In this document: positions 1 to 64,000 of the stretch, piece after piece
How positions within the stretch are numbered: the first letter of the stretch is position 1
How the letters are laid out: every line of letters starts with the position of its first letter
From: Methylotenera sp.
GTDB lineage: Bacteria > Pseudomonadota > Gammaproteobacteria > Burkholderiales > Methylophilaceae
Direction of reading: 5' to 3'
Length of the DNA stretch: 64,000 bases
Assembly (NCBI GenBank): GCA_046598525.1
Contig: JBKJIJ010000021.1
Coordinates: 7,142 to 71,141 of the forward strand
Made by a program: the position numbers and the translations under genes
Notes under the pieces: model-generated
What the model was told of the DNA's origin: nothing
What the model saw: the letters and a program-made list of their open reading frames with translations, nothing else
The model's database searches: none

Positions 1-253
1 GCGGCAAAGAAATAATAAAGGCCGCCATCATCGCCACTTTCATTGGCACAAAAAAGGGCGTGGTGACTGCCGTAGCAATCATTTGGCCGCCTTCTGGCAA
101 CTTAGCCAACATAGGCGCTGCAAGTAAGGCGTAAATTTTATTGGCAAACGGAAATAGGCCGATAAACACCAACACAAAACCAAGCACGATTTTTAACAGG
201 CGATTACGCAGCTCAATTAAGTGGGTAATAAAATGTTCGGTTGGAGTGCCCAT
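1..253 (-). CDS. tatC: Twin-arginine translocase subunit TatC (5' part; runs off the window start)
   Basis: ATG at 253-251 overlaps the tatB stop; my translation MGTPTEHFITHLIELRNRLLKIVLGF...LPEGGQMIATAVTTPFFVPMK matches the TatC N-terminus. Confidence 0.93.
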   Translation of the reverse strand, partial: MGTPTEHFITHLIELRNRLLKIVLGFVLVFIGLFPFANKIYALLAAPMLAKLPEGGQMIATAVTTPFFVPMKVAMMAAFIISLP

Positions 254-684
254 TAGCTCTCAACTTTATTGGCTGAGGTTTTAACGGATGCGATTTTTTT
301 GGATGCCGCTACACTAGGTTTTGCAACACGCGGCTTGCGTGCAGGCTTACTTTCTGGAATTTTTTCTGGTTTATCTGCGGCTATAGATTCAGATTTTGCT
401 GCAGGCTCATTTTGAACGATGATGGCACTTTCAATTTCTGCTGCCTGTTGCTGAATATTGGATTGCGCCAACTCTACGGATTGTTTGATTTCTTGCTGTA
501 ATTTCTGCAACTCTTCAAATCGAAATTCGCGATTGACTTCCTCTTTTACCTGTCCCACATAACGTTGCATGCGGCCTGTTAGCGCGCCAATAGTACGCGC
601 TACTTTTGGCAATTTTTCTGGGCCTATCACCAGCAAAGCAATAACGGCGATAACCATTAATTCAGAAAATGAAACGTCAAACAC
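253..684 (-). CDS. tatB: Tat translocase subunit TatB
   Basis: MFDVSFSELMVIAVIALLVIGPEKLP motif; between tatA and tatC. Confidence 0.95.
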   Translation of the reverse strand: MFDVSFSELMVIAVIALLVIGPEKLPKVARTIGALTGRMQRYVGQVKEEVNREFRFEELQKLQQEIKQSVELAQSNIQQQAAEIESAIIVQNEPAAKSESIAADKPEKIPESKPARKPRVAKPSVAASKKIASVKTSANKVES

Positions 685-719
685 GTTTATAACCCGTCAC
701 TAATCTTTTTTTAATTCGC

Positions 720-932
720 TTATTGTTTCGTCTTATTAGTAACTTCACCTTCAATGGTGGTGCCTACATCTTCTTTTTTGGTATCGGTAATTTGCTCATC
801 TTTAACAGCCTTTTTAAATTCATTTACCGCGCCGCCCATATCGCTGCCCATATTGCGTAATTTTTTGGTGCCAAAAATCAACACTACAATTAGCAACACA
901 ATTAACCAATGCCATAAACTAAATGAACCCAT
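720..932 (-). CDS. tatA: Tat translocase subunit TatA
   Basis: [33 protein letters not shown]; AGGAG Shine-Dalgarno spacing favours the second ATG (932). Confidence 0.95.
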
Positions 933-959
933 CATAATCTCCTAAATTTTCGGTATTTC

Positions 960-1277
960 TTAGCCACCAAATACGTGCACATGAATATGAAAAACCTCTT
1001 GCCCACCTTCGCGGCCAGTATTAATCAATGTTTTAAAACCAACCAAGCCTTGGCTTTCAGCCAATTTTGGCGCCAGCAACAAGGCTTTACCCAACATTGC
1101 TTGATGCGTTTCAGTGCAATCTTTAAGCGTTTCAATATGCATTTTTGGCACAATTAAAAAGTGCACTTTTGCCATCGGCTTAATGTCATAAAAGGCAATA
1201 AAATCGTCATCTTCATGAATTTTTTTGGCTGGTATATCGCCATTAATAATCTTACAAAATATGCAATCTAAGCTCAT
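960..1277 (-). CDS. hinT: HIT-family nucleotide-binding protein
   Basis: DCIFCKI N-terminus and HIHVHVFGG histidine triad. Confidence 0.9.
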   Translation of the reverse strand: MSLDCIFCKIINGDIPAKKIHEDDDFIAFYDIKPMAKVHFLIVPKMHIETLKDCTETHQAMLGKALLLAPKLAESQGLVGFKTLINTGREGGQEVFHIHVHVFGG

Positions 1278-1612
1278 TATTTTGGGCGACTTTCTTTCTC
1301 TAGCCTATTTTCTTTTTCTTCTAGGCCAGACAAGCCTTCACGGCGCGCCAATTCATCCAGCACGTCTTGTGGCTTTAAATCGGCTTTGGCCAGCATAATC
1401 AGCGTGTGAAACCATAAATCGGCGGTTTCATAAATTATCTCTTGTTTATCGCCGCCTTTGGCTGCAATCACTGTTTCAGTGGCTTCTTCGCCAATTTTTT
1501 TCAGTATACTATCCATGCCTTTGGCATACAGCTTAGCCACATAGGACGAAGCTGGATCAGCGCTTTTGCGCTGCTCTAATAATTCACTAAGCCTATTTAA
1601 AACATCATTCAT
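1277..1612 (-). CDS. hisE: Phosphoribosyl-ATP pyrophosphatase
   Basis: [24 protein letters not shown] motifs. Confidence 0.95.
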
Positions 1613-2003
1613 GCTTGCCTGTTTCTTTGTATATTTCGTCTGGATTCTTAATCACGGCTTGGTCAATAAGCCATTGATTATTGTCTAATTTTTTAAAAAA
1701 GCAATTATGCCTGCCAGTATGACAAGCAATACCGCCGATTTGCTCAACATTAATCAAAATCACATCTTCATCGCAATCTAGGCGAATATCATGCACTTTT
1801 TGAATATGGCCAGATTCTTCACCTTTACGCCATAATTTGTTGCGCGAACGTGACCAATATACCGCTTGTTTCGATTCTGATGTGAGCTCCAATGCTTCGC
1901 GATTCATCCAAGCAAACATTAACACTTTGCCTGTAGCATGTTCTTGCGCGATTACTGGCACCAAGCCATTTGCGTCCCAGTTTACTTCATCTAGCCAGTT
2001 CAC
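1605..2003 (-). CDS. hisI: Phosphoribosyl-AMP cyclohydrolase
   Basis: [27 protein letters not shown]. Confidence 0.95.
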
Positions 2004-2767
2004 AGCCTAACCTCAATATTATGCTCACGCATATAAGCTTTTGCTTGTGCTACCGTGTATTCGCCATAGTGAAAAATACTGGCTGCTAACACCGCATCGG
2101 CACCACCAATAGTTACGCCATCCACCAAGTGCTGCAAATTACCCACGCCGCCAGAAGCAATCAATGGCACGTCCACGGCATCGCTAATCGCACGATTTAA
2201 TGGGTTATTAAAGCCAATTTTAGTGCCATCTCTATCCATACTTGTTACTAGCAATTCACCCGCGCCTAGGCTTACCATATGCTGCGCCCATTTAACGGCA
2301 TCTAAGCCTGTGGCTTTGCGGCCGCCATGCGTAAACACTTCCCATTCGAATGGTTGATTGTCTACTTTTTTAGCATCAATGGCTACCACAATACATTGCG
2401 AGCCAAAGCGGGCAGCGGCATCTTGTACCACTTGTGGATTTAATACGGCGGTGGTGTTGATGCTGACTTTATCGGCGCCAGCATTCAATAAGCGGCGCAC
2501 GTCTTCTACTTCGCGCACGCCACCACCAACGGTTAGCGGTATAAATACTTGGCTGGCGACTTGCTCAATAATATGCAAAATCAAGCCGCGATTATCAGAG
2601 CTAGCGGTAATGTCTAAAAAGGTCAGCTCATCCGCACCTTGGTCGTCATAGCGTTTAGCAATTTCAACAGGGTCGCCAGCGTCGCGCAGCTCTAAAAAAT
2701 TGATGCCTTTAACCACGCGGCCATCGGTTACATCCAAGCAAGGAATAATGCGCTTAGCTAATGCCAT
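2000..2767 (-). CDS. hisF: Imidazole glycerol phosphate synthase cyclase subunit
   Basis: [24 protein letters not shown]. Confidence 0.97.
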
Positions 2768-2776
2768 AAGGGTTTT

Positions 2777-3517
2777 CTAAGCACTCAACTCGTCTGCTAA
2801 TTGTTGTGCAGCCGCAAAATTAATGGTGCCTTCATAAATGGCGCGGCCAGTAATAGCGCCAACAATACCCTCGCTTGCTACCGCGCACAATTTACGCACA
2901 TCATCTAAATTGGTCACGCCACCTGAGGCAATTACTGGAATCGTCAACGCCTGCGCCAACGCAACAGTCGCCTCAATATTTACACCGGTTAACATGCCAT
3001 CGCGGCCAATATCGGTGTAAACAATGGCATTTACGCCATAATCTTCAAATTTTTTCGCCAAATCAATCACATCGTGGCCTGTGAGTTTTGACCAGCCATC
3101 AATCGCTACTTTGCCATCTTTGGCATCTAAACCCACCATAATCTGGCCAGGGAAAGCATAACAAGCTTCATGTAAGAAACCGGGCGTTTTAACCGCGGCC
3201 GTGCCAATAATGACATAATCAATGCCGTCATCCAAATAACGCTCAATCGTTTCTAAATCGCGAATACCGCCGCCAAGCTGAATGGGGATTTCACCTTTAC
3301 AGGCCGCCACAATAGATTTGATGGCCGCTTCATTAACAGGCTTGCCTGCAAACGCACCGTTTAAATCCACCAAATGTAGTCGTTTGCCGCCTTGATCAAC
3401 CCAATGTCGCGCCATAGCGCCTGGGTCTTCTGAAAAAACGGTGGATTCTTCCATAAGGCCCTGTTTTAAACGCACACAGTGGCCATCTTTGAGATCAATT
3501 GCAGGAATAATAAGCAT
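2777..3517 (-). CDS. hisA: ProFAR isomerase
   Basis: [30 protein letters not shown]. Confidence 0.97.
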
Positions 3518-3581
3518 GATTTTTATTGATTAAAATGACAAAAATAATGAAAGGTTTAGTTTAAAAAGGCTTTTAAACACG

Positions 3582-4235
3582 TTAAGGTTTCCAATATACA
3601 AAGTTACGCAGCAATTGCAAGCCAGCTTGTGCACTTTTTTCTACGTGAAATTGCGTAGCAAATATATTATCTTGCGCGACAACGCTGCAAAATCGATTAG
3701 GGTATTCCGTTTCACCCGCAATTAAAGTCGCGTCTTTTGGTGCGGCATAATAACTATGCACATGATAAAACCGTGTCGCATCCGCAATTTCTTGCCACAA
3801 ATCATGGGCTTTATTTTGCGCATTTTTAACTTGGTATACTTGATTCCAGCCCATGTGCGGGATTTTTAGTTTTTCGTTATTGACTATTTGATGCGCCGCA
3901 AACCGTTTTACGTCGCCTCTAAATAAGCCTAATCCTGCGGTATCGCCTTCTTCAGAATGATCAAACAGCAATTGCATACCAATGCAAATGCCTAAAAAAG
4001 GCTTGTTGGCGGCGGCGTTTAAAATGGCGCCGCGTAAGTTTCTACTATCTAATTCGCGCATGCAATCTGGCATGGCGCCTTGACCAGGGAAAATCACCCG
4101 CTCTGCCTGCTCAATTATTGCCGCATCGCTGGTAACCACCACCGATTTACCACCAGCCACATGCTCAACCGCTTTTGAAACGGAGCGCAAATTGCCCATG
4201 CCGTAATCGACGACTGCGATATCTATTTTAGCCAT
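3582..4235 (-). CDS. hisH: Imidazole glycerol phosphate synthase glutaminase subunit
   Basis: DYGMGNLRSV, GICIGMQ nucleophile elbow, TQFHVEKS. Confidence 0.96.
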   Translation of the reverse strand: MAKIDIAVVDYGMGNLRSVSKAVEHVAGGKSVVVTSDAAIIEQAERVIFPGQGAMPDCMRELDSRNLRGAILNAAANKPFLGICIGMQLLFDHSEEGDTAGLGLFRGDVKRFAAHQIVNNEKLKIPHMGWNQVYQVKNAQNKAHDLWQEIADATRFYHVHSYYAAPKDATLIAGETEYPNRFCSVVAQDNIFATQFHVEKSAQAGLQLLRNFVYWKP

Positions 4236-4254
4236 TTATTCAGTACCAGAGTGC

Positions 4255-4842
4255 TTATAAGCTGCCTTTGGTGGATGGCATAATGCCTGCCATGCGCGCG
4301 TCAAATGTCACTGCCATGCGCAGTGCGCGTCCAAACGCTTTAAAAATCGTTTCGCATTGATGATGCGAGTTATGGCCTTTTAGATTATCGATATGCAAGG
4401 TGACATTGGCGTGATTGACGAAACCTTGAAAGAATTCGTGCACTAAATCCACATCAAAATCACCAATGGCCGAGCGCGTGAATTCACAATCAAACTCTAA
4501 ACCTGGGCGGCCAGATAAATCGAGCACAACGCGGCTTAATGCTTCATCTAGCGGCACATAGGCGTGACCATAACGGTTAATGCCTTTTTTATCACCAACG
4601 GCTTTGGCAAAGGCTTGGCCTAACGTAATGCCAATATCTTCAACGGTGTGATGCGCATCAATATGCAAATCACCTTTGGCCTGCACATTTAAATCAAACA
4701 GGCCATGACGCGCAATTTGATCCAGCATATGATCTAAAAAACCAATGCCGGTGTTAAATTGTGCTGTGCCGTTACCATCTATATTAATAGAGACAGTAAT
4801 TTGAGTTTCTAAGGTGTTGCGTGTGACTTCTGCTTGGCGCAT
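4255..4842 (-). CDS. hisB: Imidazoleglycerol-phosphate dehydratase
   Basis: [31 protein letters not shown]. Confidence 0.97.
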
Positions 4843-4877
4843 AAATATCTAAATTAAATCAATCAAATTAATGGCGT

Positions 4878-4907
4878 ATTTTAACTCAATCTCGATGTAA
4901 GGCGCAA
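4878..4907 (-). promoter_or_regulatory. Possible sigma70 promoter restarting the his operon at hisB
   Basis: TTGCGC (4907-4902) - 18 nt - TAAAAT (4883-4878) on the minus strand, just downstream of the hxlA terminator. Confidence 0.35.
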
Positions 4908-4973
4908 AATTGCGCCAAAAATAAAGTGTATCCTTAAAATAAACGGCTTTAAATAATAATTAAGCGGCATAAA

Positions 4974-5004
4974 TAAAAAAAGCCGACTATTAAGTCGGCT
5001 TTTT
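4974..5004 (-). terminator. Intrinsic terminator after hxlA
   Basis: AAAAAGCCGAC-TTAATA-GTCGGC followed by a T7 run on the minus strand. Confidence 0.85.
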
Positions 5005-5025
5005 AATAACAGCAATCAAACTAAA

Positions 5026-6003
5026 TTAGTTTGCTGTACCTGTTGCATCTTTAGCAGCACCTACTAAACCATCAGCAGCTGGAGCGGCAGCAGCATCAGC
5101 TGGTGCAACTTCTGCGGCTGGAGCAGCGTCGGCAGCTGGAGCTGACTCAACTGGTGCAGCTTCCATTGGTGCTACTTCTGCTGGTGCAGCATCAGCTGGA
5201 GCAGATTCCATTGGTGTTTCAGCTGCTGGCATTGCTTCTTCTACTACTGGAGTTTCAGCTGACATTTCTTCAGCTGATTTGTTACCAGTTAATAAATATA
5301 AACCTAATAAAACAGCACCTGCGATTAGTGCCCATGGTAAGTATTTACCCATGCCACCAGCTGCAGCTGTATTACCACGTGCTAAACCAGTGATTTCAGC
5401 GGCTGAAGCAGCTGGATCGGCTGCGCCATAAATTGCAGCACCTGCTACAACAATATCAGCACCTGCATCAACTACTTGACGCACTGTTGCTGCTTTAACA
5501 CCGCCAGCTACAGAAACTTTAGCACCAGTATTTAAACCAACAATCATTGCTAAGTCGTTAAATGGTGTTTGGCCAGCGGCTTGTTGATCTAAACCAGTGT
5601 GCACGCCAATGATGTGCGCGCCTAATTTAGCCACTTCTAATGTACGTGCTTTTTTGTCAGCAACGTTGATCAAATCCACTTGTGCTTGTTTGCCGTATTT
5701 ATTAGCAACATCAATTACGCCTTTAATTGTACCGATATCAGCAGTACCCAAAACGGTACAAATATCAGCACCTGCTTTGTAGAATGGCTCAGCTTCGTAG
5801 AAGCCAGCATCCATGGTTTTTAAATCGACTAAGATTTTGTTGTTTGGGAATTTAGCACGTAATGTTTTTAATAATTCAATACCGTTGTGCTTAATGCAAG
5901 GTGTACCGATTTCTAAAATATCTACGTGTGGTGCTACTTTAGTTGCTAATGCAACTGTTGCGTCAAAATCCAGTGAATCTAATGCCATTTGGGTTTGTGC
6001 CAT
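5026..6003 (-). CDS. hxlA: 3-hexulose-6-phosphate synthase with C-terminal transmembrane helix and Ala/Pro/Glu-rich tail
   Basis: QMALDSLD, EIGTPCIKHNG, DLKTMDAGFYEA, HTGLDQQAAG HPS motifs in the first ~210 aa; strongly biased codon usage. Confidence 0.93.
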   Translation of the reverse strand: MAQTQMALDSLDFDATVALATKVAPHVDILEIGTPCIKHNGIELLKTLRAKFPNNKILVDLKTMDAGFYEAEPFYKAGADICTVLGTADIGTIKGVIDVANKYGKQAQVDLINVADKKARTLEVAKLGAHIIGVHTGLDQQAAGQTPFNDLAMIVGLNTGAKVSVAGGVKAATVRQVVDAGADIVVAGAAIYGAADPAASAAEITGLARGNTAAAGGMGKYLPWALIAGAVLLGLYLLTGNKSAEEMSAETPVVEEAMPAAETPMESAPADAAPAEVAPMEAAPVESAPAADAAPAAEVAPADAAAAPAADGLVGAAKDATGTAN

Positions 6004-6243
6004 GGTGCTTATTCCTCCGAGCTCGCTAATAATTTAATTAATGTGATCGATTAAAATTATTTGATTAAAAAGTTAATATTTTGTAGTTATTTGGTCTTAA
6101 TTCAAAGTAATTTTACAAAATACTGTTTGCACATTTTGTACATTTCGACATCATAACCGCAATTGATTGATTATTTCAACAATTTGGGCACAAAATGATT
6201 ATAAAACAAGCGCTTTAGTGTAGTTTAGTGCTATTTAGATGGC

Positions 6244-7311
6244 TTATTCTGATTTTAGAATCACATTTAACGCTTGAACCAGACTATCTGACTGCGTATC
6301 GGTGCCAATTGTGATGCGAATATAGGGTGAAATACGCGCTGGCTTTTTAAAGTGGCGCACAATAATACTGTGTTCGCGCAATTTAGCCGCCAAAGCCGCG
6401 CCATCCATTTTTTTGTGCTTGGCAAAGATGAAATTGGCGCCTGACGGCAATACTTCAAAATTTAAAGACTGCAAATCATTAGTCAACGCATCTCTGGTTG
6501 AAATCACTTTAGCGCAAGTTTGTTCAAAATAATCATTGTCTTGCATGGCTGCAACCGCGCCCGCTTCAGCAAATCGATCAATCGGGTACGAATTAAAACT
6601 ATCTTTAACGCGGATTAACGCTTCGATTAAATCTTTATTACCTAGCGCATAACCCACGCGTAAACCCGCTAAAGAGCGCGCTTTTGAAAGCGTATGCGTG
6701 ACTAGCAAATTAGGATAGGTATTAATCAATTTAACCGCGGATTCTGTACCAAAATCCACATAAGCTTCATCAACCACCACCACCGAATGCGTATTTCGGC
6801 TTAATAACTGCTCAATTTGCGCTAGCGCTAGTGGAATACCCGTTGGGGCGTTAGGATTTGGGAAAATAATACCGCCATTAGGGCGCGCATAATCGTGAAT
6901 ATCAATCTCAAATTGTTTATTCAACGCAATGGTTTCATATTCAATACCATATAAACCGCAATACACCGGATAAAAACTATAGGTAATATCAGGAAATAAA
7001 AGCGGTTTATCATGCTTTAATAAAGCTTGAAACACATGCGCCAGCACTTCATCTGAGCCATTGCCGACAAAAACTTGATTCGAATCTAAGCCGAAATTTT
7101 GTGCGATTGCCGCTTTTAACTTATCAGAATTCGGGTCTGGATACAGACGCAAACTATCGGCCGCCTCTAACTTTAGCGCTTCAATGACCTTTGGGCTTGG
7201 CCCATAAGGGTTTTCATTGGTGTTAAGCTTAACCAAGTTACTTAACTTAGGCTGCTCACCCGGCACGTAGGGTGTAAGCCTATGTACAACATCACTCCAA
7301 TATTTACTCAT
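6244..7311 (-). CDS. hisC: Histidinol-phosphate aminotransferase
   Basis: [31 protein letters not shown] (PLP lysine). Confidence 0.96.
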
Positions 7312-7431
7312 AAAACCTACTACGCGACAAAATTGCGGCGTTGCGCGGTGCTCGCTTCCTCGCCGTACTATTTGTACTGGCTCGTCTCTGCGCTCCGTGC
7401 GCCTTGCACTTTTGCCGCTCGCTACGGTTTT
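7312..7431. repeat. ~120-nt imperfect palindromic dispersed repeat with GTAC-N5-GTAC core
   Basis: AAAACC...GGTTTT ends, internal complementary blocks, central GTACTATTTGTAC; related copy at 9470-9522. Confidence 0.7.
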
Positions 7432-7443
7432 GAAATTGGTTCA

Positions 7444-8739
7444 TCATTTCAAACGATATTCGGCTGATTTAGCATGCGCGGTTAAACCTTCGCCATGCGC
7501 TAAAACGGAGGCGATTTTGCCTAATTTTTGCGCGCCTTCGGCTGATACCATAATCAAGCTAGAGCGTTTTTGAAAATCGTACACGCCTAAAGGAGAGCTA
7601 AAACGTGCTGTGCGCGAAGTTGGTAGCACATGGTTTGGGCCTGCGCAGTAGTCCCCTAGCGCTTCACAGGTATCACGACCCATAAAAATAGCGCCTGCAT
7701 GTTTGATTTTCTTGCTCATTTCCAGCGGATTTTCGACGGATAATTCCAAATGCTCTGGCGCAATATAATTGCTAATCTCAATCGCTTCGTCTATATCTTT
7801 GGTCAAAATTAACGCGCCCCTATCAGTAATTGACGTGTTAATAATGTCTTTACGCGGCATGGCTTCAACTAGCTTTTGCATACTGGCTGCAACGGCATCT
7901 AAAAATGCGGCATCTGGGCTTAGTAAAATAGATTGCGCCAATTCGTCATGCTCGGCTTGGCTAAATAAATCCATCGCAATCCAATCAGGATTGGTTTTAC
8001 CATCGCAAATCACTAAAATCTCTGACGGCCCTGCCACCATATCAATGCCTACCACACCAAATACGCGGCGTTTGGCGGCAGCCACATAAGCATTACCTGG
8101 GCCAGTAATTTTATCCACTTGCGGCACTGTTTCTGTGCCATAAGCCAGCGCACCAACGGCTTGCGCGCCGCCAATACAAAATACGCGGTCTACGCCAGAA
8201 ATTGCCGCTGCGGCTAACACCAACGCGTTTTTTTCGCCATTTGGCGTTGGCACCACCATGATTAACTCAGCAACACCGGCCACTTTGGCAGGAATGGCGT
8301 TCATTAATACGCTTGAAGGATAAGCCGCTTTGCCGCCTGGCACATACAAACCAACGCGGTCTAATGCGGTAACTTGCTGGCCAAGTAATGTGCCGTCGGC
8401 CTCCCTGTAACTCCATGATTGCATCACTTGTTTTTCGTGGTAGCTACGTACTCTGTCAGCCGCCGCCTGTAAAGCTTGGCGCTGATCTGTTGGCAAGCTA
8501 TTTAATGCGGCTTGCAAATCGGCTTGGCTAATTTCAAGCTCACTCAAATGACTGGCGCTGGTTTTATCAAAACGATTGGTATATTCCAACACCGCGGCAT
8601 CGCCACGATTTTTTACGTCTTTTAAAATATTGGCAACCACCACATCAATAGAATCGTCTTGCGCGGTTTCAAAAGCCAATAAAGCCTTTAAATCGGCATC
8701 AAATGTGCTGTCTTTGGTAGATAAACGTCTAATCTTCAT
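7444..8739 (-). CDS. hisD: Histidinol dehydrogenase
   Basis: [37 protein letters not shown]. Confidence 0.97.
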
Positions 8740-8771
8740 TGCTTGTTACTTTCAAAATCTTTTAATATTGG

Positions 8772-9410
8772 CTATTGCTTAATCGCACTGGCAAAACTAT
8801 CAATAATTGGCTGTAATTGTGCGCGATTGAGTTTTAACGATGCCTGATTAACCACCAAGCGCGAGCTGATATCGCCTACAAACTCTACTGCTTTGAGGTT
8901 GTTAGCGCGTAAAGTTCCGCCTGTGCTCACCAAATCCACAATCACATCGGCCAAACCCACTAATGGGCCTAACTCCATTGAGCCATAAAGCTTGATTAAA
9001 TCCACATGCATGCCTTTTGCGGCAAAGTGCTCACGCGCGGTTTTAACGTATTTTGTCACCACTTTTAGGCGCGCACCTTGGCGAATACTGGCTTCGTAAT
9101 CAAAATCATTGCGTACCGCCACCATCATTTTGCATTTGGCAATTTGCAAATCCAGCGGCTGATACAAGCCCTCACCGCCATGTTCATCCAGCACGTCTTT
9201 GCCCGCAATACCTAAATCGGCCGCGCCGTATTGCACATAGGTCGGCACATCGGTTGCGCGCACAATAATTAAGCGCACGTCATCCCTATTGGTGCCAATA
9301 ATCAATTTGCGTGAAGATTCAGGGTCTTCTAATGCATGAATGCCCGCCGCCGCCAATAATGGTGCGGTTTCTTCAAAAATTCGGCCTTTTGATAATGCGA
9401 TTGTAATCAA
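8772..9410 (-). CDS. hisG: ATP phosphoribosyltransferase, short form (HisZ-dependent)
   Basis: [29 protein letters not shown]; 212 aa without the regulatory domain; TTG start. Confidence 0.96.
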
Positions 9411-9469
9411 TTTCTAAATCCTCTTTTAAAAACAGAATTTTGGGTTAAACCATATCGCCCGCAACAATT

Positions 9470-9522
9470 GAGCTAGTACATTAAGTACAGCGAAATTGTG
9501 AGCACTGCGCAAAGCAGCGATT
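9470..9522. repeat. Degenerate partial copy of the 7312-7431 repeat, opposite orientation
   Basis: 39/53 identical by manual alignment to the reverse complement of 7331-7383, ungapped. Confidence 0.7.
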
Positions 9523-9538
9523 CGCCCAAAAAATGTTT

Positions 9539-11118
<1,580 letters not shown>

Positions 11119-11140
11119 TTACTTCTCCATGCTTAAAATA

Positions 11141-11389
11141 TTAACTATTTGAGGCCACGGCCCATGCCGTTGGCGTGTAGGTTTTCATTGATAATGCGTG
11201 TATTTCGGCGCGCATGCGGTCGCCCAATGCGGCATACACTAATTGATGCTGCTGTATCATGCGCTTGCCTTCAAAAGCAGGGCTAACAATCACCGCTTCA
11301 AAGTGTGTGCCATCGTCGCCCAACACTTTAATGTAAGAGCAATCTAAATTTTGCGTAATATAACTTTCTAACTGTGCAGCGCTTAACAA
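11141..11389 (-). CDS. ibaG: BolA/IbaG family protein
   Basis: [25 protein letters not shown]; next to grxD and murA. Confidence 0.85.
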
Positions 11390-11420
11390 ACTTATTCACC
11401 CTTTAATAAACTATTTAAAT

Positions 11421-12209
11421 TTAAGCTCTTAACTTATAGCCGGATTTTAACATTTTTAATGCAAGCCATGCTAACCCCAATAAAAAGGCCAGCACCACCA
11501 CAAAACTTAACCATGGTGAAATATCGCTTTGGCCAAAAAATCCATATCTAAAGCCATCAATCATATAAAAGAACGGATTGAATTTTGAAACCGCCTGCCA
11601 AAATGGCGGCAAAGAATGGATTGAGTAAAACACGCCCGATAAAAACGTCAGCGGCATAATCACAAAGTTTTGAAATGCGGCCATCTGATCAAATTTATCT
11701 GACCAAATACCGGCAATAATGCCAAAAGTGCCTAGAAGTGCGCTGCCCAATAAGGCAAATATAAATATCCATAATGGGTGCACAATAGACAAATCGACAA
11801 ACCAAATCGCTACCAAATAAATGCTTAACCCAACCAAAAAGCCGCGAATAATGGCGGCGGCTAAAAACGCAATAAAAAACTGCGCGTAGCTGATTGGCGT
11901 TAACAATACAAACACAATACTGCCCATAATTTTAGATTGCACCAAGCTGGATGAGCTATTGGCAAATGCGTTTTGCAATAGCGACATCATAATCAGGCCG
12001 GGGATTAAAAACGCTTTGTATGGTACACCTTCATACACTTGCACATGGTTTTCTAGCACATGCGAAAAGATTAATAAATACAGCAATGATGTAAGCACAG
12101 GCGATGCAACGGTTTGAAACGCCACGCGCCAAAAACGAAAGAGTTCTTTTTTAAATAGCGTGTAAGTACCGCGCCATTGCGGTGAAATTAAGTCGTCAAT
12201 TATATTCAT
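11421..12209 (-). CDS. yadH: ABC-2 type permease (YadH-like)
   Basis: Six hydrophobic segments, PLTFLSGVFYS, NPFFYMIDGFR. Confidence 0.85.
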   Translation of the reverse strand: MNIIDDLISPQWRGTYTLFKKELFRFWRVAFQTVASPVLTSLLYLLIFSHVLENHVQVYEGVPYKAFLIPGLIMMSLLQNAFANSSSSLVQSKIMGSIVFVLLTPISYAQFFIAFLAAAIIRGFLVGLSIYLVAIWFVDLSIVHPLWIFIFALLGSALLGTFGIIAGIWSDKFDQMAAFQNFVIMPLTFLSGVFYSIHSLPPFWQAVSKFNPFFYMIDGFRYGFFGQSDISPWLSFVVVLAFLLGLAWLALKMLKSGYKLRA

Positions 12210-13159
12210 AGCTCGCCTGCTTTTGGCGCTGAATGCTGAATTGAATTCTCACCGACTAATGACATAAATACATCTTCCAAATCCGCTTCAATTAATTGCA
12301 TATCTTGCACAGTCACATTGGCTTTACGCAATTCGCTTAAGGCATATTCAATCTGATTTAGCTCAGTTAATGCTAAGGTAAAGATGCCATTTTCGCCATT
12401 TTTAAGCATCGGCAACAAAGTACTTGGCAAGTTGGCTTGGCCCAAAGTTAAGCGTAAATTTTTACCCGGCAATTTGCTGAGTAAATTGGCAGTGGTATCA
12501 AGCGCCACAATTTCGCCCTGCTTCATCATCGCCACGCGTTCGCACAGCGCTTCGGCTTCTTCTAAATAATGCGTAGTTAAAATAATGGTATGGCCATCAT
12601 TATTAAGCTTTTTGATAAACGCCCATAGCATTTGGCGCAACTCAACATCCACGCCTGCGGTTGGCTCGTCTAATACAATCACAGGTGGCTTGTGCACCAA
12701 GGCCTGCGCGATTAATGCGCGCCGTTTCATGCCGCCAGATAGTTTGCGCATATTGGTGTGCGCTTTATCCGTTAAGCCTAAGTTTTCAATCACTTCATCT
12801 ACCCAAGCATCGTTTTCGCGACCGCGACCAAAATAGCCAGCCTGAAAACGCAACATTTCGCGCACATTGAAAAAGGGGTCAAATACCAGCTCTTGCGGTA
12901 CCACGCCTAATGACATGCGCGCGGCTTGATACGCATTAATCACATCATGCCCCATGATGGATACTTGGCCATAAGTTGGCTTAAGCAAGCCTCCCAAAAT
13001 ATTAATCAATGTGGATTTACCTGCGCCATTTGGCCCAAGCAGGCCAAAAAATTCACCTTGTTCAATGGTTAAATCAATGCCTTTTAAGGCATGCAATTCA
13101 CCAAAACGTTTGTGAACTTTTTCAATCTTTACGGCTGGTGTTGATTTGTTGTCTGTCAT
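12206..13159 (-). CDS. yadG: ABC transporter ATP-binding protein (YadG-like)
   Basis: GPNGAGKST, LSGGMKRR, VLDEPTAGVD. Confidence 0.88.
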   Translation of the reverse strand: MTDNKSTPAVKIEKVHKRFGELHALKGIDLTIEQGEFFGLLGPNGAGKSTLINILGGLLKPTYGQVSIMGHDVINAYQAARMSLGVVPQELVFDPFFNVREMLRFQAGYFGRGRENDAWVDEVIENLGLTDKAHTNMRKLSGGMKRRALIAQALVHKPPVIVLDEPTAGVDVELRQMLWAFIKKLNNDGHTIILTTHYLEEAEALCERVAMMKQGEIVALDTTANLLSKLPGKNLRLTLGQANLPSTLLPMLKNGENGIFTLALTELNQIEYALSELRKANVTVQDMQLIEADLEDVFMSLVGENSIQHSAPKAGEL

Positions 13160-13181
13160 TTTCTAATCGCTATAAATACGA

Positions 13182-13204
13182 AACCCCATCATTTAGATGG
13201 GGTT
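13182..13204 (-). terminator. Likely intrinsic terminator after mlaB
   Basis: AACCCCATC-TAAAT-GATGGGGTT followed by TCGTATTT. Confidence 0.6.
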
Positions 13205-13237
13205 AAGTTAATCAATTACACTATAAATAGCTAAAAA

Positions 13238-13519
13238 TTAGCCAATTAATTCGGCCACATCATAAAGCTGCACTAAGCTGGTTAAATTTTCGGGCAGATT
13301 CACAAATATTAAGGTCTGGTTTTCTTTAGCGGCGCGGCGCTTCCATTCTAAAATCAAACTCACCGCCGTCGTGTCAATGTCTTCAACATCCGCAAAATCA
13401 ACGCTTGTATTTTCAACAATGTTAAATGCTTGACTGGCTTTTAAAATATCACCTGCGCTGCTATTTACAACGTCGCCGCTTAATATCCAACGGTTATTGC
13501 TCTGAGTAATTTGCGCCAT
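13238..13519 (-). CDS. mlaB: STAS-domain protein MlaB
   Basis: DFADVEDIDTTAVSLILEW; last gene of the mla cluster. Confidence 0.88.
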   Translation of the reverse strand: MAQITQSNNRWILSGDVVNSSAGDILKASQAFNIVENTSVDFADVEDIDTTAVSLILEWKRRAAKENQTLIFVNLPENLTSLVQLYDVAELIG

Positions 13520-13537
13520 TTATAGTTTCAATAATAA

Positions 13538-14152
13538 TTATGCTTTTGCCGCGCTATTTTTTTCAGCTAGCTTTTTAATCAAGCTATCTAAACCATTTTG
13601 GCGAATTTCTTGCGTAAATTGGCCGCGATAATTAGTTACCAAGCTCACACCTTCAATCACAATGTCATACACTTTCCAGTTATCCGCTTGTTTTTCAAGC
13701 GCATAATCAACCGCAATTGGCTGGCCACCCGGCTGCAAAATAACCGTTTTTACAGCCGCTGTATTAGCACCATCGGCCAAACGTAAAGGTTTGTATTCAA
13801 TGGTTTGATTTTTAAATTTTGATAATGCCGTTGCATAAGTGCGCAATAACAATGTGCGAAACTCAGTTTGAAAAGCTGCTTTTTGATCTGGCGTTGCTTT
13901 CGTCCAGTTTTTACCTAGCACCAAGCGTGAAACGCGGTCAAAATTAAAGTTTGGCAGAATTTTTTCCTCTGCTAATGCAAAAATCTTATCCTGATTACCG
14001 GCTTGAATGTCTTTATCGTTTTTAACGATTGCCATCACATCTTCAGCCGTGCGTTTTACCAACGCATCTGGTGATTCTGCCGCAAGTGCGCCTGCAGTAA
14101 AGCAAAGCATAGTGCCCGCTAATAATAATTGCTTAAAGTTTGTCTTAATCAT
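13538..14152 (-). CDS. mlaC: Periplasmic phospholipid-binding protein MlaC
   Basis: Signal peptide, WKVYDIVIEGVSLVTNYRGQF. Confidence 0.93.
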   Translation of the reverse strand: MIKTNFKQLLLAGTMLCFTAGALAAESPDALVKRTAEDVMAIVKNDKDIQAGNQDKIFALAEEKILPNFNFDRVSRLVLGKNWTKATPDQKAAFQTEFRTLLLRTYATALSKFKNQTIEYKPLRLADGANTAAVKTVILQPGGQPIAVDYALEKQADNWKVYDIVIEGVSLVTNYRGQFTQEIRQNGLDSLIKKLAEKNSAAKA

Positions 14153-14179
14153 GTATTTATCCTAATGTTAGCAACGCGC

Positions 14180-14746
14180 TTAAGGCGCTGCTGGTTGTGT
14201 TATTGCATCTAATGGGTTAGCACCTAACGCTTCATCTGCCGATTTGGTTGATGGTGATTCTGTTTTAGTGGCGGCATCAGCTGGCGCTTCTGAGGCTTTA
14301 TTGTACAAAAACTGGCTAATCATTTTTTCTAAAACCACAGCATCTTGCGTTTGTAAGATTTTGTCACCATTGGCTAGGCTTGTTTCATCACCACCCGCCT
14401 CTAAGCCAATGTATTGCTCACCCAGCAAGCCAGCCGTGTAAATATTGGCAAACGTATCTTTAGGGAAAGCATAACGTTTATCAATACTTAAACTGACAAC
14501 TGCTTCAAAGCTTTCAGCATCAAATTTAATGTCACTAACGCGCCCAACCACTACACCGGCACTTTTAACAGGGGCGCGTGGTTTTAAGCCGCCAATATTT
14601 TCAAAATTAGCGCTAACTGTATAGGTTTCGCCAATACTGCTGGTGGTTAGGTTGCCCACTTTCATGGCAAGGCCTAATAACGCGGCCAAGCCTAAAGCCA
14701 CAAAAATACCTACCCATAAATCTATTGTTGTTCTTTCCATTGCCAT
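14180..14746 (-). CDS. mlaD: MCE protein MlaD
   Basis: GGLKPRAPVKSAGVVVGRV, TAGLLGEQYI. Confidence 0.95.
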   Translation of the reverse strand: MAMERTTIDLWVGIFVALGLAALLGLAMKVGNLTTSSIGETYTVSANFENIGGLKPRAPVKSAGVVVGRVSDIKFDAESFEAVVSLSIDKRYAFPKDTFANIYTAGLLGEQYIGLEAGGDETSLANGDKILQTQDAVVLEKMISQFLYNKASEAPADAATKTESPSTKSADEALGANPLDAITQPAAP

Positions 14747-14758
14747 ACTCCTAACGCC

Positions 14759-15565
14759 TTACAAGCTAATCATAAACGAGGTTAATACAAAATCTAGCCC
14801 TAAAATCGCTAGCGACGAAGTGACTACAGTGCGCGTGGTTGCACGGCTTACGCCTTCTGCTGTTGGCGGCGCATCATAGCCTTCAAACAAGGCAATCATG
14901 GTACAAGCCACGCCAAACACCACACTTTTTATCACGCCATTCACAATATCTAAGCGCCAATCCACATTGGCCTGCATTTGCGACCAAAATGCGCCAGCAT
15001 CTACGCCAATTAACGGCACCGCCACCATATAACCACCCAAAATGCCGACCATTGAAAACAGCGCCGCCAACACCGGCATGGCAATAACACCCGCCCAAAA
15101 ACGTGGTGCAATAACGCGTGCAATGGGGCTAACCGCCATCATTTCCATGGCGGCTAGTTGCTCAGTGGCTTTCATTAATCCGATTTCGGCGGTAATGGCA
15201 GTGCCCGCGCGGCCAGCAAACAATAATGCGGTAACCACAGGGCCAAGCTCGCGGATTAACGATAAGGCCACCAATACGCCAATGGCTTCTGATGAGCCGT
15301 ATTTTTGCAAGGTGTAATAGCCTTGCAACGCTAATACCATGCCCACAAAAAAGGCCGATACTAAGACAATAATAAGGGACATTACGCCGGTAAAATATAC
15401 TTCGCGTATGGTTAGATGAAAGCGGCGAAAGCTTTCGCCAGAATACATTAGCGTTAGCCCGAATAAGCGCGCGCCAGCACCTAAGCGCCAAACGCGATCG
15501 CTAAAGCTATGGCCAATATTGCGTAAAAAGCGTGTCAAACTGACTAAAATACTAGAACGCATCAT
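14759..15565 (-). CDS. mlaE: Permease MlaE
   Basis: RELGPVVTALLFAGRAG, EIGLMKATEQL. Confidence 0.96.
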   Translation of the reverse strand: MMRSSILVSLTRFLRNIGHSFSDRVWRLGAGARLFGLTLMYSGESFRRFHLTIREVYFTGVMSLIIVLVSAFFVGMVLALQGYYTLQKYGSSEAIGVLVALSLIRELGPVVTALLFAGRAGTAITAEIGLMKATEQLAAMEMMAVSPIARVIAPRFWAGVIAMPVLAALFSMVGILGGYMVAVPLIGVDAGAFWSQMQANVDWRLDIVNGVIKSVVFGVACTMIALFEGYDAPPTAEGVSRATTRTVVTSSLAILGLDFVLTSFMISL

Positions 15566-16395
15566 GCGCCTCGCCTTGTCTGTTCAAAACCCAATAAATC
15601 TTGTGCATAATCGTCGGCTGCATAATGAAAAGGCACAGGGCCATCTTTTTCGCCATGCACAAATTGATGCACAAACGGCAAGGTGGAATTGCGTAAATCG
15701 TCTGGCGTGCCTTCTGCCGCTACCACACCATTGGCCACAAAATACACATAATCGGCAATTGTAAATGTTTCTTTTACGTCATGCGAAACGATAATTGAAG
15801 TGGCGCCTAAAGCATCATTTAAGGTGCGAATCAAATCGCAGATAACACCCATCGAAATAGGATCTAAGCCTGCAAACGGCTCATCATACATAATAATATC
15901 GGGATCTAATGCAATAGCGCGCGCCAATGACACGCGGCGCGCCATACCGCCAGATAACTCAGTCGGCATTAGTTTATGTGCGCCTCTTAAACCAACCGCA
16001 TTAAGCTTCATTAACACCAAATCGTGAATCATGCTTTCGGGTAAATTGGTGTGCTCGCGTAACGGAAAGGCCACGTTTTCATACACCGATAAATCGGTAA
16101 ACAAAGCGCCTTGTTGAAACAACATACCCATTTTTCGGCGTAACTGGTAGATACCATCGCGCGTTTGCTTGTGCACCACTTGGCCTTCAACGCGCGCCTC
16201 GCCCTTGCTAGGCTTTAGTTGCCCGCCAATTAAACGCAATAATGTGGTTTTGCCAGTGCCGCTACCGCCCATAATGGCGATTACCTTACCGCGCGGAAAC
16301 ACCATATTGATGCCCTGATGCAGCATGCGGCCTTTATAGCCAAAAGAAAGATTATCAATCTCTACAATATTTTGTGAGGCTTTGTTTAAAGTCAT
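15562..16395 (-). CDS. mlaF: ABC ATPase MlaF
   Basis: GGSGTGKTT, LSGGMARR, YDEPFAGLDP. Confidence 0.95.
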   Translation of the reverse strand: MTLNKASQNIVEIDNLSFGYKGRMLHQGINMVFPRGKVIAIMGGSGTGKTTLLRLIGGQLKPSKGEARVEGQVVHKQTRDGIYQLRRKMGMLFQQGALFTDLSVYENVAFPLREHTNLPESMIHDLVLMKLNAVGLRGAHKLMPTELSGGMARRVSLARAIALDPDIIMYDEPFAGLDPISMGVICDLIRTLNDALGATSIIVSHDVKETFTIADYVYFVANGVVAAEGTPDDLRNSTLPFVHQFVHGEKDGPVPFHYAADDYAQDLLGFEQTRRGA

Positions 16396-16475
16396 TCGTT
16401 ATACTTTTTCATTTTCATGACACTTTAAAGCAAATCGCATAACTAGCAAAACTTTATATGTATGTTACAAAACAA

Positions 16476-16498
16476 AAAGCCCGCATTAAGCGGGCTTT
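16476..16498 (-). terminator. Intrinsic terminator after the pilin-like gene
   Basis: AAAGCCCGC-TTAAT-GCGGGC followed by TTTTTGTTTT. Confidence 0.85.
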
Positions 16499-16516
16499 GA
16501 ATTTTTAACTAGTTAT

Positions 16517-17161
16517 TTAGAAGGCCATGCACACATTAAATACACTAGCGTCCAACACTGTTGCATTTTCGTCCCAACCTGCAACAGCTGAATATACTCT
16601 TAAAGACCCAGTAGCAGTATTGCTGTCATCAAGAGTTGTATCAAGTTGCTTTGCAAACTTACCCAAAATTCCCGCCGAACAAATAACATAAGCACCACTC
16701 AAAGGCGTAGGCAACACAGGAATATTTGTTGCTCCAGCAATACTTTGAACACCGATTCGTCCACCGTCTGCATTAGTTGGGTAGTAACCACCTGCGCCCA
16801 CTACAGTTGGTCCAGGCGCAAGGCCTGCCAAGCGAACATGCTGCCAAAGAATGGCAGACTCATCGCCTATAGTTACTGAATTCCAGTTGCCACCAATAAC
16901 ACCGTTTCCCGCGCCTGTTGCAGCTTGGTTGGCAGCTGCTCCCAAATGCGCTACAGCAGCAAGATCGTCACCTGGCAGCGCTCTATATTTATCTTGGTAT
17001 CCGTAAATATAAACTTGTACATTTTGAAAATCCCGCGCCATGTTTTTAACCTTAGCACTGTTAATCAGCTCTTGACCTCTAAGCACGCCGCCTAGTAGTA
17101 AACCGATAATCACCAAAACAATTGCTAGTTCAATTAGGGTAAAACCTGATTGTTTATTCAT
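16517..17161 (-). CDS. Type IV pilin/pseudopilin-like protein (prepilin cleavage-methylation motif)
   Basis: MNKQSG/FTLIELAIVLVIIGLL; AAGGA SD upstream of ATG 17161 (the ORF-track start 17233 overlaps the promoter); two C-terminal Cys. Confidence 0.88.
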   Translation of the reverse strand: MNKQSGFTLIELAIVLVIIGLLLGGVLRGQELINSAKVKNMARDFQNVQVYIYGYQDKYRALPGDDLAAVAHLGAAANQAATGAGNGVIGGNWNSVTIGDESAILWQHVRLAGLAPGPTVVGAGGYYPTNADGGRIGVQSIAGATNIPVLPTPLSGAYVICSAGILGKFAKQLDTTLDDSNTATGSLRVYSAVAGWDENATVLDASVFNVCMAF

Positions 17162-17228
17162 TTTTTGTGTCCTTAACCTAATATAATTGTGTGAATTATA
17201 AAGTTTCATCACATTTTTTAACATTTGA

Positions 17229-17245
17229 TGCAAGCAACATGCCAG
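17229..17245 (-). promoter_or_regulatory. Sigma54 (-24/-12) promoter of the pilin-like gene
   Basis: CTGGCATGTTGCTTGCA: GG-N10-GC, matching TGGCAC-N5-TTGCW with one mismatch. Confidence 0.8.
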
Positions 17246-17486
17246 ATTGAAAATTAGTCAAAACGGCTTATTTACTGGCTATTTCAATCACTTTCAGCTA
17301 AATTTAGCGTTCAAAATAAAAGCTTGTGTTGATAAATCGTCATACATGACATATTTTTGACACTTTACTATTAATGACGATTGCTTAAGCTTTAGCTTAA
17401 AAATGCTGGGTAATTGACTAGAAATCTTAGTAAAAGTGATTTTATAAAATTCACTTAGCAAACGCCGCTCTACGTAAATTTAACAC

Positions 17487-19211
17487 ATGGGATATCGCAT
17501 GTTTTTAAAAATGTTCAATTACAGCAACATTAATCTAATGTTAATCAAAAATTCGCAACGCGTTTTAGCGTTAATGTTGCTTTCTCTGCATGCTTTTTTA
17601 ATTTGGGGCGGTGACGCGCACTATTTACAACAGACTTATTTCTTGTGCACGTATGCGCTTTTTTTATTGTGGCAACCTATTTGGCGCAGCACCGAAACAT
17701 TATCTAAACCGGCGCTATTTTTATTTATTGGCGTTGGTGTTTTGGGCTTTTTATACATCAATTGGTGGTTAACCGCCTTGTGGCTATCCATTTTATTTGG
17801 CTTGCTGGGCGGCCGCATTTTTTCAGATGAAACCAAAGCCAACCGCGTTATTCATATTTTGGCCGCCAGTTATTTGTTATCGATGTTGCTGTTGTGGGTG
17901 GTGCCAAAGCTGTTGCATGCTTCTAACGATTTAGAAGCGGCCACTTTTGTTATTACCTACTTTATGCCGTTGCTGCCAATCATCATCTTAATTATTGGCA
18001 ATCAAAACAGTAAATCGGGCCAATTGCCGGTGCTGGATTTTTTCTACACCTTATTATTAATGCTGGTTGCGCTGATTTTGGTGCTGGGTAGTTACGCCAT
18101 TGGTAGTGTAAATACGGTTAATTATATTCAAGTGATGTTTATTACTATATTTAGCCTTGCTTTTGTGTTGATTGCTTTTAGTATGTTGTGGCGGCCTAGT
18201 ACGCGATTTTCGGGCGTTGAGCTGATGATGTCGCGCTATTTATTAAGTATTGGTATGCCATTTGAAAAATGGATTAAAAATATCGCATCATTAGGTGAAA
18301 TTGAATCGACACCCAACGGATTTATTCAAGCGGCGATGGTTGAAATGACTTCATTGCCTTGGGTTTCGGGTGTTTCTTGGCTGGCCGATGATACGCAAGG
18401 CAAATTGGGCGCTTCTTCTAATCATCAAACCAATTTTAATTTTAAAGATTTTCACATGACATTGCACACCAACTGGCAGATTTCGCCTGCTTTGTATGTG
18501 CATGTTAAATTGCTCACGCAAATTATGGGTGAATTTTACGATGCGAAACGCCGCGAAGAAACCTTGCGCCAAAACGCTTACATGCAAGCTTTTTACGAAA
18601 CGGGTTCGCGCTTAACGCATGATATTAAAAATATTTTGCAATCGGTTGGCACTTTAGTTTCGGCGGCAGAGCAAACAGAAGAAAAAGATACGGCGGCTTT
18701 ATTAACCTTAATCCGCAAACAATTACCTGTTTTAAATCAAAGAATTGCCGCCACTTTAGATAAACTAAAAGCGCCAGGCGAAGATAAAAAACGCTTAGAA
18801 AAAATGTCGGCTTGGTGGAAAAACTTGCAGTTGCGTCATACGCAGGATCATATTGAGTTTGTTGCCGACAATTTACCTAAGCATGATATTAATGCTGAAG
18901 TGTTGGATAGCGTGATTGATAATTTGATTAATAACGCGATTGAAAAGGCCAAATATCAGCCAAATACCTTGATTAAGGTTGAAATGCAGAGTGATGCCGA
19001 ACAGCGTTTTTATATTGATGTAACCGACACCGGCAAGGCCATGGATGCAGCGATTGCTAATGATTTATTTAAAAAGCATATTGCATCGCATAATGGCTTG
19101 GGTGTTGGCTTGTATCACGCCGCGCAAGATGCCAAACAAGCAGGCTATGGACTAAGTTTGGATAGTAATGTGAATGGTGCGGTGCGCTTTAGGGTATTGT
19201 TAGTACCCTAA
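17487..19211 (+). CDS. Multi-pass membrane sensor histidine kinase (orphan)
   Basis: About 8 hydrophobic segments; H-box RLTHDIKN, N-box NLINNAIE, DTG and GLGVGL G-boxes. Confidence 0.85.
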   Translation: MGYRMFLKMFNYSNINLMLIKNSQRVLALMLLSLHAFLIWGGDAHYLQQTYFLCTYALFLLWQPIWRSTETLSKPALFLFIGVGVLGFLYINWWLTALWLSILFGLLGGRIFSDETKANRVIHILAASYLLSMLLLWVVPKLLHASNDLEAATFVITYFMPLLPIIILIIGNQNSKSGQLPVLDFFYTLLLMLVALILVLGSYAIGSVNTVNYIQVMFITIFSLAFVLIAFSMLWRPSTRFSGVELMMSRYLLSIGMPFEKWIKNIASLGEIESTPNGFIQAAMVEMTSLPWVSGVSWLADDTQGKLGASSNHQTNFNFKDFHMTLHTNWQISPALYVHVKLLTQIMGEFYDAKRREETLRQNAYMQAFYETGSRLTHDIKNILQSVGTLVSAAEQTEEKDTAALLTLIRKQLPVLNQRIAATLDKLKAPGEDKKRLEKMSAWWKNLQLRHTQDHIEFVADNLPKHDINAEVLDSVIDNLINNAIEKAKYQPNTLIKVEMQSDAEQRFYIDVTDTGKAMDAAIANDLFKKHIASHNGLGVGLYHAAQDAKQAGYGLSLDSNVNGAVRFRVLLVP

Positions 19212-19255
19212 AGCTTTTGTCTGAAGATTTAATTTACGGCCTTATAAGGCAGGTT

Positions 19256-20407
19256 TTAAAGTTCGCCGTAAGAATGCAAACCGCTTAAAAACATATTCAC
19301 ACCCAAGAAGGCGAATGTGGTGACTAGCAAGCCAATTAACGCCCACCAAGCCAACACTGGGCCGCGCAAGCCTTTAACCATGCGCAAATGCAACCATGCC
19401 GCGTAATTTAACCAAACAATTAGCGCCCATGTTTCTTTAGGATCCCAGCTCCAATAACCGCCCCAAGCTTCGGCCGCCCACATGGCGCCTAAAATTGTGG
19501 CGATTGTGAAAAAGGCAAAACCTACCGCAATGGATTTATACATCACATCATCTAACACATCTAAGCTTGGCAAGCGGCTGGCTAATATGCCTTTTTTAGC
19601 CAGCAAGTAAGCACTTGCTACCATGGCAGCCAATGAAAACGCGCCATATCCGACAAAGTTAGCGGGCACATGAATTTTCATCCAATAGCTTTGCAAGGCT
19701 GGCACTAAAGGTTGAATCGCATCCGCGCCGCGGTCGAATCGATACCATAAAATAAATAGTACAGCGGCGTTAATAATCATCAACACAAAGCCGCCAAGCT
19801 GCTTGGTATTAAATTTACTTTCGTAATGCAAATATAAAAGTGATGTGATTAAACAGAATAAAATAAACACTTCATATAGATTACTAATGGGGATATGGCC
19901 TACATCTGGCGCGATTAAATACGATTCGTACCAACGCACCATTAGCCCAACAAAACCAAATAAAACGGCGCTCCATGTCAATGCAGAAGCCACTTTACCA
20001 GCAAAATCACTGCGTTTGTACATGGCAAACCAGTAAGTAAACATGGCTAAAATAAACAGCACGTTCATCCACATAATGGCCGATTGGCTGGATATTAAAA
20101 ATTTAAGCAAAAACGCCTGCGTAGCGCGCGCTTGATCGCCGTGGTACAAACTAATAGAAAATAAACTGATTACGCCCACGCCAATCACCAGCTTGGCTAA
20201 GCCTTTCCAGCGCCAGCCTAAATAGCTAAATACTGCCGCCGCGCCAAACAAAAAGCTTACTTCATAGATATCCATAAATTGCGAATATTGGCTGTAAGCG
20301 AATATGGCGCCGGCAAATAACAAGGCTGCATAAAGCCAATCTTGCACTTTTAGGCTTTGCCAAAGGGTTTGGGGCGTAAAATTAAGCGTTTCTGTATTCA
20401 TCATCAT
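19256..20407 (-). CDS. ccsA: Cytochrome c biogenesis system II CcsA/ResC
   Basis: WWD domain GAMWAAEAWGGYWSWDPKETW, WMKIHV. Confidence 0.95.
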   Translation of the reverse strand: MMMNTETLNFTPQTLWQSLKVQDWLYAALLFAGAIFAYSQYSQFMDIYEVSFLFGAAAVFSYLGWRWKGLAKLVIGVGVISLFSISLYHGDQARATQAFLLKFLISSQSAIMWMNVLFILAMFTYWFAMYKRSDFAGKVASALTWSAVLFGFVGLMVRWYESYLIAPDVGHIPISNLYEVFILFCLITSLLYLHYESKFNTKQLGGFVLMIINAAVLFILWYRFDRGADAIQPLVPALQSYWMKIHVPANFVGYGAFSLAAMVASAYLLAKKGILASRLPSLDVLDDVMYKSIAVGFAFFTIATILGAMWAAEAWGGYWSWDPKETWALIVWLNYAAWLHLRMVKGLRGPVLAWWALIGLLVTTFAFLGVNMFLSGLHSYGEL

Positions 20408-20445
20408 TCCTTTTTCTTGCTTGCTATATATTTGCTTAAATTAGG

Positions 20446-22422
20446 TTAAGCAAGTAGCTGGCTTAATTGCGATTTCGTGCGTTCAAACTCTTGTTCAAAA
20501 TCTAAATTTTTGCGATTAGACGACATGGCAAATAAAACTTCACCTGCCTTGTTTGCATCATTTTTGACCAGCAACCACACGCGACGTTCACGAATATAAA
20601 ACATGGCAAAAATACCAATCACCAACAGCACAGAACCTAAATACACCCATTTTTGCCCAGGTGATTTGGTTAACTGCAGGCCGCTAGCCTCTACATGTTT
20701 AAAATTCACTAATTGCAAATAATGCGGTGAGCCGTAAAAAAATGAATCGCTAAGCGCATTTAAGCTATCTTGCAGCAACTCTTTGGTTTTATCGTTAAAC
20801 ACTAATGCAGGCTTATTGGCTTTAGCCAAGCTTAAATTGTAAGCCTCAAACGCAGCCGTATTGAGCATTTTGATATAAGTTTGCGCGGCTGCCTCGCGCT
20901 GATCTTCTGGCACGGCTTTTTCAATCGCTTTGGCAATGCTGGTGTAACCGCCTTGCGCATAGGTGCTTAACAATTGCGCCACACTTTGCTCAAACTGCGC
21001 CTGCAATTTAGTGTCTTTAGTTAAGGCATTGGCGCTTAATTTCTTGGCGATAGCTGGATACTGCTGACTATCTAACATGGTGGCGCGAAAACGCATAAAG
21101 CCATCCATCTCAAAATCGTCATCTACTGGAATGCGCAGATATTTAAAATCTTCTTGCACTGTTTCGCGCATGCCCGAAATAAAATACGATTTTCCGTCTA
21201 GCTGCATGGGTTGCATGTAGGTGACGTATTCGCGCGCTTGCCCGCTAGCGTCGCGCAGCTTGTAGGTAATATTTGGCCCAACGTTGCGCGGCTTGCCTTT
21301 GCCGTCTGGCGTTAAATTAATAATATTAAATTTGCGGAATTCATTAAACTCAACTGTTAATTGATTTTCGCCTTCGCCCAGTTTAGCTTTTTTGAATATT
21401 TCACCGTTTAAGGTAGTTGTTTGCGCAATCGCTTTGGTTAAATCCCACACCTTAAAATCGACCGATGAGCCGCCATCTTGGAAATCGGATTGATAAATAG
21501 CGATTCCTTTATAAACCAATGGATGATTAACGCTAATGGTTTTGGTCAGCGGCTGTTTTAAATCGCTATCGGTAATCACAATATCGCTTTCAAACGATTT
21601 AGGCTGACCAGTGGCGTAATGCTCAATTCTGAAATCTTTTAAGGCCACTCTAAATGGCAATTCTTGCACCAAATAACCATCGCGAACGCGCACAAAAGCC
21701 ACATTATCGCTAACGCCTTCTGGCAAGGTCATATTGGCTCTAAATGAGGCATTGCCTGTGGTTAGGCGGCTAATTGCTGGCACTTGGCTTTCTGGAATAT
21801 CCAATGTTTCTATCTTTTTTTGGCCAAGCAACTCTTGTACTTTTAAAGGCAAATTGCCATCTAACAAGCCACCAAAAAAGATAATCACCATGGCCACATG
21901 GGTAAAAATATAGCCTAAACGTTGATGCGTACCGGCTTTGGCAGCAATTAGTTCATCGCCATTTTGTTGCGTATTGAACTTGAATTTAAAGCCTTGCGAT
22001 GTTAAATAATTGGCTAACTTGGCTTTGGTAGCGCCAACATCGCCTTGCTGATTAGTCGGAGTAAACGATGCTTGATGGCTAAAAGCGCGCAAGGATTTTT
22101 CAGCCGCGTGTTCTTTAAAGGTTTTCCACTCCCGCACCATTAAAGGGCTATTGCGATAAATACACAAGCTGGTCGAAATCACCAAAAATAATAAGATGAC
22201 CAAAAACCAAGTGGCATGATACACATCGTATAAACCCAGCTTTTCAAACGCCTCAAACCAAAACTGGCCAAACTTAATGATGTAATTTTCGTACGGCTCG
22301 TTTTGTTTAAGCACCGTACCAATAATGGATGCAACACCTAAAACGGTAAGCATGCTAACGGCAAAGCGCATTGAGCTTAGTAGCTCATAAAAACGTTGTG
22401 ATGTGGTGATTGGTGGTTTCAA
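20446..22422 (-). CDS. resB: Cytochrome c biogenesis system II CcsB/ResB
   Basis: SSMRFAV, IGTVLKQ, VNHPLVYKG, SGLQLTKSPG. Confidence 0.93.
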   Translation of the reverse strand: MKPPITTSQRFYELLSSMRFAVSMLTVLGVASIIGTVLKQNEPYENYIIKFGQFWFEAFEKLGLYDVYHATWFLVILLFLVISTSLCIYRNSPLMVREWKTFKEHAAEKSLRAFSHQASFTPTNQQGDVGATKAKLANYLTSQGFKFKFNTQQNGDELIAAKAGTHQRLGYIFTHVAMVIIFFGGLLDGNLPLKVQELLGQKKIETLDIPESQVPAISRLTTGNASFRANMTLPEGVSDNVAFVRVRDGYLVQELPFRVALKDFRIEHYATGQPKSFESDIVITDSDLKQPLTKTISVNHPLVYKGIAIYQSDFQDGGSSVDFKVWDLTKAIAQTTTLNGEIFKKAKLGEGENQLTVEFNEFRKFNIINLTPDGKGKPRNVGPNITYKLRDASGQAREYVTYMQPMQLDGKSYFISGMRETVQEDFKYLRIPVDDDFEMDGFMRFRATMLDSQQYPAIAKKLSANALTKDTKLQAQFEQSVAQLLSTYAQGGYTSIAKAIEKAVPEDQREAAAQTYIKMLNTAAFEAYNLSLAKANKPALVFNDKTKELLQDSLNALSDSFFYGSPHYLQLVNFKHVEASGLQLTKSPGQKWVYLGSVLLVIGIFAMFYIRERRVWLLVKNDANKAGEVLFAMSSNRKNLDFEQEFERTKSQLSQLLA

Positions 22423-22551
22423 GGTGAGTGCTTAACGCTAGGTGCCTTTAATGCGACGACATGAAATTGAAAAACGACTTTTTTAAGACAGCTTGTTGAA
22501 AAGTCAGTTGCAATCGTTTTTTGCAATTAACTTTTCAACCGCTTTGAATGA

Positions 22552-23208
22552 TTAACGCATACCTTGCATATAGTCAGCCACGGCTTGCATTTCAGCGTCT
22601 GTCATTTTGGCAGCAATCGCCATCATCATTGGCGCGTTTGCACGTTCACCAGTGCGGAATGTTTTAAGCTGCTGATAGGTGTAATCGGCATGTTGGCCAG
22701 CCAAACGTGGAAATTGTTTTGGCATGCCGGCACCGTTAGCGCCATGACAAGCCGCACAGGCTGGTACATTGGTTTTAGCTATGCCGCCACGGTAGATTTT
22801 TTCGCCCAAAGAACCAACGCCATTAGTTTTAGCTTTGGCTAGCGTTTGTTTTTGTGTAGAAAAATAAGTGGCTAGATTTTGCATATCGACTGGCGTTAAG
22901 TTAGCTACCATGCCGCTCATTACCGCATTAGCGCGCGTGCCTTCTTTAAAGTTTGTTAATTGTTTTAACAAATACTCAGGATGCTGACCGGCTAATTTTG
23001 GGTTCAAACTAATGGCGCTATTACCATCGGCACCATGACATGCCGCGCAAACACCTTGCACAATTTGCTCCGCCGTTTGTTTATTGGCAACAGGTGACAC
23101 ATTGGCGGCTACTGGTTCTGCTTTTTTGGCTGCATTGGTGGCCGAAAAAACCATATTTGAAGAAAAACTTAACGCTAAAACGGCAATTAAACTCACATGC
23201 TTAAACAT
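22552..23208 (-). CDS. Di-heme cytochrome c4
   Basis: Signal peptide and two CAACH heme-binding motifs. Confidence 0.93.
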   Translation of the reverse strand: MFKHVSLIAVLALSFSSNMVFSATNAAKKAEPVAANVSPVANKQTAEQIVQGVCAACHGADGNSAISLNPKLAGQHPEYLLKQLTNFKEGTRANAVMSGMVANLTPVDMQNLATYFSTQKQTLAKAKTNGVGSLGEKIYRGGIAKTNVPACAACHGANGAGMPKQFPRLAGQHADYTYQQLKTFRTGERANAPMMMAIAAKMTDAEMQAVADYMQGMR

Positions 23209-23307
23209 TGTATTGCTTTCCTAACTATTTAATTAACTTAATATTTTATCAAAAATCATCTGTTCGTGATAGCATTTATGCCTTAAGTTTTACAGACAAA
23301 TCATGCC

Positions 23308-23934
23308 ATGCCGCTTTTTCAAAACGCTACCTTTTTCATTTCAGCCCATCATTTACGCGATTTACCACCAGCATCTGGTATCGAAGTCGCGTTTGCGGGC
23401 CGCTCAAACGCGGGTAAATCTAGCGCGCTTAATACGCTGGCCAACCACAATCGCTTAGCTTATGTCAGTAAGCAACCCGGCCGCACGCAACTCATTAACT
23501 TTTTCACCTTAGGTAACGATAGGCATTTAGTCGATTTACCCGGCTACGGTTACGCAAAAGTACCCGAAAGCATGCGTGCCCACTGGCAAAGCGTGCTAGC
23601 GCGCTATTTATCAGAGCGCACAAGCTTGGGCGGCTTAGTTTTAGTGATGGACAGCCGCCATCCACTGACACCTCTAGACCGCCAAATGTTGGATTGGTTT
23701 TGCCCAAGCGGTAAGCCTGTGCATGTTTTATTAACAAAATCCGATAAATTATCGCGCGGCGAGGCAGGATTAACGCTGGCCAAGGTACGCAAAGAGCTGC
23801 TTGAAACGTGGGATAAAACCTATGGCAGCAATTGCACCGTGCAATTGTTTTCCAGCTCTAAAAAATTAGGCGTGGAAGAAGCCGAAAAAGTGATTGGCGC
23901 TTGGTTATTTGCGGACGAAGCACCTCAAGAATAA
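23308..23934 (+). CDS. yihA: Ribosome biogenesis GTPase YihA/YsxC
   Basis: [20 protein letters not shown]. Confidence 0.96.
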
Positions 23935-23937
23935 ATT

Positions 23938-24045
23938 GTCACTCTGCCGCAGGGCAGAATCTAGGCCTAGTACTATTCACGAATTTTTCAATTGAAATAT
24001 AGCTAGTATTCACCTTGTCAGGATTCTGGCCTGCGCCAGAATGAC
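23938..24045. repeat. Inverted doublet of REP-like (CGTC-type) palindromes between convergent yihA and trmB
   Basis: GTCACTCTGCC-GCAG-GGCAGAATCTA (23938-23963) and AGGATTCTGGC-CTGC-GCCAGAATGAC (24020-24045). Confidence 0.8.
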
Positions 24046-24049
24046 AATC

Positions 24050-24772
24050 TTAAATACGCGTAAATACTAAATCCCATACACCGTGGCCTAATTTAATACC
24101 GCGATTTTCAAATTTGGTTAACGGTCTGTAAGCTGGTTTTTCAGCATAATCTATCGCCGTATTTTTTAATTGCGGCTCAGCCTTTAGCGCGTCTAGCACC
24201 CATTCCGCGTACTCTTGCCAGTCAGTTGCCACATGAATGTAAGCACCCACTTTCAATTTGGTACAAAGCAGCTTTAAAAACTCGGCTTGAATCAAGCGGC
24301 GCTTATGATGGCGTTTTTTATGCCAAGGGTCTGGGAAAAAGATATGTACGCCATCTAAACTATTATCTGCAATCATCTGTTGTAGCACTTCCACCACGTC
24401 ATGCTGGATGATGCGAATATTCTGGATGCTGGATTCTTCAATCAGCTTTAGCAAACTACCAACGCCTGGCGTGTGCACTTCTACCGCCACAAAATCGCAA
24501 TCCTGCAAGGTTTGCGCGATTTTGGCGGTGCTTTCACCCATGCCAAATCCAATTTCTAGGATTTTTTTGCTATTAGGCCTAGCAAATACTTGATTCAAAT
24601 CCAGTAAATTTTCGGCATATTCAATGCCAAATTGTGGCCAAACCGTTTCTAGCGCATGCGCCTGGCCTTTAGTTAAACGGCCCTGACGCAACACAAAGCT
24701 GCGAATACGGCGGTTCATATGTGCGTTTGGCACATCGTTTTCAGGTGTTTCTGTTTTAATTAAATCGGTCAT
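24050..24772 (-). CDS. trmB: tRNA (guanine-N7)-methyltransferase
   Basis: RIRSFVLRQGR, LEIGFGMG, FFPDPWHKKRHHKRR, TKFENRG; own ATG at 24772. Confidence 0.95.
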   Translation of the reverse strand: MTDLIKTETPENDVPNAHMNRRIRSFVLRQGRLTKGQAHALETVWPQFGIEYAENLLDLNQVFARPNSKKILEIGFGMGESTAKIAQTLQDCDFVAVEVHTPGVGSLLKLIEESSIQNIRIIQHDVVEVLQQMIADNSLDGVHIFFPDPWHKKRHHKRRLIQAEFLKLLCTKLKVGAYIHVATDWQEYAEWVLDALKAEPQLKNTAIDYAEKPAYRPLTKFENRGIKLGHGVWDLVFTRI

Positions 24773-25228
24773 GGCAAGATTATACTTGATTCCCCTCTCC
24801 CGCCTGTGGGAGAGGGCTAGGGAGAGGGATAAATTATTTATTATGTGCTGTCGAATGTCTTCAAGCACGCCCTCTAGCTCGCTCAGCACCTGATTATTCC
24901 AAAATCGCAATACTCGAAAACCTTGGCTCTCAAGAAACTGGGTTCGTTTTGTGTCATACAGTGATTGAATTGCATGCTGACCACCGTCCAACTCGATAAT
25001 CAACATTTGCTCTATGCATATAAAATCCGCTATGTATGGACCAATCGGCTTTTGACGCTTAAATTTTAGATTTAAAAATCTACTGGCGCGTAATCGATAC
25101 CAAAGCTGCTTTTCTGCATCCGTTTGATTACGGCGTAATAACTTTGCATTGTTTAATATCTGGTTCAATTGCAACCCTCTCTCTAACTCTCTCCCTGCAA
25201 GGGAGAGAGGATTTGGTGCATCTTGCAT
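24050..25228 (-). CDS. DUF559 (Vsr-like) endonuclease domain read in frame into TrmB (392-aa ORF)
   Basis: LRRNQTDAEKQLWYRLR, FKRQKPIGPYIADF, IELDGGQH, GFRVLRFWN; no stop before trmB. Confidence 0.75.
   Translation of the reverse strand: MQDAPNPLSLAGRELERGLQLNQILNNAKLLRRNQTDAEKQLWYRLRASRFLNLKFKRQKPIGPYIADFICIEQMLIIELDGGQHAIQSLYDTKRTQFLESQGFRVLRFWNNQVLSELEGVLEDIRQHIINNLSLSLALSHRRERGIKYNLAMTDLIKTETPENDVPNAHMNRRIRSFVLRQGRLTKGQAHALETVWPQFGIEYAENLLDLNQVFARPNSKKILEIGFGMGESTAKIAQTLQDCDFVAVEVHTPGVGSLLKLIEESSIQNIRIIQHDVVEVLQQMIADNSLDGVHIFFPDPWHKKRHHKRRLIQAEFLKLLCTKLKVGAYIHVATDWQEYAEWVLDALKAEPQLKNTAIDYAEKPAYRPLTKFENRGIKLGHGVWDLVFTRI
24792..25210. mobile_element. Candidate small mobile unit: DUF559 nuclease flanked by inverted CCCTCTCCC/GGGAGAGGG palindromes
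   Basis: Flanks 24792-24828 and 25175-25210 share a hairpin + YTA + third 9-mer architecture in inverted orientation; mobility itself is inferred. Confidence 0.55.
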
Positions 25229-26458
25229 TTACAGCATATGCGCTTTATCGCCGCTTTTAAAACCGATTAATGGCGCATCAAAATTTTTGCTTAACGCTAT
25301 TACCTTAAACAATTCACCCATTTCGGCGGGGGATAATAGTTTTTGCGCGGCGGCGGCCATTGGTGTGTATGCCGCCATATCGCTGGGTGAAGTTTCACTT
25401 AATATTTCTAACAAGCCGCAATTCATTAAAAAGCTGGCTTGATTGCAATAGCCGGCCAAATTTAAGTTTTGCGAAACGCCAGCCTGTGCAATCGCTGTAA
25501 AATTGACATGGGCGGTAATATCTTGCAGGCCTACATAAACTAGCGGATTGCTATGTGCGTAATGTTGGTAATGACACATCAGCGTGCCTGTATTGCGTTG
25601 AGCGTGATAATACTCGGCGGCACCAAAACCATAATCAATCATCAAAATTACGCCCTGCTTTAAACTGGCAGCCAAGCTATGAATTAAACCTGTTGCGGCT
25701 GGGCAAAATTCGGTTAAATAATCGATTGGCAGTGAGTGCGCGCTTACTTCTTCATTTAATTTTCCTGCAGCCATTGGCTTATCTTGCCAAATAAAATTCT
25801 CTTCAAAACCCACACCGCGTTCAATTAAACCTTGTTGCGTGTTGCCTACAAGGTGCACAGCAATCGCGTCTAATACTTCATTGCCAATGATTAAACCGAC
25901 AAAATCTGCTGGCAACGCATCTAGCCAAACAATGCGCGAAAATAAATCGCTGGGCAATTTTCGCAAGTTTTCTAGCTGTATCTGGCGTAAGTAATCGCTC
26001 ACTTCTAAAATATAATAATGCGCAGGTAGTTGCTGTAATCGCTGCAATTCAAGCAGTAAATCGGCGGCCAATTTGCCTGTGCCAGCGCCTAATTCTAAAA
26101 TGTCGCCTTGGATTTTACTTGAAATTTGGGCTTCGCTTGAAATTTTGGCTTCACTTGAAACTTGAATTTCGCTTAAAACCTGCGCCACTTGCCTTGCTAA
26201 AGTGCGCGCAAACAGCGGCGAAATTTGTGGTGCGGTAACAAAATCACCGCCGCCATTTTGATTATCGGCGAACTTAACCGCGCCGCCGCTGTAATATCCT
26301 AGGGCGGGCGTATATAAAGCCATCTGCATAAAGCTGGCGAAATCTATCCAGCCACCGGCTTGTTCAATTTTTTGCTGAATTATTCGGCATAACTGCTGGC
26401 TGCGATTTTGTGCCGCTTGGTCAGGAATGGGTAGATTTAGATGTAATGTTGAGGCCAT
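25229..26458 (-). CDS. Class I SAM-dependent methyltransferase (MidA/NDUFAF7-like)
   Basis: GYYSGG, DFVTAP, LELGAGTG, DYG, QDITAHVNF, EMGELFKV. Confidence 0.9.
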   Translation of the reverse strand: MASTLHLNLPIPDQAAQNRSQQLCRIIQQKIEQAGGWIDFASFMQMALYTPALGYYSGGAVKFADNQNGGGDFVTAPQISPLFARTLARQVAQVLSEIQVSSEAKISSEAQISSKIQGDILELGAGTGKLAADLLLELQRLQQLPAHYYILEVSDYLRQIQLENLRKLPSDLFSRIVWLDALPADFVGLIIGNEVLDAIAVHLVGNTQQGLIERGVGFEENFIWQDKPMAAGKLNEEVSAHSLPIDYLTEFCPAATGLIHSLAASLKQGVILMIDYGFGAAEYYHAQRNTGTLMCHYQHYAHSNPLVYVGLQDITAHVNFTAIAQAGVSQNLNLAGYCNQASFLMNCGLLEILSETSPSDMAAYTPMAAAAQKLLSPAEMGELFKVIALSKNFDAPLIGFKSGDKAHML

Positions 26459-26496
26459 AAGCCATTATAATATTTGAATACTAAAGTGAGTGAATC

Positions 26497-27279
26497 TTGA
26501 GAGAATCTGTGAATAATAAAGTCTTGAATCAGCAAGCATTAAATCATAAGGTGGTTTTAATTACGGGCGGCGCAAAACGCGTAGGCGCGGCCATTTGCCG
26601 TGAACTTCATGCTTGCGGCGCGCAAATAATGATTCACTACAAAACTAGCACAATCGAGGCGCGCGCTTTGCAAGCCGAATTAAATTTACAGCGCGCCAAT
26701 TCGGTAGCGATTATTCAGGGTGATTTGCTTAATATGGCGGTTTTGCCCAGCTTGATTCAAGAAACCATGAAGCATTTTGGCAAATTAGATGTGTTGATTA
26801 ATAACGCATCTAGCTATTACGCCACCGAAATTGGCGCGATTACAGAAGATAATTGGCACGATTTAGTGGGCACCAATTTAAAAGCGCCGATGTTTTTAGC
26901 GCAAGCGGCGGCGGCAGAATTGCGCAAAAATCACGGCTGCATTGTGAATATTACCGATATGCATATTGAACGACCTAAAAAAGGCTATGCCGTGTACAGC
27001 GTGGCAAAGGCTGGCTTGGTCACCTTAACAAAATCGCTGGCGCATGAATTAAGCCCAGAGGTGCGCGTAAATGCGGTGGCACCCGGGCCTGTGCAATGGC
27101 CAGAAAATAATCCGCAATTTGATGAAGTGTATCGGCAACGGGTGATTTCACAAACTTTGCTTAAAAAAATTGGTGAGCCAAATGACATTGCCAAAGCGGT
27201 TAAATTTTTGGTGGCCGATGCGCCGTTTATTACTGGCCATGTGCTGGCGGTGGATGGTGGACGTAGTTTAAATTTATAG
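26497..27279 (+). CDS. folM: Pteridine/dihydromonapterin reductase (SDR)
   Basis: LITGGAKRVG, NNASS, YSVAK catalytic motif, VDGGRSL; true start may be a few codons downstream. Confidence 0.85.
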   Translation: MRESVNNKVLNQQALNHKVVLITGGAKRVGAAICRELHACGAQIMIHYKTSTIEARALQAELNLQRANSVAIIQGDLLNMAVLPSLIQETMKHFGKLDVLINNASSYYATEIGAITEDNWHDLVGTNLKAPMFLAQAAAAELRKNHGCIVNITDMHIERPKKGYAVYSVAKAGLVTLTKSLAHELSPEVRVNAVAPGPVQWPENNPQFDEVYRQRVISQTLLKKIGEPNDIAKAVKFLVADAPFITGHVLAVDGGRSLNL

Positions 27280-27294
27280 CGGATTGCCGCAAGG

Positions 27295-29556
27295 CTAGGC
27301 TTGAGATAGAAAATCGGCCGATTCAATGCCTTTAATTAGGTCAACAATATGCTTGGCGGCAACGGGTTTAGAAAACAAATATCCTTGTGCCGCATAGCAA
27401 CCTAATTTTTTGAGCTTTTGATACACTTTTGTATTTTCAACGCCCTCTGCAATCACATCAATATTCAAGTTTTTTGCTAACTCTAGCGTAGAGCGCACAA
27501 TGGTTTCGCTAAATTTGTCGTTTAGCATAACTCTAATAAATTGCTGATCAATTTTAAGATAATGCAGCGGCAATTGTTGTAAATACAGTAGCGAGCTATA
27601 GCCTGTGCCGTAATCATCAATGCTGATTTTAACGCCTAATTCCATCAATCCTTCTAGCACGGCTTTAACGCGCGCAGGGTCAGAAAGCGCGCTGGACTCT
27701 GTAATTTCAATCTCTAAATAGCTGGCTGGCATGTTGTTTTGTACCAGTGCGTCTTTAATTTCATTGGCCAAATCAAAATTCATTAAATCTCTGGCGGTTA
27801 CATTTAATGCAATGCTAATCATTAAACCTTGCTCACTCCAAACCCGCCATTGCTTGGTTGTGTCGTTAAGCACAAGGGTAAATAGGCTATGAATTAAATC
27901 GGTGGCTTCTATTTGTGGTAAGAATTTATCAGGCGGCAGCAGCCCGCGTTCAGGGTGTTGCCAGCGAATCAGCGCCTCTACCCCCATGACTTTTTGGCCG
28001 CTAACAAACACTTTGGGTTGGTAATAAACCACCAGTTGACGCTTGGCAATGGCGCTGCGAAAATCGACAAAAACCCAGCTTTTATCTTCTTCTATATCTT
28101 TTTGTTTATCGTAAACTTCTACTTGAGATTGATTGCGCTTGGTGCTGACTAATGTGCGTTCGCATTCTTTTAGCATGGTCATGTAGCCCACTTTTTCTTG
28201 AGCCGCATTAATCGATACGCCAATGCTGCAGGTCGCCTTTATCTTTAAACCATTCACATTAATCGGCTCATTTAACGATTCATGAATCTGCCAAGCTTGT
28301 GCTTCTATATCCTGTCTATTCTTAATATTACTCATTAATAAGGTAAATTCATCGCCGTCCACCCTGGCGAATTGATGACCCTTTTTAAGGCACTCAGCGT
28401 AAAGATTCACGGCGATGGTTTTTAGAATTGAATCGCCGACACTAAAGCCAAAGGTGTTATTAATCGCCTTAAATCCGTCAATATCAATCAATAGCAAACC
28501 ATTGTAGCCGCGACCTTGCTGGCTTAAATTATCAATATTAACTCCTGCCACATTCTCAATATGGTTACGATTAGGTATGCCAGTTAGGTAGTCTGTTCTA
28601 TTTTGCGCCTCTAATTATTGGGTGACCCGCACAATATTTTGCACGGACGTTCTAAGCTGGTACCAGCCCAGCAACATGACCAAAAAGAATCCCACCAAAA
28701 TACCTATGGTGGCTGGGTGCAAGGCTTTAAAGTAAATAATCAAAAGGGTTACTGGCAATAGCAAAACCAAGGGCATCAAAAGCCTTAGCACATGCGTAAT
28801 ATGGCTACTATCTTTGCTTGTCCTTGGAATCACTAACTTCTTCATATCAGGGTGCATAGCCACCGCGCCAAACAGCACATAGGCCAGCAGCCATAAAATT
28901 AAGTTAAAATCAGTAGGCACGCCTAAACTATGGCTGGTGCCATGAAAATACGATTCGCCAGCGGCAAATAATACTGTGCCTATCGCCAGTAGAATAAATG
29001 CCTTCGATTGATTCGCTTCACTACTGACCCAAATCCAAAACAACATGCCAATTTCAATATAAGCAAAGGTCGGATAAATCATCCTAAAGGTCTGTGGCCT
29101 ATGCAATGAAAATCCATGCTCAACAATAGTGGGTAAAAATAAAAACTGCCAGCCGATGAGTATCAAGCTAGTCGCCATTATCCAGCCCTGAAAAAAACCG
29201 TGTTTAGGGAATTCACGATGAAGTTTGCTTGAAAACTGCCACAGCGCAGTCACCATTAACAGATGACCCAACAGCAGAAAAACATCGGCTGGTGATAAGG
29301 CTGCGCCAAACGCACCGCTGGCGTCCGTGTTGGCTTGAATAAGCCCACCGATAAATTGCGCCACCAACGATAATGAAAAGTAAATCCAAGGCCGAATCAC
29401 GTCGGCCTTTTCGGATTTATTTAAATTTAGTCCCCAATAAACGCCCAATAAACCATAAAAAGAGACAATAAAATACCAAGTGTCGCGCATACTCATGACA
29501 TCGGTAAATGGCAAGCAGAGCACAAAAAAATGCCTAGTATTAAATAAGCTTTCCAA
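27295..29556 (-). pseudogene. Membrane-domain GGDEF-EAL protein split by one in-frame TAA at 28615-28617
   Basis: ORFs 28615-29556 and 27295-28551 share a frame; the gap reads LEAQNRTDYLTGIPNR (GGDEF-domain start); DGDEF, EAL, DDYGTGYS, EGVE motifs. Confidence 0.8.
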
Positions 29557-29824
29557 TCAACCGTGACTTTCAACATTGCCCCTTATGAAGAAAAAGCGTA
29601 CGTTACGCGCGCATGCAGCTAAAGCTGAGCCATTAATAATGGCCTTACTAACCCCATTTTGAATAACTGTATAAGAATATTGCGTGGTTTTATTCGATGA
29701 CAAATGTAAAATATTGTTAATTAATGGACGCGACTTGCTATTTAGCATGCAAAATCAAGCCACAGAACTTAATGCACGCCTTCAGTTATAATCTTAAAAA
29801 CTAGCAAAAGATGATAAAAACAGC

Positions 29825-30730
29825 ATGATTAAGCACCTACCAGACAACCATTCCAATAACTTTATTAAGTTGCGCAACAGCCTTATCTCAAGCACAGGCA
29901 AAGCCATTGGCGATTACAACATGATTGAAAATGGCGACACGGTGTTGGTGTGCATGAGCGGCGGCAAAGATAGCTACACCATGTTGATGATGTTGCTGGC
30001 GCTGCAAGAGCGCGCGCCGATTGATTTTAAGTTAATCGCCATGAATTTAGACCAAAAACAGCCTAACTTTCCGGCGCATGTTTTACCAGAATATTTTAAA
30101 AATTTAGGCGTGGATTACCGCATTGTTGAGGCGGATACCTATTCGGTAGTTAAAGAGAAAATTCCAGAAGGCAAAACCACCTGTAGTTTGTGCAGCCGCT
30201 TGCGTCGTGGCATTATTTACACCACCGCCAAAGAGCTGGGTGCTAATAAAATCGCGCTTGGCCATCATAGAGATGACATTGTAGAAACGCTATTTTTAAA
30301 TATGTTTTTTGGCGCCAAGCTAAAAGCTATGCCACCAAAATTGGCCACCAATGACAAGCAAAATGTGGTGATTCGGCCGCTAGCTTATTGTGCAGAGAAA
30401 GATATTGCCAGCTATGCGCGTCAAATGGAGTTTCCGATTATTCCATGCGATTTATGCGGTTCTCAGGAAAATCTACAGCGCCAAAAAGTTAAAGATATGT
30501 TGCAAGCGTGGGAGCGTGAACAGCCAGGCCGCGTTAATAATATTTTCCGCGCCATTGGTAATGTAGAGCCATCGCACCTTGCCGATGTGAATTTATATGA
30601 TTTTAAAAGTTTAACGCAGGCAAAATCTGAAGACGAAGATCCGCTATTCGGCGATATTGCTAATGAAGGTGCCGCATTAAGCATTAGCAGTAACGACGGC
30701 ACGCGAATTGAGTTCGCCAGAAACAAATAA
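29825..30730 (+). CDS. ttcA: tRNA 2-thiocytidine(32) synthetase
   Basis: SGGKDS PP-loop, CSLC and CDLC Cys motifs. Confidence 0.96.
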
Positions 30731-30841
30731 GCGATATTTACTGAAATTGTTGCTTTTTTTCATTGACTTATTGTCTAGTAGCCATTTAGCTTGCTATCAT
30801 CTAATCAATTACACCAATTAGCCCTTAATACATAGGCATTA

Positions 30842-33511
30842 ATGTCCAAACTACTCATTGTAGAATCACCTTCTAAAGCAAAAACGCTTAAAAAATACCT
30901 TGGTAACGATTTTGAGGTGTTGGCTTCTTACGGCCATATTCGTGATTTAATCCCAAAAAATGGCGCGGTTGACCCAGCCAATAATTTCGCCATGAAATAC
31001 GACATTATTGAGCGCAATTCTAAACACATGGACGCGATTACGCGTGCGGTTAAAAGTGCCGATAGCATCTATCTGGCAACCGATCCGGACCGCGAAGGTG
31101 AAGCGATTTCGTGGCATATTGCCGAAATTTTAGCTGAGAAAAAATTACTTAAAAACAAGCTATTAAAACGCGTTGAATTTAACGAAATCACGCAAACAGC
31201 GGTAAAACACGCTATTGATAATCCGCGTGATATTGCCATGAACTTGGTCAACGCGCAGCAAGCACGCCGTGCGTTGGATTATTTGGTTGGCTTTAATTTA
31301 TCGCCACTTTTATGGAAAAAGATTCGCAGGGGTTTATCGGCGGGCCGCGTACAAAGCCCTGCGTTACGTTTAATTGTTGAGCGTGAATTAGAAATTGAAG
31401 CATTCGTTAGCCAAGAATATTGGTCAATTCACCTAGATGCGTTGAAACATGCGCACAGCTTTAACGCCAAATTAATTCAATTAAACGGCCAAAAAGTAGA
31501 ACAATTCACCGTTGTTAATCATGACCAACAGGCTGATATTGTTGGCAAACTATTGCTGGCCAGTGCTGGCAAAACCACCGTTTCGCGCGTTGAGAAAAAA
31601 CAACGTAGCCGTAGCCCTGCCGCGCCGTTTACTACATCAACCTTGCAACAAGAGGCTGTGCGTAAACTTGGCTTTACTACTTCACGTGCGATGAGAGTCG
31701 CTCAACAGCTCTATGAAGGTGTGGATGTTGGCAGCGGTACTACTGGTTTAATTACCTATATGCGTACCGATTCGTTCAGTTTGGCGACTGAAGCGGTGAT
31801 GAGTATTCGCGATTATGTGAAAAAGAATTTTGACGCCGATTATTTGCCAAAATCGCCGATTATGTACAAAACCAAAGCCAAAAATGCGCAAGAAGCGCAT
31901 GAGGCGATTCGCCCGACCGATATTGAGCGCAGCCCAACCGCCATGCGCAAATATCTAAACGATGAGCAATTTAAATTATATGAAATGATTTGGAAGCGCA
32001 CGCTGGCTTGCCAAATGTCACCTGCCAAATTTGACGCGGTAAGTGTGGATTTAAGTGTTGGCAGTGAGGCCAATTTATTTCGCGCCACTGGCCAAACCTT
32101 GGTGTTCCCGGGATTTATCGCGGTGTATATGGAAGGCCGCGATGATGAAGAGGAAGAAGGCGAAAGCAAGTTGCCGCATCTTGAGGCTGGCGAAGTGTTA
32201 AATGTAGAAAGAATCTATGGCGATCAACACTTTACAGAGCCGCCGCCAAGATACGGTGAAGCCAGTTTGGTGAAAATTTTAGAAGAATACGGCATTGGCC
32301 GCCCTTCTACTTACGCCAGCATTATTAGCACGCTGCAAGACCGCGAATACGTGATTTTAGATAAAAAACGCTTTACCCCAACCGACGTAGGCCGCGTGGT
32401 GGTTAAGTTTTTAACGGAACATTTCACTAAATATGTGGATTACGACTTTACCGCCAACTTAGAAAATGCGCTGGATAACGTTGCCGATGGCTCACGCGAA
32501 TGGATTCCTTTAATGGATGAATTTTGGCAAGGCTTTAATGCGCAAATTATCAGCAAGGCCGATGTTGATAGGCCAGGCAACGAATTGATTGATGAAGCTT
32601 GCCCAAAATGTGGCAAGCCGCTGCAAAAACAACTAAGCCGATTTGGCACATTTATTGGCTGCACAGGTTATAACGATGAGCCAAAATGTGACTACAAACG
32701 CAGCATGAACGGCACCGCGCAAGCAGGCGCTGACCCAGTGACGATTGGCTTGGATGCTGAATCTGGCAAAGAAATATACTTAATGAACGGGCCTTATGGG
32801 CCGTATCTGCAAATTGGTGTAGCGGTTGAAGGCGAAAAGAAAAAGCCGAAACGCGTCAGTATTCCAAAAGAAATACCGATTCCTAGTGTGAATATCGATA
32901 TCGCCAATATGCTGTTATCACTACCGCGCGATTTAGGTTTGCACCCTGAAACCAATAAAAAAATCGTGGCTAATATTGGTCGCTTTGGGCCTTATGTCAA
33001 TCACGATGGCAAGTTTAAATCGATTCCAAAATCGGACAGTGTATTTAGCATTGATAACGCAGGTGCCGTTGCACTGCTAGCTGCCGCTAATACTGGCCCA
33101 GCGCCACTATTAGAGCTTGGCGCGCATCCATCTGGTGAAGGCAGAATTGAAGTATTTGCGGGCCGCTACGGGCCATATGTACAGCATGGCAAACTGCGCG
33201 CAACCTTGCCAAAAAGCATTGAGCCTGAATCTTTAACATTAGATGAAGCACTTGGTTTGCTAGCTGAAAAAGCCGCTAAAGATGAAGCAACAGGCAAAAC
33301 GGGCACTAAAAAAGTAGCGACTAAAAAAGCGCCTGCTAAAAAGACATTGGCTAAAAAACCGGCGGCCAAAAAAGCCAGTACTGCTACTAAAACAACAACT
33401 GAAAAAGCGGCTGTTAAAAAACCTGCGGCTAAAAAACCAGCCGTTAAAAAAGCGACGGTTAAAAAAACCACTACTGAAAAAGCAGCCACAGAAAAAGTAG
33501 CCGCTGAATAA
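30842..33511 (+). CDS. topA: DNA topoisomerase I with Lys/Ala-rich C-terminal tail
   Basis: IVESPSK, ATDPDREGE, SAGRVQS, GLITYMRTD, GIGRPSTY. Confidence 0.98.
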   Translation: MSKLLIVESPSKAKTLKKYLGNDFEVLASYGHIRDLIPKNGAVDPANNFAMKYDIIERNSKHMDAITRAVKSADSIYLATDPDREGEAISWHIAEILAEKKLLKNKLLKRVEFNEITQTAVKHAIDNPRDIAMNLVNAQQARRALDYLVGFNLSPLLWKKIRRGLSAGRVQSPALRLIVERELEIEAFVSQEYWSIHLDALKHAHSFNAKLIQLNGQKVEQFTVVNHDQQADIVGKLLLASAGKTTVSRVEKKQRSRSPAAPFTTSTLQQEAVRKLGFTTSRAMRVAQQLYEGVDVGSGTTGLITYMRTDSFSLATEAVMSIRDYVKKNFDADYLPKSPIMYKTKAKNAQEAHEAIRPTDIERSPTAMRKYLNDEQFKLYEMIWKRTLACQMSPAKFDAVSVDLSVGSEANLFRATGQTLVFPGFIAVYMEGRDDEEEEGESKLPHLEAGEVLNVERIYGDQHFTEPPPRYGEASLVKILEEYGIGRPSTYASIISTLQDREYVILDKKRFTPTDVGRVVVKFLTEHFTKYVDYDFTANLENALDNVADGSREWIPLMDEFWQGFNAQIISKADVDRPGNELIDEACPKCGKPLQKQLSRFGTFIGCTGYNDEPKCDYKRSMNGTAQAGADPVTIGLDAESGKEIYLMNGPYGPYLQIGVAVEGEKKKPKRVSIPKEIPIPSVNIDIANMLLSLPRDLGLHPETNKKIVANIGRFGPYVNHDGKFKSIPKSDSVFSIDNAGAVALLAAANTGPAPLLELGAHPSGEGRIEVFAGRYGPYVQHGKLRATLPKSIEPESLTLDEALGLLAEKAAKDEATGKTGTKKVATKKAPAKKTLAKKPAAKKASTATKTTTEKAAVKKPAAKKPAVKKATVKKTTTEKAATEKVAAE

Positions 33512-33530
33512 CTTGGTTTGAGTAATAAAC

Positions 33531-33566
33531 AAAAACGGCGCTAAATTTTAATTTAGCGCCGTTTTT
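33531..33566 (+). terminator. Bidirectional intrinsic terminator between topA and pbpG
   Basis: AAAAACGGCGCTAAAT-TTTA-ATTTAGCGCCGTTTTT. Confidence 0.9.
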
Positions 33567-33664
33567 TATGTCACTTTTACTTTTGTCTAACTTTTGTTCA
33601 TCAATCAAATTTGCAAATGTATAACTTCTTTAATTTGAATCAGATTTATAAGTTTTAAAAATTC

Positions 33665-34756
33665 TTAAGAAATTCTACCCGCCATCACTTCGTTTGCCCT
33701 TGGTTTAAGCTTTAAAGCATCTACCTGACCAGTGGTGGTGATTTTTGGCTCACTATTATATTCCATCCATTTGCGTACACGGTTGGCATCGCCAATTCGG
33801 GTCATTTTACCGTTAGAATCTAACAGCACGATAATCATGGGCTCGCCTGCAATTTGCGCTTGCATCACCAAACAGCGCCCAGCTTCAGAAATATAGCCTG
33901 TTTTTGAAAGGCCAATTTTCCACTCACCACCGCGCACTAAGCCGTTGGTATTGTTAAAGTTAACGCCGTAAGTGCGGCCGTTTACATACACTTCATGCGA
34001 TGGGGTAGTACTTGCCATTCTAATTTCTGGGTATTGATACGCCGCCGCCACCATTTTCGCTAAATCTTCAGCTGTGGATACATTGCCGCTATTTAAGCCA
34101 GTTGAATCTAGAAAATTCGTATTAATCATGCCTAATTGAATCGCTTTTGCATTCATGGCTTTAATAAAGGCATAACGGCCGCCGGGATAGTGACGGCTAA
34201 GCGCGGAAGCCGCACGATTTTCGGATGCCATTAATGCTAATTGCAACATATCGCTACGGCTTAACTCTGAGCCAACTCTTAATCTTGAGCTGGTGCCTTT
34301 TAAATAATCAACATCACCTTCTGAAATGGTTAATGTTTCATCAAGCGATAATTTCGCATCCAACATAACCATGGCTGTCATTAATTTGGTAATAGATGCA
34401 ATCGGCGTAAGCGCATTAGTATTTTTAGCGTAAACCACTTCACCTGTATTTTGATTAATAATCAATGCCTTAGCCGAAGCTAAGTGCAACATACCACTGC
34501 CATTTGTTTCTACAAATTGTGCTTGTGGTTGTGATTGTACAAAAGCAGGCGCTTTGCGTGCTTTAAAATGTATTCTTTTAACTCGGCTATTTTTTAAGCG
34601 AGTACGCGAACTGACGCGAGATTTAGATACGCTACTTTTTTGGCTAGTATGAACACGCTTTTGCGATTTCTTCTCTACCGCAAGCGATTCGATTGGTGTG
34701 GCCACCAACGAAAAAGCGGCGTATAAAAGCACTAGCTTTTTGAGTAATTTAGTCAT
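33665..34756 (-). CDS. pbpG: D-alanyl-D-alanine endopeptidase (PBP7)
   Basis: SITK, SEN and KTG penicillin-binding motifs; basic Ser/Arg/Lys N-terminal region. Confidence 0.92.
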   Translation of the reverse strand: MTKLLKKLVLLYAAFSLVATPIESLAVEKKSQKRVHTSQKSSVSKSRVSSRTRLKNSRVKRIHFKARKAPAFVQSQPQAQFVETNGSGMLHLASAKALIINQNTGEVVYAKNTNALTPIASITKLMTAMVMLDAKLSLDETLTISEGDVDYLKGTSSRLRVGSELSRSDMLQLALMASENRAASALSRHYPGGRYAFIKAMNAKAIQLGMINTNFLDSTGLNSGNVSTAEDLAKMVAAAYQYPEIRMASTTPSHEVYVNGRTYGVNFNNTNGLVRGGEWKIGLSKTGYISEAGRCLVMQAQIAGEPMIIVLLDSNGKMTRIGDANRVRKWMEYNSEPKITTTGQVDALKLKPRANEVMAGRIS

Positions 34757-35057
34757 TTTTGAACCCTTATTTCAACAACGTTTAAGCAAATAATATATAA
34801 AAAATGTTTATTTGTCATTAACTTAGCGCTTATTTATAAAATAAATATTAGCATGCTACTTAATTAGTCTTTTTTGACACAAGCACAGTAAATTTACATA
34901 ACTATTTGTTATTTTTGACACAAAAACAAAATGCCAAACAGCAACTTATTGCATTTTAATTATTCCTACATGATTGAATGACACTAAAGATGAGTGACAA
35001 ATTCATTTCCTGTGAGAAAATAACTGTAATTAAATCAGCCGACGATTATACAAAACA

Positions 35058-35444
35058 ATGAAATTTCCTGATACTTATCATTACACCACCGAACATTTAT
35101 GGGTTAGCCAATCTGCCGCAGGCGAGTGGCTTGCTGGCATTACCAATTACGCGCAAGACTTATTAGGTGACATTGTTTTTATTCAGCCACCCACTATAGG
35201 CGATGTGATTAAAAACGGTGTTAGCTGCGGCGTTGTAGAATCGGTTAAAACAGGCTCTGATTTACACGCGCCAATGAACGGCATTGTGACTGAGATTAAC
35301 GATGACTTATTAAACGCGCCAGAAGGTATTAACGATAAGCCTTATTCGGCTTGGATATTTAAGTTCAAACCACTGGATGACACGGATATTGGCCACTTTT
35401 TAACAGCAGCGGCTTATGCGGAATTAGTGCAACAAGACAATTAA
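35058..35444 (+). CDS. gcvH: Glycine cleavage H protein (lipoyl carrier)
   Basis: HLWV, GITNYAQDLLGDIVFI, VESVK lipoyl lysine. Confidence 0.92.
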   Translation: MKFPDTYHYTTEHLWVSQSAAGEWLAGITNYAQDLLGDIVFIQPPTIGDVIKNGVSCGVVESVKTGSDLHAPMNGIVTEINDDLLNAPEGINDKPYSAWIFKFKPLDDTDIGHFLTAAAYAELVQQDN

Positions 35445-35482
35445 GGCAACCTAATTTAGTCAGCCTATTTAAGGCTACCTAT

Positions 35483-36478
35483 TTAAGGTAATACGAACTT
35501 CACCTTTAACAACAATTGCTGCAACTCTTCTGTTAGTTGCAGCCGTAAATCTTGCTCTAACGCTGGCAATGCGCTGGCTAAAATCTGCTGAATATTATCG
35601 CGCAACACTTCTTGCACTGCAGGTAAATCGCCATTCACAGTGCTTAAAAAGTCTTCTCTCAATGCTAAAGTTTGCGCATTCATTTCTTCTACAAATTTGG
35701 CTTTTACCTCACCAACGGCCGCCGTATAAATATCAGGCAGCGCCGCGTTTAAATCCGTTTTAACTTGCGTTAAGGCATCGTCTTGAATGGTTTGCATGTG
35801 TTGCTGCAACGCAAGGCTGGCTTGTTGCGAAATATCTTGGTACACATTAGTTAATGCTTCGTGCGCCAGCGTTTGCTGCTGTTGCAACGATGTATCGTGA
35901 AAAGCCTGCATTTCTTGCGTTAATTCTTGGCTAGCGCGCTGCGATGCCTCTGTTTTTAGCGCTTCAATATGTGTGCTAATTTCAGCGGTTGCGGCTTGGC
36001 TAGACGTTTGCATCACATCGGTGAGCATTCTATCCATTTTAGTAACCACATCGGTTTGCATAAGCGCAATCCGTTGTTGCAAGCTGGTATGCACTAAATC
36101 GGCGCTGGCTTGATACATGCGCGGCAACTCGGTTTTAAGATCCGCTTTGGTTTTATCCACAAAATCGCTCACATTGGATTCAATACCCAACTTAGTTTTA
36201 GCAATTTCAGCCTGCAGCTCATGCATCAAATCTTTTTTAAGCGTATCGCGCAAATTATCCATTACCGCTTGCGTGATTTCCGCCTCTAGCCTTGGCCGCA
36301 CATGGCCTGTTACGCGCGAAATAAATTCTGGCGTAATGCCTAAAGTTGGATCATTTGTGCGATTACTCTGCGCCTTAAAATCTTGCGTAGTAATACCAGA
36401 TGTATTAACGCCTGATTTGGGCTGATAAACGGTGGTCAGCACCGGTATTTTGCTATCTGATGAATGGTTATCGGCCAA
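35483..36478 (-). CDS. Hypothetical helical/coiled-coil protein with N-terminal IPVLT motif (DUF2486-like)
   Basis: Long ORF co-oriented with holC; Gln/Leu/Ala-rich amphipathic repeats. Confidence 0.7.
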   Translation of the reverse strand: MADNHSSDSKIPVLTTVYQPKSGVNTSGITTQDFKAQSNRTNDPTLGITPEFISRVTGHVRPRLEAEITQAVMDNLRDTLKKDLMHELQAEIAKTKLGIESNVSDFVDKTKADLKTELPRMYQASADLVHTSLQQRIALMQTDVVTKMDRMLTDVMQTSSQAATAEISTHIEALKTEASQRASQELTQEMQAFHDTSLQQQQTLAHEALTNVYQDISQQASLALQQHMQTIQDDALTQVKTDLNAALPDIYTAAVGEVKAKFVEEMNAQTLALREDFLSTVNGDLPAVQEVLRDNIQQILASALPALEQDLRLQLTEELQQLLLKVKFVLP

Positions 36479-36486
36479 AGTAATCT

Positions 36487-36960
36487 CTATTCCGCGTTTA
36501 CCGCTGTTAATGTTGCTTGATTTTGTTTAGCGTAATCAATGTGTTGAATCTCATAGCCTCTATCGCGATAAAACTTATAGCGTATACGCCCATTTTGCTT
36601 GTCAGCTTCATCATTGCCAACCATCTCAACCAAATGCGTAAAGCGGCTAAAAAATGGCGGCTGGTGCGCGCTTAAATTAATCAGTAATTCATCTTGCGTA
36701 ACAGCATCTAACTGACCAGCTGCATTGGTTTTGCATGCAATAACCACTGGCGATTTTGCGGCATGCGCATGATCCGCCATTACATGCGGCAAAAAGCTTG
36801 TGGCATTTTGTTGCCACAACTTGTTTGATAGTTGATTAGCGCTATCTATATCTTCAGTTAATACAGTCACTTGCCTGCGTTTAAGCAAAGCGCTTTCAAC
36901 CAAGCTTGCTAGCAAGCTTGGTTTATCGTCAACATTTGAGTAAAACTCAATTCTGGTCAT
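36487..36960 (-). CDS. holC: DNA polymerase III chi subunit
   Basis: MTRIEFY, LWQQNATSFLPH, RYKFYRDRGY; follows pepA. Confidence 0.92.
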   Translation of the reverse strand: MTRIEFYSNVDDKPSLLASLVESALLKRRQVTVLTEDIDSANQLSNKLWQQNATSFLPHVMADHAHAAKSPVVIACKTNAAGQLDAVTQDELLINLSAHQPPFFSRFTHLVEMVGNDEADKQNGRIRYKFYRDRGYEIQHIDYAKQNQATLTAVNAE

Positions 36961-36990
36961 GCTAAATTTATATGCCTAAAATCTAAATGC

Positions 36991-38469
36991 CTAAGAAGCG
37001 CGTTGAATCAAAAATGTGGTCAGCAATGGCACTGGGCGGCCTGTTCCGCCTTTTTCTTTACCACTTTTCCAAGCCGTACCAGCAATATCCAAATGCGCCC
37101 AATCGTATTTTTTAGCAAAACGCGATAAGAAACAAGCCGCGGTAATACTGCCACCTGCACGGCCGCCAATATTGGCGATATCAGCAAAATTGCTGTCTAG
37201 CTGGCTTTGAAACTCTTCCCATAACGGCATATGCCAAGCTCTGTCATGCGCGGCTTCGCCGGCTTCTAGCAATTCTTTAGCAAGCGCATCTTTGTTGCTA
37301 AACAATCCACTTGGGTGATGGCCTAACGCAATCACGCAAGCGCCTGTTAGCGTAGCAATATCCACCACTGCACTTGGCTCAAAACGCTCTGCGTAAGTCA
37401 GCGCGTCACATAAAATCAAGCGGCCTTCTGCATCAGTATTCAGCACTTCAATGGTTAGTCCAGCCATCGATGTCAAAATATCGCCCGGCTTAATCGCGCC
37501 AGCATCTGGCATATTTTCGCAAGCTGGAATCACGCCGACTACATTAATCGCTAAATCCATTTCGCCAATGGCTTTAAATGTGCCCATTACACTGGCCGCA
37601 CCGCACATATCGTATTTCATCTCATCCATATCGCCGCCTGGTTTTAATGAAATACCGCCTGTGTCAAAAGTAATGCCTTTGCCCACCAGCACCACTGGTT
37701 TTTGCGATTTTTTGCCTTTTAAATGTTGCAATACAATTAAACGCGGCGGCTCTACACTGCCTTGCGCAACGCCCAAAAATGAGCCCATACCTAATTTTTC
37801 AATTTCAGCGCGCTCTAATACTTCTACTTTAAAGCCGTATTGCTTGGCCATTAATTTCGCTTGCTCACCCAAATAGCTTGGTGTGCAAATATTTGGTGGC
37901 AAATTACCTAAATCTTTAGCAACCGTTACGCCAGCGCCAATCGCGGCACCTTGTTTAATGGCGGCTTCAGCCGATGCGATATCGGCTTTATCCACATTAA
38001 TCGTTACTTTAGTTAAGGTAATTGGATCAGCTTTTTTGGCTTTAATCGCGTTTACTTGATAGGTCGCATCAAGCACCACCTCAACCAATTGCGCTACTTT
38101 TGCATGTGTATCCGATTTCTTAATCGCAATTTCTGCCAAAAACAAACTGGCATGCGCAACGCCTTTAGGCAGCGCTTTTACAGCAGCGCGCACGGCTTGG
38201 CGATAGTGTTTTTCGCTATATTCATCTTGCTTGCCTAAACCCACCAACATCACACGGCTGGCTTCAACACCGCTAAGTTGATGCAAAACAAGGCAAGTAT
38301 TTAATTTACCTTCAAAATCACCATTTTTTAAAACGGTAGAAATGTCTTTATCGGCCACTTTATCCAATTCTTTGGCGGCATCACTTAATTTATTGCCTTC
38401 AAAAACACCCACAATGGCACAATCTGCGCGTTGTTTTTCAGGATTTCCGTTTTTTATGCTAAATTCCAT
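36991..38469 (-). CDS. pepA: Leucyl aminopeptidase A
   Basis: VGKGITFDTGG, MKYDMCG, NTDAEGRL. Confidence 0.97.
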   Translation of the reverse strand: MEFSIKNGNPEKQRADCAIVGVFEGNKLSDAAKELDKVADKDISTVLKNGDFEGKLNTCLVLHQLSGVEASRVMLVGLGKQDEYSEKHYRQAVRAAVKALPKGVAHASLFLAEIAIKKSDTHAKVAQLVEVVLDATYQVNAIKAKKADPITLTKVTINVDKADIASAEAAIKQGAAIGAGVTVAKDLGNLPPNICTPSYLGEQAKLMAKQYGFKVEVLERAEIEKLGMGSFLGVAQGSVEPPRLIVLQHLKGKKSQKPVVLVGKGITFDTGGISLKPGGDMDEMKYDMCGAASVMGTFKAIGEMDLAINVVGVIPACENMPDAGAIKPGDILTSMAGLTIEVLNTDAEGRLILCDALTYAERFEPSAVVDIATLTGACVIALGHHPSGLFSNKDALAKELLEAGEAAHDRAWHMPLWEEFQSQLDSNFADIANIGGRAGGSITAACFLSRFAKKYDWAHLDIAGTAWKSGKEKGGTGRPVPLLTTFLIQRAS

Positions 38470-38500
38470 TGCTAGTCCTTTTTTATTTAAAGCGGCTTAA

Positions 38501-38540
38501 ATTCAAAATCTGGGTTTAAAATTCAAAATCTGAGTTTAAA
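38501..38540. repeat. Tandem 20-bp direct repeat in the pepA/lptF divergent region
   Basis: ATTCAAAATCTGGGTTTAAA then ATTCAAAATCTGAGTTTAAA (1 mismatch). Confidence 0.9.
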
Positions 38541-38649
38541 TCGGTATGTAAAGCCAATACGTTTAAGCTTTCATATTTAGTTAATTCGTTTTAACCAATT
38601 ATCCAGCGTTTTCAGGCGAAATCAAAGCCCAAATTGGAACAATATTAAA

Positions 38650-39765
38650 TTGCGTATATTCAAAAAATCATTATTACACGAGTTGATTAGCACCGCTGGC
38701 GCGTTGTTCTTAATACTCATTGGCATTGTTGTGGCACAGCGCGCCGGTAACTTGATTCGATTAGCGTCTAAAGGCATATTGCCAAACGACGCCATCACTA
38801 CTTTGTTGGGCTTTAACATGGTTAAGTTCCTACCCATGATTTTATCGCTGACCATTTTTTTAAGCGTTTTGTTGACCTTAACGCGCTGGCATCGCGATTC
38901 TGAAATGGCGGTTTGGTTTAGCTCTGGCTTAAGCATTAGCAAGTGGATTCGCCCTATTTTAAGTTTTGCCATTCCTGTAGTCATTGTGGTTTCGCTACTG
39001 AGTTTTTTGGTGATGCCATGGGCCACGCAAAAAGTAGAAGATTACCGCGTACAGCTTAAAAGCCGCGATGAGCTGGCATCCATCACACCCGGCGTTTTTA
39101 AAGAATCCAATGGTGGCGACCGCATTTACTTTATCGAAAGTTTTGATGAGCTAGGCAAAGTGGTTAAAAATATCTTTGTGCAATCCACACAGCATCAAAA
39201 AAATGGCGTCATCGTGGCTTCTGCTGGCAGCCGCGATAAAGCCGAAAGTGGCGATAATTTTATAGTGTTGCAAAAAGGCCGGCGTTATGAAGGTAAGCCC
39301 GATTCAGCCGAAGTATCGACTACCGAGTTTGAACGCTACGCGATTAGAATTGAAACCAAAGAAGTCGCGCGCGAACCCAATAGCACCAACGCAACGCCTA
39401 CTGAAGCGCTATTAAATAGCGCCTCGCCAGCCGATGCGGCAGAACTGCAATGGCGTTTAGCGATTCCTATTTCGGCACTAATTTTGGTTTTATTAGCCGT
39501 GCCACTTAGCTTTGTAGATCCACGCGCCGGCCGCTCGCTAAACTTAATGTTTGCGCTGCTTATCTATATTATTTACAACAATATATTAAGTATTTTTCAA
39601 GCGTGGGTAACGCAGGGGCGGCTTAGCACCATGGTTGGCCTATGGCCTGTGCATGCGTTTTTTATTCTTTTAGCGGTTTATATGTTTTACCGCCGCACTT
39701 ATTTGTTGCCGATTATGCCTTTGTTTATATCAAGGCTTTGGTCGGCTAAACGCCCTAAAAAGTAA
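38650..39765 (+). CDS. lptF: LPS export ABC permease LptF
   Basis: RWHRDSEMAVWFSSG, AELQWRLAIP, PRAGR; divergent from pepA. Confidence 0.93.
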   Translation: MRIFKKSLLHELISTAGALFLILIGIVVAQRAGNLIRLASKGILPNDAITTLLGFNMVKFLPMILSLTIFLSVLLTLTRWHRDSEMAVWFSSGLSISKWIRPILSFAIPVVIVVSLLSFLVMPWATQKVEDYRVQLKSRDELASITPGVFKESNGGDRIYFIESFDELGKVVKNIFVQSTQHQKNGVIVASAGSRDKAESGDNFIVLQKGRRYEGKPDSAEVSTTEFERYAIRIETKEVAREPNSTNATPTEALLNSASPADAAELQWRLAIPISALILVLLAVPLSFVDPRAGRSLNLMFALLIYIIYNNILSIFQAWVTQGRLSTMVGLWPVHAFFILLAVYMFYRRTYLLPIMPLFISRLWSAKRPKK

Positions 39766-39770
39766 CCATC

Positions 39771-40859
39771 ATGAATATTTTTAACCGCTACCTGTGGCAA
39801 GAAACTTGCGTTAATATTGTCATGATAATGCTGGGTTTATTGGCCTTGTTTTCCTTCTTCGATTTAATTCAAGAGTTGGATACGCTTGGCCGTGGCGATT
39901 ACGGCATCAGCACCATGCTCATGTTTGTTGTGTTAAGTATTCCTGGCCATATTTATGAAGTGGTTCCTGTAGCGGTGTTAGTGGGTATGATGTACAGCCT
40001 TGGCACTTTGGCACGCAATTCCGAGCTGGTAGTAATGCGCGTAAGCGGCATTTCGGTGGTTAATATTGGCTGGATTCTCATTAAAGTAGGCTTTCTATTT
40101 ACCATCATCACTTTTTTAGTGGGTGAATTAATCACACCAATTAGCGAAAAAATGGCGCAACGCATGCGCATTAAAGCCACCGATTCTGTAGTTGCGCAAG
40201 ACTTTAAAACCGGGCTTTGGGTAAAAGACGGTAAAAGTTTTGTGAATGTGGAAAGCGTGCTACCAGACGCTAGTTTGCTCAATATTCATATTTACGAATT
40301 TGATAATAACTTTAAATTACGCAGCATTAGCAACGCCAAAAATGGCTATTTTGATAATGAGCGATGGCGTTTATCGCAGGTAACGCAAACCAAATTTAAT
40401 AACGCAAAAGTGATTCAGCAAAGCAATATTCAAACGCAAACGTTTAGCGAAGCCAATTGGAAATCGCTGATTCGGCCAGAGTTGCTCAATGTGTTATTGG
40501 TCGCACCAGAGAAAATGTCGGCATGGAATTTATATTCATTTATTAACCATTTAAGTGCCAATAAACAAAAAACCACGCGTTACCAAGTGGCGCTGTGGGC
40601 AAAAATGATTTACCCGCTGGCCTGCATGGTGATGGTGATTTTGGCCTTACCTTTTGGCTTTTTGCAGCAGCGCTCAGACGGCACCAGCACTAAGATTTTT
40701 ATTGGTGTGCTGCTTGGCGTGGTGTATCAAATCATGAATCGCGTGTTTATTCACTTGGGCGTATTAAACGATTGGCCGCCGTTAATGAGCGCGGTTATTC
40801 CCACTATTCTGTTTTTGCTGGCAGGCTTAAGTTTGCTGTTTGTGGTGGAACGGCGCTAG
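39771..40859 (+). CDS. lptG: LPS export ABC permease LptG
   Basis: LARNSELVVMRVSG, PEKMS, LWAKMIYP. Confidence 0.93.
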   Translation: MNIFNRYLWQETCVNIVMIMLGLLALFSFFDLIQELDTLGRGDYGISTMLMFVVLSIPGHIYEVVPVAVLVGMMYSLGTLARNSELVVMRVSGISVVNIGWILIKVGFLFTIITFLVGELITPISEKMAQRMRIKATDSVVAQDFKTGLWVKDGKSFVNVESVLPDASLLNIHIYEFDNNFKLRSISNAKNGYFDNERWRLSQVTQTKFNNAKVIQQSNIQTQTFSEANWKSLIRPELLNVLLVAPEKMSAWNLYSFINHLSANKQKTTRYQVALWAKMIYPLACMVMVILALPFGFLQQRSDGTSTKIFIGVLLGVVYQIMNRVFIHLGVLNDWPPLMSAVIPTILFLLAGLSLLFVVERR

Positions 40860-41324
40860 TTATTTAACGGGTTTTTCCAGCTGAATAAAGCGCGTGTTAA
40901 GCATTCTATCGTGCAGATATAAACGGTTTTTATCCACCAAAGCCCATAAAAAACCCAAGCCAAACACACAGGCAGATAAGCTTGCCAACACATAGCGCAA
41001 CATGGCTTGCTGGGTGCTTAATACGTTACCCGCTTGATTAACCAACTGCATGCGCCACGTTTGCATAGCCAAAGTTTGCCCGCTTTTGCGCCAACACCAT
41101 ACAAAATAAATGCCTGTTACTAGCCATAAAACAATCTGCAAAAACAAGCGTTTATACGATTGCGTGGCATCGCCAAACAACAGTACAAAAATCCATGCGC
41201 TTATAAACCATAAGGCCATTAATAACAGCAATTCGTACACACAAGCGGCTAATAGCTTGAAGTAGCCGATTTTACTATTTGGGTTAATGTTGGCTTTACT
41301 GGAATTTTCGGGCATTTTGTTCAT
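40860..41324 (-). CDS. RDD family membrane protein
   Basis: GQTLAMQTWR, LHDR motifs. Confidence 0.85.
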   Translation of the reverse strand: MNKMPENSSKANINPNSKIGYFKLLAACVYELLLLMALWFISAWIFVLLFGDATQSYKRLFLQIVLWLVTGIYFVWCWRKSGQTLAMQTWRMQLVNQAGNVLSTQQAMLRYVLASLSACVFGLGFLWALVDKNRLYLHDRMLNTRFIQLEKPVK

Positions 41325-41362
41325 TTAAACTTTCAATAATTAGTAAAGATTTAGCACGGAAA

Positions 41363-41390
41363 AAAGCCCGCAATTTTAAATGCGGGCTTT
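41363..41390 (-). terminator. Intrinsic terminator after the ECF sigma operon
   Basis: AAAGCCCGCA-N8-TGCGGGC followed by a T run on the minus strand. Confidence 0.85.
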
Positions 41391-41408
41391 ATAAACGGTG
41401 CTTTTTGC

Positions 41409-41924
41409 TTACTCTAAATCAGGCGAATATTCTAACTCTGGTGAATCTTTGCGTAATTTTTGCCGCTCAACTTCTGATAACTTTTGGTAATCGGCCCACT
41501 TTTTACGCACTTCGTCTTTTTTCTCTGGACTTAACGCATAAAACTGCTGATAACGCTTACGCGCGTTTTCGCGTTCATACGGTGTCATGCGGCTCCAGCT
41601 ATTTAAGCGCTTTTGCACGCGCTGTTGTTTTTGCGCATCCATTTTTGGGTAATCGGCAGCAATATCCAGCATTTTTTCACGCTGCCATGGGCGCAGGGTA
41701 TCCCACTCAGAACCCAAAGGCGCTAACACTTTACGCTGATCGGCCGATAGCTCGGCCCAAGTTTTTGATTGCGCTTCACCATTATCGGCAAGTGATGATT
41801 TAATACTGCCAATATCGCCCATTGCCAAGTAAGTTGGCGGTGCAATCGGCATATTTTCTTGTGCGTTTACTTGCGCATAAAATGGCGCAACAGCTAATAA
41901 TAGCGATAAAAATAGTTTATTCAT
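41409..41924 (-). CDS. DUF3106-family exported protein
   Basis: Signal peptide; repeated WAELSADQR / WDTLRPWQR / WSRMTPYER helices. Confidence 0.8.
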   Translation of the reverse strand: MNKLFLSLLLAVAPFYAQVNAQENMPIAPPTYLAMGDIGSIKSSLADNGEAQSKTWAELSADQRKVLAPLGSEWDTLRPWQREKMLDIAADYPKMDAQKQQRVQKRLNSWSRMTPYERENARKRYQQFYALSPEKKDEVRKKWADYQKLSEVERQKLRKDSPELEYSPDLE

Positions 41925-41991
41925 TACACTTTTATTTTCTGAAAACTTAATTGATTAAACAACGGTAATTAAAGCACGAATTAATAAAACA

Positions 41992-42414
41992 CTAAAGTTT
42001 TGCATGCGTGTTATTTAACAAAGGCTCAAAGCCCCTATCCACAAAGGCTTCTGGTGGTAATTCTGCGCCCAATAAAAAGGCATCGCCATTTTCAGTTTGT
42101 GGGTTAAGTGATTGCATCAACACAAAGCCAGCGATTATTGCGCCAAGCAATAAGCCAGTTGAAGCAACGCGATGTTGATCGGCCCACGAAAATAAATGGC
42201 TGATAGTGCCGTCTGCGTTTACTGACACGCCAGATTGCTGCTGCGCATGTGCTTTTAAGGCTAACTCGCGGCTATTTTCAAGCTGTTTTAATGTGCGCAT
42301 GCTCAAATGGTCGGCGTGCGTATTCAACATGCCGGCAATTTGCTTGGCTTGTTCATCGGTCAAACTTAATTCTTGCTGATTATTAGTCTCTTGATTTAAG
42401 GGTTTCATTGTCAT
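41992..42414 (-). CDS. DUF3619-family protein (probable membrane anti-sigma factor)
   Basis: ATG overlaps the sigma TAA, with an AGGAG SD; RLENSRELAL-like helix, one TM, ELPPEAFVDRGF. Confidence 0.75.
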   Translation of the reverse strand: MTMKPLNQETNNQQELSLTDEQAKQIAGMLNTHADHLSMRTLKQLENSRELALKAHAQQQSGVSVNADGTISHLFSWADQHRVASTGLLLGAIIAGFVLMQSLNPQTENGDAFLLGAELPPEAFVDRGFEPLLNNTHAKL

Positions 42415-43001
42415 TACTTTACTCCTAAATGTGCAATTGCGCGTGCGCCTAAGCCTTGCTTTTCTAGCAGGGCGGCCAAGGTATGCACTGCACGCGAGCA
42501 ATGTGTTTTAACACTGCCTTGCGAACAGCCCATCACTTCGGCGGTTTCTGCAACGTCCATATCTTCCCAGTAACGTAATATAAAGGCTTCACGTTGACGC
42601 GTTGGCAATTTTTCAATGGCTTTTTCGATGATTTTCATGGTTTGGCTTTGCTCAAGCTGTGCCATCGGATTAACAGATTCGTCTTCTACATCGATGGTAT
42701 CCAGCGGATCGTGGTCTTCTTCACCGTCTTGGCCTGCGCCAAAAGATGAAAGCAAGGTTGTCCACATATTGCGCACTTTTTGTCGGCGCCAAAAATCGCG
42801 CATGGTGTTTTGCAAAATACGCTGAAACAGCATGGGATATTCGGCGGCTGGTTTTTCCGCATATTTTTCGGCTAATTTAAGCATAGAATCTTGCACGATA
42901 TCCAGTGCCGCATGCTCATCGCGCACAGCATAAACCGTCTGCTTAAAAGCACGGCGCTCTACATCGCGCAAAAAATCGGATAATTCTTGAGAACTTGCCA
43001 T
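42414..43001 (-). CDS. ECF RNA polymerase sigma factor
   Basis: ALDIVQDSMLKL region 2; LPTRQREAFILRYWE...GSVKTHCSRA region 4. Confidence 0.93.
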   Translation of the reverse strand: MASSQELSDFLRDVERRAFKQTVYAVRDEHAALDIVQDSMLKLAEKYAEKPAAEYPMLFQRILQNTMRDFWRRQKVRNMWTTLLSSFGAGQDGEEDHDPLDTIDVEDESVNPMAQLEQSQTMKIIEKAIEKLPTRQREAFILRYWEDMDVAETAEVMGCSQGSVKTHCSRAVHTLAALLEKQGLGARAIAHLGVK

Positions 43002-43167
43002 GAAATTATTTTAAAAATCGGTATGTTTAGTATAACAGTTTTACTATTTTCGCAGATTGCGCTTTTTAAGCTTATATTAAGGCGCTGGCATTAAAAGGCA
43101 GGTTTCTATAAAGCGCCGTTTTTAGTTACAATCAATACTATTAAAAAATACATGTTTGAAGGTAATT

Positions 43168-43398
43168 ATGGCGCGCGTACTGTTATTAATTGTATTGGTT
43201 TGGTTGGTTTACGTGGTAATTAAACGCGCATTTTTTAGCCAAAATGCTAGCAACTCCACACAGCAAAACCCTCAACCAGAATCAGAGCAAAAAATGATTC
43301 AATGCGCTGCTTGTGGCATGCATGTGCCTGAATCGGAAAGCATTAAAAAAGACGATTTAGTGCTTTGCAACAATCCTGATTGCCATAAAAATCCTTAA
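43168..43398 (+). CDS. PP0621-family small membrane protein with Cys/His metal motif
   Basis: N-terminal TM, MIQCAACGMHVPESE...C...CH; precedes pilS; GAAGG SD. Confidence 0.8.
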   Translation: MARVLLLIVLVWLVYVVIKRAFFSQNASNSTQQNPQPESEQKMIQCAACGMHVPESESIKKDDLVLCNNPDCHKNP

Positions 43399-43403
43399 AT
43401 TCA

Positions 43404-45050
43404 ATGGCAATTCAGCTCACCCCCAATATTGATGACACGCTAACCGCCGCGCGCTGGCGCAGCTTAAAGCTATATAACGGCTATCGTTTGCTGATTGCCA
43501 TTTTATTTTTAATCACACAAAGCGCATTAGGCAATAACCCTTATTCTCAGAGTGTTGATGCCAGTTTGTTTTCTAGCTTGGTGCTGGCTTATTTTATATT
43601 TAGCTGCATATCGGGCCTATTAACTTGGCTAGAAAAGCCCAGTATTGATTACAACTTACCCACCCAAATCATCATCGAAATTGTGTTTATTGTGCTGTTA
43701 ATGCATGCGCAACAAGATGGCGTGATTGGCATTGGTTTATTGCTGATTATTACCATTGCCAGCGCCAGCCTGATTAGTGAAGGTCGCTTTGCCTTGTTTT
43801 ATGCGGCTTTAGCCACTATTGGTATTTTGCTTGAGCAATCGTATCAATTATTTTCAGCCTCAAAACCCGCACAAAATTACACCAATGCGGTCATGCTAAG
43901 CTTAAGTTGTTTTGCCACGGCGTGGCTGGCTTATAGCTTGGCTAAGCGCGTGCAACAAAGTGAATGGCTGGCGGCGCAGCGCGGTTTAGATGTGAAAAAT
44001 ATGGCGCAAATTAATGCGCTGATTACGCACGAAATGCAAGATGGTGTGTTGGTGGTTGATCAAAGCTTACAAATTAAGCATCACAATATTCAAGCCAAAC
44101 GCTTACTAGCACTTAATAATGAAGATAATGACCCAAGCAATTGGCAGGGAAAATCGCTGCAAACTATTTCGCCTGAAATTAGCGAAATGATTCGGCGCTG
44201 GATGTATGAACAATCGGTTCCAGAAGAATTTAGCCCGGCTAATACGTTAAAACTGAGTGTATTGTCACGCGAATTAAGGCTGCGATTATTGCCATTGGCT
44301 GAAGAAAGACAAGAAGGCGCAGTTATTTTTATTGAAGATTGGTCGCAAATGCAAACGCAGGCGCACCAAGTAAAATTAGCCGCATTGGGCCGCTTAACCG
44401 CCAATATTGCGCACGAAATTCGCAATCCGCTTAGTGCGATTAGCCATGCTAACCAATTGCTGCAAGAGGAAGAAGACAATAATCCAGCCACCACGCGCAT
44501 GTTGCAAATTATTGCCGATAATGTGCAGCGGCTTGATCAGATTATTAAAGATGTATTAGAGCTTAATCGCCGCGATCGCACCAATCAAGAGATGATTCAT
44601 CTTGAAAATTTTATGACCGATTTTTATTCGCAATTTTGCGCGGTCGAAAAAATTCCAGCGCCTTGTTTTAAGCTTTCGCTGCATAACAGCGATACCATGA
44701 TTGCGTTTGATAGACGTCACTTAAACCAGATTTTATGGAATTTATGCAAAAATGGTTGGCGCCACTCTAAAAATACTGAAAACAGCCTTAAGTTAACCGT
44801 TATAACCAGTAGCAAAAGACAAGACGTGCAAATTGAAATTACCGATGACGGTGAAGGCATACCAGAAAATGTGCGCAACCATTTATTTGAGCCATTTTTT
44901 ACCACAGAAAAATCGGGCACTGGCTTGGGGCTATATATTGCGCGCGAATTGGCCGATGCCAATGGCGCTAAATTGCAACTTAAAACATCCGCAAAAGCAA
45001 CAAACGCGCACATTGGCACGCAATTTATTATGTATATTAAAAAGGCTTAA
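43404..45050 (+). CDS. pilS: Sensor histidine kinase PilS
   Basis: Six TM segments, PAS-like region, AHEIRNPL, EPFFTT, GTGLGL; upstream of pilR. Confidence 0.88.
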   Translation: MAIQLTPNIDDTLTAARWRSLKLYNGYRLLIAILFLITQSALGNNPYSQSVDASLFSSLVLAYFIFSCISGLLTWLEKPSIDYNLPTQIIIEIVFIVLLMHAQQDGVIGIGLLLIITIASASLISEGRFALFYAALATIGILLEQSYQLFSASKPAQNYTNAVMLSLSCFATAWLAYSLAKRVQQSEWLAAQRGLDVKNMAQINALITHEMQDGVLVVDQSLQIKHHNIQAKRLLALNNEDNDPSNWQGKSLQTISPEISEMIRRWMYEQSVPEEFSPANTLKLSVLSRELRLRLLPLAEERQEGAVIFIEDWSQMQTQAHQVKLAALGRLTANIAHEIRNPLSAISHANQLLQEEEDNNPATTRMLQIIADNVQRLDQIIKDVLELNRRDRTNQEMIHLENFMTDFYSQFCAVEKIPAPCFKLSLHNSDTMIAFDRRHLNQILWNLCKNGWRHSKNTENSLKLTVITSSKRQDVQIEITDDGEGIPENVRNHLFEPFFTTEKSGTGLGLYIARELADANGAKLQLKTSAKATNAHIGTQFIMYIKKA

Positions 45051-45055
45051 CGTAA

Positions 45056-46447
45056 ATGGCGCAGTTTAATTGCTTGGTGGTAGATGATGAAACCGACATT
45101 CGTGAGCTGGTGGTTTTAACGCTAGAGCGCATGGATATTCGCGCCGATAGCGCCAGCAGCGTGACGGAAGCCAAGCAGCTTTTGGCCAGCCAAAGTTATG
45201 ATTTATGCTTAACCGATATGCGCCTACCAGATGGGCTGGGGCTAGAGTTGGTGCAACATATTGCGGCCAATTATATTGGGCTGCCAGTGGCGGTAATTAC
45301 CGCTTACGGCAGTGCTGAAAATGCGGTTTCAGCCTTAAAAGCCGGTGCATTTGATTATTTAACCAAGCCTATTTCGCTAAAACAATTGCGCCCATTGGTG
45401 GAATCCGCGCTTAAATTATCCAGCTCAGACGCTAAACAAACCAGCAATACGGTGGATTTAATTGGCCAATCGCCCGCCATGGATTATGTGCGCACCATGA
45501 TTGCAAAACTGGCGCGCAGCCAAGCGCCTGTGTACGTGAGCGGCGAATCGGGCAGCGGAAAAGAATTAGCCGCACGCTTAATTCACAGTAATAGCTCACG
45601 CCGCGATAAAAGCTTTGTGGCGGTTAACTGCGGCGCCATACCCGAAAATTTAATGGAAAGTGAATTTTTTGGCTATAAAAAAGGTGCTTTTACTGGCGCC
45701 GCGCAAGATACCTCTGGCTTATTTCAAGCGGCCAATGGCGGCACACTTTTTCTGGATGAAGTAGCCGATTTGCCACTAGCCATGCAAGTAAAATTATTGC
45801 GTGCCATTCAAGAGAAAAAGGTGCGCACCGTGGGCGGCACGCTAGAAGAAAGTGTGGATGTGCGCATTATTAGCGCCACCCATAAAAACCTTAGCGATAT
45901 GATGAGCAACGGCTTATTTCGGCAAGATTTGTATTACCGCTTGAATGTGATTCAGCTAAAAATGCCTGCGTTAAGAGATAGGCCTGAAGATATTCCTGAG
46001 CTGACGCAAAAATTATTGCACAAGCTGTGCGATGCACAATCGATTAGCGTGCCGATTTTGGAAGAAAGCGCTTCTAAATTGATTAGCAAACTGCCTTTTG
46101 ACGGCAATGTGCGTGAATTAGAAAACATGCTAGAACGCGCGCTGGCCTTGTGTGATGGCCAAAAAATCGGCGTAGATGACTTGTTTATGGATCATCAGCC
46201 TAAGCCAAATACGGATGACAAAGTGAGCTATGACCCAAGCAAATCGCCAGAAGTGGGCTTGCCAGAATATTTAGAAGACATTGAAAAACGCGCGATTTTA
46301 AAAGCATTGGCCAAAGCCAATAATAATAAAACCGCCGCGGCTAAATTGCTGGGAGTAAGTTTTAGAACGCTAAGGTATCGCTTAACCAAGCTGGGCTTGG
46401 CTAAGGATGATGATGCGGATATGACGGATGAAAGTTTGTACGATTAA
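45056..46447 (+). CDS. pilR: Sigma54-dependent response regulator PilR
   Basis: Receiver TDMRLP, GESGSGKE, GAFTGA loop, C-terminal Fis-type HTH. Confidence 0.9.
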   Translation: MAQFNCLVVDDETDIRELVVLTLERMDIRADSASSVTEAKQLLASQSYDLCLTDMRLPDGLGLELVQHIAANYIGLPVAVITAYGSAENAVSALKAGAFDYLTKPISLKQLRPLVESALKLSSSDAKQTSNTVDLIGQSPAMDYVRTMIAKLARSQAPVYVSGESGSGKELAARLIHSNSSRRDKSFVAVNCGAIPENLMESEFFGYKKGAFTGAAQDTSGLFQAANGGTLFLDEVADLPLAMQVKLLRAIQEKKVRTVGGTLEESVDVRIISATHKNLSDMMSNGLFRQDLYYRLNVIQLKMPALRDRPEDIPELTQKLLHKLCDAQSISVPILEESASKLISKLPFDGNVRELENMLERALALCDGQKIGVDDLFMDHQPKPNTDDKVSYDPSKSPEVGLPEYLEDIEKRAILKALAKANNNKTAAAKLLGVSFRTLRYRLTKLGLAKDDDADMTDESLYD

Positions 46448-46452
46448 TACAA

Positions 46453-47454
46453 TTAGCTAAGTGCTATAAACAAATAGGTAATATACATAGCGCCGTTAAC
46501 CAATAAATGCCAAACGCGTATGCCGCCTTTTGCCATTAAATAGCGCATCCAAACCGCCGCCAGCAAGGTAATGACAATGCCCCAAACCACTTCTTGGCGC
46601 GGCTCCCATGGCGTTAATGAGATACCAATGGCTGGTAACAATGTGCCTTGAAACACCATAGCGCCAGTAATATTACCAAACGCTAGCGTATCTTTACCTT
46701 TGCGAATCCACAAAATACTATTCACTTTTTCAGGCAATTCGGTGGCGATTGGAATAATCAATAACGACAGCATTAATGCTGAAATACCTAAAATCTGTGA
46801 GGCTTCTTCAACGCCATTAATAAAGCCTTTTGCGCCTGCAATTAACAATAACAAACCTAAAATAATTTGAATGCCAATAGTATAGCTATTGGTAGGAATA
46901 CCTAATCTGCTCATAAACATAGGGCTTTCGGCTTCTGTGGCATGGCCTTCTTCAACCAAATCTTTAGAGGCGCTTAACGTCATCCACACATAAACTACAT
47001 AAATTAGCACCATTAAAACGCCCAACATATGGCGCACAACAACGTTTTCGTGCGGCACATAAAGCGCACTGGCCGCTACAATAAAGGCAAAGATAAAAAA
47101 GTTTAAATCGCGCGTTAATCCTGTGCGCTCTGGGCGCAAGTGGCCATTGGTGCCGCGGCGTTTCCATACTGAAATCGCCATTAAACTAATTGAAAGCGTG
47201 GCTAACATTAGTGGCGCGCCTAAAATCGCTCCAACGCCAATTTCGTGATTGGTGGCCATGCTGGACGTACCAGCAAAAATCGCTAATAGCGGCACCATGG
47301 TTTCTGGCAAAGCCGTACCAACGGCGGCAAATAAAGAGCCGGTTACCCCTTCTGAAATGCCTAATTTTTCACCCAAATGTTCAAGCGCGTTAGTAAACAC
47401 CTCAGCCGCGATTAAAATAACAATCAGCATCATAAATAACTGTAAGAAAACCAT
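46453..47454 (-). CDS. Sodium:calcium antiporter (CaCA family)
   Basis: Two alpha-repeats GTALPE and ATELPE. Confidence 0.88.
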   Translation of the reverse strand: MVFLQLFMMLIVILIAAEVFTNALEHLGEKLGISEGVTGSLFAAVGTALPETMVPLLAIFAGTSSMATNHEIGVGAILGAPLMLATLSISLMAISVWKRRGTNGHLRPERTGLTRDLNFFIFAFIVAASALYVPHENVVVRHMLGVLMVLIYVVYVWMTLSASKDLVEEGHATEAESPMFMSRLGIPTNSYTIGIQIILGLLLLIAGAKGFINGVEEASQILGISALMLSLLIIPIATELPEKVNSILWIRKGKDTLAFGNITGAMVFQGTLLPAIGISLTPWEPRQEVVWGIVITLLAAVWMRYLMAKGGIRVWHLLVNGAMYITYLFIALS

Positions 47455-47547
47455 GCTTAAACATCTCTAGAAATTAGGTAAGATGTTATTTTATCGGATT
47501 AATCGTGGTTTTGACTAATAATCCTCTTTTTGACTAAATAATTCATC

Positions 47548-48096
47548 ATGTTGCACATCAACCCGCAAGGATTTATCACTAGCGCTACACAAATATGCTC
47601 GCCTAATTTTGATGCGCGGCCTTGTGCGGACGCCGCATCCCCAGAAATTAGCCTGATTGTGATTCACAATATTAGCCTGCCGCCCAGCCAATATGGCGGC
47701 AATGGCATTATTGAGTTATTTACCAATACGCTGAACCCAGATGAACACCCCTATTACGCGGAAATTTATACGCGTAAAGTGTCATCGCATTTTTTAATTC
47801 GGCGCGATGGCGAATTGGTGCAATTTGTGTCTTGCTTGCAGCGCGCGTGGCATGCAGGCGAATCAAATTGGTTGGGCCGTGAACGTTGTAACGATTTCTC
47901 TGTCGGAATTGAGCTGGAAGGCAGTGATTTTGAGGCGTTTGAGCCTGCGCAATACAAATCGCTGCAACAATTGCTAACACTTTTAAAACAGACTTACCCT
48001 ATTCAATATATTGTTGGCCATTCGGATATTGCGCCAGGGCGCAAAACCGATCCTGGCCCTTATTTTGACTGGTCAACTATTCAACAAAAAACTTAA
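47548..48096 (+). CDS. ampD: 1,6-anhydro-N-acetylmuramyl-L-alanine amidase
   Basis: VIHNISLPP, VSSHFLI, RAWHAG, GHSDIAPGRKTDPG. Confidence 0.96.
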   Translation: MLHINPQGFITSATQICSPNFDARPCADAASPEISLIVIHNISLPPSQYGGNGIIELFTNTLNPDEHPYYAEIYTRKVSSHFLIRRDGELVQFVSCLQRAWHAGESNWLGRERCNDFSVGIELEGSDFEAFEPAQYKSLQQLLTLLKQTYPIQYIVGHSDIAPGRKTDPGPYFDWSTIQQKT

Positions 48097-48109
48097 AAAT
48101 GCGAATCTT

Positions 48110-49216
48110 ATGCAAAAAAAAACGTTAACCGCCCACCATTATTTTAGCCGTCTTTTTATCAGCACCTTAATTGGCTTGAGTATTAGCGCCTGTAGCAAAG
48201 ATAAAGCAGAAGATGCAAAACCCGATACCGCGAATTTAAAATCCACCCAAATTAGTGTGGTTAAAGTAGATACCAAAAATCTATCCTTATATGAAGAATC
48301 GGTTGGCACTTTAGAAGGTGTGATTGACCCAACAGTGGCGGCTGAAATCGCGGCGCGAGTGTTAAAAGTGTTGGTGCATCCGGGCCAAACCGTTAAAAAA
48401 GGCGAAACAATTGCCTTGCTTGATGGCAGCGATTTTGGCTACCAACGCCAAGAATCACAATCTGAAGTGGCGCGTATTGAGGCGCTACTGGCCAATCAAT
48501 CCAGAGTGGTTGAACGCAATCGCGCCTTGGTTGATAAAAACTTTATATCAAAAAATGCGTTAGATGATGTCATTACGCAACAAAGCGCGCTTAAGCAACA
48601 ATTGGCCGGCGCCAAAAGCCGCATTGCCACCATTAATCATAACGGCTCTAAAGACCGCGTTGTTTCACCAACTGATGGCATTGTAGAAAAACAATTAGTA
48701 GAAACCGGCGATTTTGTACGCGTGGGCGACCCAATTGTGCAAATTATCAGCAAAAAATTGCTGCGCGCGCATATTCCTTTTCCTGAGCATATTGCCGCGA
48801 AATTAAAGCCCGGTTTAACCGTGATAATGACAACACCGACATCGCCCAAAGAAGTGCGCTCTTTGATTAACGAGCTAAAACCGCAAATTGTAGCCAACAG
48901 CCGCAGTATTGATGTGATTGCCGATATTCGCGATGAAGCGGATTGGCAGCCGGGTGCCAGCGTGAATGCGCGCGTAATTTTGGGTGATAGACCCAGCGCA
49001 ATTGTGGTGCCAGAGCAAAGTATTGTGCTGCGCCCTGCGGGTGAAGTGGTGTATGAAATTGTGAATAACGAAGCGTTGCAGCGCGTGGTTAAAACGGGCT
49101 TACAACAAAATGGCGGCATTGAGATTTTAGAAGGACTTAATGGCAGCGAAACGATTGCGGTGGATGGCGCGGCGTTTTTAACCGATAAAGCCAACGTCAA
49201 TATTATTAAACAGTAA
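48110..49216 (+). CDS. RND efflux periplasmic adaptor (lipoprotein)
   Basis: Lipobox LSISAC, biotinyl-lipoyl and hairpin regions; ATG 48110 avoids overlap with ampD. Confidence 0.88.
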   Translation: MQKKTLTAHHYFSRLFISTLIGLSISACSKDKAEDAKPDTANLKSTQISVVKVDTKNLSLYEESVGTLEGVIDPTVAAEIAARVLKVLVHPGQTVKKGETIALLDGSDFGYQRQESQSEVARIEALLANQSRVVERNRALVDKNFISKNALDDVITQQSALKQQLAGAKSRIATINHNGSKDRVVSPTDGIVEKQLVETGDFVRVGDPIVQIISKKLLRAHIPFPEHIAAKLKPGLTVIMTTPTSPKEVRSLINELKPQIVANSRSIDVIADIRDEADWQPGASVNARVILGDRPSAIVVPEQSIVLRPAGEVVYEIVNNEALQRVVKTGLQQNGGIEILEGLNGSETIAVDGAAFLTDKANVNIIKQ

Positions 49217-49270
49217 GCCTACCCAGCCAGCCCATTAGCTATAAAGAATCCTGAAAGCGCTACTTTTTAA

Positions 49271-52200
49271 ATGACATTACCTGAACTCTCGATTAAACGC
49301 CATGTGCTGGCTTGGATGCTTTCTGGCGTGTTGGTGCTGTTTGGCATTATTTCGTATCAGCGCATTGCCATTGACCGCTTTCCGCTGATTGAATTTCCGA
49401 TAATCACGGTTACCACCACGCTAAAAGGAGCTAATCCAGACATTATGGATACATCAGTGACTAGCGTGATTGAGTCGGCTCTGAACACCACCGCAGGCAT
49501 TGAGCACATACAATCCAGCTCCTCACCTGGCGCGTCAATTGTGGTGATCACCTTTAAGTTAGAAAAAGACATTAATGTGGCTTATAACGAAGTGCAGGCC
49601 AAGCTAAATCAAGTGATTCGCCGCCTGCCAACCGATATTGACCCACCTATTTTGCAAAAAGCCGAAACCAATGCAGAGCCTGTTTTGTGGCTGGCGTTAA
49701 GCGGCGATAGAACGATTCAGCAATTAAATGTGTATGCGCTTAATACGCTTAAAAAACAGCTGGAAACCATAGATGGCGTGGGTGAAGTGCAATTGGGTGG
49801 GCGGCGTGATCGCAATATTCGCGTGTTGCTAAAACCAGACCGCATGAACGCTTACAACGTGACCACCACGGATATTGTGAATGCGTTTAATCGCGAACAT
49901 ATTCAAGTGCCAGGTGGCTTTTTGGTTAGCCAAAGCGCAGAGCGTTTATTGAAGCTGGATTTAGAGTTTCATCGCCTGCCTGATTTAGCGGACATGGTAG
50001 TAATGCAGCGCGATGGGGTATCGGTTAAGCTAAAACAAGTGGCCAGTGTTGAAGATGGTCTGACCGATTTTAGGCAGCTTGCGCGCTTTAATGCCAAGCC
50101 AACCGTGGGTTTGGGCATTATTAAAGTGCCAAACTCTAATACGGTGGATATTATTGATGAAGTTGAACGCCGCCTAGAAAAAGAAATTCGGCCTAATTTA
50201 CCGCCCGGTATGAATGTTGAGGTATCGGCCAACGAAGCGCCATTTATTCGCGAAATGGTTAAAGCGCTACAAGAGCATTTGCTAGAAGGCACCTTGTTTG
50301 CCGCGTTAATTGTGCTGATATTTATGCGCTCGCTAAGCTCTACCTTGATGATTTGCTTAGAGATTCCCGTTTCATTATTAGGCGCGATTGCGGTGATGTA
50401 TTTTGCTGGCTACACCTTTAATAGCATGACACTACTGGCGCTATTGTTGCTGGTAGGCGTGGTGGTAGACGATGCCATTGTGGTGCGCGAAAGTATTATG
50501 CGGCATTTAAGCGGTGAGTTAGGCACTGGCCTAAAAGATGTGGATACCAGCAACCCCAAAGCGGTCATGGCGTTTCGCCAGCAAGCCACCATTAATGGCA
50601 GCCGCGAAATCGTGTTTGCGGTGCTGGCTTCATCGCTATCGTTAGTGTGTATTTTTGCGCCTGTGATTTTTATGGAAGGCATTATTGGTAAGTTTTTTGA
50701 AGCGTTTGCGGTGGTGGTTACGGTGGGCGTAGTGGTGTCACTATTTGTTTCACTTACCCTTACGCCAATGCTTTGCTCGCGCTATCTTTCTAGCAATACA
50801 GAGCATGGCAAGCTTTATCATTCGCTAGATGGTTTTTTTGCAGGCTTGGATAATTTCTACGCGCGGCTTTTAAATCTATCACTGATTCATCGCTGGAAAG
50901 TAGTCATCGTCACCATTTTAGTGGTGGCATCCAGCGCCTTCTTTTTTGGCGCGGTAACCAAAGAATTTGTGCCAGAAGCCGATGAAGGCAAATTTAATGT
51001 CAGTTTTAAAACACCACTGGGCTCAAGCCTAGAGTACACCAACACGCGTTTAGATTTAATCGAAAAAGTCATGCTTAAACATAACGATGACATCGCCAGC
51101 TTTTTCTCTGTGGTTGGCGCTGGCGCGCAAGGCCAAGTAAATGCTGGGCGCATTAGTGTGCGATTAAAAGATAGGCATGAGCGCGCCAATAGCCAAAAAG
51201 AGTTAATCGCAACCCTTAAAAAAGAGCTGGGTGATATACCTGGCGTGCAGGCCTATCCTGTGCCGGCCAGCATGGTGCGCGGTCAGCGGTCAGAAAAATT
51301 GCAATTTAATATTACCGGCCCCAGCATTGAAAACGTCAGCAAATACGCAAAAGCCATTCAGCAAAGGCTGGTAGGCATTGATGGCTTTGGCAAAGTGGAG
51401 TTAGATTTGCAGCTGGATTTACCGCAATTGAATATGCAAATTGATAGGGACCGCGCCGCAGGGTTTGGTATTACGGCGGCTGATATTGCCAACGCAGTCA
51501 GTGTGTATGCGGGCGGCATCAATGTGGCTAAATTTAATGATGCCGATGGCGATGGCCAGCGTTACGATATTCGCTTAAAAGCCGAAGATGGCAATTTTAA
51601 TCAAATTACCGATTTAAGTAAGATTTACCTGCGCGCCAATAATGGCGATTTGGTGCGCTTGGATAGCGTGGCGCAATTTAAACAAACCTTGGGTGCGGCC
51701 GTGATTGGCCGTTACGATTTGCAATACGCCGCCAACTTATACGCCAGCCCATCAATTCCGTTAGGTGAAGCGGTAACCGCCGTAGAAGCTGCTGCCAAAG
51801 AGATATTGCCTGCCGAATACAAATACAAATTATCGGGCCAAGCAGAAGAATTTGCCAAAACCTTTAAAAATGTATCGTTTATTTTTGCCTTGGCTTTATT
51901 GCTGTTATACATGGTTTTAGCCAGTCAGTTTAATTCATTCCTGCAACCGCTTATCGTCATGGTCGCACAGCCGCTAGCCATTATCGGCGGCGTATTTGCC
52001 TTGTGGCTAACCGGCAACAGCCTAAATATTTTCTCTATGATTGGCCTGGTTTTACTGATTGGCTTGGTCGCCAAAAACTCGATTTTGCTGGTCGATTTAA
52101 CCAATCAATTACGCGATGAAGGCCAATCCATCAATCAAGCACTACTAAACGCCTGCCCCATCCGCATGCGCCCAGTATTAATGACATCGCTCACCATTAT

Positions 52201-52384
52201 TTTAGCCCTGCTACCAGCCGCCTTAGGCCTAGGCGCAGGCGAAGAAACCAACGGCCCACTGTCCGTTGCGGTAATCGGCGGCATGCTTTCGTCTACCTTG
52301 CTGACTCTAGTTGTAGTACCTGCGGTGTATTCGCTGGCGATGGGCGCTGTGGATAAATTTGAGCACAGACGCCAATCTGCCTAA
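49271..52384 (+). CDS. RND efflux permease (AcrB/MdtC-like)
   Basis: 1037 aa, GVVVDDAIVV, KNSILLVD, RMRPVLMTS. Confidence 0.95.
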   Translation: MTLPELSIKRHVLAWMLSGVLVLFGIISYQRIAIDRFPLIEFPIITVTTTLKGANPDIMDTSVTSVIESALNTTAGIEHIQSSSSPGASIVVITFKLEKDINVAYNEVQAKLNQVIRRLPTDIDPPILQKAETNAEPVLWLALSGDRTIQQLNVYALNTLKKQLETIDGVGEVQLGGRRDRNIRVLLKPDRMNAYNVTTTDIVNAFNREHIQVPGGFLVSQSAERLLKLDLEFHRLPDLADMVVMQRDGVSVKLKQVASVEDGLTDFRQLARFNAKPTVGLGIIKVPNSNTVDIIDEVERRLEKEIRPNLPPGMNVEVSANEAPFIREMVKALQEHLLEGTLFAALIVLIFMRSLSSTLMICLEIPVSLLGAIAVMYFAGYTFNSMTLLALLLLVGVVVDDAIVVRESIMRHLSGELGTGLKDVDTSNPKAVMAFRQQATINGSREIVFAVLASSLSLVCIFAPVIFMEGIIGKFFEAFAVVVTVGVVVSLFVSLTLTPMLCSRYLSSNTEHGKLYHSLDGFFAGLDNFYARLLNLSLIHRWKVVIVTILVVASSAFFFGAVTKEFVPEADEGKFNVSFKTPLGSSLEYTNTRLDLIEKVMLKHNDDIASFFSVVGAGAQGQVNAGRISVRLKDRHERANSQKELIATLKKELGDIPGVQAYPVPASMVRGQRSEKLQFNITGPSIENVSKYAKAIQQRLVGIDGFGKVELDLQLDLPQLNMQIDRDRAAGFGITAADIANAVSVYAGGINVAKFNDADGDGQRYDIRLKAEDGNFNQITDLSKIYLRANNGDLVRLDSVAQFKQTLGAAVIGRYDLQYAANLYASPSIPLGEAVTAVEAAAKEILPAEYKYKLSGQAEEFAKTFKNVSFIFALALLLLYMVLASQFNSFLQPLIVMVAQPLAIIGGVFALWLTGNSLNIFSMIGLVLLIGLVAKNSILLVDLTNQLRDEGQSINQALLNACPIRMRPVLMTSLTIILALLPAALGLGAGEETNGPLSVAVIGGMLSSTLLTLVVVPAVYSLAMGAVDKFEHRRQSA

Positions 52385-52402
52385 AGTAACACATTACTTT
52401 AT

Positions 52403-52440
52403 CCTTGCAATATACGGAATTAAGTTCCATAATTGCAAGG
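52403..52440 (+). promoter_or_regulatory. Sigma70 promoter embedded in an inverted repeat (candidate operator)
   Basis: TTGCAA-17-CATAAT; arms CCTTGCAAT (52403-52411) and ATTGCAAGG (52432-52440), inner GGAA/TTCC. Confidence 0.75.
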
Positions 52441-53601
52441 ATGAATAACCGTTTTATATTGCCAAGTTTATTAGAAGCACTCAGCTACTCTCCCGCTGTA
52501 GCATTGCTAGGCCCAAGGCAAGTAGGTAAAACAACGCTTGCATTTGAGGTTGGTAAGCATATAACTAAACCAACGTTATACCTCGATTTAGAATCTGAGC
52601 AAGATCGCGCAAAACTAGTCAACGCAGAGCTATATTTAAGCGGGCATCAAGACAAGCTCGTGATACTAGATGAAGTGCACCGCGCGCCTAACTTATTCCC
52701 GTTATTGCGCGGCTTAATAGACCAAGCTCGCCGTGCAAATAATGGCACATGCTTATATTTACTATTAGGCTCTGCCTCTTTAGATTTACTCAAGCAATCA
52801 GGCGAGACACTAGCTGGACGTATCAGCTATATGGAGCTGCCTGCCTTTAATATCTTAGAAATTGACGCGCAGCAATCAGATGATTTATGGGTAAGAGGTG
52901 GTTTTCCCGATAGCTTTTTAGCTAAGACAGAAGTGCGAAGCTTGCGCTGGCGGCAAGACTTTATCCGCAGTTATTTAGAGCGAGATATTCCGCAATTTGG
53001 ACCACGCATCGCTACCGAAACGCTACGCCGTTTTTGGGGCATGCTTGCACATCACCAAGGTGGCTTATTAAATACGGCAGAGCTTGCGCGAAACTTAGGT
53101 GTGGATAATAAAACCGCTGGTAGTTATTTAGAGTTATTAATCGATTTACTACTAGTTAGACGCTTGCCGCCTTGGCATGCCAATGTCGGCAAACGTCTTA
53201 CCAAAGCCTCTAAAGTGTATGTTCGCGATAGCGGGCTTATTCATACGCTACTTAATATACCAGACAAAGAAACGCTGCTAGGCCACCCAATTGTGGGCAA
53301 TAGCTGGGAGTGTTTTGTGATTGAAAATATACTCAACACCGCACCTGCAAACGTACAAGGTTACTTTTACCGAACCAGTGGCGGCGCCGAAATTGACTTG
53401 CTACTAGCATGGCCAAATGGTGACCTTTGGGCCATTGAGATTAAACGTAGCCTAAACCCAAAAATTGAACGTGGGTTTTACTCCGCCTGTGCAGATCTCA
53501 ACCCAACTCGAAAATTTGTAGTGTACCCAGCGCAAGAGCAATATCGTTTAGCTGAAGATATAACCGTTATTTCGCTTGTTGAAATTTGTCGGCTATTGTA
53601 A
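52441..53601 (+). CDS. AAA+ ATPase with DUF4143 C-terminal domain
   Basis: GPRQVGKTT, VILDEVH, LLLGSAS, HTH-like segment, EIDLL...AIEIK nuclease-like motif. Confidence 0.9.
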   Translation: MNNRFILPSLLEALSYSPAVALLGPRQVGKTTLAFEVGKHITKPTLYLDLESEQDRAKLVNAELYLSGHQDKLVILDEVHRAPNLFPLLRGLIDQARRANNGTCLYLLLGSASLDLLKQSGETLAGRISYMELPAFNILEIDAQQSDDLWVRGGFPDSFLAKTEVRSLRWRQDFIRSYLERDIPQFGPRIATETLRRFWGMLAHHQGGLLNTAELARNLGVDNKTAGSYLELLIDLLLVRRLPPWHANVGKRLTKASKVYVRDSGLIHTLLNIPDKETLLGHPIVGNSWECFVIENILNTAPANVQGYFYRTSGGAEIDLLLAWPNGDLWAIEIKRSLNPKIERGFYSACADLNPTRKFVVYPAQEQYRLAEDITVISLVEICRLL

Positions 53602-53676
53602 ATACATTAACTTAAACACTCATTTTAGTAGTGGTATCAGCGGTGTATTCGTTGGTAATAAGCAGGATGCAACGGT

Positions 53677-54612
53677 TTATTTTTTAGCTAAACTAATAAC
53701 CAAAACCCCCACTAAAACAAATAGCGTTCCAGCTATTTGTAGCCACGTTATTTGTTCGCCTAAAAAAACATAAGCAAGAAATACGGTCGAAACTGGTCCA
53801 ACAGAGCTGATTAACGCGGCTTTGCTGCTGCCAATTTTATGTATACCCACGTTGAGAAAAATGGCAGGTAGTACGGTGGCAACAATCGCCATTAACAAGC
53901 TTAACCAATATACTGGTGTTGGTAAATTGAATATAGTCACTGGGTGCGACGTGCTTGCATAATGCGCAGCACTGGCTGCAGTGGCGGCCAACATGGTGTA
54001 AGCGGTAAAGGCTAATGCGCCAATGCGTGGAATCAACTGGCCGCTCACAATTAAATAGGCGGCATAAGTAATAGCGCTAGCCGCCACCAAACCTGCACCT
54101 AGCATGGTTTCTGCCGAATCAGTTTTAAGCAAAAATACATCATGGCCAACCACCAAAGCCACACCCGCATAAGTTAATAATATTGCAAAGTAAGCACGCT
54201 TTCCTACGCGCTGCTTGAATAATAGCGCGCTTATAATCACCACGATTGTCGGATAAATGTACAAGATAATGCGCTCTAATCCTGCTGTGACGTAAGCCAA
54301 GCCTTCAAAATCTAGCAACATTGGTGCGTAACCGCCAAGTACGCCTAATACGGCAATAATGCCAGCATCTCGACTGGTTATTTTGGGTGTTGCTGCCGAA
54401 GTACGCACCCAAAATGCTAATGCAATAAAAAATGGTGCAGAAAACGCCATTCTTAATGCAATAAGCGTAGAAGCATCAACTGTAAATGGCGCGCTTTGTG
54501 CATAAGCAAGTTTCACCATAACCGCTTTAGACGATACAGTAATTGCAGCGGCCAACACCATCAATGCCCCTATTAAGGCATTGCGAGCAGCTTGTTTAGT
54601 TTGAGATTGCAT
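53677..54612 (-). CDS. EamA/DMT family transporter
   Basis: Two EamA repeats, about 10 TMs; start moved to ATG 54612 (MQSQTK) behind an AAGGG SD. Confidence 0.9.
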   Translation of the reverse strand: MQSQTKQAARNALIGALMVLAAAITVSSKAVMVKLAYAQSAPFTVDASTLIALRMAFSAPFFIALAFWVRTSAATPKITSRDAGIIAVLGVLGGYAPMLLDFEGLAYVTAGLERIILYIYPTIVVIISALLFKQRVGKRAYFAILLTYAGVALVVGHDVFLLKTDSAETMLGAGLVAASAITYAAYLIVSGQLIPRIGALAFTAYTMLAATAASAAHYASTSHPVTIFNLPTPVYWLSLLMAIVATVLPAIFLNVGIHKIGSSKAALISSVGPVSTVFLAYVFLGEQITWLQIAGTLFVLVGVLVISLAKK

Positions 54613-54657
54613 ATTAGAGCCCTTAATTATGGGCTCAAGGGGAAGGGTGTAACGAAT

Positions 54658-54680
54658 CAACCGCGGAGAGCCCGCGGTTG
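54658..54680 (-). terminator. GC-rich attenuator-like hairpin downstream of the leader peptide
   Basis: CAACCGCGG-GCTCT-CCGCGGTTG, then an imperfect U-rich tail (ATTCGTT). Confidence 0.65.
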
Positions 54681-54688
54681 CATAAAAT

Positions 54689-54784
54689 TTACGACAAGCA
54701 ACAACCGCAGCAAGTAATGGCTAGTAGCCATAATGCGTTACGGTTAATGACCGCAAAGGCGGTTATGTATTTGCTGTTTATCAT
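54689..54784 (-). CDS. Putative Cys-rich leader peptide (31 aa) MINSKYITAFAVINRNALWLLAITCCGCCLS
   Basis: Translated by hand; TGC TGC GGT TGT TGC just before the stop; directly downstream of a consensus promoter; below the ORF-track length cutoff. Confidence 0.7.
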   Translation of the reverse strand: MINSKYITAFAVINRNALWLLAITCCGCCLS

Positions 54785-54794
54785 AAGGCTGGGA

Positions 54795-54823
54795 ATTCTA
54801 CGCGGATGTTATTGGACGGTCAA
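54795..54823 (-). promoter_or_regulatory. Sigma70 promoter for leader peptide and EamA gene
   Basis: TTGACC (54823-54818) - 17 nt - TAGAAT (54800-54795). Confidence 0.8.
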
Positions 54824-54829
54824 ACCTCA

Positions 54830-55369
54830 TTAAGCTCGGCTAGCAACCAACTTAGCCAAATACTCTAAATTAAGCCCTTCCAGTTTTGGCTGCCATAAAT
54901 CTGGTTTTACAGGAAAATCTATAAACTCACCCGTGCGCTGGTAGCCAAGCCGCTCGTAAAAGTCAATAAGCTCGTGCCGTATAGAAATAACGGCCATATG
55001 AAACCCTACCACGCGCCATTCTCTAGCTGTCATGGCTTCTGCGGCTTGAATCATGGTGGTGCCGTGGCCTTTGTTTTGCAGGGTGGGTTTTACGGCTATC
55101 ATGCCAAGGTGGGCGATATTTCTGCCGTGGGCGTCTTGCTTCTCACAGCTAATGGTGGCCACAATTTGATCGCGCAAAACACCCACCAACACAAATGCAT
55201 CTTCATGTTTAATCATGCTGGCGACTTCTTGCGTGGTGGTGCGTAAGCCATCTAGAATATCCGCTTCGGTGGTCCAGCCTGCGCGGCTGCTTTCACCGCG
55301 ATAGGCAGAGTTGATAAGGGCAGCAATATCTTGCGCGTCGACTAGTTCGGCTTTATGAAAATGTAGCAT
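54830..55369 (-). CDS. GNAT family N-acetyltransferase
   Basis: AVKPTLQNKGHG acetyl-CoA motif, FYERLGY. Confidence 0.9.
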   Translation of the reverse strand: MLHFHKAELVDAQDIAALINSAYRGESSRAGWTTEADILDGLRTTTQEVASMIKHEDAFVLVGVLRDQIVATISCEKQDAHGRNIAHLGMIAVKPTLQNKGHGTTMIQAAEAMTAREWRVVGFHMAVISIRHELIDFYERLGYQRTGEFIDFPVKPDLWQPKLEGLNLEYLAKLVASRA

Positions 55370-55393
55370 GCTAATTCTGAGTATTTTCTCTGA

Positions 55394-56626
55394 CTATTTA
55401 TTGACTAATTTTTGAACAACAAGGCTGCCAATCATATCGCCCTGCACATTAACGGTGGTGCGTATGGTGTCTAGCAGCCTGTCAATTGGTAGCAAAATCG
55501 CAATTGCTTCGGCAGGCAAACCCACACTTTGCAGCACCATCACCATGGTCACCATGCCTGCGCTGGGAATGCCCGGCGCGCCGATGGCGGCTATCATGGC
55601 GGTGACGAATACAATTAATTGCTGGGTTAGATTCAAATCAATGCCGACTAAATTGGCAATAAATAAAGCCGCTGCCGCTTCATATAAAGCCGTTCCGTCC
55701 ATATTTACGGTAGCGCCAAGCGGCACTACAAAGCCTGCTATTTCTGGCTTCACATGCAAATGCTGTGTGGTACAGCGCATGGTGACAGGCAGTGTGGCGC
55801 TGCTGGAGCTAGTGGCGAAGGCGGTAATCAGCGCCTCACGCGCGCCGCGCCAAAACCACAATGGCGTTTTGCCGGTGATTAAATACAGCAATAGCGGCAA
55901 TATCACCACGCCATGCAGCAATGTGGTGCCAACCACCACGGTCATAAATTTGGCCATGGTGCCCAGCATGGCGGTATCTTGAGTAGCAATTAACTTAATT
56001 AATAAAGCCGCAATGCCAAACGGCGCCAGCACCATCACCCAGCCTACAATGCGCATGGTCAACTCTAAGCCTTCTTGCAATAAGCCTAAAATATTCTTAT
56101 ATCGCTCACCGCCCACCACTAGCGCAATGCCTAGAATCAGCGCAAATATCACCACAGCCAGCACATTTCCCGTTGCTAATGCCGCAAAAGGATTCATAAA
56201 TAAGCCATGCAAAAATTGCGCAAAAAATTCGGGTAGCGGTAACTGTTGCGCTTGAAAATTTTGCATAGAATCAGCAAACATGGCGATTTGCACGCCAGCG
56301 CCTGGCTTGAAATAATTGCTGGCAAACATGCCTAAGGCAATGGCAATGGCCATGGTGAATGCAAAGAACACTAACGTGGTGACCCACACGCGGTGCATTT
56401 GGCTGTGTTGGCGCAAATTGGCAATGCCTACCGCAATACTGCAAAAAACCAGCGGGATTAAAATCATCTTGAGCAAATCGATAAACAGTGTGCCGATTAG
56501 ACCCGATGCGTATAAACCGCCTTTGACTAGATTATTTTCTGCGCCTAAGCCGTGAAAATATAAGCCGATTAAGATGCCAAACACTGCGCCGATAAGGATT
56601 TGTAGATTAAGGCTGGGTAGTTTCAT
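55394..56626 (-). CDS. Dicarboxylate/amino acid:cation symporter (DAACS)
   Basis: TSSSSATLP, GATVNMDGTALY, DTIRTTVNV; start at ATG 56626 or 56641, not 56710, which lies in a repeat. Confidence 0.9.
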   Translation of the reverse strand: MKLPSLNLQILIGAVFGILIGLYFHGLGAENNLVKGGLYASGLIGTLFIDLLKMILIPLVFCSIAVGIANLRQHSQMHRVWVTTLVFFAFTMAIAIALGMFASNYFKPGAGVQIAMFADSMQNFQAQQLPLPEFFAQFLHGLFMNPFAALATGNVLAVVIFALILGIALVVGGERYKNILGLLQEGLELTMRIVGWVMVLAPFGIAALLIKLIATQDTAMLGTMAKFMTVVVGTTLLHGVVILPLLLYLITGKTPLWFWRGAREALITAFATSSSSATLPVTMRCTTQHLHVKPEIAGFVVPLGATVNMDGTALYEAAAALFIANLVGIDLNLTQQLIVFVTAMIAAIGAPGIPSAGMVTMVMVLQSVGLPAEAIAILLPIDRLLDTIRTTVNVQGDMIGSLVVQKLVNK

Positions 56627-56683
56627 GGCAAGCAGTTTCATGGCAGTTATCTTCAATGCAATTAAAGTATGAATATCACAATC

Positions 56684-56761
56684 GTCATTCCCGCGCAGGC
56701 GGGAATCCATGCTGACCTTGATTTAAACCTTAAAATGGATTCCCGCTTGCGCGAGAATGAC
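56684..56761. repeat. Inverted doublet of CGTC-type REP palindromes (dRS3-like ATTCCC-N8-GGGAAT)
   Basis: GTCATTCCCGC-GCAG-GCGGGAATCCA ... TGGATTCCCGC-TTGC-GCGAGAATGAC. Confidence 0.88.
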
Positions 56762-56777
56762 AGTTCAAGGAGTTTGT

Positions 56778-58346
56778 TTACTCTTCAATAACTTTTGGTT
56801 TGGCTACCTTGTCTTTTACTACCTTAGCTTTTACCACTTTTTCTTTAACTGGCTTTTCTTTTACTACTTCTTCTTTTATTGCTTTTTCTTTGATAACTTT
56901 TTCTTTAACCGCTTTTGGCTTTGCAGCGGCTTTTACCGTTTTTAATGCAGGCTCAATTTCCGCTTCTGTTTCTGCTTCCGCCTCATCCGCCACGGCGGCT
57001 TTAATGTGCTCAATTAGCTCGGCGGCTTCTTGTACAATTTCGGCTGACATTTTTACCACATTGTCAGACGGATTTGCTTTTTCAAATACAGCGGCAAAAA
57101 AGCCATCGGTGCCATGCAAATGTGGCAATAGTTTTAAATAATCGCCAGTATCCAGCTTTATTTGCTGATGACTTAATACCGTGTTGGCGGGTACTAATTT
57201 AAAATCAGGATTTGCAGCCAAAAACGCTTCGGCAATCGCTTCGTTTTCATCTTTTAATAAGCTGCAAGTGGCGTAAATTAAGCGGCCACCTGTTTTAGTT
57301 AGCTTGGCTGCGCGCGCCAAAATATTGGTTTGTTTGATATTAAGCTCTGCAATATCGGCATCTTCAAAACGCCATTTTAAATCAGGGTTACGGCGCAGCG
57401 TGCCAAAACCGCTACATGGCGCATCCACTAGCACACGGTCAAACTTACCATTTAAGCGCTTTAATTTAGGATCATTTTCAGAGCTGATGACTTGCGCGTG
57501 CAAATTGGATAAACCAGAACGTTTAAGGCGTTTGCCTAAGTTAAATAAGCGTTTTTCAGAGATATCAAACGCATATAAACGGCCTGTGTTTTTCATTAAA
57601 GCGCCGATTGCTAACGTTTTTCCGCCTGCGCCTGCACAAAAATCGGCCACCATTTGGCCGCGCTTTGGCGCAACCAAATACGCCAATAACTGGCTGCCTT
57701 CGTCTTGCACTTCAATCTTGCCAGCTTCAAATAGCACATGCTTGCTAATATTTAACCGCGCGCCCATGCGAATGCCAATGGGCGAATGTGGCGTTACTTC
57801 TATCACATTATCTTTAATGGTATTTTCGGCCAGCATGCGCGCCAATACTTCTTCGCGCGTGCCTTTAATGGTATTTACGCGCAAATCTAGCGCGGCTTGA
57901 TCAAACATACTGCGGCAAATGGTCAGCGCTTCGGCTTCACCATATTGCGCCACTAGCTTGTTCCAAAGCCAATCGCGCACATCCGCCTGCACAGGCAGCG
58001 GAAAATCTTGCGTCGATTTAGCTTTAATCGAATGCGCCCACTCGGTTTGTTGCTCATTTAAAATAGGCTCTAATTCGCGGATGCTTTTGCCTTGCACGCG
58101 CAATAACCACGCCAAAATCAGCTTACGCGCATCATCTGGGTCGTTTGCTTCATTCGCCGTTACCGCGCTTAAATAGCGCAATCGGCGCAAAACCCCATAG
58201 ACACTCTCAGCCACAAACGCGCGGTCTTTGGTGCCCAGTTCACGATTATTGCGAAAAAAATCGCCTAATTTGGCATCGGCTGGGCTATTAAAATCCAGCA
58301 GATTAGTGAGTAGCATGGCGGCTTGGCGCAGTAAATTTGGGGTCAT
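56778..58346 (-). CDS. RsmB/NOP-family RNA m5C methyltransferase with charged C-terminal tail
   Basis: VQDEGSQL, DFCAGAGGKT, DAPCSG, YATCS, TDGFFAA. Confidence 0.9.
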   Translation of the reverse strand: MTPNLLRQAAMLLTNLLDFNSPADAKLGDFFRNNRELGTKDRAFVAESVYGVLRRLRYLSAVTANEANDPDDARKLILAWLLRVQGKSIRELEPILNEQQTEWAHSIKAKSTQDFPLPVQADVRDWLWNKLVAQYGEAEALTICRSMFDQAALDLRVNTIKGTREEVLARMLAENTIKDNVIEVTPHSPIGIRMGARLNISKHVLFEAGKIEVQDEGSQLLAYLVAPKRGQMVADFCAGAGGKTLAIGALMKNTGRLYAFDISEKRLFNLGKRLKRSGLSNLHAQVISSENDPKLKRLNGKFDRVLVDAPCSGFGTLRRNPDLKWRFEDADIAELNIKQTNILARAAKLTKTGGRLIYATCSLLKDENEAIAEAFLAANPDFKLVPANTVLSHQQIKLDTGDYLKLLPHLHGTDGFFAAVFEKANPSDNVVKMSAEIVQEAAELIEHIKAAVADEAEAETEAEIEPALKTVKAAAKPKAVKEKVIKEKAIKEEVVKEKPVKEKVVKAKVVKDKVAKPKVIEE

Positions 58347-58369
58347 ATTGTTATCTTAAATATCTAAAG

Positions 58370-59506
58370 TTAATTGGGTGCTGGCCGTGACGTGTTAATG
58401 CGATTAGCGACTAATTCGTACACTTTACCGTTTTTTTCTGTTTTGCGAATTTTTACTGGCACATATTGATAATCCAACGCCAGCCAAAGCTCTGTTTTTT
58501 CATCAGAATCTTCACTTTCGTGAAAAATATGAATGGTTTTAATCTCGCCCAGCGGGGTATTAATATTTTCTTCGCCACTAAAACTGTAATTATAACTGGT
58601 CAATTTTTTGCCTGTGGCAATACTAATTTGCATGCGCTCTAACGGCGCCACATACATAAATTGATACATAAAACTAAGCAAATCTTGTGCACCATCGCTA
58701 ATTTCGGCGGTTTTGGTGCCTTTAGCTGTAATTAAATCCACTTTTTTAGCGGACCAATCAAATTTAGCCGTATAGGTTTTATCCACTTTACGGCCATATT
58801 GATACACATAATTACTTGGCTGCAAGCCAGTTTTAGTCAGCTGGCCTGTGCTAGTTTGCAGCAAATTAGCCACGATTAATGCCGCAATTCCATCTGGCTT
58901 AATCAAGCTGGTCAGTTGATATTGATTGCCACTGCTTAGATTAAAGATAATTTTAGCGCCACCCTCTTTTGCGCCGTCTATCTTTGTTCTCACATCAAAA
59001 TCGGTTTCTACATACTGATATGCGTTTTCATTAATAACCGCGCCTTCATCCACAGATGGCGGCTCGGTTTCAACTATTTCGCTAGTTTCAGGTGGGGCTG
59101 CTGTGGCTGCTTGCTGATCTGGTTGCTGAATTGGCGGCGCTGTTAGTTCTGGCGCCACTGTTGGCAAATCACTAGGTATAAACTCGGCTGGCAGTGGCTC
59201 TAACACTTCATTTGGTTCTGCAATAACTTCATTTTTAGATACATCATTTTTAGATAAAGGTGCAGCAACTTTTTCACTAATTTTTGCTATTTTATCTTTA
59301 ACAATCGCTTTATTATCAACTACTTTTTTAACCAATTTTGGCGCTTGCAATCTGGCTTCAATTGTATGAATTTCTGGCTTAGGGCTCGGTAAGCGCACAT
59401 CAAAACCGCTCACCAAATAGACATGCACAATGGCCGATAAAACAAGGGCTAGCGCTAGTCTTTTAGTGCGGCGGTTTTGAATAAATTCGGCAACATTATT
59501 CCACAT
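58370..59506 (-). CDS. DUF3108-domain protein with N-terminal TM and Pro-rich linker
   Basis: AQDLLSFMYQF, ELWLALDYQYVPVKI. Confidence 0.78.
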   Translation of the reverse strand: MWNNVAEFIQNRRTKRLALALVLSAIVHVYLVSGFDVRLPSPKPEIHTIEARLQAPKLVKKVVDNKAIVKDKIAKISEKVAAPLSKNDVSKNEVIAEPNEVLEPLPAEFIPSDLPTVAPELTAPPIQQPDQQAATAAPPETSEIVETEPPSVDEGAVINENAYQYVETDFDVRTKIDGAKEGGAKIIFNLSSGNQYQLTSLIKPDGIAALIVANLLQTSTGQLTKTGLQPSNYVYQYGRKVDKTYTAKFDWSAKKVDLITAKGTKTAEISDGAQDLLSFMYQFMYVAPLERMQISIATGKKLTSYNYSFSGEENINTPLGEIKTIHIFHESEDSDEKTELWLALDYQYVPVKIRKTEKNGKVYELVANRINTSRPAPN

Positions 59507-60215
59507 GTATTTTGGTTAAAGTTTGCTCAAAATTGGCACCTTTGTCATCCGTTAGCACATATTGCACAGGCAAATAATGCTGATCTTGTGCCAACCATAA
59601 TTGCTTTTTATCGTCGCCCGCCGCTGGCATATTGGCAATATGCAACGTTTTAAATTGGGTATTGGCGGCGTTTAATTTTAAGCCGCGCGCCATCACTTTA
59701 TATTGATATTGATCCAGTTTTTTACCGGTGGTTAAAGTCACATTAAACATTTTGCCAGCACGCGCTTTGGCTGGCATAAACATAAACTGGTAGGCATAAC
59801 TGAGTAAATCTTGCGATCCCTTTTCTAAGGCTTGCGTTCTAACTTCGCCTTTTACTTGCATATTCAGCGTTTTGTTAGCCCAATCAAAATCGGCTATTAG
59901 CGATTTCTTTTGATTATCACCTTGATGCAATTCAAAATGATTGGGCTTTAAGCCCTCTTTTGTAACGCTACCGCTGCTGCTTAATTTGCGCTCGCCCAAA
60001 AGCCCATAAACGCCAATGCCTTTGGTAACCGATTCAATTTTGTATTGGCTGCCATCTTGGCTAAAATTTTCGACCACATTGGCAAATAGCTCACCATCGC
60101 GTTTTACTTCATATTCAAGCTGAATTTTTTTGGGCGCGGCTTGCGCCGTTGCAACAAACATTGCTGCGCACAAAAAAATAATCCATTGGCTTTGCTTAAT
60201 CATGTACTTTTCCAA
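59496..60215 (-). CDS. DUF3108-domain exported protein
   Basis: Signal peptide; SQDLLSYAYQF, LWLAQDQHYLPV; paralog of the adjacent gene. Confidence 0.78.
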   Translation of the reverse strand: MEKYMIKQSQWIIFLCAAMFVATAQAAPKKIQLEYEVKRDGELFANVVENFSQDGSQYKIESVTKGIGVYGLLGERKLSSSGSVTKEGLKPNHFELHQGDNQKKSLIADFDWANKTLNMQVKGEVRTQALEKGSQDLLSYAYQFMFMPAKARAGKMFNVTLTTGKKLDQYQYKVMARGLKLNAANTQFKTLHIANMPAAGDDKKQLWLAQDQHYLPVQYVLTDDKGANFEQTLTKIHVE

Positions 60216-60289
60216 ACGAGTGAATGAGGCTATTTAACGCGCAACATGCGCATGCGTTGTCTGGCTAAACAACTAGCCTTAAAACCAGC

Positions 60290-61363
60290 CTATACAACAA
60301 CAGTAGCCGCCTCGTTAGCCGCTTGCGCGCGCACAGTACCAATTTCGTAAACCGTTTCGCCAGATTGTTCTAGCAATTTTTTAGCCGCCGCTGCATCTGC
60401 TTTTGCCATAATCACCACCATGCCAATGCCGCAGTTAAAGGTTCTGTACATCTCATTGTGCGTAATATTGCCTTGCGCTTGCAGCCATTTAAATAAAGGT
60501 GGTAAATCCCAGCTTGTGGCGCTAATTTCGGCGGTTAAGCCAGCCGGTAACACGCGTGGGATATTTTCTGTAATGCCGCCACCGGTAATATGCGCCATGC
60601 CTTTTACAGGTAAGGTATCAATTAATTTAAGCAAAGATTTCACATAAATTTTGGTGGGTGCCATCACTACATCTTTGAATTTTTTACCGTGAAAGTCTGA
60701 TTCAAAATCAATGCCAGAATTGCTAATGAGCTTACGAATTAATGAGTAGCCATTGGAATGCGCACCGCTTGAAGCCAAGCCCAGCACCACATCACCCGCC
60801 GCAATGCTTAAGCCGTTGATGATTTTTTCTTTATCCACACAACCCACTGCAAAACCGGCTAAATCATATTCGCCCGCTGGGTACATGCCTGGCATTTCGG
60901 CCGTTTCGCCGCCCACTAGCGCGCAACCAGATTGCTCACAACCTTCTGCAATGCCTTTAATCACTTGCGCTGCTGTGCCTACTTCTAGCTTGCCGCAGGC
61001 GAAATAGTCCAAGAAAAATAGCGGCTCTGCGCCTTGCACCAAAATATCGTTCACGCTCATGGCGACTAAATCGATGCCAACCGTGTCATGCTTATTTAGC
61101 TCAAACGCTAATTTCAATTTGGTGCCCACGCCATCGGTGCCAGAAACCAACACAGGATTTTTAAACTTTTTAGGCATTTCAAACAATGAGCCAAACCCGC
61201 CAATGCCAGCCAATACTTCTGGGCGCATGGTGCGCTTAGCATAGGGCTTAATTTGCTCCACAAGCGCATCGCCTGCTTCCATATCAACGCCCGCGTCGCG
61301 GTAACTAATAGAGTTTGGTGGATTATTGGTGTTCAAAGCTGTTCTCGATTCAATTAATTGCAA
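60290..61363 (-). CDS. purM: Phosphoribosylformylglycinamidine cyclo-ligase (AIR synthetase)
   Basis: [32 protein letters not shown]; true start possibly a few codons downstream. Confidence 0.97.
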
Positions 61364-61429
61364 TGTCGCTATTTAAGTTAAGTATAATTTTAACTTATCT
61401 ACTATTTTAACTCACTATTTAATCCAACC

Positions 61430-62536
61430 ATGTCAAATCAACCAAAAAACAGTGGTAATAAACTGCCACAAAGCAATATTGTTGCCGATAATCGTTGGTT
61501 AATTTTAAGTGCGGCGTTTTTAATATTGCTGTATTTTTTGCTGCCGGTATTAACCCCATTTGTTACCGCCGCCATTTTGGCTTATATGTGCGATCCATTG
61601 GTGGATAGGTTAAGTTTACTGGGCTATAAAAAGTATAAATTTGGCCGTACCACCGCCACAGTGCTGGTTATGCTGGCAATTGCCGGCTTACTCGCCTTGC
61701 TACTTTTAATCATTATCCCCTTGCTGCAAAAAGAATCATTGATCATTATTGAGCGGCTGCCTGAAATTATTGCCAACTTTCGCAACAATATTGAACCGTT
61801 TCTGCAAAAGCATTTTGGCATTAGTTTGGCGATAGATAGCGCGCAAATTCAAGAAATTATCACCAAAAACTGGAAAACCGCAGGCGGCATTTTGGGCGAT
61901 GTGCTTAAAACCGCCGGCACTAACAGCATGGCGTTAATAGGCGTAATCGCCAATATTTTATTATTACCCGTGGTGCTATTTTATTTATTGCGCGATTGGG
62001 ATGAGCTGGTGGCAGGCATTGGCAACTTAATTCCGCGTCAATTTGTAGGTAAAACCACAGAGCTAGCCCAAGAAATTGATCAAATGCTAGCCGAATTTTT
62101 TCGCGGCCAATTTACCGTAATGGTTATCATGAGCGTATTTTACGCGGCTGGCTTATGGATGTCGGGGCTGGACATGGCCTTGCCAATCGGTATTATTGCT
62201 GGCTTATTAAATTTTGTGCCGTATTTAGGCCCTGCAATCGGCATGGGTTTGGCCTTATTGGTTGGCGCGTTGCAATTTAGCAGCATCGGCGAATTAATCC
62301 CCGTTTTATTGGTGTTTGGCATTGGTCAATTAATTGAGAGCAATTTTATTACGCCAAAATTGGTAGGCGACCGCATTGGTTTGCACCCAGTTGTGGTGAT
62401 TTTTGCTTTACTGGCTGGCGGCCAATTATTTGGTTTTGTGGGTGTATTGCTGGCATTGCCTATTACGGCAGCCATTGCCGTTGGCCTTCGCCACACCAAA
62501 GAAAATTATCTCGATAGCGATGCTTATCTTAAATAA
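61430..62536 (+). CDS. AI-2E family transporter (PerM-like)
   Basis: Multi-TM, FVPYLG, ITPKLVGDRIGLHPV, GVLLALP. Confidence 0.9.
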   Translation: MSNQPKNSGNKLPQSNIVADNRWLILSAAFLILLYFLLPVLTPFVTAAILAYMCDPLVDRLSLLGYKKYKFGRTTATVLVMLAIAGLLALLLLIIIPLLQKESLIIIERLPEIIANFRNNIEPFLQKHFGISLAIDSAQIQEIITKNWKTAGGILGDVLKTAGTNSMALIGVIANILLLPVVLFYLLRDWDELVAGIGNLIPRQFVGKTTELAQEIDQMLAEFFRGQFTVMVIMSVFYAAGLWMSGLDMALPIGIIAGLLNFVPYLGPAIGMGLALLVGALQFSSIGELIPVLLVFGIGQLIESNFITPKLVGDRIGLHPVVVIFALLAGGQLFGFVGVLLALPITAAIAVGLRHTKENYLDSDAYLK

Positions 62537-62587
62537 TCCAGCTCAAATTATCCGCGTTTTTAACCCTATTTTTCAAGCAAACAATGC

Positions 62588-63172
62588 ATGAAACAACTGC
62601 TATTAGACATTAAACCCGCCGCGCCACCCACTCTGCAAAATTTTGTAGTGGGACGTAACGCAGAAGCCATTGCCAACTTAGAAATGGCGATTAATGGTCA
62701 AAACCCACAATTTATTTATTTGTGGGGGGAATCTGGCTCTGGCAAAAGCCATTTGCTGCAAGCCTGCAAGGCAATAGGCGCCTGCGTGGTGGACGATGTG
62801 CATTTGCTCAACAACGAAGCGCAAATTGATTTATTTAATCAATATAATCAGCGCAAAGAAGCCGGCCAATGGATGATAACCGCCGGTTTGCACGCGCCAA
62901 CGCAAATGGGTTTGCGCGACGATGTAGCCACGCGTTTGGCTTGGGGCTTGGTGTATCAGCTGCATCCGCTAAATGATATTGAAAAAGCCACTGCTCTCAA
63001 ACTGCATGCGTTTGAACGCGGCATGAAATTGCCTGATGACGTGGTGGATTATTGCCTGCGCTATTTGCGCCGCGATTTGCCCACATTAATGGCAACGCTG
63101 GATGCGCTAGATGAATGGTCGCTGACCATGCAAAAGCCAATTACGGTGCCAATGTTAAAAAAACTACTGTAA
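62588..63172 (+). CDS. hda: DnaA regulatory inactivator Hda
   Basis: QLLLD clamp-binding-like start, GESGSGKSHLL, VDD, DVATRLAWG. Confidence 0.92.
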   Translation: MKQLLLDIKPAAPPTLQNFVVGRNAEAIANLEMAINGQNPQFIYLWGESGSGKSHLLQACKAIGACVVDDVHLLNNEAQIDLFNQYNQRKEAGQWMITAGLHAPTQMGLRDDVATRLAWGLVYQLHPLNDIEKATALKLHAFERGMKLPDDVVDYCLRYLRRDLPTLMATLDALDEWSLTMQKPITVPMLKKLL

Positions 63173-63207
63173 CGTATGTCAAATATTTATATGGCTAGAG
63201 TTAACTT

Positions 63208-64000
63208 ATGGAAAAAATAATGCAAAAAAATCAATACTATCCATGGTTTGATTGGTTAAGAGCGGTATTGGCCATAGCGGTAATGTTTACGCATGAAGGT
63301 TTAAGTCCTTGGAGTCAATCTGGAAATTTTGCCGTTCAAATATTTTTTGCATTAAGTGGCTGGTTAATTGGCGGAATTTTGTTGAAAATATCCCTAAAAG
63401 ATCTACCTAGATTTTACTTTAACCGTGCTTTAAGAATCTGGGCTCCTTATTACATTGCACTGTTATTGCTTATTACAGCCAGCTTATTAAAAGAGCCTAT
63501 TACCCTAAAGTGGCTTGAATTTATTTTTTATAAATTCACATTTGTCTATAATATATTCGGGCCGCCGCAACTTGCTCAATTTAGCAGCAGCATGCCATTG
63601 CAAGGCACAGGTAACCATTTTTGGAGTGTTAATGCAGAAGAGCAATTTTATTTACTGGCGCCATTTCTATTAGTACTAATTCCGTATAAATTTGGAAAAA
63701 GCACACTATTATGGGTAGTAGTTGCTGCGCTCGCATGGTACACAAACACTTATGCCAGCATTATATTTGGCGTACTTGCCGCTGTAGCAGTGCGTGAGTT
63801 CGGTCAATTTCATCAAAAAACTGCCGTTAAAATTGTCTTATTACTCGCCTGTGCCATTTGCATTTATCTATTGCAGATTGATTTTTACTATGTCAAAACC
63901 GCTCCAGTAATTGCCATTGCAATTATTCTATTGCTAGCACAATCTGGCAATCAATCTAAATTGGGCGAAATTGCCGGCGGGATGTCCTATCAGCTTTACC
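63208..64000 (+). CDS. Acyltransferase family 3 (OafA-like), partial; runs off the window end
   Basis: My translation MEKIMQKNQYYPWFDWLRA...H...AVQIFFALSGWLI...FYFNRALRI...HFWSVNAEEQFY. Confidence 0.85.
   Translation, partial: MEKIMQKNQYYPWFDWLRAVLAIAVMFTHEGLSPWSQSGNFAVQIFFALSGWLIGGILLKISLKDLPRFYFNRALRIWAPYYIALLLLITASLLKEPITLKWLEFIFYKFTFVYNIFGPPQLAQFSSSMPLQGTGNHFWSVNAEEQFYLLAPFLLVLIPYKFGKSTLLWVVVAALAWYTNTYASIIFGVLAAVAVREFGQFHQKTAVKIVLLLACAICIYLLQIDFYYVKTAPVIAIAIILLLAQSGNQSKLGEIAGGMSYQLY

Follow-up and report, generated by a model that had tools for sequence, protein, structure and literature searches.

The window analysed here, 64,000 nucleotides of DNA from Methylotenera sp., carries at 5026..6003 on the reverse strand one uninterrupted open reading frame (ORF) of 325 amino acids with a TAA stop (ORF list). 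This ORF is hps1, the his-cluster copy of HPS (3-hexulose-6-phosphate synthase) of a Methylotenera-like member of the Methylophilaceae, and HPS is the enzyme through which the RuMP cycle is entered. With hisC at 6244-7311 and hisB at 4255-4842 as its neighbours, the gene lies in the order hisD-hisC-hps-hisB-hisH-hisA-hisF, and the same hisC and hisB flanks are found around hps in at least 60 related loci. The name hps1 is already in use for Mmol_0313, M301_0304 and Msip34_0268 (PMC3728764 supplement); the likeness to these named orthologues lies in the hisC-hps-hisB position, a barrel 75-99% identical and a high transcription independent of the his genes. Two HPS copies are documented in the Methylophilaceae (PMC4109929), the other one, hps2, belonging to a tal-hps-hpi / H4MPT cluster (PMC4109929; PMC3728764 supplement), and the two are given as about 90% identical in the literature on hps1 and hps2 (PMC4109929, PMC3728764). 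An initial annotation of this DNA overlooked that the gene had been named hps1 within the his operon and that Methylotenera and Methylophilus carry its extension as a rule.

The linker, hydrophobic helix and low-complexity tail of about 85 residues that this annotation placed after the barrel were all found in the 325-residue frame, which runs from the HPS barrel (residues 1-208) through a Gly/Ala linker and the hydrophobic helix (221-240) to the disordered acidic tail (241-325):

5026..6003, reverse strand: hps1 coding sequence (ORF; TIGR03128 match; hisC and hisB flanks)
5380..6003, reverse strand: (beta/alpha)8 barrel of HPS, residues 1-208, with a predicted location in the cytoplasm (Pfam, NCBIfam, AF2, alignment with 3AJX_A)
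5344..5379, reverse strand: Gly/Ala/Ser-rich linker, residues 209-220, RGNTAAAGGMGK (low pLDDT; variable in relatives)
5284..5343, reverse strand: predicted transmembrane helix, residues 221-240, YLPWALIAGAVLLGLYLLTG (hydropathy, AF2, conservation)
5029..5283, reverse strand: low-complexity tail, acidic and made mostly of Ala/Pro/Glu, residues 241-325, predicted to be disordered and to lie in the periplasm (composition, AF2, repeats)
5029..5070, reverse strand: C-terminal motif GLVGAAKDATGTAN, residues 312-325, the sole conserved sequence in the tail
4977..5004, reverse strand: intrinsic-terminator-like hairpin and T-run, starting 21 nt past the stop codon
6150..6179, reverse strand: sigma-70-like promoter candidate TTGAAA-18-TATGAT (10/12 consensus positions; consensus match only)

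Catalytic barrel, codon usage and expression

The identity of the barrel is settled by its sequence identity to solved HPS structures, PDB 3AJX_A aligning to residues 4-205 with an E value of 2.6e-47. TIGR03128 (RuMP_HxlA) matches residues 5-205 with 248 bits (cutoff 200) and Pfam OMPdecase (PF00215) spans residues 5-204 with 132.8 bits (cutoff 27). In the AF2 model the pLDDT of the barrel is mostly above 90, the last helix is at 197-208 and the N-terminus leads straight into strand 1, with no N-terminal signal peptide. E31, D60, K62 and H135, which we take to be the Mg-binding and catalytic positions of the HPS/KGPDC suprafamily (Glu, Asp-x-Lys, His), are invariant in a 48-sequence alignment and identical in 3AJX_A. 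By score and conserved residues, the hps1 product is a member of the 3-hexulose-6-phosphate synthase family for which catalysis is predicted. Soluble HPS (HxlA/RmpA; 3AJX from Mycobacterium gastri, 3F4W) shares this barrel and these four residues. The lengths of 3AJX (207 aa) and 3F4W (211 aa) agree with the premise of the initial annotation that HPS is usually a soluble enzyme of about 210 aa. Both matches stop at query residue 205, and whereas soluble HPS ends at 207-211 aa, the window protein goes on for 117 more residues of linker, helix and tail.

Among the 52 window genes compared, hps1 is the strongest codon-bias outlier, with GCT and GCA making up 91% of its Ala codons (39% in the window genes), TTA 84% of its Leu codons (37%) and a GC3 of 0.21 (0.44). 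Codon bias in the tail equals or exceeds that in the barrel (GC3 0.13; CCA for 100% of Pro), which bears out the single codon style that had been noticed across both parts and makes it an extreme one within this set.

Ahead of the gene, positions 6013-6018 form a strong Shine-Dalgarno, GGAGGA, and the AT-rich spacer of 240 nt between hisC and hps contains the promoter candidate; past its end, the terminator-like hairpin has a 12-bp stem, AAAAAGCCGACT/AGTCGGCTTTTT, after which comes a T-rich stretch. The RNA data are assembled metatranscriptome contigs from related strains, which continue from barrel to helix, tail and terminator and have zero depth at 4840-4973. As hps2 and other strains confound the depth across the barrel, the tail-specific region and published RNA-seq tables were used instead. 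Contig depth is 8-125 over the tail versus about 1-30 over the his genes (isolated bins up to 90), and in published RNA-seq hps1 (Mmol_0313, M301_0304, Msip34_0268) has values of 576-7492, exceeding hisC and hisD several-fold (PMC3728764 supplements). It stands about 3-6-fold below hps2 in two Methylotenera, the gap being smaller in Methylovorus (PMC3728764 supplements). Relative to hps2, hps1 is the minor transcript, which counts against the explanation preferred below.

The predicted membrane helix and the acidic tail

The linker is 12 residues long (AF2 pLDDT about 56) and leads into the helix whose letters, KYLPWALIAGAVLLGLYLL, had been cited in the initial annotation and were found at residues 220-238. 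The criterion used for a membrane span was one stretch of some 19-21 hydrophobic residues free of charge, with a Kyte-Doolittle (KD) mean above a threshold of 1.6. Helix 221-240 (nt 5343-5284) is one uncharged span with a 19-residue KD mean of 1.84, an Eisenberg <H> of 0.73 and a hydrophobic moment of 0.04, and in a protein starting with no signal peptide it corresponds to a predicted bitopic span. AF2 places a helix at 221-239 (pLDDT 87-88), which begins with a conserved LPW. Its richness in Gly and Ala and its only moderate hydrophobicity count against a membrane span.

The charges flanking the helix in the window protein (+2/0 before it, +1/-4 after it, -14 over the full tail) fit an N-in/C-out orientation. 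The positive-inside charge rule is not decisive, because Lys flank the helix on both sides in some relatives, such as those of Methylophilus with GKK right after it. For bacteria it would be unusual to export 28-112 residues of tail beyond a C-terminal anchor, which counts against the explanation that we prefer. A classical tail-anchored protein was rejected, as in such a protein no more than about 30 residues separate the transmembrane segment from the C-terminus, where 85 residues follow here and 28-112 in the relatives. PEP-CTERM, GlyGly-CTERM and LPXTG sorting signals were set aside as well: no such motif is present, and what comes after the helix is a long acidic tail, not a basic cluster.

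Past the helix the protein has exactly 85 residues (A32 E11 P11 V6 D5, 2 Lys; net charge -14), with A, P and E accounting for 64% of them. AF2 gives this tail a pLDDT of 40-52 and no secondary structure. Its repeats have the order AAPAE/AAPVE, and degenerate periods of 15 and 18 nt were detected by TRF at 5097-5216. In the relatives, the tail varies from 28 to 112 aa and is never shorter than 28, its repeats expanding and contracting, while its net charge extends from -26 to -1 (median -10). Composition alone is conserved among the tails, apart from the terminal motif, [LF]V[GD][AQ]AK[DEA], found in 69 of the 228 long-form relatives, each of at least 304 aa. Truncation directly after the helix was never seen among 229 helix-bearing relatives. 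A genome-wide habit of Ala/Pro/Glu tails was rejected, no other ORF of the window having one.

The AAEAP repeats of Neisseria H.8 (Lip, Laz) resemble this tail as predicted here: they too are betaproteobacterial, tethered to the membrane on its periplasmic side and disordered, their units of some five residues having about 3 Ala : 1 Pro : 1 Glu (PMC9239064). However, H.8 repeats follow an N-terminal lipobox and have the order AAEAP, while in HPS the tail lies C-terminal to a helix, reads AAPAE and has no folded domain. An H.8 (Lip/Laz) lipoprotein domain was rejected because hps1 has neither signal peptide nor lipobox, and the repeat order and the end of the protein concerned both differ. Ala/Pro-rich low-complexity regions are also targets of the PglL/PglO O-oligosaccharyltransferases (PMC9239064), and the window tail has four Ser, two of them in ESAPA contexts; no O-oligosaccharyltransferase gene was found among the scanned window genes. 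As a role conserved among the tails, O-glycosylation is excluded, since 94 of 228 tails (41%) are free of Ser.

Two C-terminal devices among the relatives

In the survey of HPS C-termini that the initial annotation had suggested, 229 of 315 relatives share helix and tail, 72 have an amphipathic ending and 14, of 209-211 aa, have no extension. Recurring in 229 of 315 relatives, the helix is far beyond chance. Its hydrophobic span covers 17-20 uncharged residues (KD 1.67-2.69) and is almost invariant within Methylotenera, the extension being in frame across several genera; the best 120 homologues are all of 287-352 aa with a near-identical helix. The other 72 orthologues end in GG[LVFIM]FGW[LVI]K.LF[S/GG], in shorter form GG[LV]FGWLK[KG]LFS (for example GLFGWLKKLFS/GG). 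This amphipathic C-terminus (muH 0.35-0.46) takes the place of helix and tail in orthologues that occupy the same his-cluster position in Methylobacillus, Ca. Methylopumilus and other members, and both types fall in the same columns of a MAFFT alignment.

In the short-form hps1 orthologues (...GGLFGWLKKLFS/GG), as in E. coli MinD (...KKGFLKRLFGG), a flexible segment leads into an amphipathic helix at the C-terminus, and the WLKKLFGG of the former and the FLKRLFGG of the latter (NC_000913) are identical at six of eight positions. The C-terminal segment of MinD is an established membrane-targeting sequence, whose binding is reversible, peripheral and strengthened by dimerisation (PMC8155659). 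The HPS motif resembles the MinD helix in sequence and amphipathicity only, and its membrane binding is predicted. Unlike these 72 orthologues, the window protein does not have the MinD-type ending and carries a full predicted membrane span.

Wherever the flanks are readable, the extended forms adjoin hisC and/or hisB. All the forms of 209-211 aa lie elsewhere, and the one that was checked (L067) stands between a transaldolase and a SIS-domain PHI. The paralogue hps2, of the tal-hps-phi cluster, is 209-211 aa long with neither helix nor tail. The NJ tree of the barrels is poorly resolved, paralogues being intermixed, and its resolution is too poor for a conclusion on the number of anchor switches or on the direction of evolution between the anchor types. 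No remnant of the helix-plus-tail module was found downstream of short-form genes. A protein database search found the module in HPS only; with no stand-alone or other-family carrier of it, a fusion with a pre-existing membrane-protein gene was rejected.

Outside the Methylophilaceae cluster, none of the extensions inspected among the 150 best library-wide HPS representatives was a transmembrane helix with an acidic tail, although they included fusions to other domains, and the nearest such representative (P0123, 217 aa, 62% identity) has no anchor. The HPS-PHI, Fae-HPS and HPS + RraA-like fusions illustrate that HPS readily gains terminal modules. In these fusions the added modules are folded domains that belong to the same pathway and to the cytoplasm, whereas the addition to hps1 is proposed to be a localisation device. 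Ferenci, Strom and Quayle are said to have described a membrane-bound HPS in Methylococcus capsulatus in 1974 (Biochem J 144:477), which would be a biochemical precedent for membrane association in a RuMP methylotroph, albeit of a different lineage (Gammaproteobacteria). Full-text literature searches yielded no description of the C-terminal helix, tail or amphipathic ending of hps1, and membrane anchors on HPS appear undescribed.

As two different membrane-binding devices, predicted as such, share one position of one orthologue, membrane attachment of the hps1 isoform looks like a selected trait. The putatively membrane-anchored copy is one of the two formaldehyde-fixing HPS copies, and its anchor and acidic tail are confirmed at the level of sequence.

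Proposed placement of hps1 at the membrane and its alternatives

For hps1 we observed how its domains are built and conserved, its synteny, its expression and the optimisation of its codons; its membrane insertion, its topology and an interception of formaldehyde are inferred. We regard as probable that hps1 is a bitopic inner-membrane protein with a selected anchor, intercepting formaldehyde at the membrane, and with a mainly topogenic tail. The intact catalytic barrel would face the cytoplasm, kept within a few nanometres of the membrane by the flexible linker of 12 residues; the single C-terminal helix would cross the inner membrane N-in, C-out, and the polyanionic, disordered Ala/Pro/Glu tail of 85 residues would sit in the periplasm. 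The hps1 isoform would be held in this manner at the cytoplasmic face of the inner membrane, as the MinD-type helix may do in other genera, and hps2 would stay soluble and act in the bulk cytoplasm beside PHI. An abundant HPS layer under the membrane could condense ribulose 5-phosphate with formaldehyde diffusing inwards from periplasmic methanol or methylamine dehydrogenases, and the capture by hps1 would limit free cytoplasmic formaldehyde. The role of the tail would be mainly topogenic and physical: as a translocated acidic segment, which the membrane potential can drive across, it would fix the C-out orientation and, once exported, may serve as a non-sticky spacer or retention element.

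The tethering of HPS to the inner membrane, put forward in the initial annotation, gains support as a prediction from the AF2 helix, the flanking charges and, most strongly, the MinD-like helix of orthologues together with the anchorless hps2. Interception of formaldehyde at the membrane is plausible, but it is uncertain what capture close to the membrane would gain, since across distances the size of a bacterial cell formaldehyde diffuses rapidly.

The periplasmic partner proposed in the same annotation fared less well. It would make the tail the point of the extension, binding MxaF/XoxF, peptidoglycan or Ca2+/lanthanide with the helix only delivering it, and would couple formaldehyde production and fixation physically across the membrane. 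Such a role would suit tails that are always strongly acidic (-26 to -1, median -10) and of at least 28 residues, with fully optimised codons and a terminal motif, GLVGAAKDATGTAN, conserved in 69 of 228 long forms. Yet this motif is missing in two thirds of the tails, composition alone is conserved through a fourfold variation in length with repeats that expand and contract, AF2 predicts no structure, and the amphipathic-helix orthologues do without any periplasmic part at the same gene position. A specific partner (MDH, peptidoglycan, cations) is unlikely because the tail is hypervariable, at 28-112 aa with only its composition kept, and absent from many orthologues; the tail is probably not a specific docking module. 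We give little credence to a bolder scheme in which the anchor was swapped in evolution (MinD-like versus span and tail) and a tail with a conserved GLVGAAKDA end reaches the dehydrogenases for methanol or methylamine in the periplasm, or the metal cofactors of these enzymes, so that the production and fixation of formaldehyde form a trans-membrane metabolic unit.

It is just as doubtful that the helix does not span the membrane and instead mediates oligomerisation or a peripheral or conditional association, with the tail as a cytoplasmic bristle, solubility tag or degradation/regulatory element. HPS enzymes are indeed oligomers, the helix is Gly/Ala-rich and moderately hydrophobic, and related orthologues have a peripheral amphipathic helix at the same position. 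Still, 17-20 uncharged residues with a KD of 1.67-2.69 and a near-zero moment are span-like rather than interfacial, their edge carries a conserved aromatic LPW and flanking Lys, and a tail of charge -14 would be unfavourably placed beside the anionic cytoplasmic surface of the membrane.

Being low-complexity, repeat-derived and hypervariable, the extension might also be a tolerated and largely neutral outcome of stop-codon loss and repeat slippage. This is very improbable for an extension kept in frame in 229 relatives from several genera and never cut right after the helix, with a helix almost invariant within Methylotenera, tail codons optimised at least as much as those of the barrel and an independent membrane device at the same site in other genera.

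The separate small membrane protein which the initial annotation thought possible from an internal start, and which would have about 108 aa, can be dismissed almost outright: the in-frame ATG at 5352-5350 does lie in the linker just upstream of the helix, but it encodes a Met218 replaced in relatives (GGLGK, GGFKW, GGNKLLPW or GGVKKF at that site), the GGTGG ahead of it leaves an unusable Shine-Dalgarno spacing of just 1 nt, transcript contigs run across the site, and the protein database holds no stand-alone helix-plus-tail protein, its short matches all being HPS fragments from contig ends that retain barrel residues.

For hps1 as a probable bitopic membrane protein, what appears to be new is the predicted membrane anchors, the HPS enzyme and its hps1 and hps2 copies being already known. 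HPS is the enzyme most often moved into E. coli, Corynebacterium and other hosts for synthetic methylotrophy, one of whose central problems is that formaldehyde is toxic; if the proposed placement is true, adding the MinD-type helix or the hps1 anchor to HPS would be an idea for engineering. It would also provide a further case of a soluble central-metabolic enzyme placed spatially by a small terminal add-on. For the Methylophilaceae themselves, it would account for the retention of two almost identical HPS genes at different conserved loci, and the two interchangeable anchor types would constitute a natural experiment on what membrane proximity contributes.

The hps1 gene and its product

The window's HPS (3-hexulose-6-phosphate synthase) gene is a single unbroken ORF of 325 codons (6003 to 5026, minus strand), lying within the order hisG-hisD-hisC-hps-hisB-hisH-hisA-hisF. 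Two HPS genes, about 90% identical, occupy conserved positions in all Methylophilaceae, one in the histidine cluster and the other in the H4MPT cluster beside HPI and transaldolase (Beck et al. 2014, PMC4109929). The first, hps1, corresponds to Mmol_0313, M301_0304 and Msip34_0268, and the second, hps2, to Mmol_1338, M301_1547 and Msip34_1498 (Vorobev et al. 2013 supplement, PMC3728764). Since its his-cluster position matches the published hps1 loci, the window gene is the hps1 orthologue; its closest locus in the genome collection belongs to a Methylotenera MAG (barrel identity 98%). The HPS enzyme, its duplication and its odd his-operon position were already known.

The barrel is intact and without a signal peptide. 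Residues 5-205 are covered by the HPS model TIGR03128 (248 bits, cutoff 200) and also match Pfam PF00215, and the alignments with the nearest solved structures, 3AJX (Mycobacterium gastri HPS, 207 aa, E 2.6e-47) and 3F4W (211 aa), both end at query residue 205. The ORF, the profile matches, the helix and the tail composition bear out every element of the sequence description in the initial annotation, including the ATG at 5352 (Met218).

Features of hps1 and its flanks
6150-6179, minus strand: promoter-like TTGAAA-18-TATGAT within a 240-nt AT-rich spacer after hisC
Residues 209-220, minus strand: Gly/Ala-rich linker, directly after the barrel
Residues 221-240, minus strand: hydrophobic helix YLPWALIAGAVLLGLYLLTG, 20 residues, uncharged
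Residues 241-325, minus strand: acidic tail, 85 residues after the helix
5029-5070, minus strand: C-terminal motif GLVGAAKDATGTA(N/K), seen in relatives within A1 (the 48-sequence alignment) and shared by 69 of the 228 long-form tails
4977-5004, minus strand: terminator-like 12-bp hairpin and T-run, starting 21 nt past the hps1 stop

The helix has a Kyte-Doolittle (KD) mean of 1.84, an Eisenberg <H> of 0.73 and a hydrophobic moment of 0.04. The tail holds 32 Ala, 11 Pro, 11 Glu, 6 Val, 5 Asp and 2 Lys (net charge -14), ends in GLVGAAKDATGTAN, and is encoded by DNA with degenerate 15- and 18-nt periods (TRF). In an AlphaFold2 model built from the 48-sequence alignment, the barrel is confident (pLDDT >90 in most blocks) and the linker ill-defined; residues 221-239 form a helix (pLDDT 87-88), and residues 241-325 lack secondary structure (pLDDT 40-52). 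No other such segment was found elsewhere in the window. A second low-complexity tail, this one basic, is carried by DNA topoisomerase I (30842-33511, plus strand): roughly 80 residues at its C-terminus (808-888) give a weak hit to the HC2 family, which is histone-H1-like and rich in Lys and Ala (28 bits, under the cutoff of 40).

Expression signals

Among the 52 window genes compared, hps1 has the strongest codon bias: 91% of Ala codons are GCT or GCA against 39% in the others, 84% of Leu codons are TTA against 37%, and GC3 is 0.21 against 0.44. In the tail, this bias equals or tops that of the whole gene (GC3 0.13, all 12 Pro CCA, 92% of Ala GCT or GCA). A 238-aa protein with a prepilin-type N-terminal methylation motif (16517-17233, minus strand) has the window's second-highest preference for GCT/GCA as Ala codons (0.69), which suggests that it is highly expressed.

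A strong GGAGGA lies 9 nt upstream of the hps1 start codon. With its promoter-like site, strong SD and terminator, hps1 has the look of its own transcription unit inside the his operon. Published RNA-seq values for hps1 are 576-5813 in M. mobilis, 1454-3785 in M. versatilis and 1884-7492 in Methylovorus, against about 140-1200 for hisC and hisD and 1402-26588 for hps2 (PMC3728764 tables); hps1 is therefore highly transcribed, yet the minor isoform. In the same data (PMC3728764), the downstream hisB (Mmol_0314, Msip34_0269) goes up along with hps1, unlike the upstream hisC and hisD, a pattern suggesting that the hps promoter reads through into hisB (4255-4842 in the window). Contigs in ice metatranscriptome assemblies run unbroken from terminator through tail and helix to barrel (window 4996-5589 and 5071-5418). 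Their word depth is 8-125 in the tail-specific region, about 1-30 in the adjoining his genes (isolated bins to 90) and zero in both hps1 intergenic flanks, values which, coming from assembled contigs of related strains, speak to presence and continuity and not to expression level.

Elsewhere in the window, a 392-aa ORF (24050-25228, minus strand) has an N-terminal DUF559 domain (residues 21-129) and, joined to it, TrmB, the tRNA (m7G46) methyltransferase (204-392), and is either an unusual fusion or an over-extended start. Two minus-strand ORFs of 313 and 331 aa (28615-29556 and 35483-36478) matched nothing in NCBIfam or Pfam at E <= 1e-5.

C-terminal classes among relatives

All 120 best database homologues, the M. 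mobilis and M. versatilis proteins (294 and 293 aa) among them, are 287-352 aa long and carry a near-invariant helix (LPWALIAGAVLLGLY[LF]L) and, after it, a tail whose length varies. We then read each HPS gene to its stop codon at 80 loci from species-representative genomes, and three classes emerged. Genes flanked by hisC and/or hisB in Methylotenera, Methylophilus and many MAGs encode a long form of 273-354 aa, with linker, helix (KD 1.67-2.69) and acidic tail. With these same his neighbours, the genes of Methylobacillus flagellatus, Ca. Methylopumilus and further MAGs encode a short form of 225-226 aa ending in GG(L/V)FGWLK(K/G)LFS. Copies without his flanks encode 209-211 aa ending in ...EITxIAHG; the one such locus inspected has a transaldolase on one side and, on the other, a SIS-domain isomerase with H4MPT-type genes after it. 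This survey of C-termini, called for by the initial annotation, thus found an extension on the his-context copies and none on the others. A protein search from the M. flagellatus short form added 62 proteins with the same ending, including that of M. flagellatus KT. The 315 sequences collected comprise 229 with helix and tail, 72 with the short ending and 14 without extension, counts that mirror the choice of queries and not natural frequencies.

As an alpha-helix, GLFGWLKKLFS has two distinct faces, one bearing L, F, W, L, L and F, the other G, K, K and S. The short-form ending has a hydrophobic moment of 0.35-0.46, compared with 0.04 in the window helix. The C-terminus of E. coli MinD (NC_000913) reads ...EEEKKGFLKRLFGG, and the short-form variant ...GLFGWLKKLFGG is identical to its FLKRLFGG at six of eight positions, the remaining two being conservative. 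That MinD segment is a textbook membrane-targeting sequence, and HPS enzymes are oligomers. One MinD segment by itself has weak affinity, which dimerisation raises to an effective level (PMC8155659). Judged by its residues, the short-form ending looks like a peripheral membrane anchor. MAFFT aligns GG-LFGWLKKLFS with the long-form GGMGKYLPWALI, so that the two anchors share the same place in the alignment and could have a common origin. Past the short-form stop codons, no remnant of a longer frame was found.

In a neighbour-joining tree of the barrels from the 80 loci (L001-L080), hps1 and hps2 are not cleanly split into two clades, and a second helix-plus-tail group (L046, L049, L050, L052, L059, L061) lies nearer the soluble and amphipathic forms. 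Gene conversion between paralogues, repeated anchor switching or mere poor resolution are possible causes.

Across 228 long forms, the tail extends 28-112 residues past the hydrophobic span (median 62), with a net charge of -26 to -1 (median -10). In each tail, a median of 93% of the residues come from the set A, P, E, D, V, T, M, S and G and about 7% from the set K, R, H, C, W, Y, F, N and Q; Ser is absent from 94 tails. Conservation is limited to composition and an approximate five-residue rhythm, apart from a terminal motif [LF]V[GD]AAK[DE]... in 69 proteins, all of at least 304 aa; shorter tails lack it and end in ...AAPAEAAK, AAQ or PAN. In a Methylophilus MAG (L043:4001-5023), the tail-coding repeats of hps1 contain an N run followed by an apparent frame change; this is an assembly gap, and it shows that the tail length read from a MAG can depend on the assembly.

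When the segment from linker to tail was the sole query, only HPS fragments from contig ends were recovered. In a library-wide comparison, longer HPS-like proteins were inspected among the 150 best representatives (clusters at 50% identity); some of them were fusions with SIS/PHI and RraA-like domains, and a membrane helix with an acidic tail was seen in none. On these searches, the architecture appears specific to Methylophilaceae hps1. The tail is similar to the AAEAP repeats that two Neisseria lipoproteins, Lip and Laz, carry within Ala/Pro-rich regions glycosylated on Ser by O-oligosaccharyltransferases (PMC9239064); residue order, position in the protein and the frequent lack of Ser argue against membership of that type.

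Probable membrane attachment and its possible role

Some form of membrane device on hps1 is conserved family-wide. The tether proposed in the initial annotation gains its main support from two structurally different membrane-binding devices at one orthologue position and none on the paralogue, which argues that attachment itself is probably a selected trait; we regard membrane attachment of hps1 as likely. Membrane-bound HPS activity was reportedly observed by Ferenci et al. in 1974 in Methylococcus capsulatus. Full-text searches, reaching few subscription journals, found no mention of a transmembrane helix, C-terminal extension or amphipathic ending on HPS.

The barrel would need cytoplasmic ribulose 5-phosphate and would fold before the helix leaves the ribosome, so that N-in/C-out would be the only sensible orientation; the charges flanking the window helix (+2/0 inside, +1/-4 outside) are in line with it. 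It is possible that the helix does not span the membrane and the tail stays cytoplasmic, a reading that fits the hydrophobicity profile poorly. With a spanning helix, export of the tail would be helped by the membrane potential, which aids translocation of acidic segments, as phage coat-protein insertion work established; that would explain in a simple way why the exported segment is always acidic and nearly without Lys and Arg. That the extension is a neutral product of slippage is contradicted by the tail's persistence, minimum length and codon optimisation.

Formaldehyde arises in the periplasm from PQQ methanol dehydrogenases and methylamine dehydrogenase, and on crossing the inner membrane it would first meet a dense HPS layer at the inner face. 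Interception there is a plausible rationale, at a little under even odds. A specific periplasmic partner, also put forward for the tail, is unlikely because the tail is hypervariable and missing from many orthologues. The separate small protein once suggested from the ATG at 5352 can be set aside: Met218 is not conserved (relatives have GGLGK, GGFKW, GGNKLLPW or GGVKKF), and neither a ribosome-binding site nor a stand-alone homologue was found.

The initial annotation's reading is partly supported, its tether being the part that is borne out. The hps1 product is probably an HPS isoform attached to the membrane, for which two types of anchor are interchangeable. Cultured strains allow a direct test, and the matter bears on formaldehyde handling in natural and synthetic methylotrophs.

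Follow-up and report, generated by a model that had tools for sequence, protein, structure and literature searches.

On the minus strand within the 64-kb stretch of Methylotenera DNA analyzed here (the window), positions 24792 to 25210 form a discrete unit of 419 bp, composed of a 5' motif, a gene for a DUF559 nuclease, and an inverted 3' motif (Table 1). The upstream neighbor, a SAM-dependent methyltransferase gene of the Methyltransf_28 family, ends in a TAA stop codon that abuts the ATG at 25228; the downstream neighbor is trmB, with homologues in Methylotenera and Methylophilus. The unit has the same orientation as both genes and is probably cotranscribed with them. An original prediction had described left and right flanks of the same architecture, and reading both ends bore this out.

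Table 1. Coordinates of the unit, its parts, and its neighbors in the window
Feature	Position	Strand	Remarks
DUF559 and triplex-motif unit, 419 bp	24792..25210	-	Insert between Methyltransf_28 gene and trmB
5' triplex motif (TM)	25175..25210	-	C plus Y arm, loop, purine arm R1, spacer, third arm R2
5' motif, Y arm	25209-25201	-	CTCTCTCCC
5' motif, loop	25200-25196	-	TTGCA
5' motif, purine arm R1	25195-25187	-	GGGAGAGAG
5' motif, spacer	25186-25184	-	TTA
5' motif, third arm R2	25183-25175	-	GAGAGAGGG
5' motif, plus-strand letters	25175-25210	+	CCCTCTCTC-TAA-CTCTCTCCC-TGCAA-GGGAGAGAG-G
DUF559 (YcjD-like, Vsr-fold PD-(D/E)xK) nuclease coding region	24829..25174	-	Pfam domain ~25159-24845
3' triplex motif, inverted	24792..24828	-	Plus strand fits published TMECO pattern exactly
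3' motif, third arm	24828-24820	-	CCCTCTCCC
3' motif, spacer	24819-24817	-	TAG
3' motif, Y arm	24816-24808	-	CCCTCTCCC
3' motif, loop	24807-24802	-	ACAGGC
3' motif, purine arm	24801-24793	-	GGGAGAGGG
3' motif, last base	24792	-	G
3' motif, plus-strand letters	24792-24828	+	C-CCCTCTCCC-GCCTGT-GGGAGAGGG-CTA-GGGAGAGGG
ATT adjoining the unit	24789..24791, again 25211-25213		Probably no target-site duplication
4-nt polymorphism site	24833..24834		Extra TTAT after 24833 in other samples
trmB, tRNA (guanine-N7) methyltransferase, downstream host gene	24050..24772	-	Pfam PF02390; homologues named TrmB
Methyltransf_28 SAM-dependent methyltransferase, upstream host gene	25229..26458	-	Pfam PF02636, E = 2e-56

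Nuclease gene

The enclosed reading frame matched the Pfam model of DUF559 (PF04480; E = 7e-42, 142 bits, cut-off 20.6) and scored 124 bits against NCBIfam NF007294, the equivalog model of Escherichia coli YcjD (cut-off, 218 bits), so the window protein is a member of the family and not a YcjD equivalog. DUF559 and REase_MTES_1575 were its only Pfam domains, and its sole match in the PDB was 3HRL, Neisseria gonorrhoeae NGO0050 (E = 6.5e-29). In 20 aligned homologues, D50, D63, and H67 were invariant and E61 nearly so (90% or more); the window protein keeps all four (...IADF...IIELDGGQH...), which belong to the acidic and histidine motif conserved in the Vsr-type PD-(D/E)xK core. YcjD-like DUF559 nucleases are about 110 amino acids long, and homologues carry the JGI label “very-short-patch-repair endonuclease.” The family counted 25,344 clusters at 50% identity and, among these, 12,010 at E <= 1e-10; to our knowledge, this very large family has a solved structure and no known role. 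Anti-phage defense was considered and rejected, as PADLOC gave a single marginal partial match (DpdF; E = 8e-4, 15 bits) and the neighbors are housekeeping genes.

Translation likely starts at TTG 25168-25166, with TTG 25174-25172 as the alternative; homologue P0002 begins at the second TTG position, and an ATG lies farther upstream (25228-25226). R2 of the 5' motif looks Shine-Dalgarno-like and, as had been proposed, this inner purine arm occupies the position of a ribosome-binding site; over the loci of the family, the first in-frame start mostly falls 0 to 30 nt after the inner purine arm.

In the window allele, DUF559 is without a stop codon. The extra TTAT after 24833, present in runs X3, X5, and X7 and absent from X1, restores the stop (directly after ...HIINK), homologue P0001 being cited likewise; since the window allele lacks the TTAT, its DUF559 frame continues through the 3' motif into TrmB. 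The purine and pyrimidine arms contain no stop codons in any frame, so gene callers yield spurious tails (SPLPLAGEG..., ...LSPSPSPASGRGE) and fusion reading frames, of which the DUF559-TrmB frame in the window is an example.

Flanking motifs

By sequence comparison, the flanks are copies of the already published BoxC/PIT/TMECO intrastrand-triplex motif (PMC4666352) rather than a new palindrome, a point that the original prediction had missed. Against the TMECO pattern (CCCTCNCCC N3-6 GGGNGAGGG N3 GGGNGAGGG; PMC4666352), positions 24793 to 24828 (plus strand) showed 0 mismatches and positions 25175 to 25209 (minus strand) 3 substitutions, which compensate one another; the 5' copy is an AT-shifted variant in which pairing and mirror symmetry are both kept, R2 (GAGAGAGGG) being the exact mirror of R1 (GGGAGAGAG). 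Compared with the other end, one end has C replaced by T in its pyrimidine arm, G by A at the pairing position of its purine arm, and G by A at the mirror position of its third arm, so that a Watson-Crick pair and a base triplet are both preserved; the compensatory stem change noted earlier is real but spans three positions instead of two.

A scan of the whole window for pyrimidine/purine hairpins (8-nt arms) returned exactly two, both of them unit ends. GGGAGAGGG was matched (<=1 mismatch) six times in the 64 kb, all six being the arms, against 2.2 scattered matches in the shuffled window, where six were reached in 1 of 100 shuffles. Folding of either end as single-stranded DNA yields roughly -10 to -11 kcal/mol, with z scores of -2.7 to -3.8. 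No other copy of the motif lies within the 64-kb window, so the window does not demonstrate spread inside this genome.

To test the mirror relation, we compared third arm and purine arm in the 71 motif ends with a purine arm that differs from its own mirror image: a mirror fitted better than a direct repeat in 50, a direct repeat fitted better in 2, and the two tied in 19. The family held 29 distinct arm combinations (e.g., GGGGGAAGG with GGATGGGGG), and the commonest deviation from the mirror was A to T, which still allows a T.A:T triplet. A mirrored third arm is what the third strand of a triplex requires; the motif architecture and its mirror covariation are conserved across phyla.

Other foldings fit less well. 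The originally suggested pairing between the inner 9-mers, across the open reading frame, works on paper with one mismatch; we dropped it because what is conserved is the mirror symmetry of each 9-mer with the neighboring purine arm, which makes it a mirror-repeat third strand for its own hairpin. An alternative hairpin hiding the ribosome-binding site (Y arm with R2 in the 5' copy) has two mismatches and is not favored. The pattern G3N3G3N3G3N3G3 fits the 3' copy and most copies in the family, but the 5' copy in the window has only two G3 runs and keeps the mirror relation all the same; a quadruplex, which does not need the mirrored A positions, may form in canonical copies but is not the best reading. 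A search of Rfam gave one sub-threshold match (Antizyme_FSE, 28 bits versus a cut-off of 40), taken as chance. No terminator-like sites were found at the unit, and promoter-like sites were at chance level.

Knowledge of BoxC/PIT/TMECO repeats in E. coli dates from the 1990s, and thousands of copies occur over proteobacterial genomes; the literature on them is said to include work by Bachellier et al. in the 1990s and by Hoyne and Maher in 2000 and 2002. In the most detailed study of the motif (Holder et al. 2015; PMC4666352), CD and NMR showed triplex formation in vitro for the E. coli consensus, and in vivo footprinting in E. coli showed no protection. The motifs stopped DNA polymerase in vitro and are carried by variable E. 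coli loci, PIT elements had neither promoter nor terminator activity in E. coli, and the purine-motif triplex was reported absent in RNA (PMC4666352). There the motifs were treated as intergenic repeats without an associated gene, with no transposase, integrase, or other mobility function near (PMC4666352).

In E. coli K-12, ycjD adjoins a TMECO and ends inside a CCCTCTCCC arm, and a fragment resembling a DUF559 3' end lies with TMECO no. 9 within ~170 nt. BoxC doublets in E. coli have the same inward-facing topology without a gene. The gene is reported in 3378/5426 genomes, once per genome at a fixed E. coli locus, and as present in phylogroups A/B1/C and replaced by eefRABCD in B2. K-12 has one ycjD and 23 TMECO copies. 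TMECO copies numbered 19 to 30 in strains that we take to belong to A/B1/C and 1 to 2 in those that we take to be B2, and this correlation with ycjD depends on a small number of events at phylogroup level and has phylogeny as a confounder.

Filled and empty sites

The site was compared with that of relatives, as the original prediction had advised. In four groups (TrmB 95%, 91%, 88%, and 87% identical), the gene order is conserved and 26 to 34 nt separate the genes, with no motif at these empty sites. Empty alleles also occur in the same metagenome: run X7 holds a filled contig (depth, 29) beside an empty joint 24773>25228 (depth, 31), and in run X3 the depth is 19 over the unit versus mostly 60 to 200 on the flanks. 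The unit, a discrete insert as proposed, entered a spacer of ~33 nt between the Methyltransf_28 gene and trmB, or the relatives lost it precisely. A Methylotenera more distant than these relatives (TrmB 78% identical) has the site filled by a DUF559 gene 73% identical, with extra motifs present, so the polymorphism could reflect an old insertion followed by losses, or recombination of the flanking genes, rather than recent transposition.

The ATT on both outer sides had been read as a possible 3-bp target duplication, for which the family offers no support: flanking direct repeats were absent in 24 of 38 other two-motif units, 1 nt long in 12, and 2 nt long in 2. Target-site duplication was rejected as a family feature, and inspecting the flanks of these units by eye brought out no insertion-site consensus.

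Association across phyla

Testing for co-occurrence, another check that had been proposed, revealed a strong and specific association of DUF559 with the repeat across phyla. Under a loose hairpin test, hairpins stood on both sides in 59/76 DUF559 loci, compared with 1.7% of background windows; in about a fifth of the loci, a motif was not detected by this test on one or both sides. The strict pattern occurred in the expected orientation upstream in 45/79 loci and downstream in 46/77 (background, 0.09 per kb). The median length of family units is 426 bp. Between unrelated loci, DNA homology extends over a median of ~418 bp, and the median offsets of its two ends relative to the motif edges are -1.5 and +2 nt (e.g., Thiobacillus versus a deltaproteobacterial MAG, 78% over 423 bp). 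Judged from these alignments, the unit is bounded by the outer ends of its two motifs.

The same subfamily was found at 50 to 73% amino acid identity in Alpha-, Beta-, Gamma-, and Deltaproteobacteria, Planctomycetota, Dehalococcoidia, Nitrospirota, Binatia, and CPR. The upstream neighbor is co-oriented in 45/58 loci, which suggests read-through expression. Gene-less inward-facing doublets exist in E. coli and near DUF559 loci. Carriage by plasmids or phages was rejected, since such records are rare (46/72,556 plasmid records, mostly chromids or mislabeled chromosomes, and 3/50,697 phage records). No link between DUF559 and the repeat was found in the literature searched, in which subscription journals were thinly covered; the unit gives the BoxC/triplex repeat its first candidate partner enzyme.

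Comparison with known systems

As in the BoxC/PIT/TMECO repeats of E. coli, the motifs form inverted pairs with their third arms inward; the difference is that here the pair encloses a nuclease gene, an arrangement that holds as a rule in a large DUF559 subfamily. REP/REPIN sequences with RAYT genes (“REPtron”; PMC3116915, PMC3337134, PMC8049555) likewise combine a small nuclease-type gene between inverted structured repeats with dispersed gene-less inverted doublets, a single gene copy in E. coli, no target duplication, and very few repeats in lineages reported to be without the gene. The RAYT protein, however, has the HUH/Y1 transposase fold, whereas the DUF559 enzyme is of the Vsr-type PD-(D/E)xK kind; REPs are plain GC-rich hairpins, whereas the DUF559 repeats are mirrored as well as inverted, potentially triplex-forming purine/pyrimidine tracts; and RAYTs are mostly inherited vertically, whereas the DUF559 unit looks horizontally mobile, judging from its presence/absence polymorphism at one site and from ~420-bp islands of homology in different phyla. 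The REPtron layout of inverted repeats and gene-less doublets is present and an HUH/Y1 tyrosine transposase (IS200/IS605 type) is absent from the window protein, so the unit is REPtron-like in layout and no member of that group. With this limit, the REPtron-like idea was supported, and the RAYT-REP analogy holds well for the doublets and the single flanked E. coli gene.

IS200/IS605 elements resemble the unit in being very small, in their folded ends, which are recognized as those of the unit would be, and in inserting without target duplication; they differ in that their ends are same-strand hairpins served by a Y1 HUH transposase through covalent intermediates, whereas the DUF559 ends are inverted copies. 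We know of no Y1 HUH-like covalent chemistry for DUF559. Of the features of classical IS/DDE transposons, inverted ends are present, and a consistent duplication and a transposase domain were not found.

Interpretation

We read the segment, with a probability of about 60%, as a copy of a compact selfish unit of wide distribution, in which two inverted BoxC/PIT/TMECO motifs enclose the gene for a YcjD-like DUF559 nuclease. A broader and more tentative proposal, for which we would give slightly less than even odds, is that YcjD-like DUF559 nucleases are the partner enzymes of BoxC/PIT/TMECO repeats. They would constitute a new class of mobile element with triplex or hairpin ends and a single Vsr-fold PD-(D/E)xK protein of ~110 amino acids, with BoxC singlets and doublets as non-autonomous derivatives.

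Each motif comprises a pyrimidine arm, a loop, a complementary purine arm, a spacer of 2 to 3 nt, and a mirrored second purine arm, and in single-stranded DNA it would fold into a hairpin with the third arm in its groove, giving a Y:R*R triplex. The nuclease may recognize the folded ends and nick at or near the outer boundary, and host replication or repair would complete excision or copying. In cis the enzyme would act on its own unit, and in trans on motifs that enclose no gene, single or in doublets, such as E. coli BoxC, a scheme that would parallel RAYT with REP/REPIN and the duplication-free, structure-guided moves of IS200/IS605. The unit may be moved by the nuclease itself; we know of no way in which a PD-(D/E)xK nuclease alone could join strands.

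Two other accounts of the spread seem unlikely to us. A free-standing homing endonuclease could cut an empty motif or doublet, and repair through the ~36-bp motif arms would copy the gene in, the motifs serving as landing pads. Vsr-fold nucleases are established homing endonucleases (I-Bth0305I/EDxHD family, PMC3239194; “fractured genes,” PMC2677866) and a precedent for selfish spread of a small free-standing gene; the absence of target duplication, the gene-less doublets that could be targets, and the repeated filling of the same Methylotenera site, by diverged copies and with extra motifs nearby, all suit such homing. The known examples sit in introns, inteins, and “fractured genes” without flanking inverted repeats, and membership in their families was not found by sequence, 3HRL being the only PDB match. 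The empty sites in the window's relatives, however, are motif-free, so the window insertion did not land in an existing doublet; moreover, 36-bp arms are short for RecA-dependent repair, and the spread of single motifs is left without explanation. No more probable is a host-side or hitch-hiking nuclease, with the motifs spreading by slippage, template switching, or another enzyme and DUF559 acting as a structure-specific repair nuclease or traveling as a passenger gene. This would agree with the polymerase stops and variable E. coli loci (PMC4666352), with the single, fixed ycjD locus, with the rarity of the gene on plasmids and phages, and with the role of Vsr, a repair nuclease of the same fold superfamily. 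From Vsr itself the window gene differs in lacking an adjacent cytosine methyltransferase gene and in belonging to Pfam DUF559 rather than the Vsr family, and nothing was found linking its protein to T:G mismatch repair. Against this account, a repair gene would not need bracketing to the base pair by inverted motifs in most loci, and neither homology that stops exactly at the motif edges nor a clean presence/absence block at a conserved site would be expected.

Two further readings are weaker still. It is very improbable that the unit is an expression or insulation module whose motifs control translation through the Shine-Dalgarno-like arm, stabilize mRNA as hairpins, or act as terminators, with movement by ordinary transfer and illegitimate recombination. 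The short distance from third arm to first start in most loci and the co-oriented upstream neighbors favor it, and REP-like hairpins can stabilize mRNA. Against this, the third arm is related by mirror symmetry and not by complementarity, a symmetry that serves the purine-motif triplex reported absent in RNA (PMC4666352); PIT elements lacked promoter and terminator activity, the present search gave no terminator-like site, and an RNA role would leave the same motif on the opposite strand at the far end unexplained. An invertible switch, with the inverted motifs as crossover sites for programmed inversion relative to outside promoters, is scarcely credible and was rejected. “DUF559 domain-containing protein” is 14-fold enriched among predicted programmed-inversion targets (PMC9881135), an enrichment to be expected because reading-frame calls run through both inverted motifs. 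A recombinase gene was not found nearby, strand-changing joints were absent from four metagenome runs, and orientation is constant between syntenic loci (L030/L077, L013/L019, L031/L039, L044/L056, and the window versus L010).

A link, physical and evolutionary, between DUF559 and the BoxC repeat gives both a testable function, and the test is feasible in E. coli K-12 itself, which has ycjD and 23 copies of TMECO. Should the nuclease act on the folded ends, the unit would offer a naturally occurring example of a protein that reads a DNA triplex, and its mobile-element chemistry would be unlike that of DDE, HUH, serine, or tyrosine recombinases.

The gene order SDR, Methyltransf_28, trmB, engB, cytochrome c, ResB is common to four groups of relatives (TrmB 95%, 91%, 88%, and 87% identical), in which only 26 to 34 nt separate the Methyltransf_28 stop from the trmB ATG; no trace of the repeat was found in these spacers on the four groups' contigs. 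The minus strand reads ...CACCAAAT / CCTCTCTCCC...GGGAGAGGGG / AATCAAGTATAAT... at the filled site (slashes, insert boundaries) and ...CACAATTTAAGTATAAT... or ...GCTAAATTCAGTATAAT... at the empty site. This comparison, proposed as a check in the original prediction, places the insert at 24792 to 25210 (419 bp), exactly the interval predicted. In the same neighborhood, only ~115 nt (23935 to 24049) lie between trmB and engB in the window, versus an ORF of 146 to 205 aa in relatives (L002, 4281 to 4721; L005, 4257 to 4796; L008, 4247 to 4864) with no assigned function and no Pfam match.

Public metagenome contigs were aligned to the window region. Run X7 holds both alleles, a filled contig at depth 29 and an empty joint (24773 to 25228) at depth 31, bridged by a 32-nt empty-site spacer. 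Depth in run X3 was 19 over the unit versus mostly 60 to 200 on the flanks, and X3 contigs matching only the 36-nt motif before running into unrelated sequence show that the motif occurs in other contexts within that community. A less closely related Methylotenera MAG (L010, 2940 to 3505; TrmB 78% and Methyltransf_28 56% identical to those of the window) also has this site filled, with a DUF559 73% identical to the window's, a nearly identical 5′ motif, and a GC-richer 3′ motif, plus two further motif copies, one truncated and one a full window-type 5′ motif just before trmB. The L010 site may be a hot spot or, alternatively, an old insertion that has since been rearranged; because it is filled, the polymorphism at the window site represents either gain or clean loss.

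Coordinates of the unit, its neighbors, and the gene-less doublets of Escherichia coli K-12
Feature	Position	Strand	Description
3′ motif	24792-24828		Plus-strand reading: C-CCCTCTCCC-GCCTGT-GGGAGAGGG-CTA-GGGAGAGGG
5′ motif	25175-25210		Plus-strand reading: CCCTCTCTC-TAA-CTCTCTCCC-TGCAA-GGGAGAGAG-G
ATT	Directly outside both unit ends		
ORF	25228>24050	Minus	392 aa; DUF559 (PF04480, E = 7e-42, residues 24-128), then complete TrmB (PF02390)
Upstream gene	25229-26458	Minus	Methyltransf_28 SAM-dependent methyltransferase; TAA stop abuts ATG 25228
Inward BoxC doublets L091-L094	K-12 164.5, 624.6, 3046.0, 3239.6 kb		

Both flanks agree with the original description. Matches to GGGAGAGGG (≤1 mismatch) in the 64-kb window were limited to the six arms (shuffled sequence, 2.2, scattered), and a generic scan of the window found two pyrimidine/purine hairpins, both at the unit ends. 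Single-stranded DNA folding of each end gave about −10 to −11 kcal/mol (z = −2.7 to −3.8). A sub-threshold Rfam match to the Antizyme frameshift element at 24787 to 24831 (plus strand; 28 bits versus a cutoff of 40) is taken as a chance match to the hairpin. The only structure match of the nuclease core was 3HRL, an uncharacterized “endonuclease-like protein” of Neisseria gonorrhoeae (E = 6.5e-29); the NCBI YcjD model aligned end to end with a score under the equivalog cutoff. The window DUF559 keeps D50, D63, and H67 (invariant in the family) and E61 (nearly invariant). Judged by its TrmB homologues, the host falls within the Methylophilaceae, near Methylotenera and Methylophilus.

A TTAT after 24833, present in contig L001 and runs X3, X5, and X7, is missing from the window allele; run X1 has an allele identical to the window's. 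With TTAT, DUF559 ends (...HIINK*) ahead of the 3′ motif; without it, the frame passes the stop-free 3′ motif and a 19-nt spacer into trmB, and the window allele is thus predicted to encode a DUF559-linker-TrmB fusion of ~370 to 390 aa.

The 3′ copy fits, with no mismatch, CCCTCNCCC N3-6 GGGNGAGGG N3 GGGNGAGGG, the “TMECO” pattern of Holder et al. (PMC4666352). The unit flanks are TMECO and not a new palindrome; the element is also known as BoxC in E. coli (1990s) and as the “potential intrastrand triplex” (PIT) of Hoyne and Maher. Holder et al. reported 3610 copies across 262 proteobacterial genomes (23 in MG1655, with five inverted pairs among them), CD and NMR evidence that the motif forms a triplex in vitro, and an association with variable loci, and stated outright that no transposase, integrase, or other mobility function lay nearby; DUF559 and ycjD are unmentioned (PMC4666352).

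The arm sets are CCCTCTCCC/GGGAGAGGG/GGGAGAGGG (3′ copy) and CTCTCTCCC/GGGAGAGAG/GAGAGAGGG (5′ copy). From 3′ to 5′ copy, a C>T change in the pyrimidine arm accompanies two G>A changes, one at the paired purine-arm position and one at the mirror position in the third arm, so the compensatory stem change first noticed is genuine and involves three positions (both purine arms and the pyrimidine arm). Mirror symmetry was scored at 92 motif ends from 80 related loci, setting aside as uninformative 22 ends whose purine arm is its own mirror image. At 71 informative ends, the third arm was better explained as a mirror than as a direct repeat in 50 and the reverse in 2, with 19 ties; there were 29 distinct arm combinations (e.g., GGGGGAAGG with GGATGGGGG, GGGGGAGGA with AGGAGGGGG, and AGGGGAGGG with GGGAGGGGA). 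The commonest deviation from an exact mirror was A>T (13/37), which still allows a T.A:T triplet. Such symmetry is required by an antiparallel purine-motif third strand and not by a protein dimer, an alternative hairpin, or a G-quadruplex; the covariation points to a putative folded DNA state. A second motif architecture is seen in flanks of L020, L022, and L082 (DUF559 loci), where a small GC hairpin (e.g., tgccccGAAGGGGc) takes the place of the 2- to 3-nt spacer that precedes the third arm.

A search of ~5.8 billion proteins returned thousands of DUF559 homologues, many with N-terminal tails like SPLPLAGEGLGERV and C-terminal tails like LSPSPSPASGRGE or LSPTPLPQAGEG, which are translated motif. 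The family forms 25,344 clusters at 50% identity (E ≤ 1e-3; 12,010 at E ≤ 1e-10) and is essentially chromosomal (46/72,556 plasmid and 3/50,697 phage records). A DUF559-alignment scan of one genome per species gave >590 loci; the best 80 (50 to 73% amino acid identity) were analyzed and came from Alpha-, Beta-, Gamma-, and Deltaproteobacteria, Planctomycetota, Dehalococcoidia, Nitrospirota, Binatia, Dadabacteria, a CPR genome, and a Syntrophomonadaceae MAG. The strict published pattern occurred in the expected orientation upstream (within 150 nt) in 45/79 loci, downstream in 46/77, and on both sides in 37/76, against 0.09 per kb elsewhere in the same loci. When the test was loosened to require an 8-nt pyrimidine arm and its purine complement across a loop of ≤10 nt, the counts were 63/76, 64/76, and 59/76, versus 1.7% of 175-nt background windows and 0.4% in shuffled sequence; the suspected co-occurrence of DUF559 with the repeat is borne out. 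DNA similarity between loci of unrelated genomes is confined to the unit (median alignment, ~418 bp), ending at medians of −1.5 nt (5′ motif) and +2 nt (3′ motif) from the outer motif edges. For example, loci of Thiobacillus and a deltaproteobacterial MAG match at 78% over 423 bp. The median unit is 426 bp long (range, 391 to 603).

Among loci with an upstream motif, the third arm lies mostly 0 to 30 nt (median, ~10) from the first in-frame start. As with the SD-like inner arm of the original prediction, this fits a G-rich third arm that may also serve for ribosome binding. In the window, GAGAGAGGG precedes TTG-CAA-TTG, and a homologue (P0002) starts at the second TTG. The ORF passes through the 3′ motif before any stop in 33/47 loci; read-through is the default because pure pyrimidine/purine tracts are stop-free in every frame on both strands, which yields many long fusion and tandem-domain ORFs among cluster representatives. 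Gene-caller tails (SPLPLAGEG... and ...LSPSPSPASGRGE; P0017-P0110) and fusion or tandem-DUF559 ORFs (P0241, P0244, P0248, and others; e.g., 377 aa with three DUF559 stretches) were also seen. In 45/58 loci (L010-L089; a crude ORF-based count), DUF559 and the nearest long ORF upstream run in the same direction, which suggests that units tend to follow the 3′ end of a gene read in their own orientation. No consistent target-site duplication was found across units, and the possible 3-bp duplication of ATT is not supported.

YcjD, the sole DUF559 protein of K-12, is a member of the unit-type subfamily. Its coding end (...RRSPSP*) lies inside a CCCTCTCCC arm (L090, 5030 to 5850; NC_000913.3, ~1351030 to 1351850), and beyond this arm lie an apparently decayed hairpin and sequence that resembles the 3′ end of a second DUF559 copy; TMECO no. 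9 comes ~170 nt after the stop, and no motif was found on the 5′ side of ycjD at this locus. The chance of a TMECO ≤200 nt from a given gene is ~0.2% (our own arithmetic; 18 TMECO loci, 4.64 Mb). Four of the five MG1655 inverted pairs are 85- to 100-bp doublets with third arms inward and mutually related spacers of 16 to 29 nt; the fifth (L095) faces outward. The inward doublets have the topology of the DUF559 unit minus the gene and look like MITE- or REPIN-like derivatives.

ycjD is reported to be conserved in phylogroups A, B1, and C, with eefRABCD in its place in B2 and some others (PMC12817139). Holder et al. (PMC4666352) counted 19 to 30 TMECO in K-12, B, HS, 55989, IAI1, E24377A, W, O104:H4, and APEC O78; 11 in O157:H7; 6 to 15 in 042, UMN026, IAI39, and SMS-3-5; and 1 to 2 in CFT073, UTI89, IHE3034, S88, APEC O1, UM146, LF82, JJ1886, and ABU 83972. 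Among complete E. coli genomes, 3378/5426 carry ycjD. We take strains with 19 to 30 copies to be A/B1/C, those with 6 to 15 D/E/F, and those with 1 to 2 B2. TMECO count tracking ycjD presence by phylogroup is suggestive and, because few lineage-level events underlie it, not a statistical test.

The element is a self-contained ~420-bp unit with motif-defined edges, present or absent at a conserved site, spread across phyla with homology limited to the unit, and carrying an intact nuclease gene and no target duplication. In the model we favor, the nuclease would recognize the hairpin and third strand into which each end folds and would nick close to the outer edge; excision or copying would then be left to host replication or repair. 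Besides its own unit, the enzyme may serve gene-less single or doublet motifs in trans. We know of no strand-joining chemistry for a PD-(D/E)xK nuclease alone, which, with DUF559 activity being predicted, is the main weakness of this model.

A homing-type mechanism with motif doublets as targets is unlikely, and a host-side or hitch-hiking repair nuclease is likewise doubtful. Vsr-fold homing endonucleases exist and, unlike the DUF559 unit, have no flanking repeats (PMC3239194, PMC2677866). The protein family itself has been described at the level of its fold, a Vsr-like PD-(D/E)xK (PMC3424549, PMC1189080). The mirror constraint seems to act on DNA, since purine-motif triplexes need it and RNA reportedly does not form them (PMC4666352); an RNA-level expression module, which a ribosome-binding third arm would suit, is quite improbable. 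Least probable by far is an invertible switch: “DUF559 domain-containing protein” is 14-fold enriched, without comment, among predicted programmed-inversion targets (PMC9881135), which we think is an unrecognized echo of inverted motifs overlapping called ORFs.

The closest working analogy to the favored model is RAYT with REP/REPIN (PMC3116915, PMC3337134, PMC8049555), followed by IS200/IS605. The predicted REPtron-like nature holds as analogy and fails as membership, because the unit lacks an HUH/Y1 domain; without transposase or duplication, it is not a classical IS either. Full-text searching of the available literature found no paper connecting DUF559 with BoxC/PIT/TMECO repeats. Given the known repeat, the known fold, and these comparisons, the window copy rates as an ordinary member of a class apparently undescribed as such, of the “structured repeat plus partner nuclease” kind in new form. 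Should the link between enzyme and motif be real, such units may make up a new class of mobile element.

Follow-up and report, generated by a model that had tools for sequence, protein, structure and literature searches.

A conserved leader with a terminal Cys-codon cluster and a predicted ribosome-dependent switch upstream of a DMT transporter gene in Methylophilaceae

The gene for a DMT-superfamily transporter in Methylotenera is preceded by a leader in which a promoter is followed by a short upstream open reading frame (uORF) that ends in a cluster of Cys codons, a 9-bp G+C-rich hairpin (the T hairpin), and a further hairpin that would sequester the Shine-Dalgarno sequence (SD) of the transporter. 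All of these features lie on the reverse (−) strand of the window, the 64-kb stretch of DNA that was analyzed. The leader observation is genuine at the coordinates given below and is not a product of chance. The conserved and covarying pairings suggest, with a probability that we put at about even, that the leader is a ribosome-dependent switch that would turn the transporter ON only when the uORF is translated smoothly, as when cysteine is sufficient. We propose more tentatively that it is an inverse leader-peptide attenuator, which would be the first with its hungry codons in the anti-hairpin strand, and that across the Methylophilaceae it would allow an exporter of thiols or cysteine to be made only when cysteine is sufficient.

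Organization and distribution of the leader

The transporter gene (53677–54612) encodes a protein of 311 amino acids with two EamA domains when it is read from the conserved ATG at 54612; a program-made list of open reading frames opens it at a TTG at 54660, within the T hairpin. The sequence-only reading had made its proposal dependent on conservation of the uORF and its Cys codons in relatives, and the leader with both of these is found at 44 of 44 related loci where the transporter is at least 48% identical and at none of 42 loci where identity is 47% or less; the conservation statistics that follow refer to 34 distinct leaders. More distant transporter homologues have neither the motif nor a promoter-proximal short ORF, with the exception of L003. 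The hosts of the close homologues are Methylotenera, Methylophilus, Methylovorus, and Methylopumilus, and the switch is apparently specific to the Methylophilaceae. The leader is seen in the cultured strains Methylovorus glucosetrophus SIP3-4, Methylovorus MP688, and Methylophilus rhizosphaerae and, since M. glucosetrophus SIP3-4 and Methylophilus are genetically tractable, is directly testable; it adds an unannotated small ORF and an RNA element to methylotroph genomes.

The 191-nt leader of the window folds with an energy of −63.2 kcal/mol (z = −5.1 versus dinucleotide shuffles). It should be noted that small Cys-rich ORFs alone are not rare, there being 10 in the 64-kb window, and both of those examined sit within long ORFs and are spurious; the significance of the leader therefore rests on its conservation. 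A repeated or REP-like element, or mobile DNA, was considered and rejected because the T hairpin motif is present in a single copy in the window and has no plasmid match.

A σ70-type promoter (54795–54823) with the hexamers TTGACC (54823–54818) and TAGAAT (54800–54795) separated by a 17-nt spacer is the best site of the region, scoring 10 of 12 in the promoter scan, which confirms the earlier description of a promoter 10 nt before an ORF of 31 residues without an SD. The form TTGAC(C/G)-N17-(G)TAnnnT is common to all of the leaders listed, and the distance from the end of the −10 box to the uORF ATG is exactly 10 nt in the window and in all of them. In the window these ten bases, TCCCAGCCTT, are pyrimidine-rich and contain no SD, and the 5' UTR of the transcript is probably only 2–4 nt before the uORF AUG. 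A length of at least 2 nt is indicated by covariation between position −2 and the second base of the stop codon, which form a UA pair in 31 sequences and a CG pair in 5. In a sediment metatranscriptome, one contig from the relative L014 runs from codon 9 of the uORF through the hairpin into the transporter coding sequence, with nothing upstream. The window's own stretch was found only in three ice metatranscriptomes, in which low-depth contigs represent coding sequences of relatives and none lies on the leader, and transcript searches with L016 and L012 returned nothing useful.

The uORF and its mutually exclusive pairings

The uORF (54689–54784, with the ATG at 54784) is near-leaderless, lacks an SD, and has 31 codons that translate as MINSKYITAFAVINRNALWLLAITCCGCCLS followed by a stop. 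It is open in 34 of 34 distinct leaders, with 27–36 codons in eight different lengths, every one a whole number of codons, and it contains no in-frame stops, whereas stops number 79 and 22 when the remaining two frames are read. A conserved open frame in the 5' leader, a cluster of codons for one amino acid, and mutually exclusive RNA pairings that overlap the ORF characterize ribosome-mediated attenuators, and the predicted uORF displays each of them; from these properties of the frame we infer that the uORF is translated. Its N-terminal half is variable and the C-terminal ..WLxAxxCCGCCLS is kept. A role as a functional small protein was rejected, the N-terminal half being unconserved and there being no hydrophobic span of transmembrane length. 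The stop codon is separated from the T hairpin by 8 nt in the window, 6–9 nt in most leaders, and 10–16 nt in three clades; the gap is 16 nt in the L001/L008/L012 clade, so that any role of a terminating ribosome would not be universal. Melting of the hairpin by a terminating ribosome was rejected as the sole ON mechanism because a gap of 6–9 nt leaves at least 5 G+C pairs and because of the longer gaps in the three clades.

TnaC and SpeFL are known nascent-chain sensors, and a Cys-motif uORF of Bordetella reportedly senses copper. By analogy with TnaC and SpeFL, the conserved C-terminal sequence might sense a small molecule, such as free cysteine, a thiol, or a metal, by arresting the ribosome at the stop codon or close to it, thereby blocking Rho loading or formation of the hairpin and turning the transporter ON when the ligand is in excess, as would be appropriate for an exporter. 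Consistent with such a sensor are the invariant Trp, which most leaders place 13 residues before the C terminus, the closeness of the stop to the hairpin, and the C-rich, G-poor spacer that follows the hairpin. However, W, G, and C are all explained by invariant RNA helices, and the remainder of the peptide is unconserved (K/N, A/V/I, L/V/W/G, and L/R alternate); the terminal LS is replaced by RSS, CSS, FDVI, or YLS before the stop, with compensating changes in the helix P1 described below, and the spacing between the Trp and the C terminus differs in the L001 clade. Sensing by the nascent peptide is accordingly given a low probability, a little below that of a purely transcriptional decision, considered below.

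The Cys codons occupy the segment TGC TGC GGT TGT TGC (54698–54712), in which UGCGGUUG, including the third position of the Gly codon, is invariant. Each of the 34 uORFs has 3–4 Cys codons, all at most 8 codons from the stop and none elsewhere, with UGC used 108 times and UGU 16 times. The Cys strand, GCGGUUGC, and the 5' arm of the T hairpin, GCAACCGC, are complementary, and this pairing holds in 96% of the cells of the leader alignment, with a ΔG of −17.6 in the window and a family mean of −18.1. The exact complementarity of GCGGTTG (54708–54702) to CAACCGC (54680–54674), and the hairpin 8 nt past the stop, were noted in the sequence-only reading and are upheld at these coordinates and by their conservation across the transporter clade. 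The core, GCGGUUG(U/C) (54708–54701), can pair either with upstream sequences, in the helices P3 and P1, or with the 5' arm of the T hairpin.

All Cys codons are located in paired strands. Tyr has replaced the first of them in L002 through a compensated change of GCA:UGC to AUA:UAU; in one clade, the second has become Arg; and in the L041 clade, the first has been lost and another gained downstream. Given the paired location of the Cys codons and the replacements by Tyr and Arg, Cys coding could be partly a by-product of the RNA sequence. Taken to its full extent, this would mean that the Cys codons reflect only the GC-rich strand UGCUGCGGUUGCUGC and that the leader is a translation-gated switch without amino acid specificity that reports translation capacity or the efficiency of near-leaderless initiation. 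The fixation of GGU and the flanking G and C at the nucleotide level, the retention of pairing where Tyr or Arg replaces Cys, and the sequestration of the uORF AUG in P1, through which the timing of initiation would matter, all point this way. Nevertheless, at least 3 Cys codons are always kept, the loss in the L041 clade being offset by the downstream gain; synonymous UGC/UGU changes occur; the frame is fixed in all leaders, although the other two frames encode no Cys; and the chance that a random 5-codon stretch would contain at least 3 Cys codons is, by our own estimate, roughly 3e-4. We consider a switch without amino acid specificity unlikely, and we infer from the codon cluster that the uORF senses Cys charging.

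In the closed fold of the RNA, the two ends of the uORF are paired with one another. The 5' strand of P1, UUAUGAUAA (54778–54786), includes the uORF start codon and 2 nt of the 5' UTR, and its 3' strand, UUGUCGUAA (54689–54697), consists of the last two sense codons and the stop; both are supported by covariation. P1 reaches into the last Cys codons, is a duplex of 12–17 bp between the 5' strand and the 3' end of the uORF in 33 of 34 leaders, is paired in 84% of cells, and has compensatory variants in L002 (AUGAAAA:UUUUCAU) and in the L041 clade (GACGAAC:GUUCGUC and UCA:UGA). Within the uORF, the hairpin P0, ACCGC-CUUU-GCGGU (54750–54763), is present in the minimum free energy (MFE) fold and has double changes at 4 of its 5 pairs, with compensatory CUGC/GCAG in L016, L018, and L020, but is not universal (71% of cells paired). 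The P3/P4 domain (54709–54745), which is supported by the MFE fold and by covariation, pairs AACCG..GCA (54745–54734) with UGC..CGGUU (54712–54703) and encloses the hairpin AUGGC-UACUA-GCCAU (54731–54717), which holds the invariant Trp codon; its helices are paired in 92% and 96% of cells, and the flanking pair 129:143 is GC in 18 sequences, AU in 12, and GU in 3. Among the invariant features of the leaders are the UGGC/GCCA hairpin and some A residues that are single-stranded. The closed fold as a whole is paired in 88% of cells, compared with 34–51% in slid controls, and has 15 pairs with double changes, a number reached in 0 of 500 shuffles.

These results modify the pairing scheme proposed originally. 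Mutually exclusive pairings do exist, and the TAACCGC (54765–54759) and local GCGGT (54754–54750) on which that scheme was based are present, but TAACCGC is not the main partner of the Cys strand; the main upstream partners are GCA:UGC with AACCG:CGGUU, around the UGGC/GCCA hairpin, and P1. Covariation supports elements that the scheme did not include, namely the P1 closing helix, the two internal uORF hairpins, and the complementarity between the top of the T hairpin and a downstream strand, D.

The architecture formed by P1, P0, and P3/P4 is similar to that of an OFF riboswitch, in that the 3' strand of the closing helix is in competition with an expression platform, and the invariant hairpin and unpaired A residues could be viewed as parts of an aptamer or protein site at a three-way junction, with the ORF incidental; alternatively, the inverted repeat might be a DNA operator. 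An Rfam cmscan of 53500–55500 with E values as high as 10 returned nothing beyond chance matches to miRNA and snoRNA families, however, and no regulator gene adjoins the leader. The 5' half and P0 are poorly conserved, and an incidental ORF is difficult to reconcile with a frame open in every leader, in lengths that are all multiples of three, and with an ATG fixed with respect to the −10 box. A DNA operator is disfavored by the G·U variants in the T hairpin and by the three-way complementarity that links it to the Cys strand and D, which favor a function as RNA. We regard recognition of the leader by a ligand or protein as very improbable.

The T hairpin, CAACCGCGG-GCUCU-CCGCGGUUG (54658–54680; ΔG −15.8 kcal/mol), marks the predicted OFF state. 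It is paired in 99% of cells, with a change of CG to UA on four occasions and AU compensations in L021 and L028. Its top, GGGCUC (54673–54668), is complementary to strand D, GAGCCC (54636–54631), at the end of a pyrimidine-rich, G-poor spacer (54631–54657; 68% pyrimidine and 14% G). Strand D can pair alternatively with the SD strand: the transporter initiation region (54610–54624) contains the SD, AAGGG (54624–54620), overlapping strand E, GGGCUC (54622–54617), ahead of the ATG (54612–54610), and the D:E hairpin is present in the MFE fold, with a ΔG of −11.7 in the window and covariation that includes GAGUCC/GGACU in L090. In nearly all leaders, the ΔG of the competing duplex of D with the top of the T hairpin lies between −10 and −18 kcal/mol, and this duplex also covaries (AGGCUC:GAGCCU in L021, GAGCUC:GAGCUC in L028, and GCGGGCY:RGCCCGC in L022–L024). 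The open fold, which combines the duplex between the Cys strand and the T hairpin 5' arm with that between the released top and D, is paired in 96% of cells as compared with 38–58% when slid. It should be recognized that the open-state helices are almost invariant, and their support therefore consists of conserved complementarity together with only 3 double changes; compensatory events are seen in L021 and L028.

Initially, the T hairpin was viewed as a terminator-type output, a role that the present data do not favor. The tail in the window, AUUCGUUA, has 4 U in 8, and a terminator scan makes no terminator call; 17 of 34 leaders satisfy a lenient U-tail rule, that of the window not among them, and three leaders have A-rich tails. 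The T hairpin is not a convincing intrinsic terminator, this role being rejected for the leader of the window and doubtful in the family as a whole. A decision made purely at the level of transcription would find support in the stable 9-bp G+C stem and in the good U tails of some relatives (UUGUUUUUAGU in L012 and UUGUUUUGUAGUUU in L022), but the RNA contig of L014 reads through the hairpin, and the conserved sequestration of the SD and pairing of D with the top of the T hairpin point to translational control. We consider such a decision improbable, although transcription attenuation could coexist with a translational switch in some lineages. Sequestration of the transporter SD is the better supported output. 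Direct pairing of the Cys tract with the SD was also examined and rejected as not general, the SD being paired by strand D instead; only a partial match, GGUUGC:GCAAUC, between the Cys tract and the transporter start was noted in the window.

Ribosome position and the direction of control

The free full-length RNA adopts the closed fold in 32 of 34 leaders, and the open fold becomes the MFE structure in 20 of 34 when the 5' half is removed. In constrained folds, the T hairpin forms with a probability of 0.96 if the ribosome sits on a Cys codon, 0.69 if it is on the first codons, and 0.62 if it is at the stop. Opening the transporter initiation region costs 9.2 kcal/mol on average when a ribosome occupies Cys and 5.8 kcal/mol when the 5' half is unavailable, the former value being the larger in 27 of 34 leaders. 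The leader of the window itself is predicted to switch weakly: its opening cost is 10.4–12 kcal/mol in all ribosome states, and the hairpin state is dominant.

A mechanism consistent with these folds can be proposed. In untranslated RNA, the 5' end of the mRNA, including the AUG, would pair with the 3' end of the uORF, including the stop, to form P1; in this closed state the Cys strand would be held by upstream uORF sequence in P3 and P1, the T hairpin would be formed, D would occupy the transporter SD, and the transporter would be OFF. Ribosomes on the 5' part of the uORF would strip the upstream partners from the Cys strand, which could then take the 5' arm of the T hairpin; the released top, GGGCUC, would capture D, GAGCCC, leaving the SD free and the transporter ON. 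When Cys-tRNA(Cys) is scarce, a ribosome would stall with a Cys codon in the A site and cover the Cys strand, so that the T hairpin and the SD hairpin would persist and the transporter would be OFF. Since stalling would shut the switch, the transporter would be made only during smooth translation of the uORF, i.e. when cysteine is sufficient, and gating of this kind would be appropriate if the transporter exports cysteine or a related compound, either a thiol or a sulfur metabolite. It should be noted as a counterpoint that tRNA charging reports starvation rather than excess.

The direction of this scheme, which was part of the sequence-only reading, agrees with the model: a stalled ribosome is predicted to mask the only strand able to open the hairpin, which stays formed, and OFF at low Cys is the most parsimonious direction. 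Ribosome-mediated attenuators are expected to have a stalled ribosome that favors the antiterminator or anti-sequester structure, and this is not the case here, as the Cys codons sit in the anti-hairpin strand. If the leader instead operated in the classical direction, it would sense Cys-tRNA charging and turn the transporter ON in starvation, and the transporter would import or scavenge cysteine, cystine, or a different source of sulfur. This is the direction of trp, his, the mycobacterial poly-Cys small ORFs, and the predicted cysS uORF, and all characterized amino acid leader peptides known to us work in this way (10.1101/834739; PMC8632094); some DMT proteins are established importers. Structurally, a ribosome on the Cys strand would free AACCG, which could pair with the 3' arm and tail of the hairpin (AUUAACCG:CGGUUGAU in the window). 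However, AACCG is missing from several clades and would have to outcompete the local 9-bp G+C hairpin at −15.8 kcal/mol; the Cys codons belong to the strand that can pair with the hairpin 5' arm and not to the strand upstream of that; and every constrained fold with a ribosome on Cys keeps both this hairpin and the SD hairpin. Activation by starvation is therefore considered unlikely, to the same degree as a switch without amino acid specificity.

The transporter and relationships to known leader systems

The transporter conforms to the DMT superfamily, whose members have two PF00892 repeats, about 300 residues, and 10 transmembrane segments; PF00892 is recorded for all of its close homologues, under the source name "DMT family transporter". 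Its match to TIGR00950 (3e-21) is under the cut-off of that model, and none of the NCBIfam equivalogs is above its own cut-off. The gene is monocistronic, and the leader is thus not followed by cysteine or sulfur assimilation genes. The original argument for an exporter was drawn from the name EamA, and it does not survive comparison with Escherichia coli EamA (YdeD), which is 23% identical with a pairwise E of 0.006 and has only the Pfam EamA domain in common; the transporter is not an orthologue of this protein. E. coli YijE is nearer, with 28% identity over 205 residues (E = 4e-11). EamA is annotated as a cysteine/O-acetylserine exporter and YijE as a cystine exporter, and both have two EamA (PF00892) domains, as does the transporter, but neither orthology nor substrate can be inferred from these likenesses. 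The leader itself points to cysteine, cystine, or a thiol as a clue to the function of an uncharacterized DMT transporter that is conserved in a major group of soil and freshwater methylotrophs.

Attenuation by leader peptides is a textbook mechanism, and the characterized leader-peptide attenuators known to us are all turned ON by stalling. For decades no example was known for cysteine, and the only tested cases are, to our knowledge, mycobacterial. In mycobacteria, leaderless poly-Cys small ORFs regulate translation of the downstream gene (10.1101/834739). The best comparisons are with Ms5788A/Rv0815A (Canestrari et al., bioRxiv 10.1101/834739), which are similar to the Methylophilaceae leader in having a short ORF (about 30 codons) that begins close to or at the mRNA 5' end, no SD, a Cys cluster at the 3' end, a spacer of roughly 80–100 nt to the regulated gene, a Cys strand that pairs within a very stable leader fold, and translational control without an intrinsic terminator, the untranslated leader being locked OFF (both of these being predictions in the present case). 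However, the mycobacterial Cys tract pairs with the downstream SD, so that stalling frees the SD and expression is ON at low Cys, whereas the Methylophilaceae Cys strand pairs with the 5' arm of a hairpin whose top competes for the SD-sequestering strand, and OFF at low Cys is predicted. There are also 8 consecutive Cys codons in the mycobacterial ORFs as compared with 3–4 interrupted by Gly, the regulated gene is a cysteine biosynthesis operon rather than a DMT transporter, and the mycobacterial ORFs are leaderless whereas the Methylophilaceae 5' UTR is probably 2–4 nt. The different phylum and the absence of sequence similarity indicate that the two have independent origins. The Methylophilaceae leader would extend Cys-codon sensing to the Betaproteobacteria and to a transporter in place of a biosynthetic operon.

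The earlier statement that no system of this type is known in Proteobacteria requires correction, as the uORFC-8-2 motif, located before cysS in Rhodobacterales, has been predicted to be a ribosome-mediated attenuator (Brewer et al. 2021, PMC8632094). Like the present leader, it is a predicted attenuator of Proteobacteria with Cys codons, mostly UGC and some UGU, inside a stem, but it has an RBS-dependent uORF with two tandem Cys codons at about positions 14–15 and a U-run terminator, and read-through to cysS is predicted on stalling. The Methylophilaceae leader, in contrast, is near-leaderless, with CCGCC at the end of the uORF, no consistent U tail, an SD-sequestering platform, and a transporter gene. 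When compared by description, the two differ in gene, Cys position, and architecture, and the leader is not a member of the uORFC-8-2 group.

The trpL, hisL, leuL, thrL, and pheL leaders also contain a short ORF rich in codons for one amino acid and have exclusive 1:2, 2:3, and 3:4 pairings whose choice depends on where the ribosome is, but their regulatory codons are in segment 1 whereas those of the Methylophilaceae leader are in segment 2. The latter differs also in that its uORF has no SD, its AUG and stop pair together, its terminator is doubtful, and its output is probably translational and inverse. If the predicted direction is correct, the same parts would give the opposite logic by movement of the codons from segment 1 to segment 2. 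In the pyrBI leader (pyrL), as is proposed here, leader translation up to the hairpin permits expression and a lagging ribosome allows the hairpin to form. However, pyrL senses UTP through pausing of RNA polymerase and its ORF runs through the terminator, whereas the lag in the Methylophilaceae leader would arise from hungry Cys codons in an ORF that stops 6–16 nt before the hairpin.

The leader, its transporter gene and their distribution

The sequence-only reading had placed a promoter, a short ORF and a strong hairpin upstream of the transporter gene, and each of its coordinates was found to be correct when read off the window sequence. On the minus strand, the promoter (TTGACC at 54823-54818 and TAGAAT at 54800-54795, separated by 17 nt), which scores 10/12 and is the top promoter-like site of the region in the scan, is followed by ten pyrimidine-rich bases lacking a Shine-Dalgarno (SD) sequence and then by the upstream ORF (uORF; 54784..54689, ATG at 54784), which encodes MINSKYITAFAVINRNALWLLAITCCGCCLS before its stop. 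Eight bases past this stop begins a hairpin, designated T (54680-54658; CAACCGCGG-GCUCU-CCGCGGUUG, ΔG −15.8). Further downstream, strand D (GAGCCC, 54636-54631) pairs with strand E (GGGCUC, 54622-54617), which contains the transporter SD, AAGGG, and the conserved start of the DMT/EamA-domain transporter is the ATG at 54612. The predicted fold of the window leader has a free energy of −63.2 kcal/mol (z = −5.1), far beyond that of shuffled sequence. The leader matched nothing in Rfam when E values as high as 10 were allowed; a riboswitch or a protein site is a possible reading of such a fold. Taken at its longest, the mechanical transporter ORF begins at TTG 54660, within the T hairpin (window 54613-54660), and automatic annotation could consequently absorb part of the leader, but the SD and ATGCAA are kept in relatives, which shows that ATG 54612 is the true start.

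For the transporter, which carries two EamA domains, no NCBIfam equivalog scores above its cut-off. The earlier argument for cysteine export, drawn from the name EamA, fails, because the protein is only 23% identical to Escherichia coli EamA (pairwise E 0.006). It is 28% identical over 205 residues (E 4e-11) to YijE, which is annotated as a cystine exporter; the only hints of a cysteine-related substrate come from the leader and, weakly, from YijE.

A genome scan identified two close relatives, both Methylophilaceae MAGs, with the same promoter, uORF, and hairpin, and a metagenome scan with the transporter alignment as query identified 80 loci with 38-77% identity. When the genome-scan loci are included, the hairpin motif and the upstream Cys ORF are present in 44/44 loci at ≥48% transporter identity, and the leader motif is found in none of the 42 loci at 47% or below. 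The C terminus of the upstream ORF is typically ..(R)KALWLxAxxCCGCCLS followed by the stop, with the variants CCGCFDLI, YCGCCFS, CRGCCLS, CCGCYLS, and SCGCC(C/R)SS, and a TTGAC(C/G)-N17-TAnnnT promoter is present in all leaders, its 3′ end exactly 10 nt ahead of the ATG. Named homologues are restricted to the Methylophilaceae (Methylotenera, Methylopumilus, Methylophilus, Methylovorus, and Novimethylophilus); the leader is found in two complete Methylovorus genomes, those of Methylovorus glucosetrophus SIP3-4 and Methylovorus MP688, and also in Methylophilus rhizosphaerae. The gene order rsmB, SDF symporter, GNAT or cupredoxin gene, leader, transporter is kept. The gene directly 5′ of the leader (window 54830-55369) encodes a GNAT acetyltransferase in the window, in the related loci L001 and L002, and in Methylophilus, whereas a cupredoxin gene (PF00127; L088:2297-2746) replaces it in both Methylovorus genomes, indicating that the leader travels with the transporter and not with the upstream gene.

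A Gallionellaceae homologue with 47% identity (L003:2766-2905) is without the Cys leader. A separate TTGACT-17-TATATT promoter stands there, roughly 8 nt ahead of an ORF of 31 codons (MQMRLINSAGSLTHQRLGLASLVHCRSAFLF and a stop), and GCGGGUC...GACCCGC complementarity follows; this element may be a diverged or analogous leader.

Coding and folding evidence from the leader alignment

In 34 distinct leaders, the uORF frame contains no stops, as compared with 79 and 22 in the other two frames. The uORF lengths (27, 28, 29, 30, 31, 32, 33, and 36 codons) show that each indel is a multiple of three, despite an almost unconserved N-terminal half. Each uORF has 3-4 Cys codons (108 UGC and 16 UGU), positioned 3-8 codons ahead of the stop. 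The peptide is variable outside W, G, and C (K/N, A/V/I, L/V/W/G, L/R), and its C-terminal LS and stop are exchanged in some clades. Judged from sequence, such a pattern fits a leader peptide rather than a functional small protein or an arrest peptide under strong constraint; a nascent-peptide sensor is nevertheless a possible alternative.

An alignment of 40 sequences (A2), analyzed with RNAalifold and by pair counts, supports a closed fold in which the SD is sequestered. Its closing helix, P1, an element absent from the sequence-only reading, encloses the whole uORF: the 5′ end (CUUAUGACAA.., including the AUG) pairs with ..GCUUGUCGUAA, a strand that takes in the last Cys codons and the stop. 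This duplex of 12-17 bp (−9 to −16 kcal/mol) is present in 33/34 leaders, and compensatory changes alter the peptide yet keep the helix (AUGAAAA:UUUUCAU in L002 and GACGAAC:GUUCGUC in the L041 clade). Covariation links base −2 to the middle base of the stop codon (U with UAA and C with UGA; UA in 31 and CG in 5 sequences), which implies that at least two transcript bases precede the AUG and that the uORF is near-leaderless, not strictly leaderless. Within the uORF, helix P3, (A)GCA:UGC(U), joins the first Cys codon to the Lys-Ala codons; P4, UGGC:GCCA, is invariant and holds the Trp codon, with a flanking pair that is GC in 18, AU in 12, and GU in 3 sequences; and P0, CYGC-N4-GCRG, shows compensatory CUGC/GCAG. 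The T hairpin is paired in 99% of cells, with CG to UA replacement four times and A-U compensations in L021 and L028, and the D:E hairpin is likewise supported. Overall, 88% of cells are paired in the closed fold as compared with 34-51% with slid partners, and 15 pairs have double changes, a level reached by 0/500 shuffles.

The AUGGC-N5-GCCAU hairpin with its single Trp codon (window 54717-54731) is invariant in the 40 leaders, with a freely covarying flanking pair, as are two A residues ahead of the GCA codon. In one Methylotenera clade (L001:2900-2935 and the same place in L008 and L012), a 13-nt insertion (UUUGAUSUMAUUUAG) past the third Cys codon introduces a UAG stop ahead of the original one, 16 nt short of the hairpin, and changes CCGCCLS to CCGCFD(L/V)I; the former P1 3′ strand (GUCGUCAUAA) is retained 3′ of the new stop.

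The same alignment contains a second set of complementarities. The Cys strand, GCGGUUGC, is complementary in all leaders to GCAACCGC, the flank and 5′ arm (T5) of T (mean duplex −18.1 kcal/mol), and is invariant in nucleotide sequence; its Gly codon is always GGU, which points to a constraint acting on the RNA. At its top, T carries (CGC)GGGCUC, the complement of the SD-sequestering strand D, (G)AGCCC(GC); their duplex, at −10 to −18 kcal/mol, equals or exceeds D:E in strength in nearly all leaders. This pairing covaries (AGGCUC:GAGCCU in L021, GAGCUC:GAGCUC in L028, GCGGGCC:GGCCCGC in L022, and GCGGGCU:AGCCCGC in L023 and L024); in L021 and L028, one and the same change in T5 is matched by compensating changes in T3, the 3′ arm, as well as in D, as would be expected from sequence if T5 alternates between two partners. 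In the open fold, 96% of cells are paired, as compared with 38-58% for slid controls, and only 3 double changes occur because the fold is nearly invariant.

Predicted switching and comparison with known cysteine systems

In folding predictions, free full-length RNA adopts the closed fold in 32/34 leaders, and deleting the uORF's 5′ half makes the open fold (Cys strand:T5, T-top:D, and T3:CCCG, with D releasing the SD) the MFE structure in 20/34. Partition-function calculations with a 28-nt ribosome mask give probabilities for the T hairpin of 0.93 in free RNA, 0.96 with the ribosomal A site on a Cys codon, 0.69 with the ribosome on the first codons, and 0.62 with the ribosome at the stop. Opening the transporter initiation region costs on average 9.2 kcal/mol when a ribosome occupies Cys, as compared with 5.8 kcal/mol when the 5′ half is unavailable, and the value for the ribosome on Cys is the greater one in 27/34 leaders; it should be noted that this effect is absent from the window's own leader (10.4-12 kcal/mol in all states), a weakness of the model.

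In terms of an attenuator, the 5′ half of the uORF would be segment 1, the Cys strand segment 2, T5 segment 3, and T3 segment 4, and D and E would constitute an added translational output. A ribosome stalled on the Cys codons would cover the sole strand able to open T; with the hungry codons in segment 2, the model therefore predicts that starvation gives the OFF state. The absence of any uORF translation would also give OFF, and smooth, repeated translation would provide the chance for the open fold; a translation-gated switch that is blind to Cys is a possible reading of the same wiring.

The T hairpin of the window leader is not called by a terminator scan, because its tail reads AUUCGUUA; the tail meets a lenient U-rule in only 17/34 leaders and is A-rich in three. 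A metatranscriptome contig from a close relative of L014 begins at uORF codon 9, crosses T and enters the coding sequence, and no RNA contig was found upstream of it in the metatranscriptome, which fits the promoter position and shows that read-through transcripts exist. At 68% pyrimidine and 14% G, the spacer that separates T from the SD could be an anti-SD or part of a Rho site. Based on the tail counts, the read-through contig, and the spacer composition, translational control is favored, and some lineages may add weak termination or Rho polarity; a plain terminator is a possible alternative.

In mycobacteria, leaderless poly-Cys sORFs control the translation of downstream cys genes; their Cys tract is itself the pairing partner of the SD, which stalling consequently frees (Canestrari et al., 10.1101/834739). 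A Cys-codon uORF attenuator has been predicted upstream of cysS in Rhodobacterales (Brewer et al., PMC8632094), and this kind of attenuator therefore already has a predicted case in Proteobacteria. The Methylophilaceae leader has the Cys-codon uORF principle in common with both and, like the mycobacterial sORFs, combines a 5′-terminal sORF with a 3′-terminal Cys cluster and a translational output, here predicted. It differs from known Cys systems in sequence, phylum, regulated gene, the intermediate hairpin, and its predicted inverse logic, although control in the classical direction is possible. Since it lacks membership features of each named family, it is best placed as a variant of ribosome-mediated attenuation.

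Other features of the window

The interval separating rsmB from the SDF symporter gene contains an inverted pair of 24-nt REP-like palindromic units (window 56684-56761): GTCATTCCCGCGCAGGCGGGAATC occupies 56684-56707 on the plus strand, and its copy, which has 2 mismatches, occupies 56738-56761 on the minus strand. The mechanical ORF 55394..56710 begins inside this pair (MDSRLRGNDD...), and the true symporter start is therefore probably a downstream ATG. A 398-aa ORF on the plus strand (52405-53601), convergent with the transporter, carries a P-loop (GPRQVGKTT) and, with E up to 0.001 allowed, matches nothing in NCBIfam. The RsmB-like methyltransferase ORF (56778-58346, minus strand) has a long, repetitive Lys/Glu/Val-rich C-terminal tail (..KAVKEKVIKEKAIKEEVVKEKPVKEKVVKAKVVKDKVAKPKVIEE) and is 522 aa in length in the window, as compared with 432 aa in Methylovorus and 421 aa in Methylophilus.
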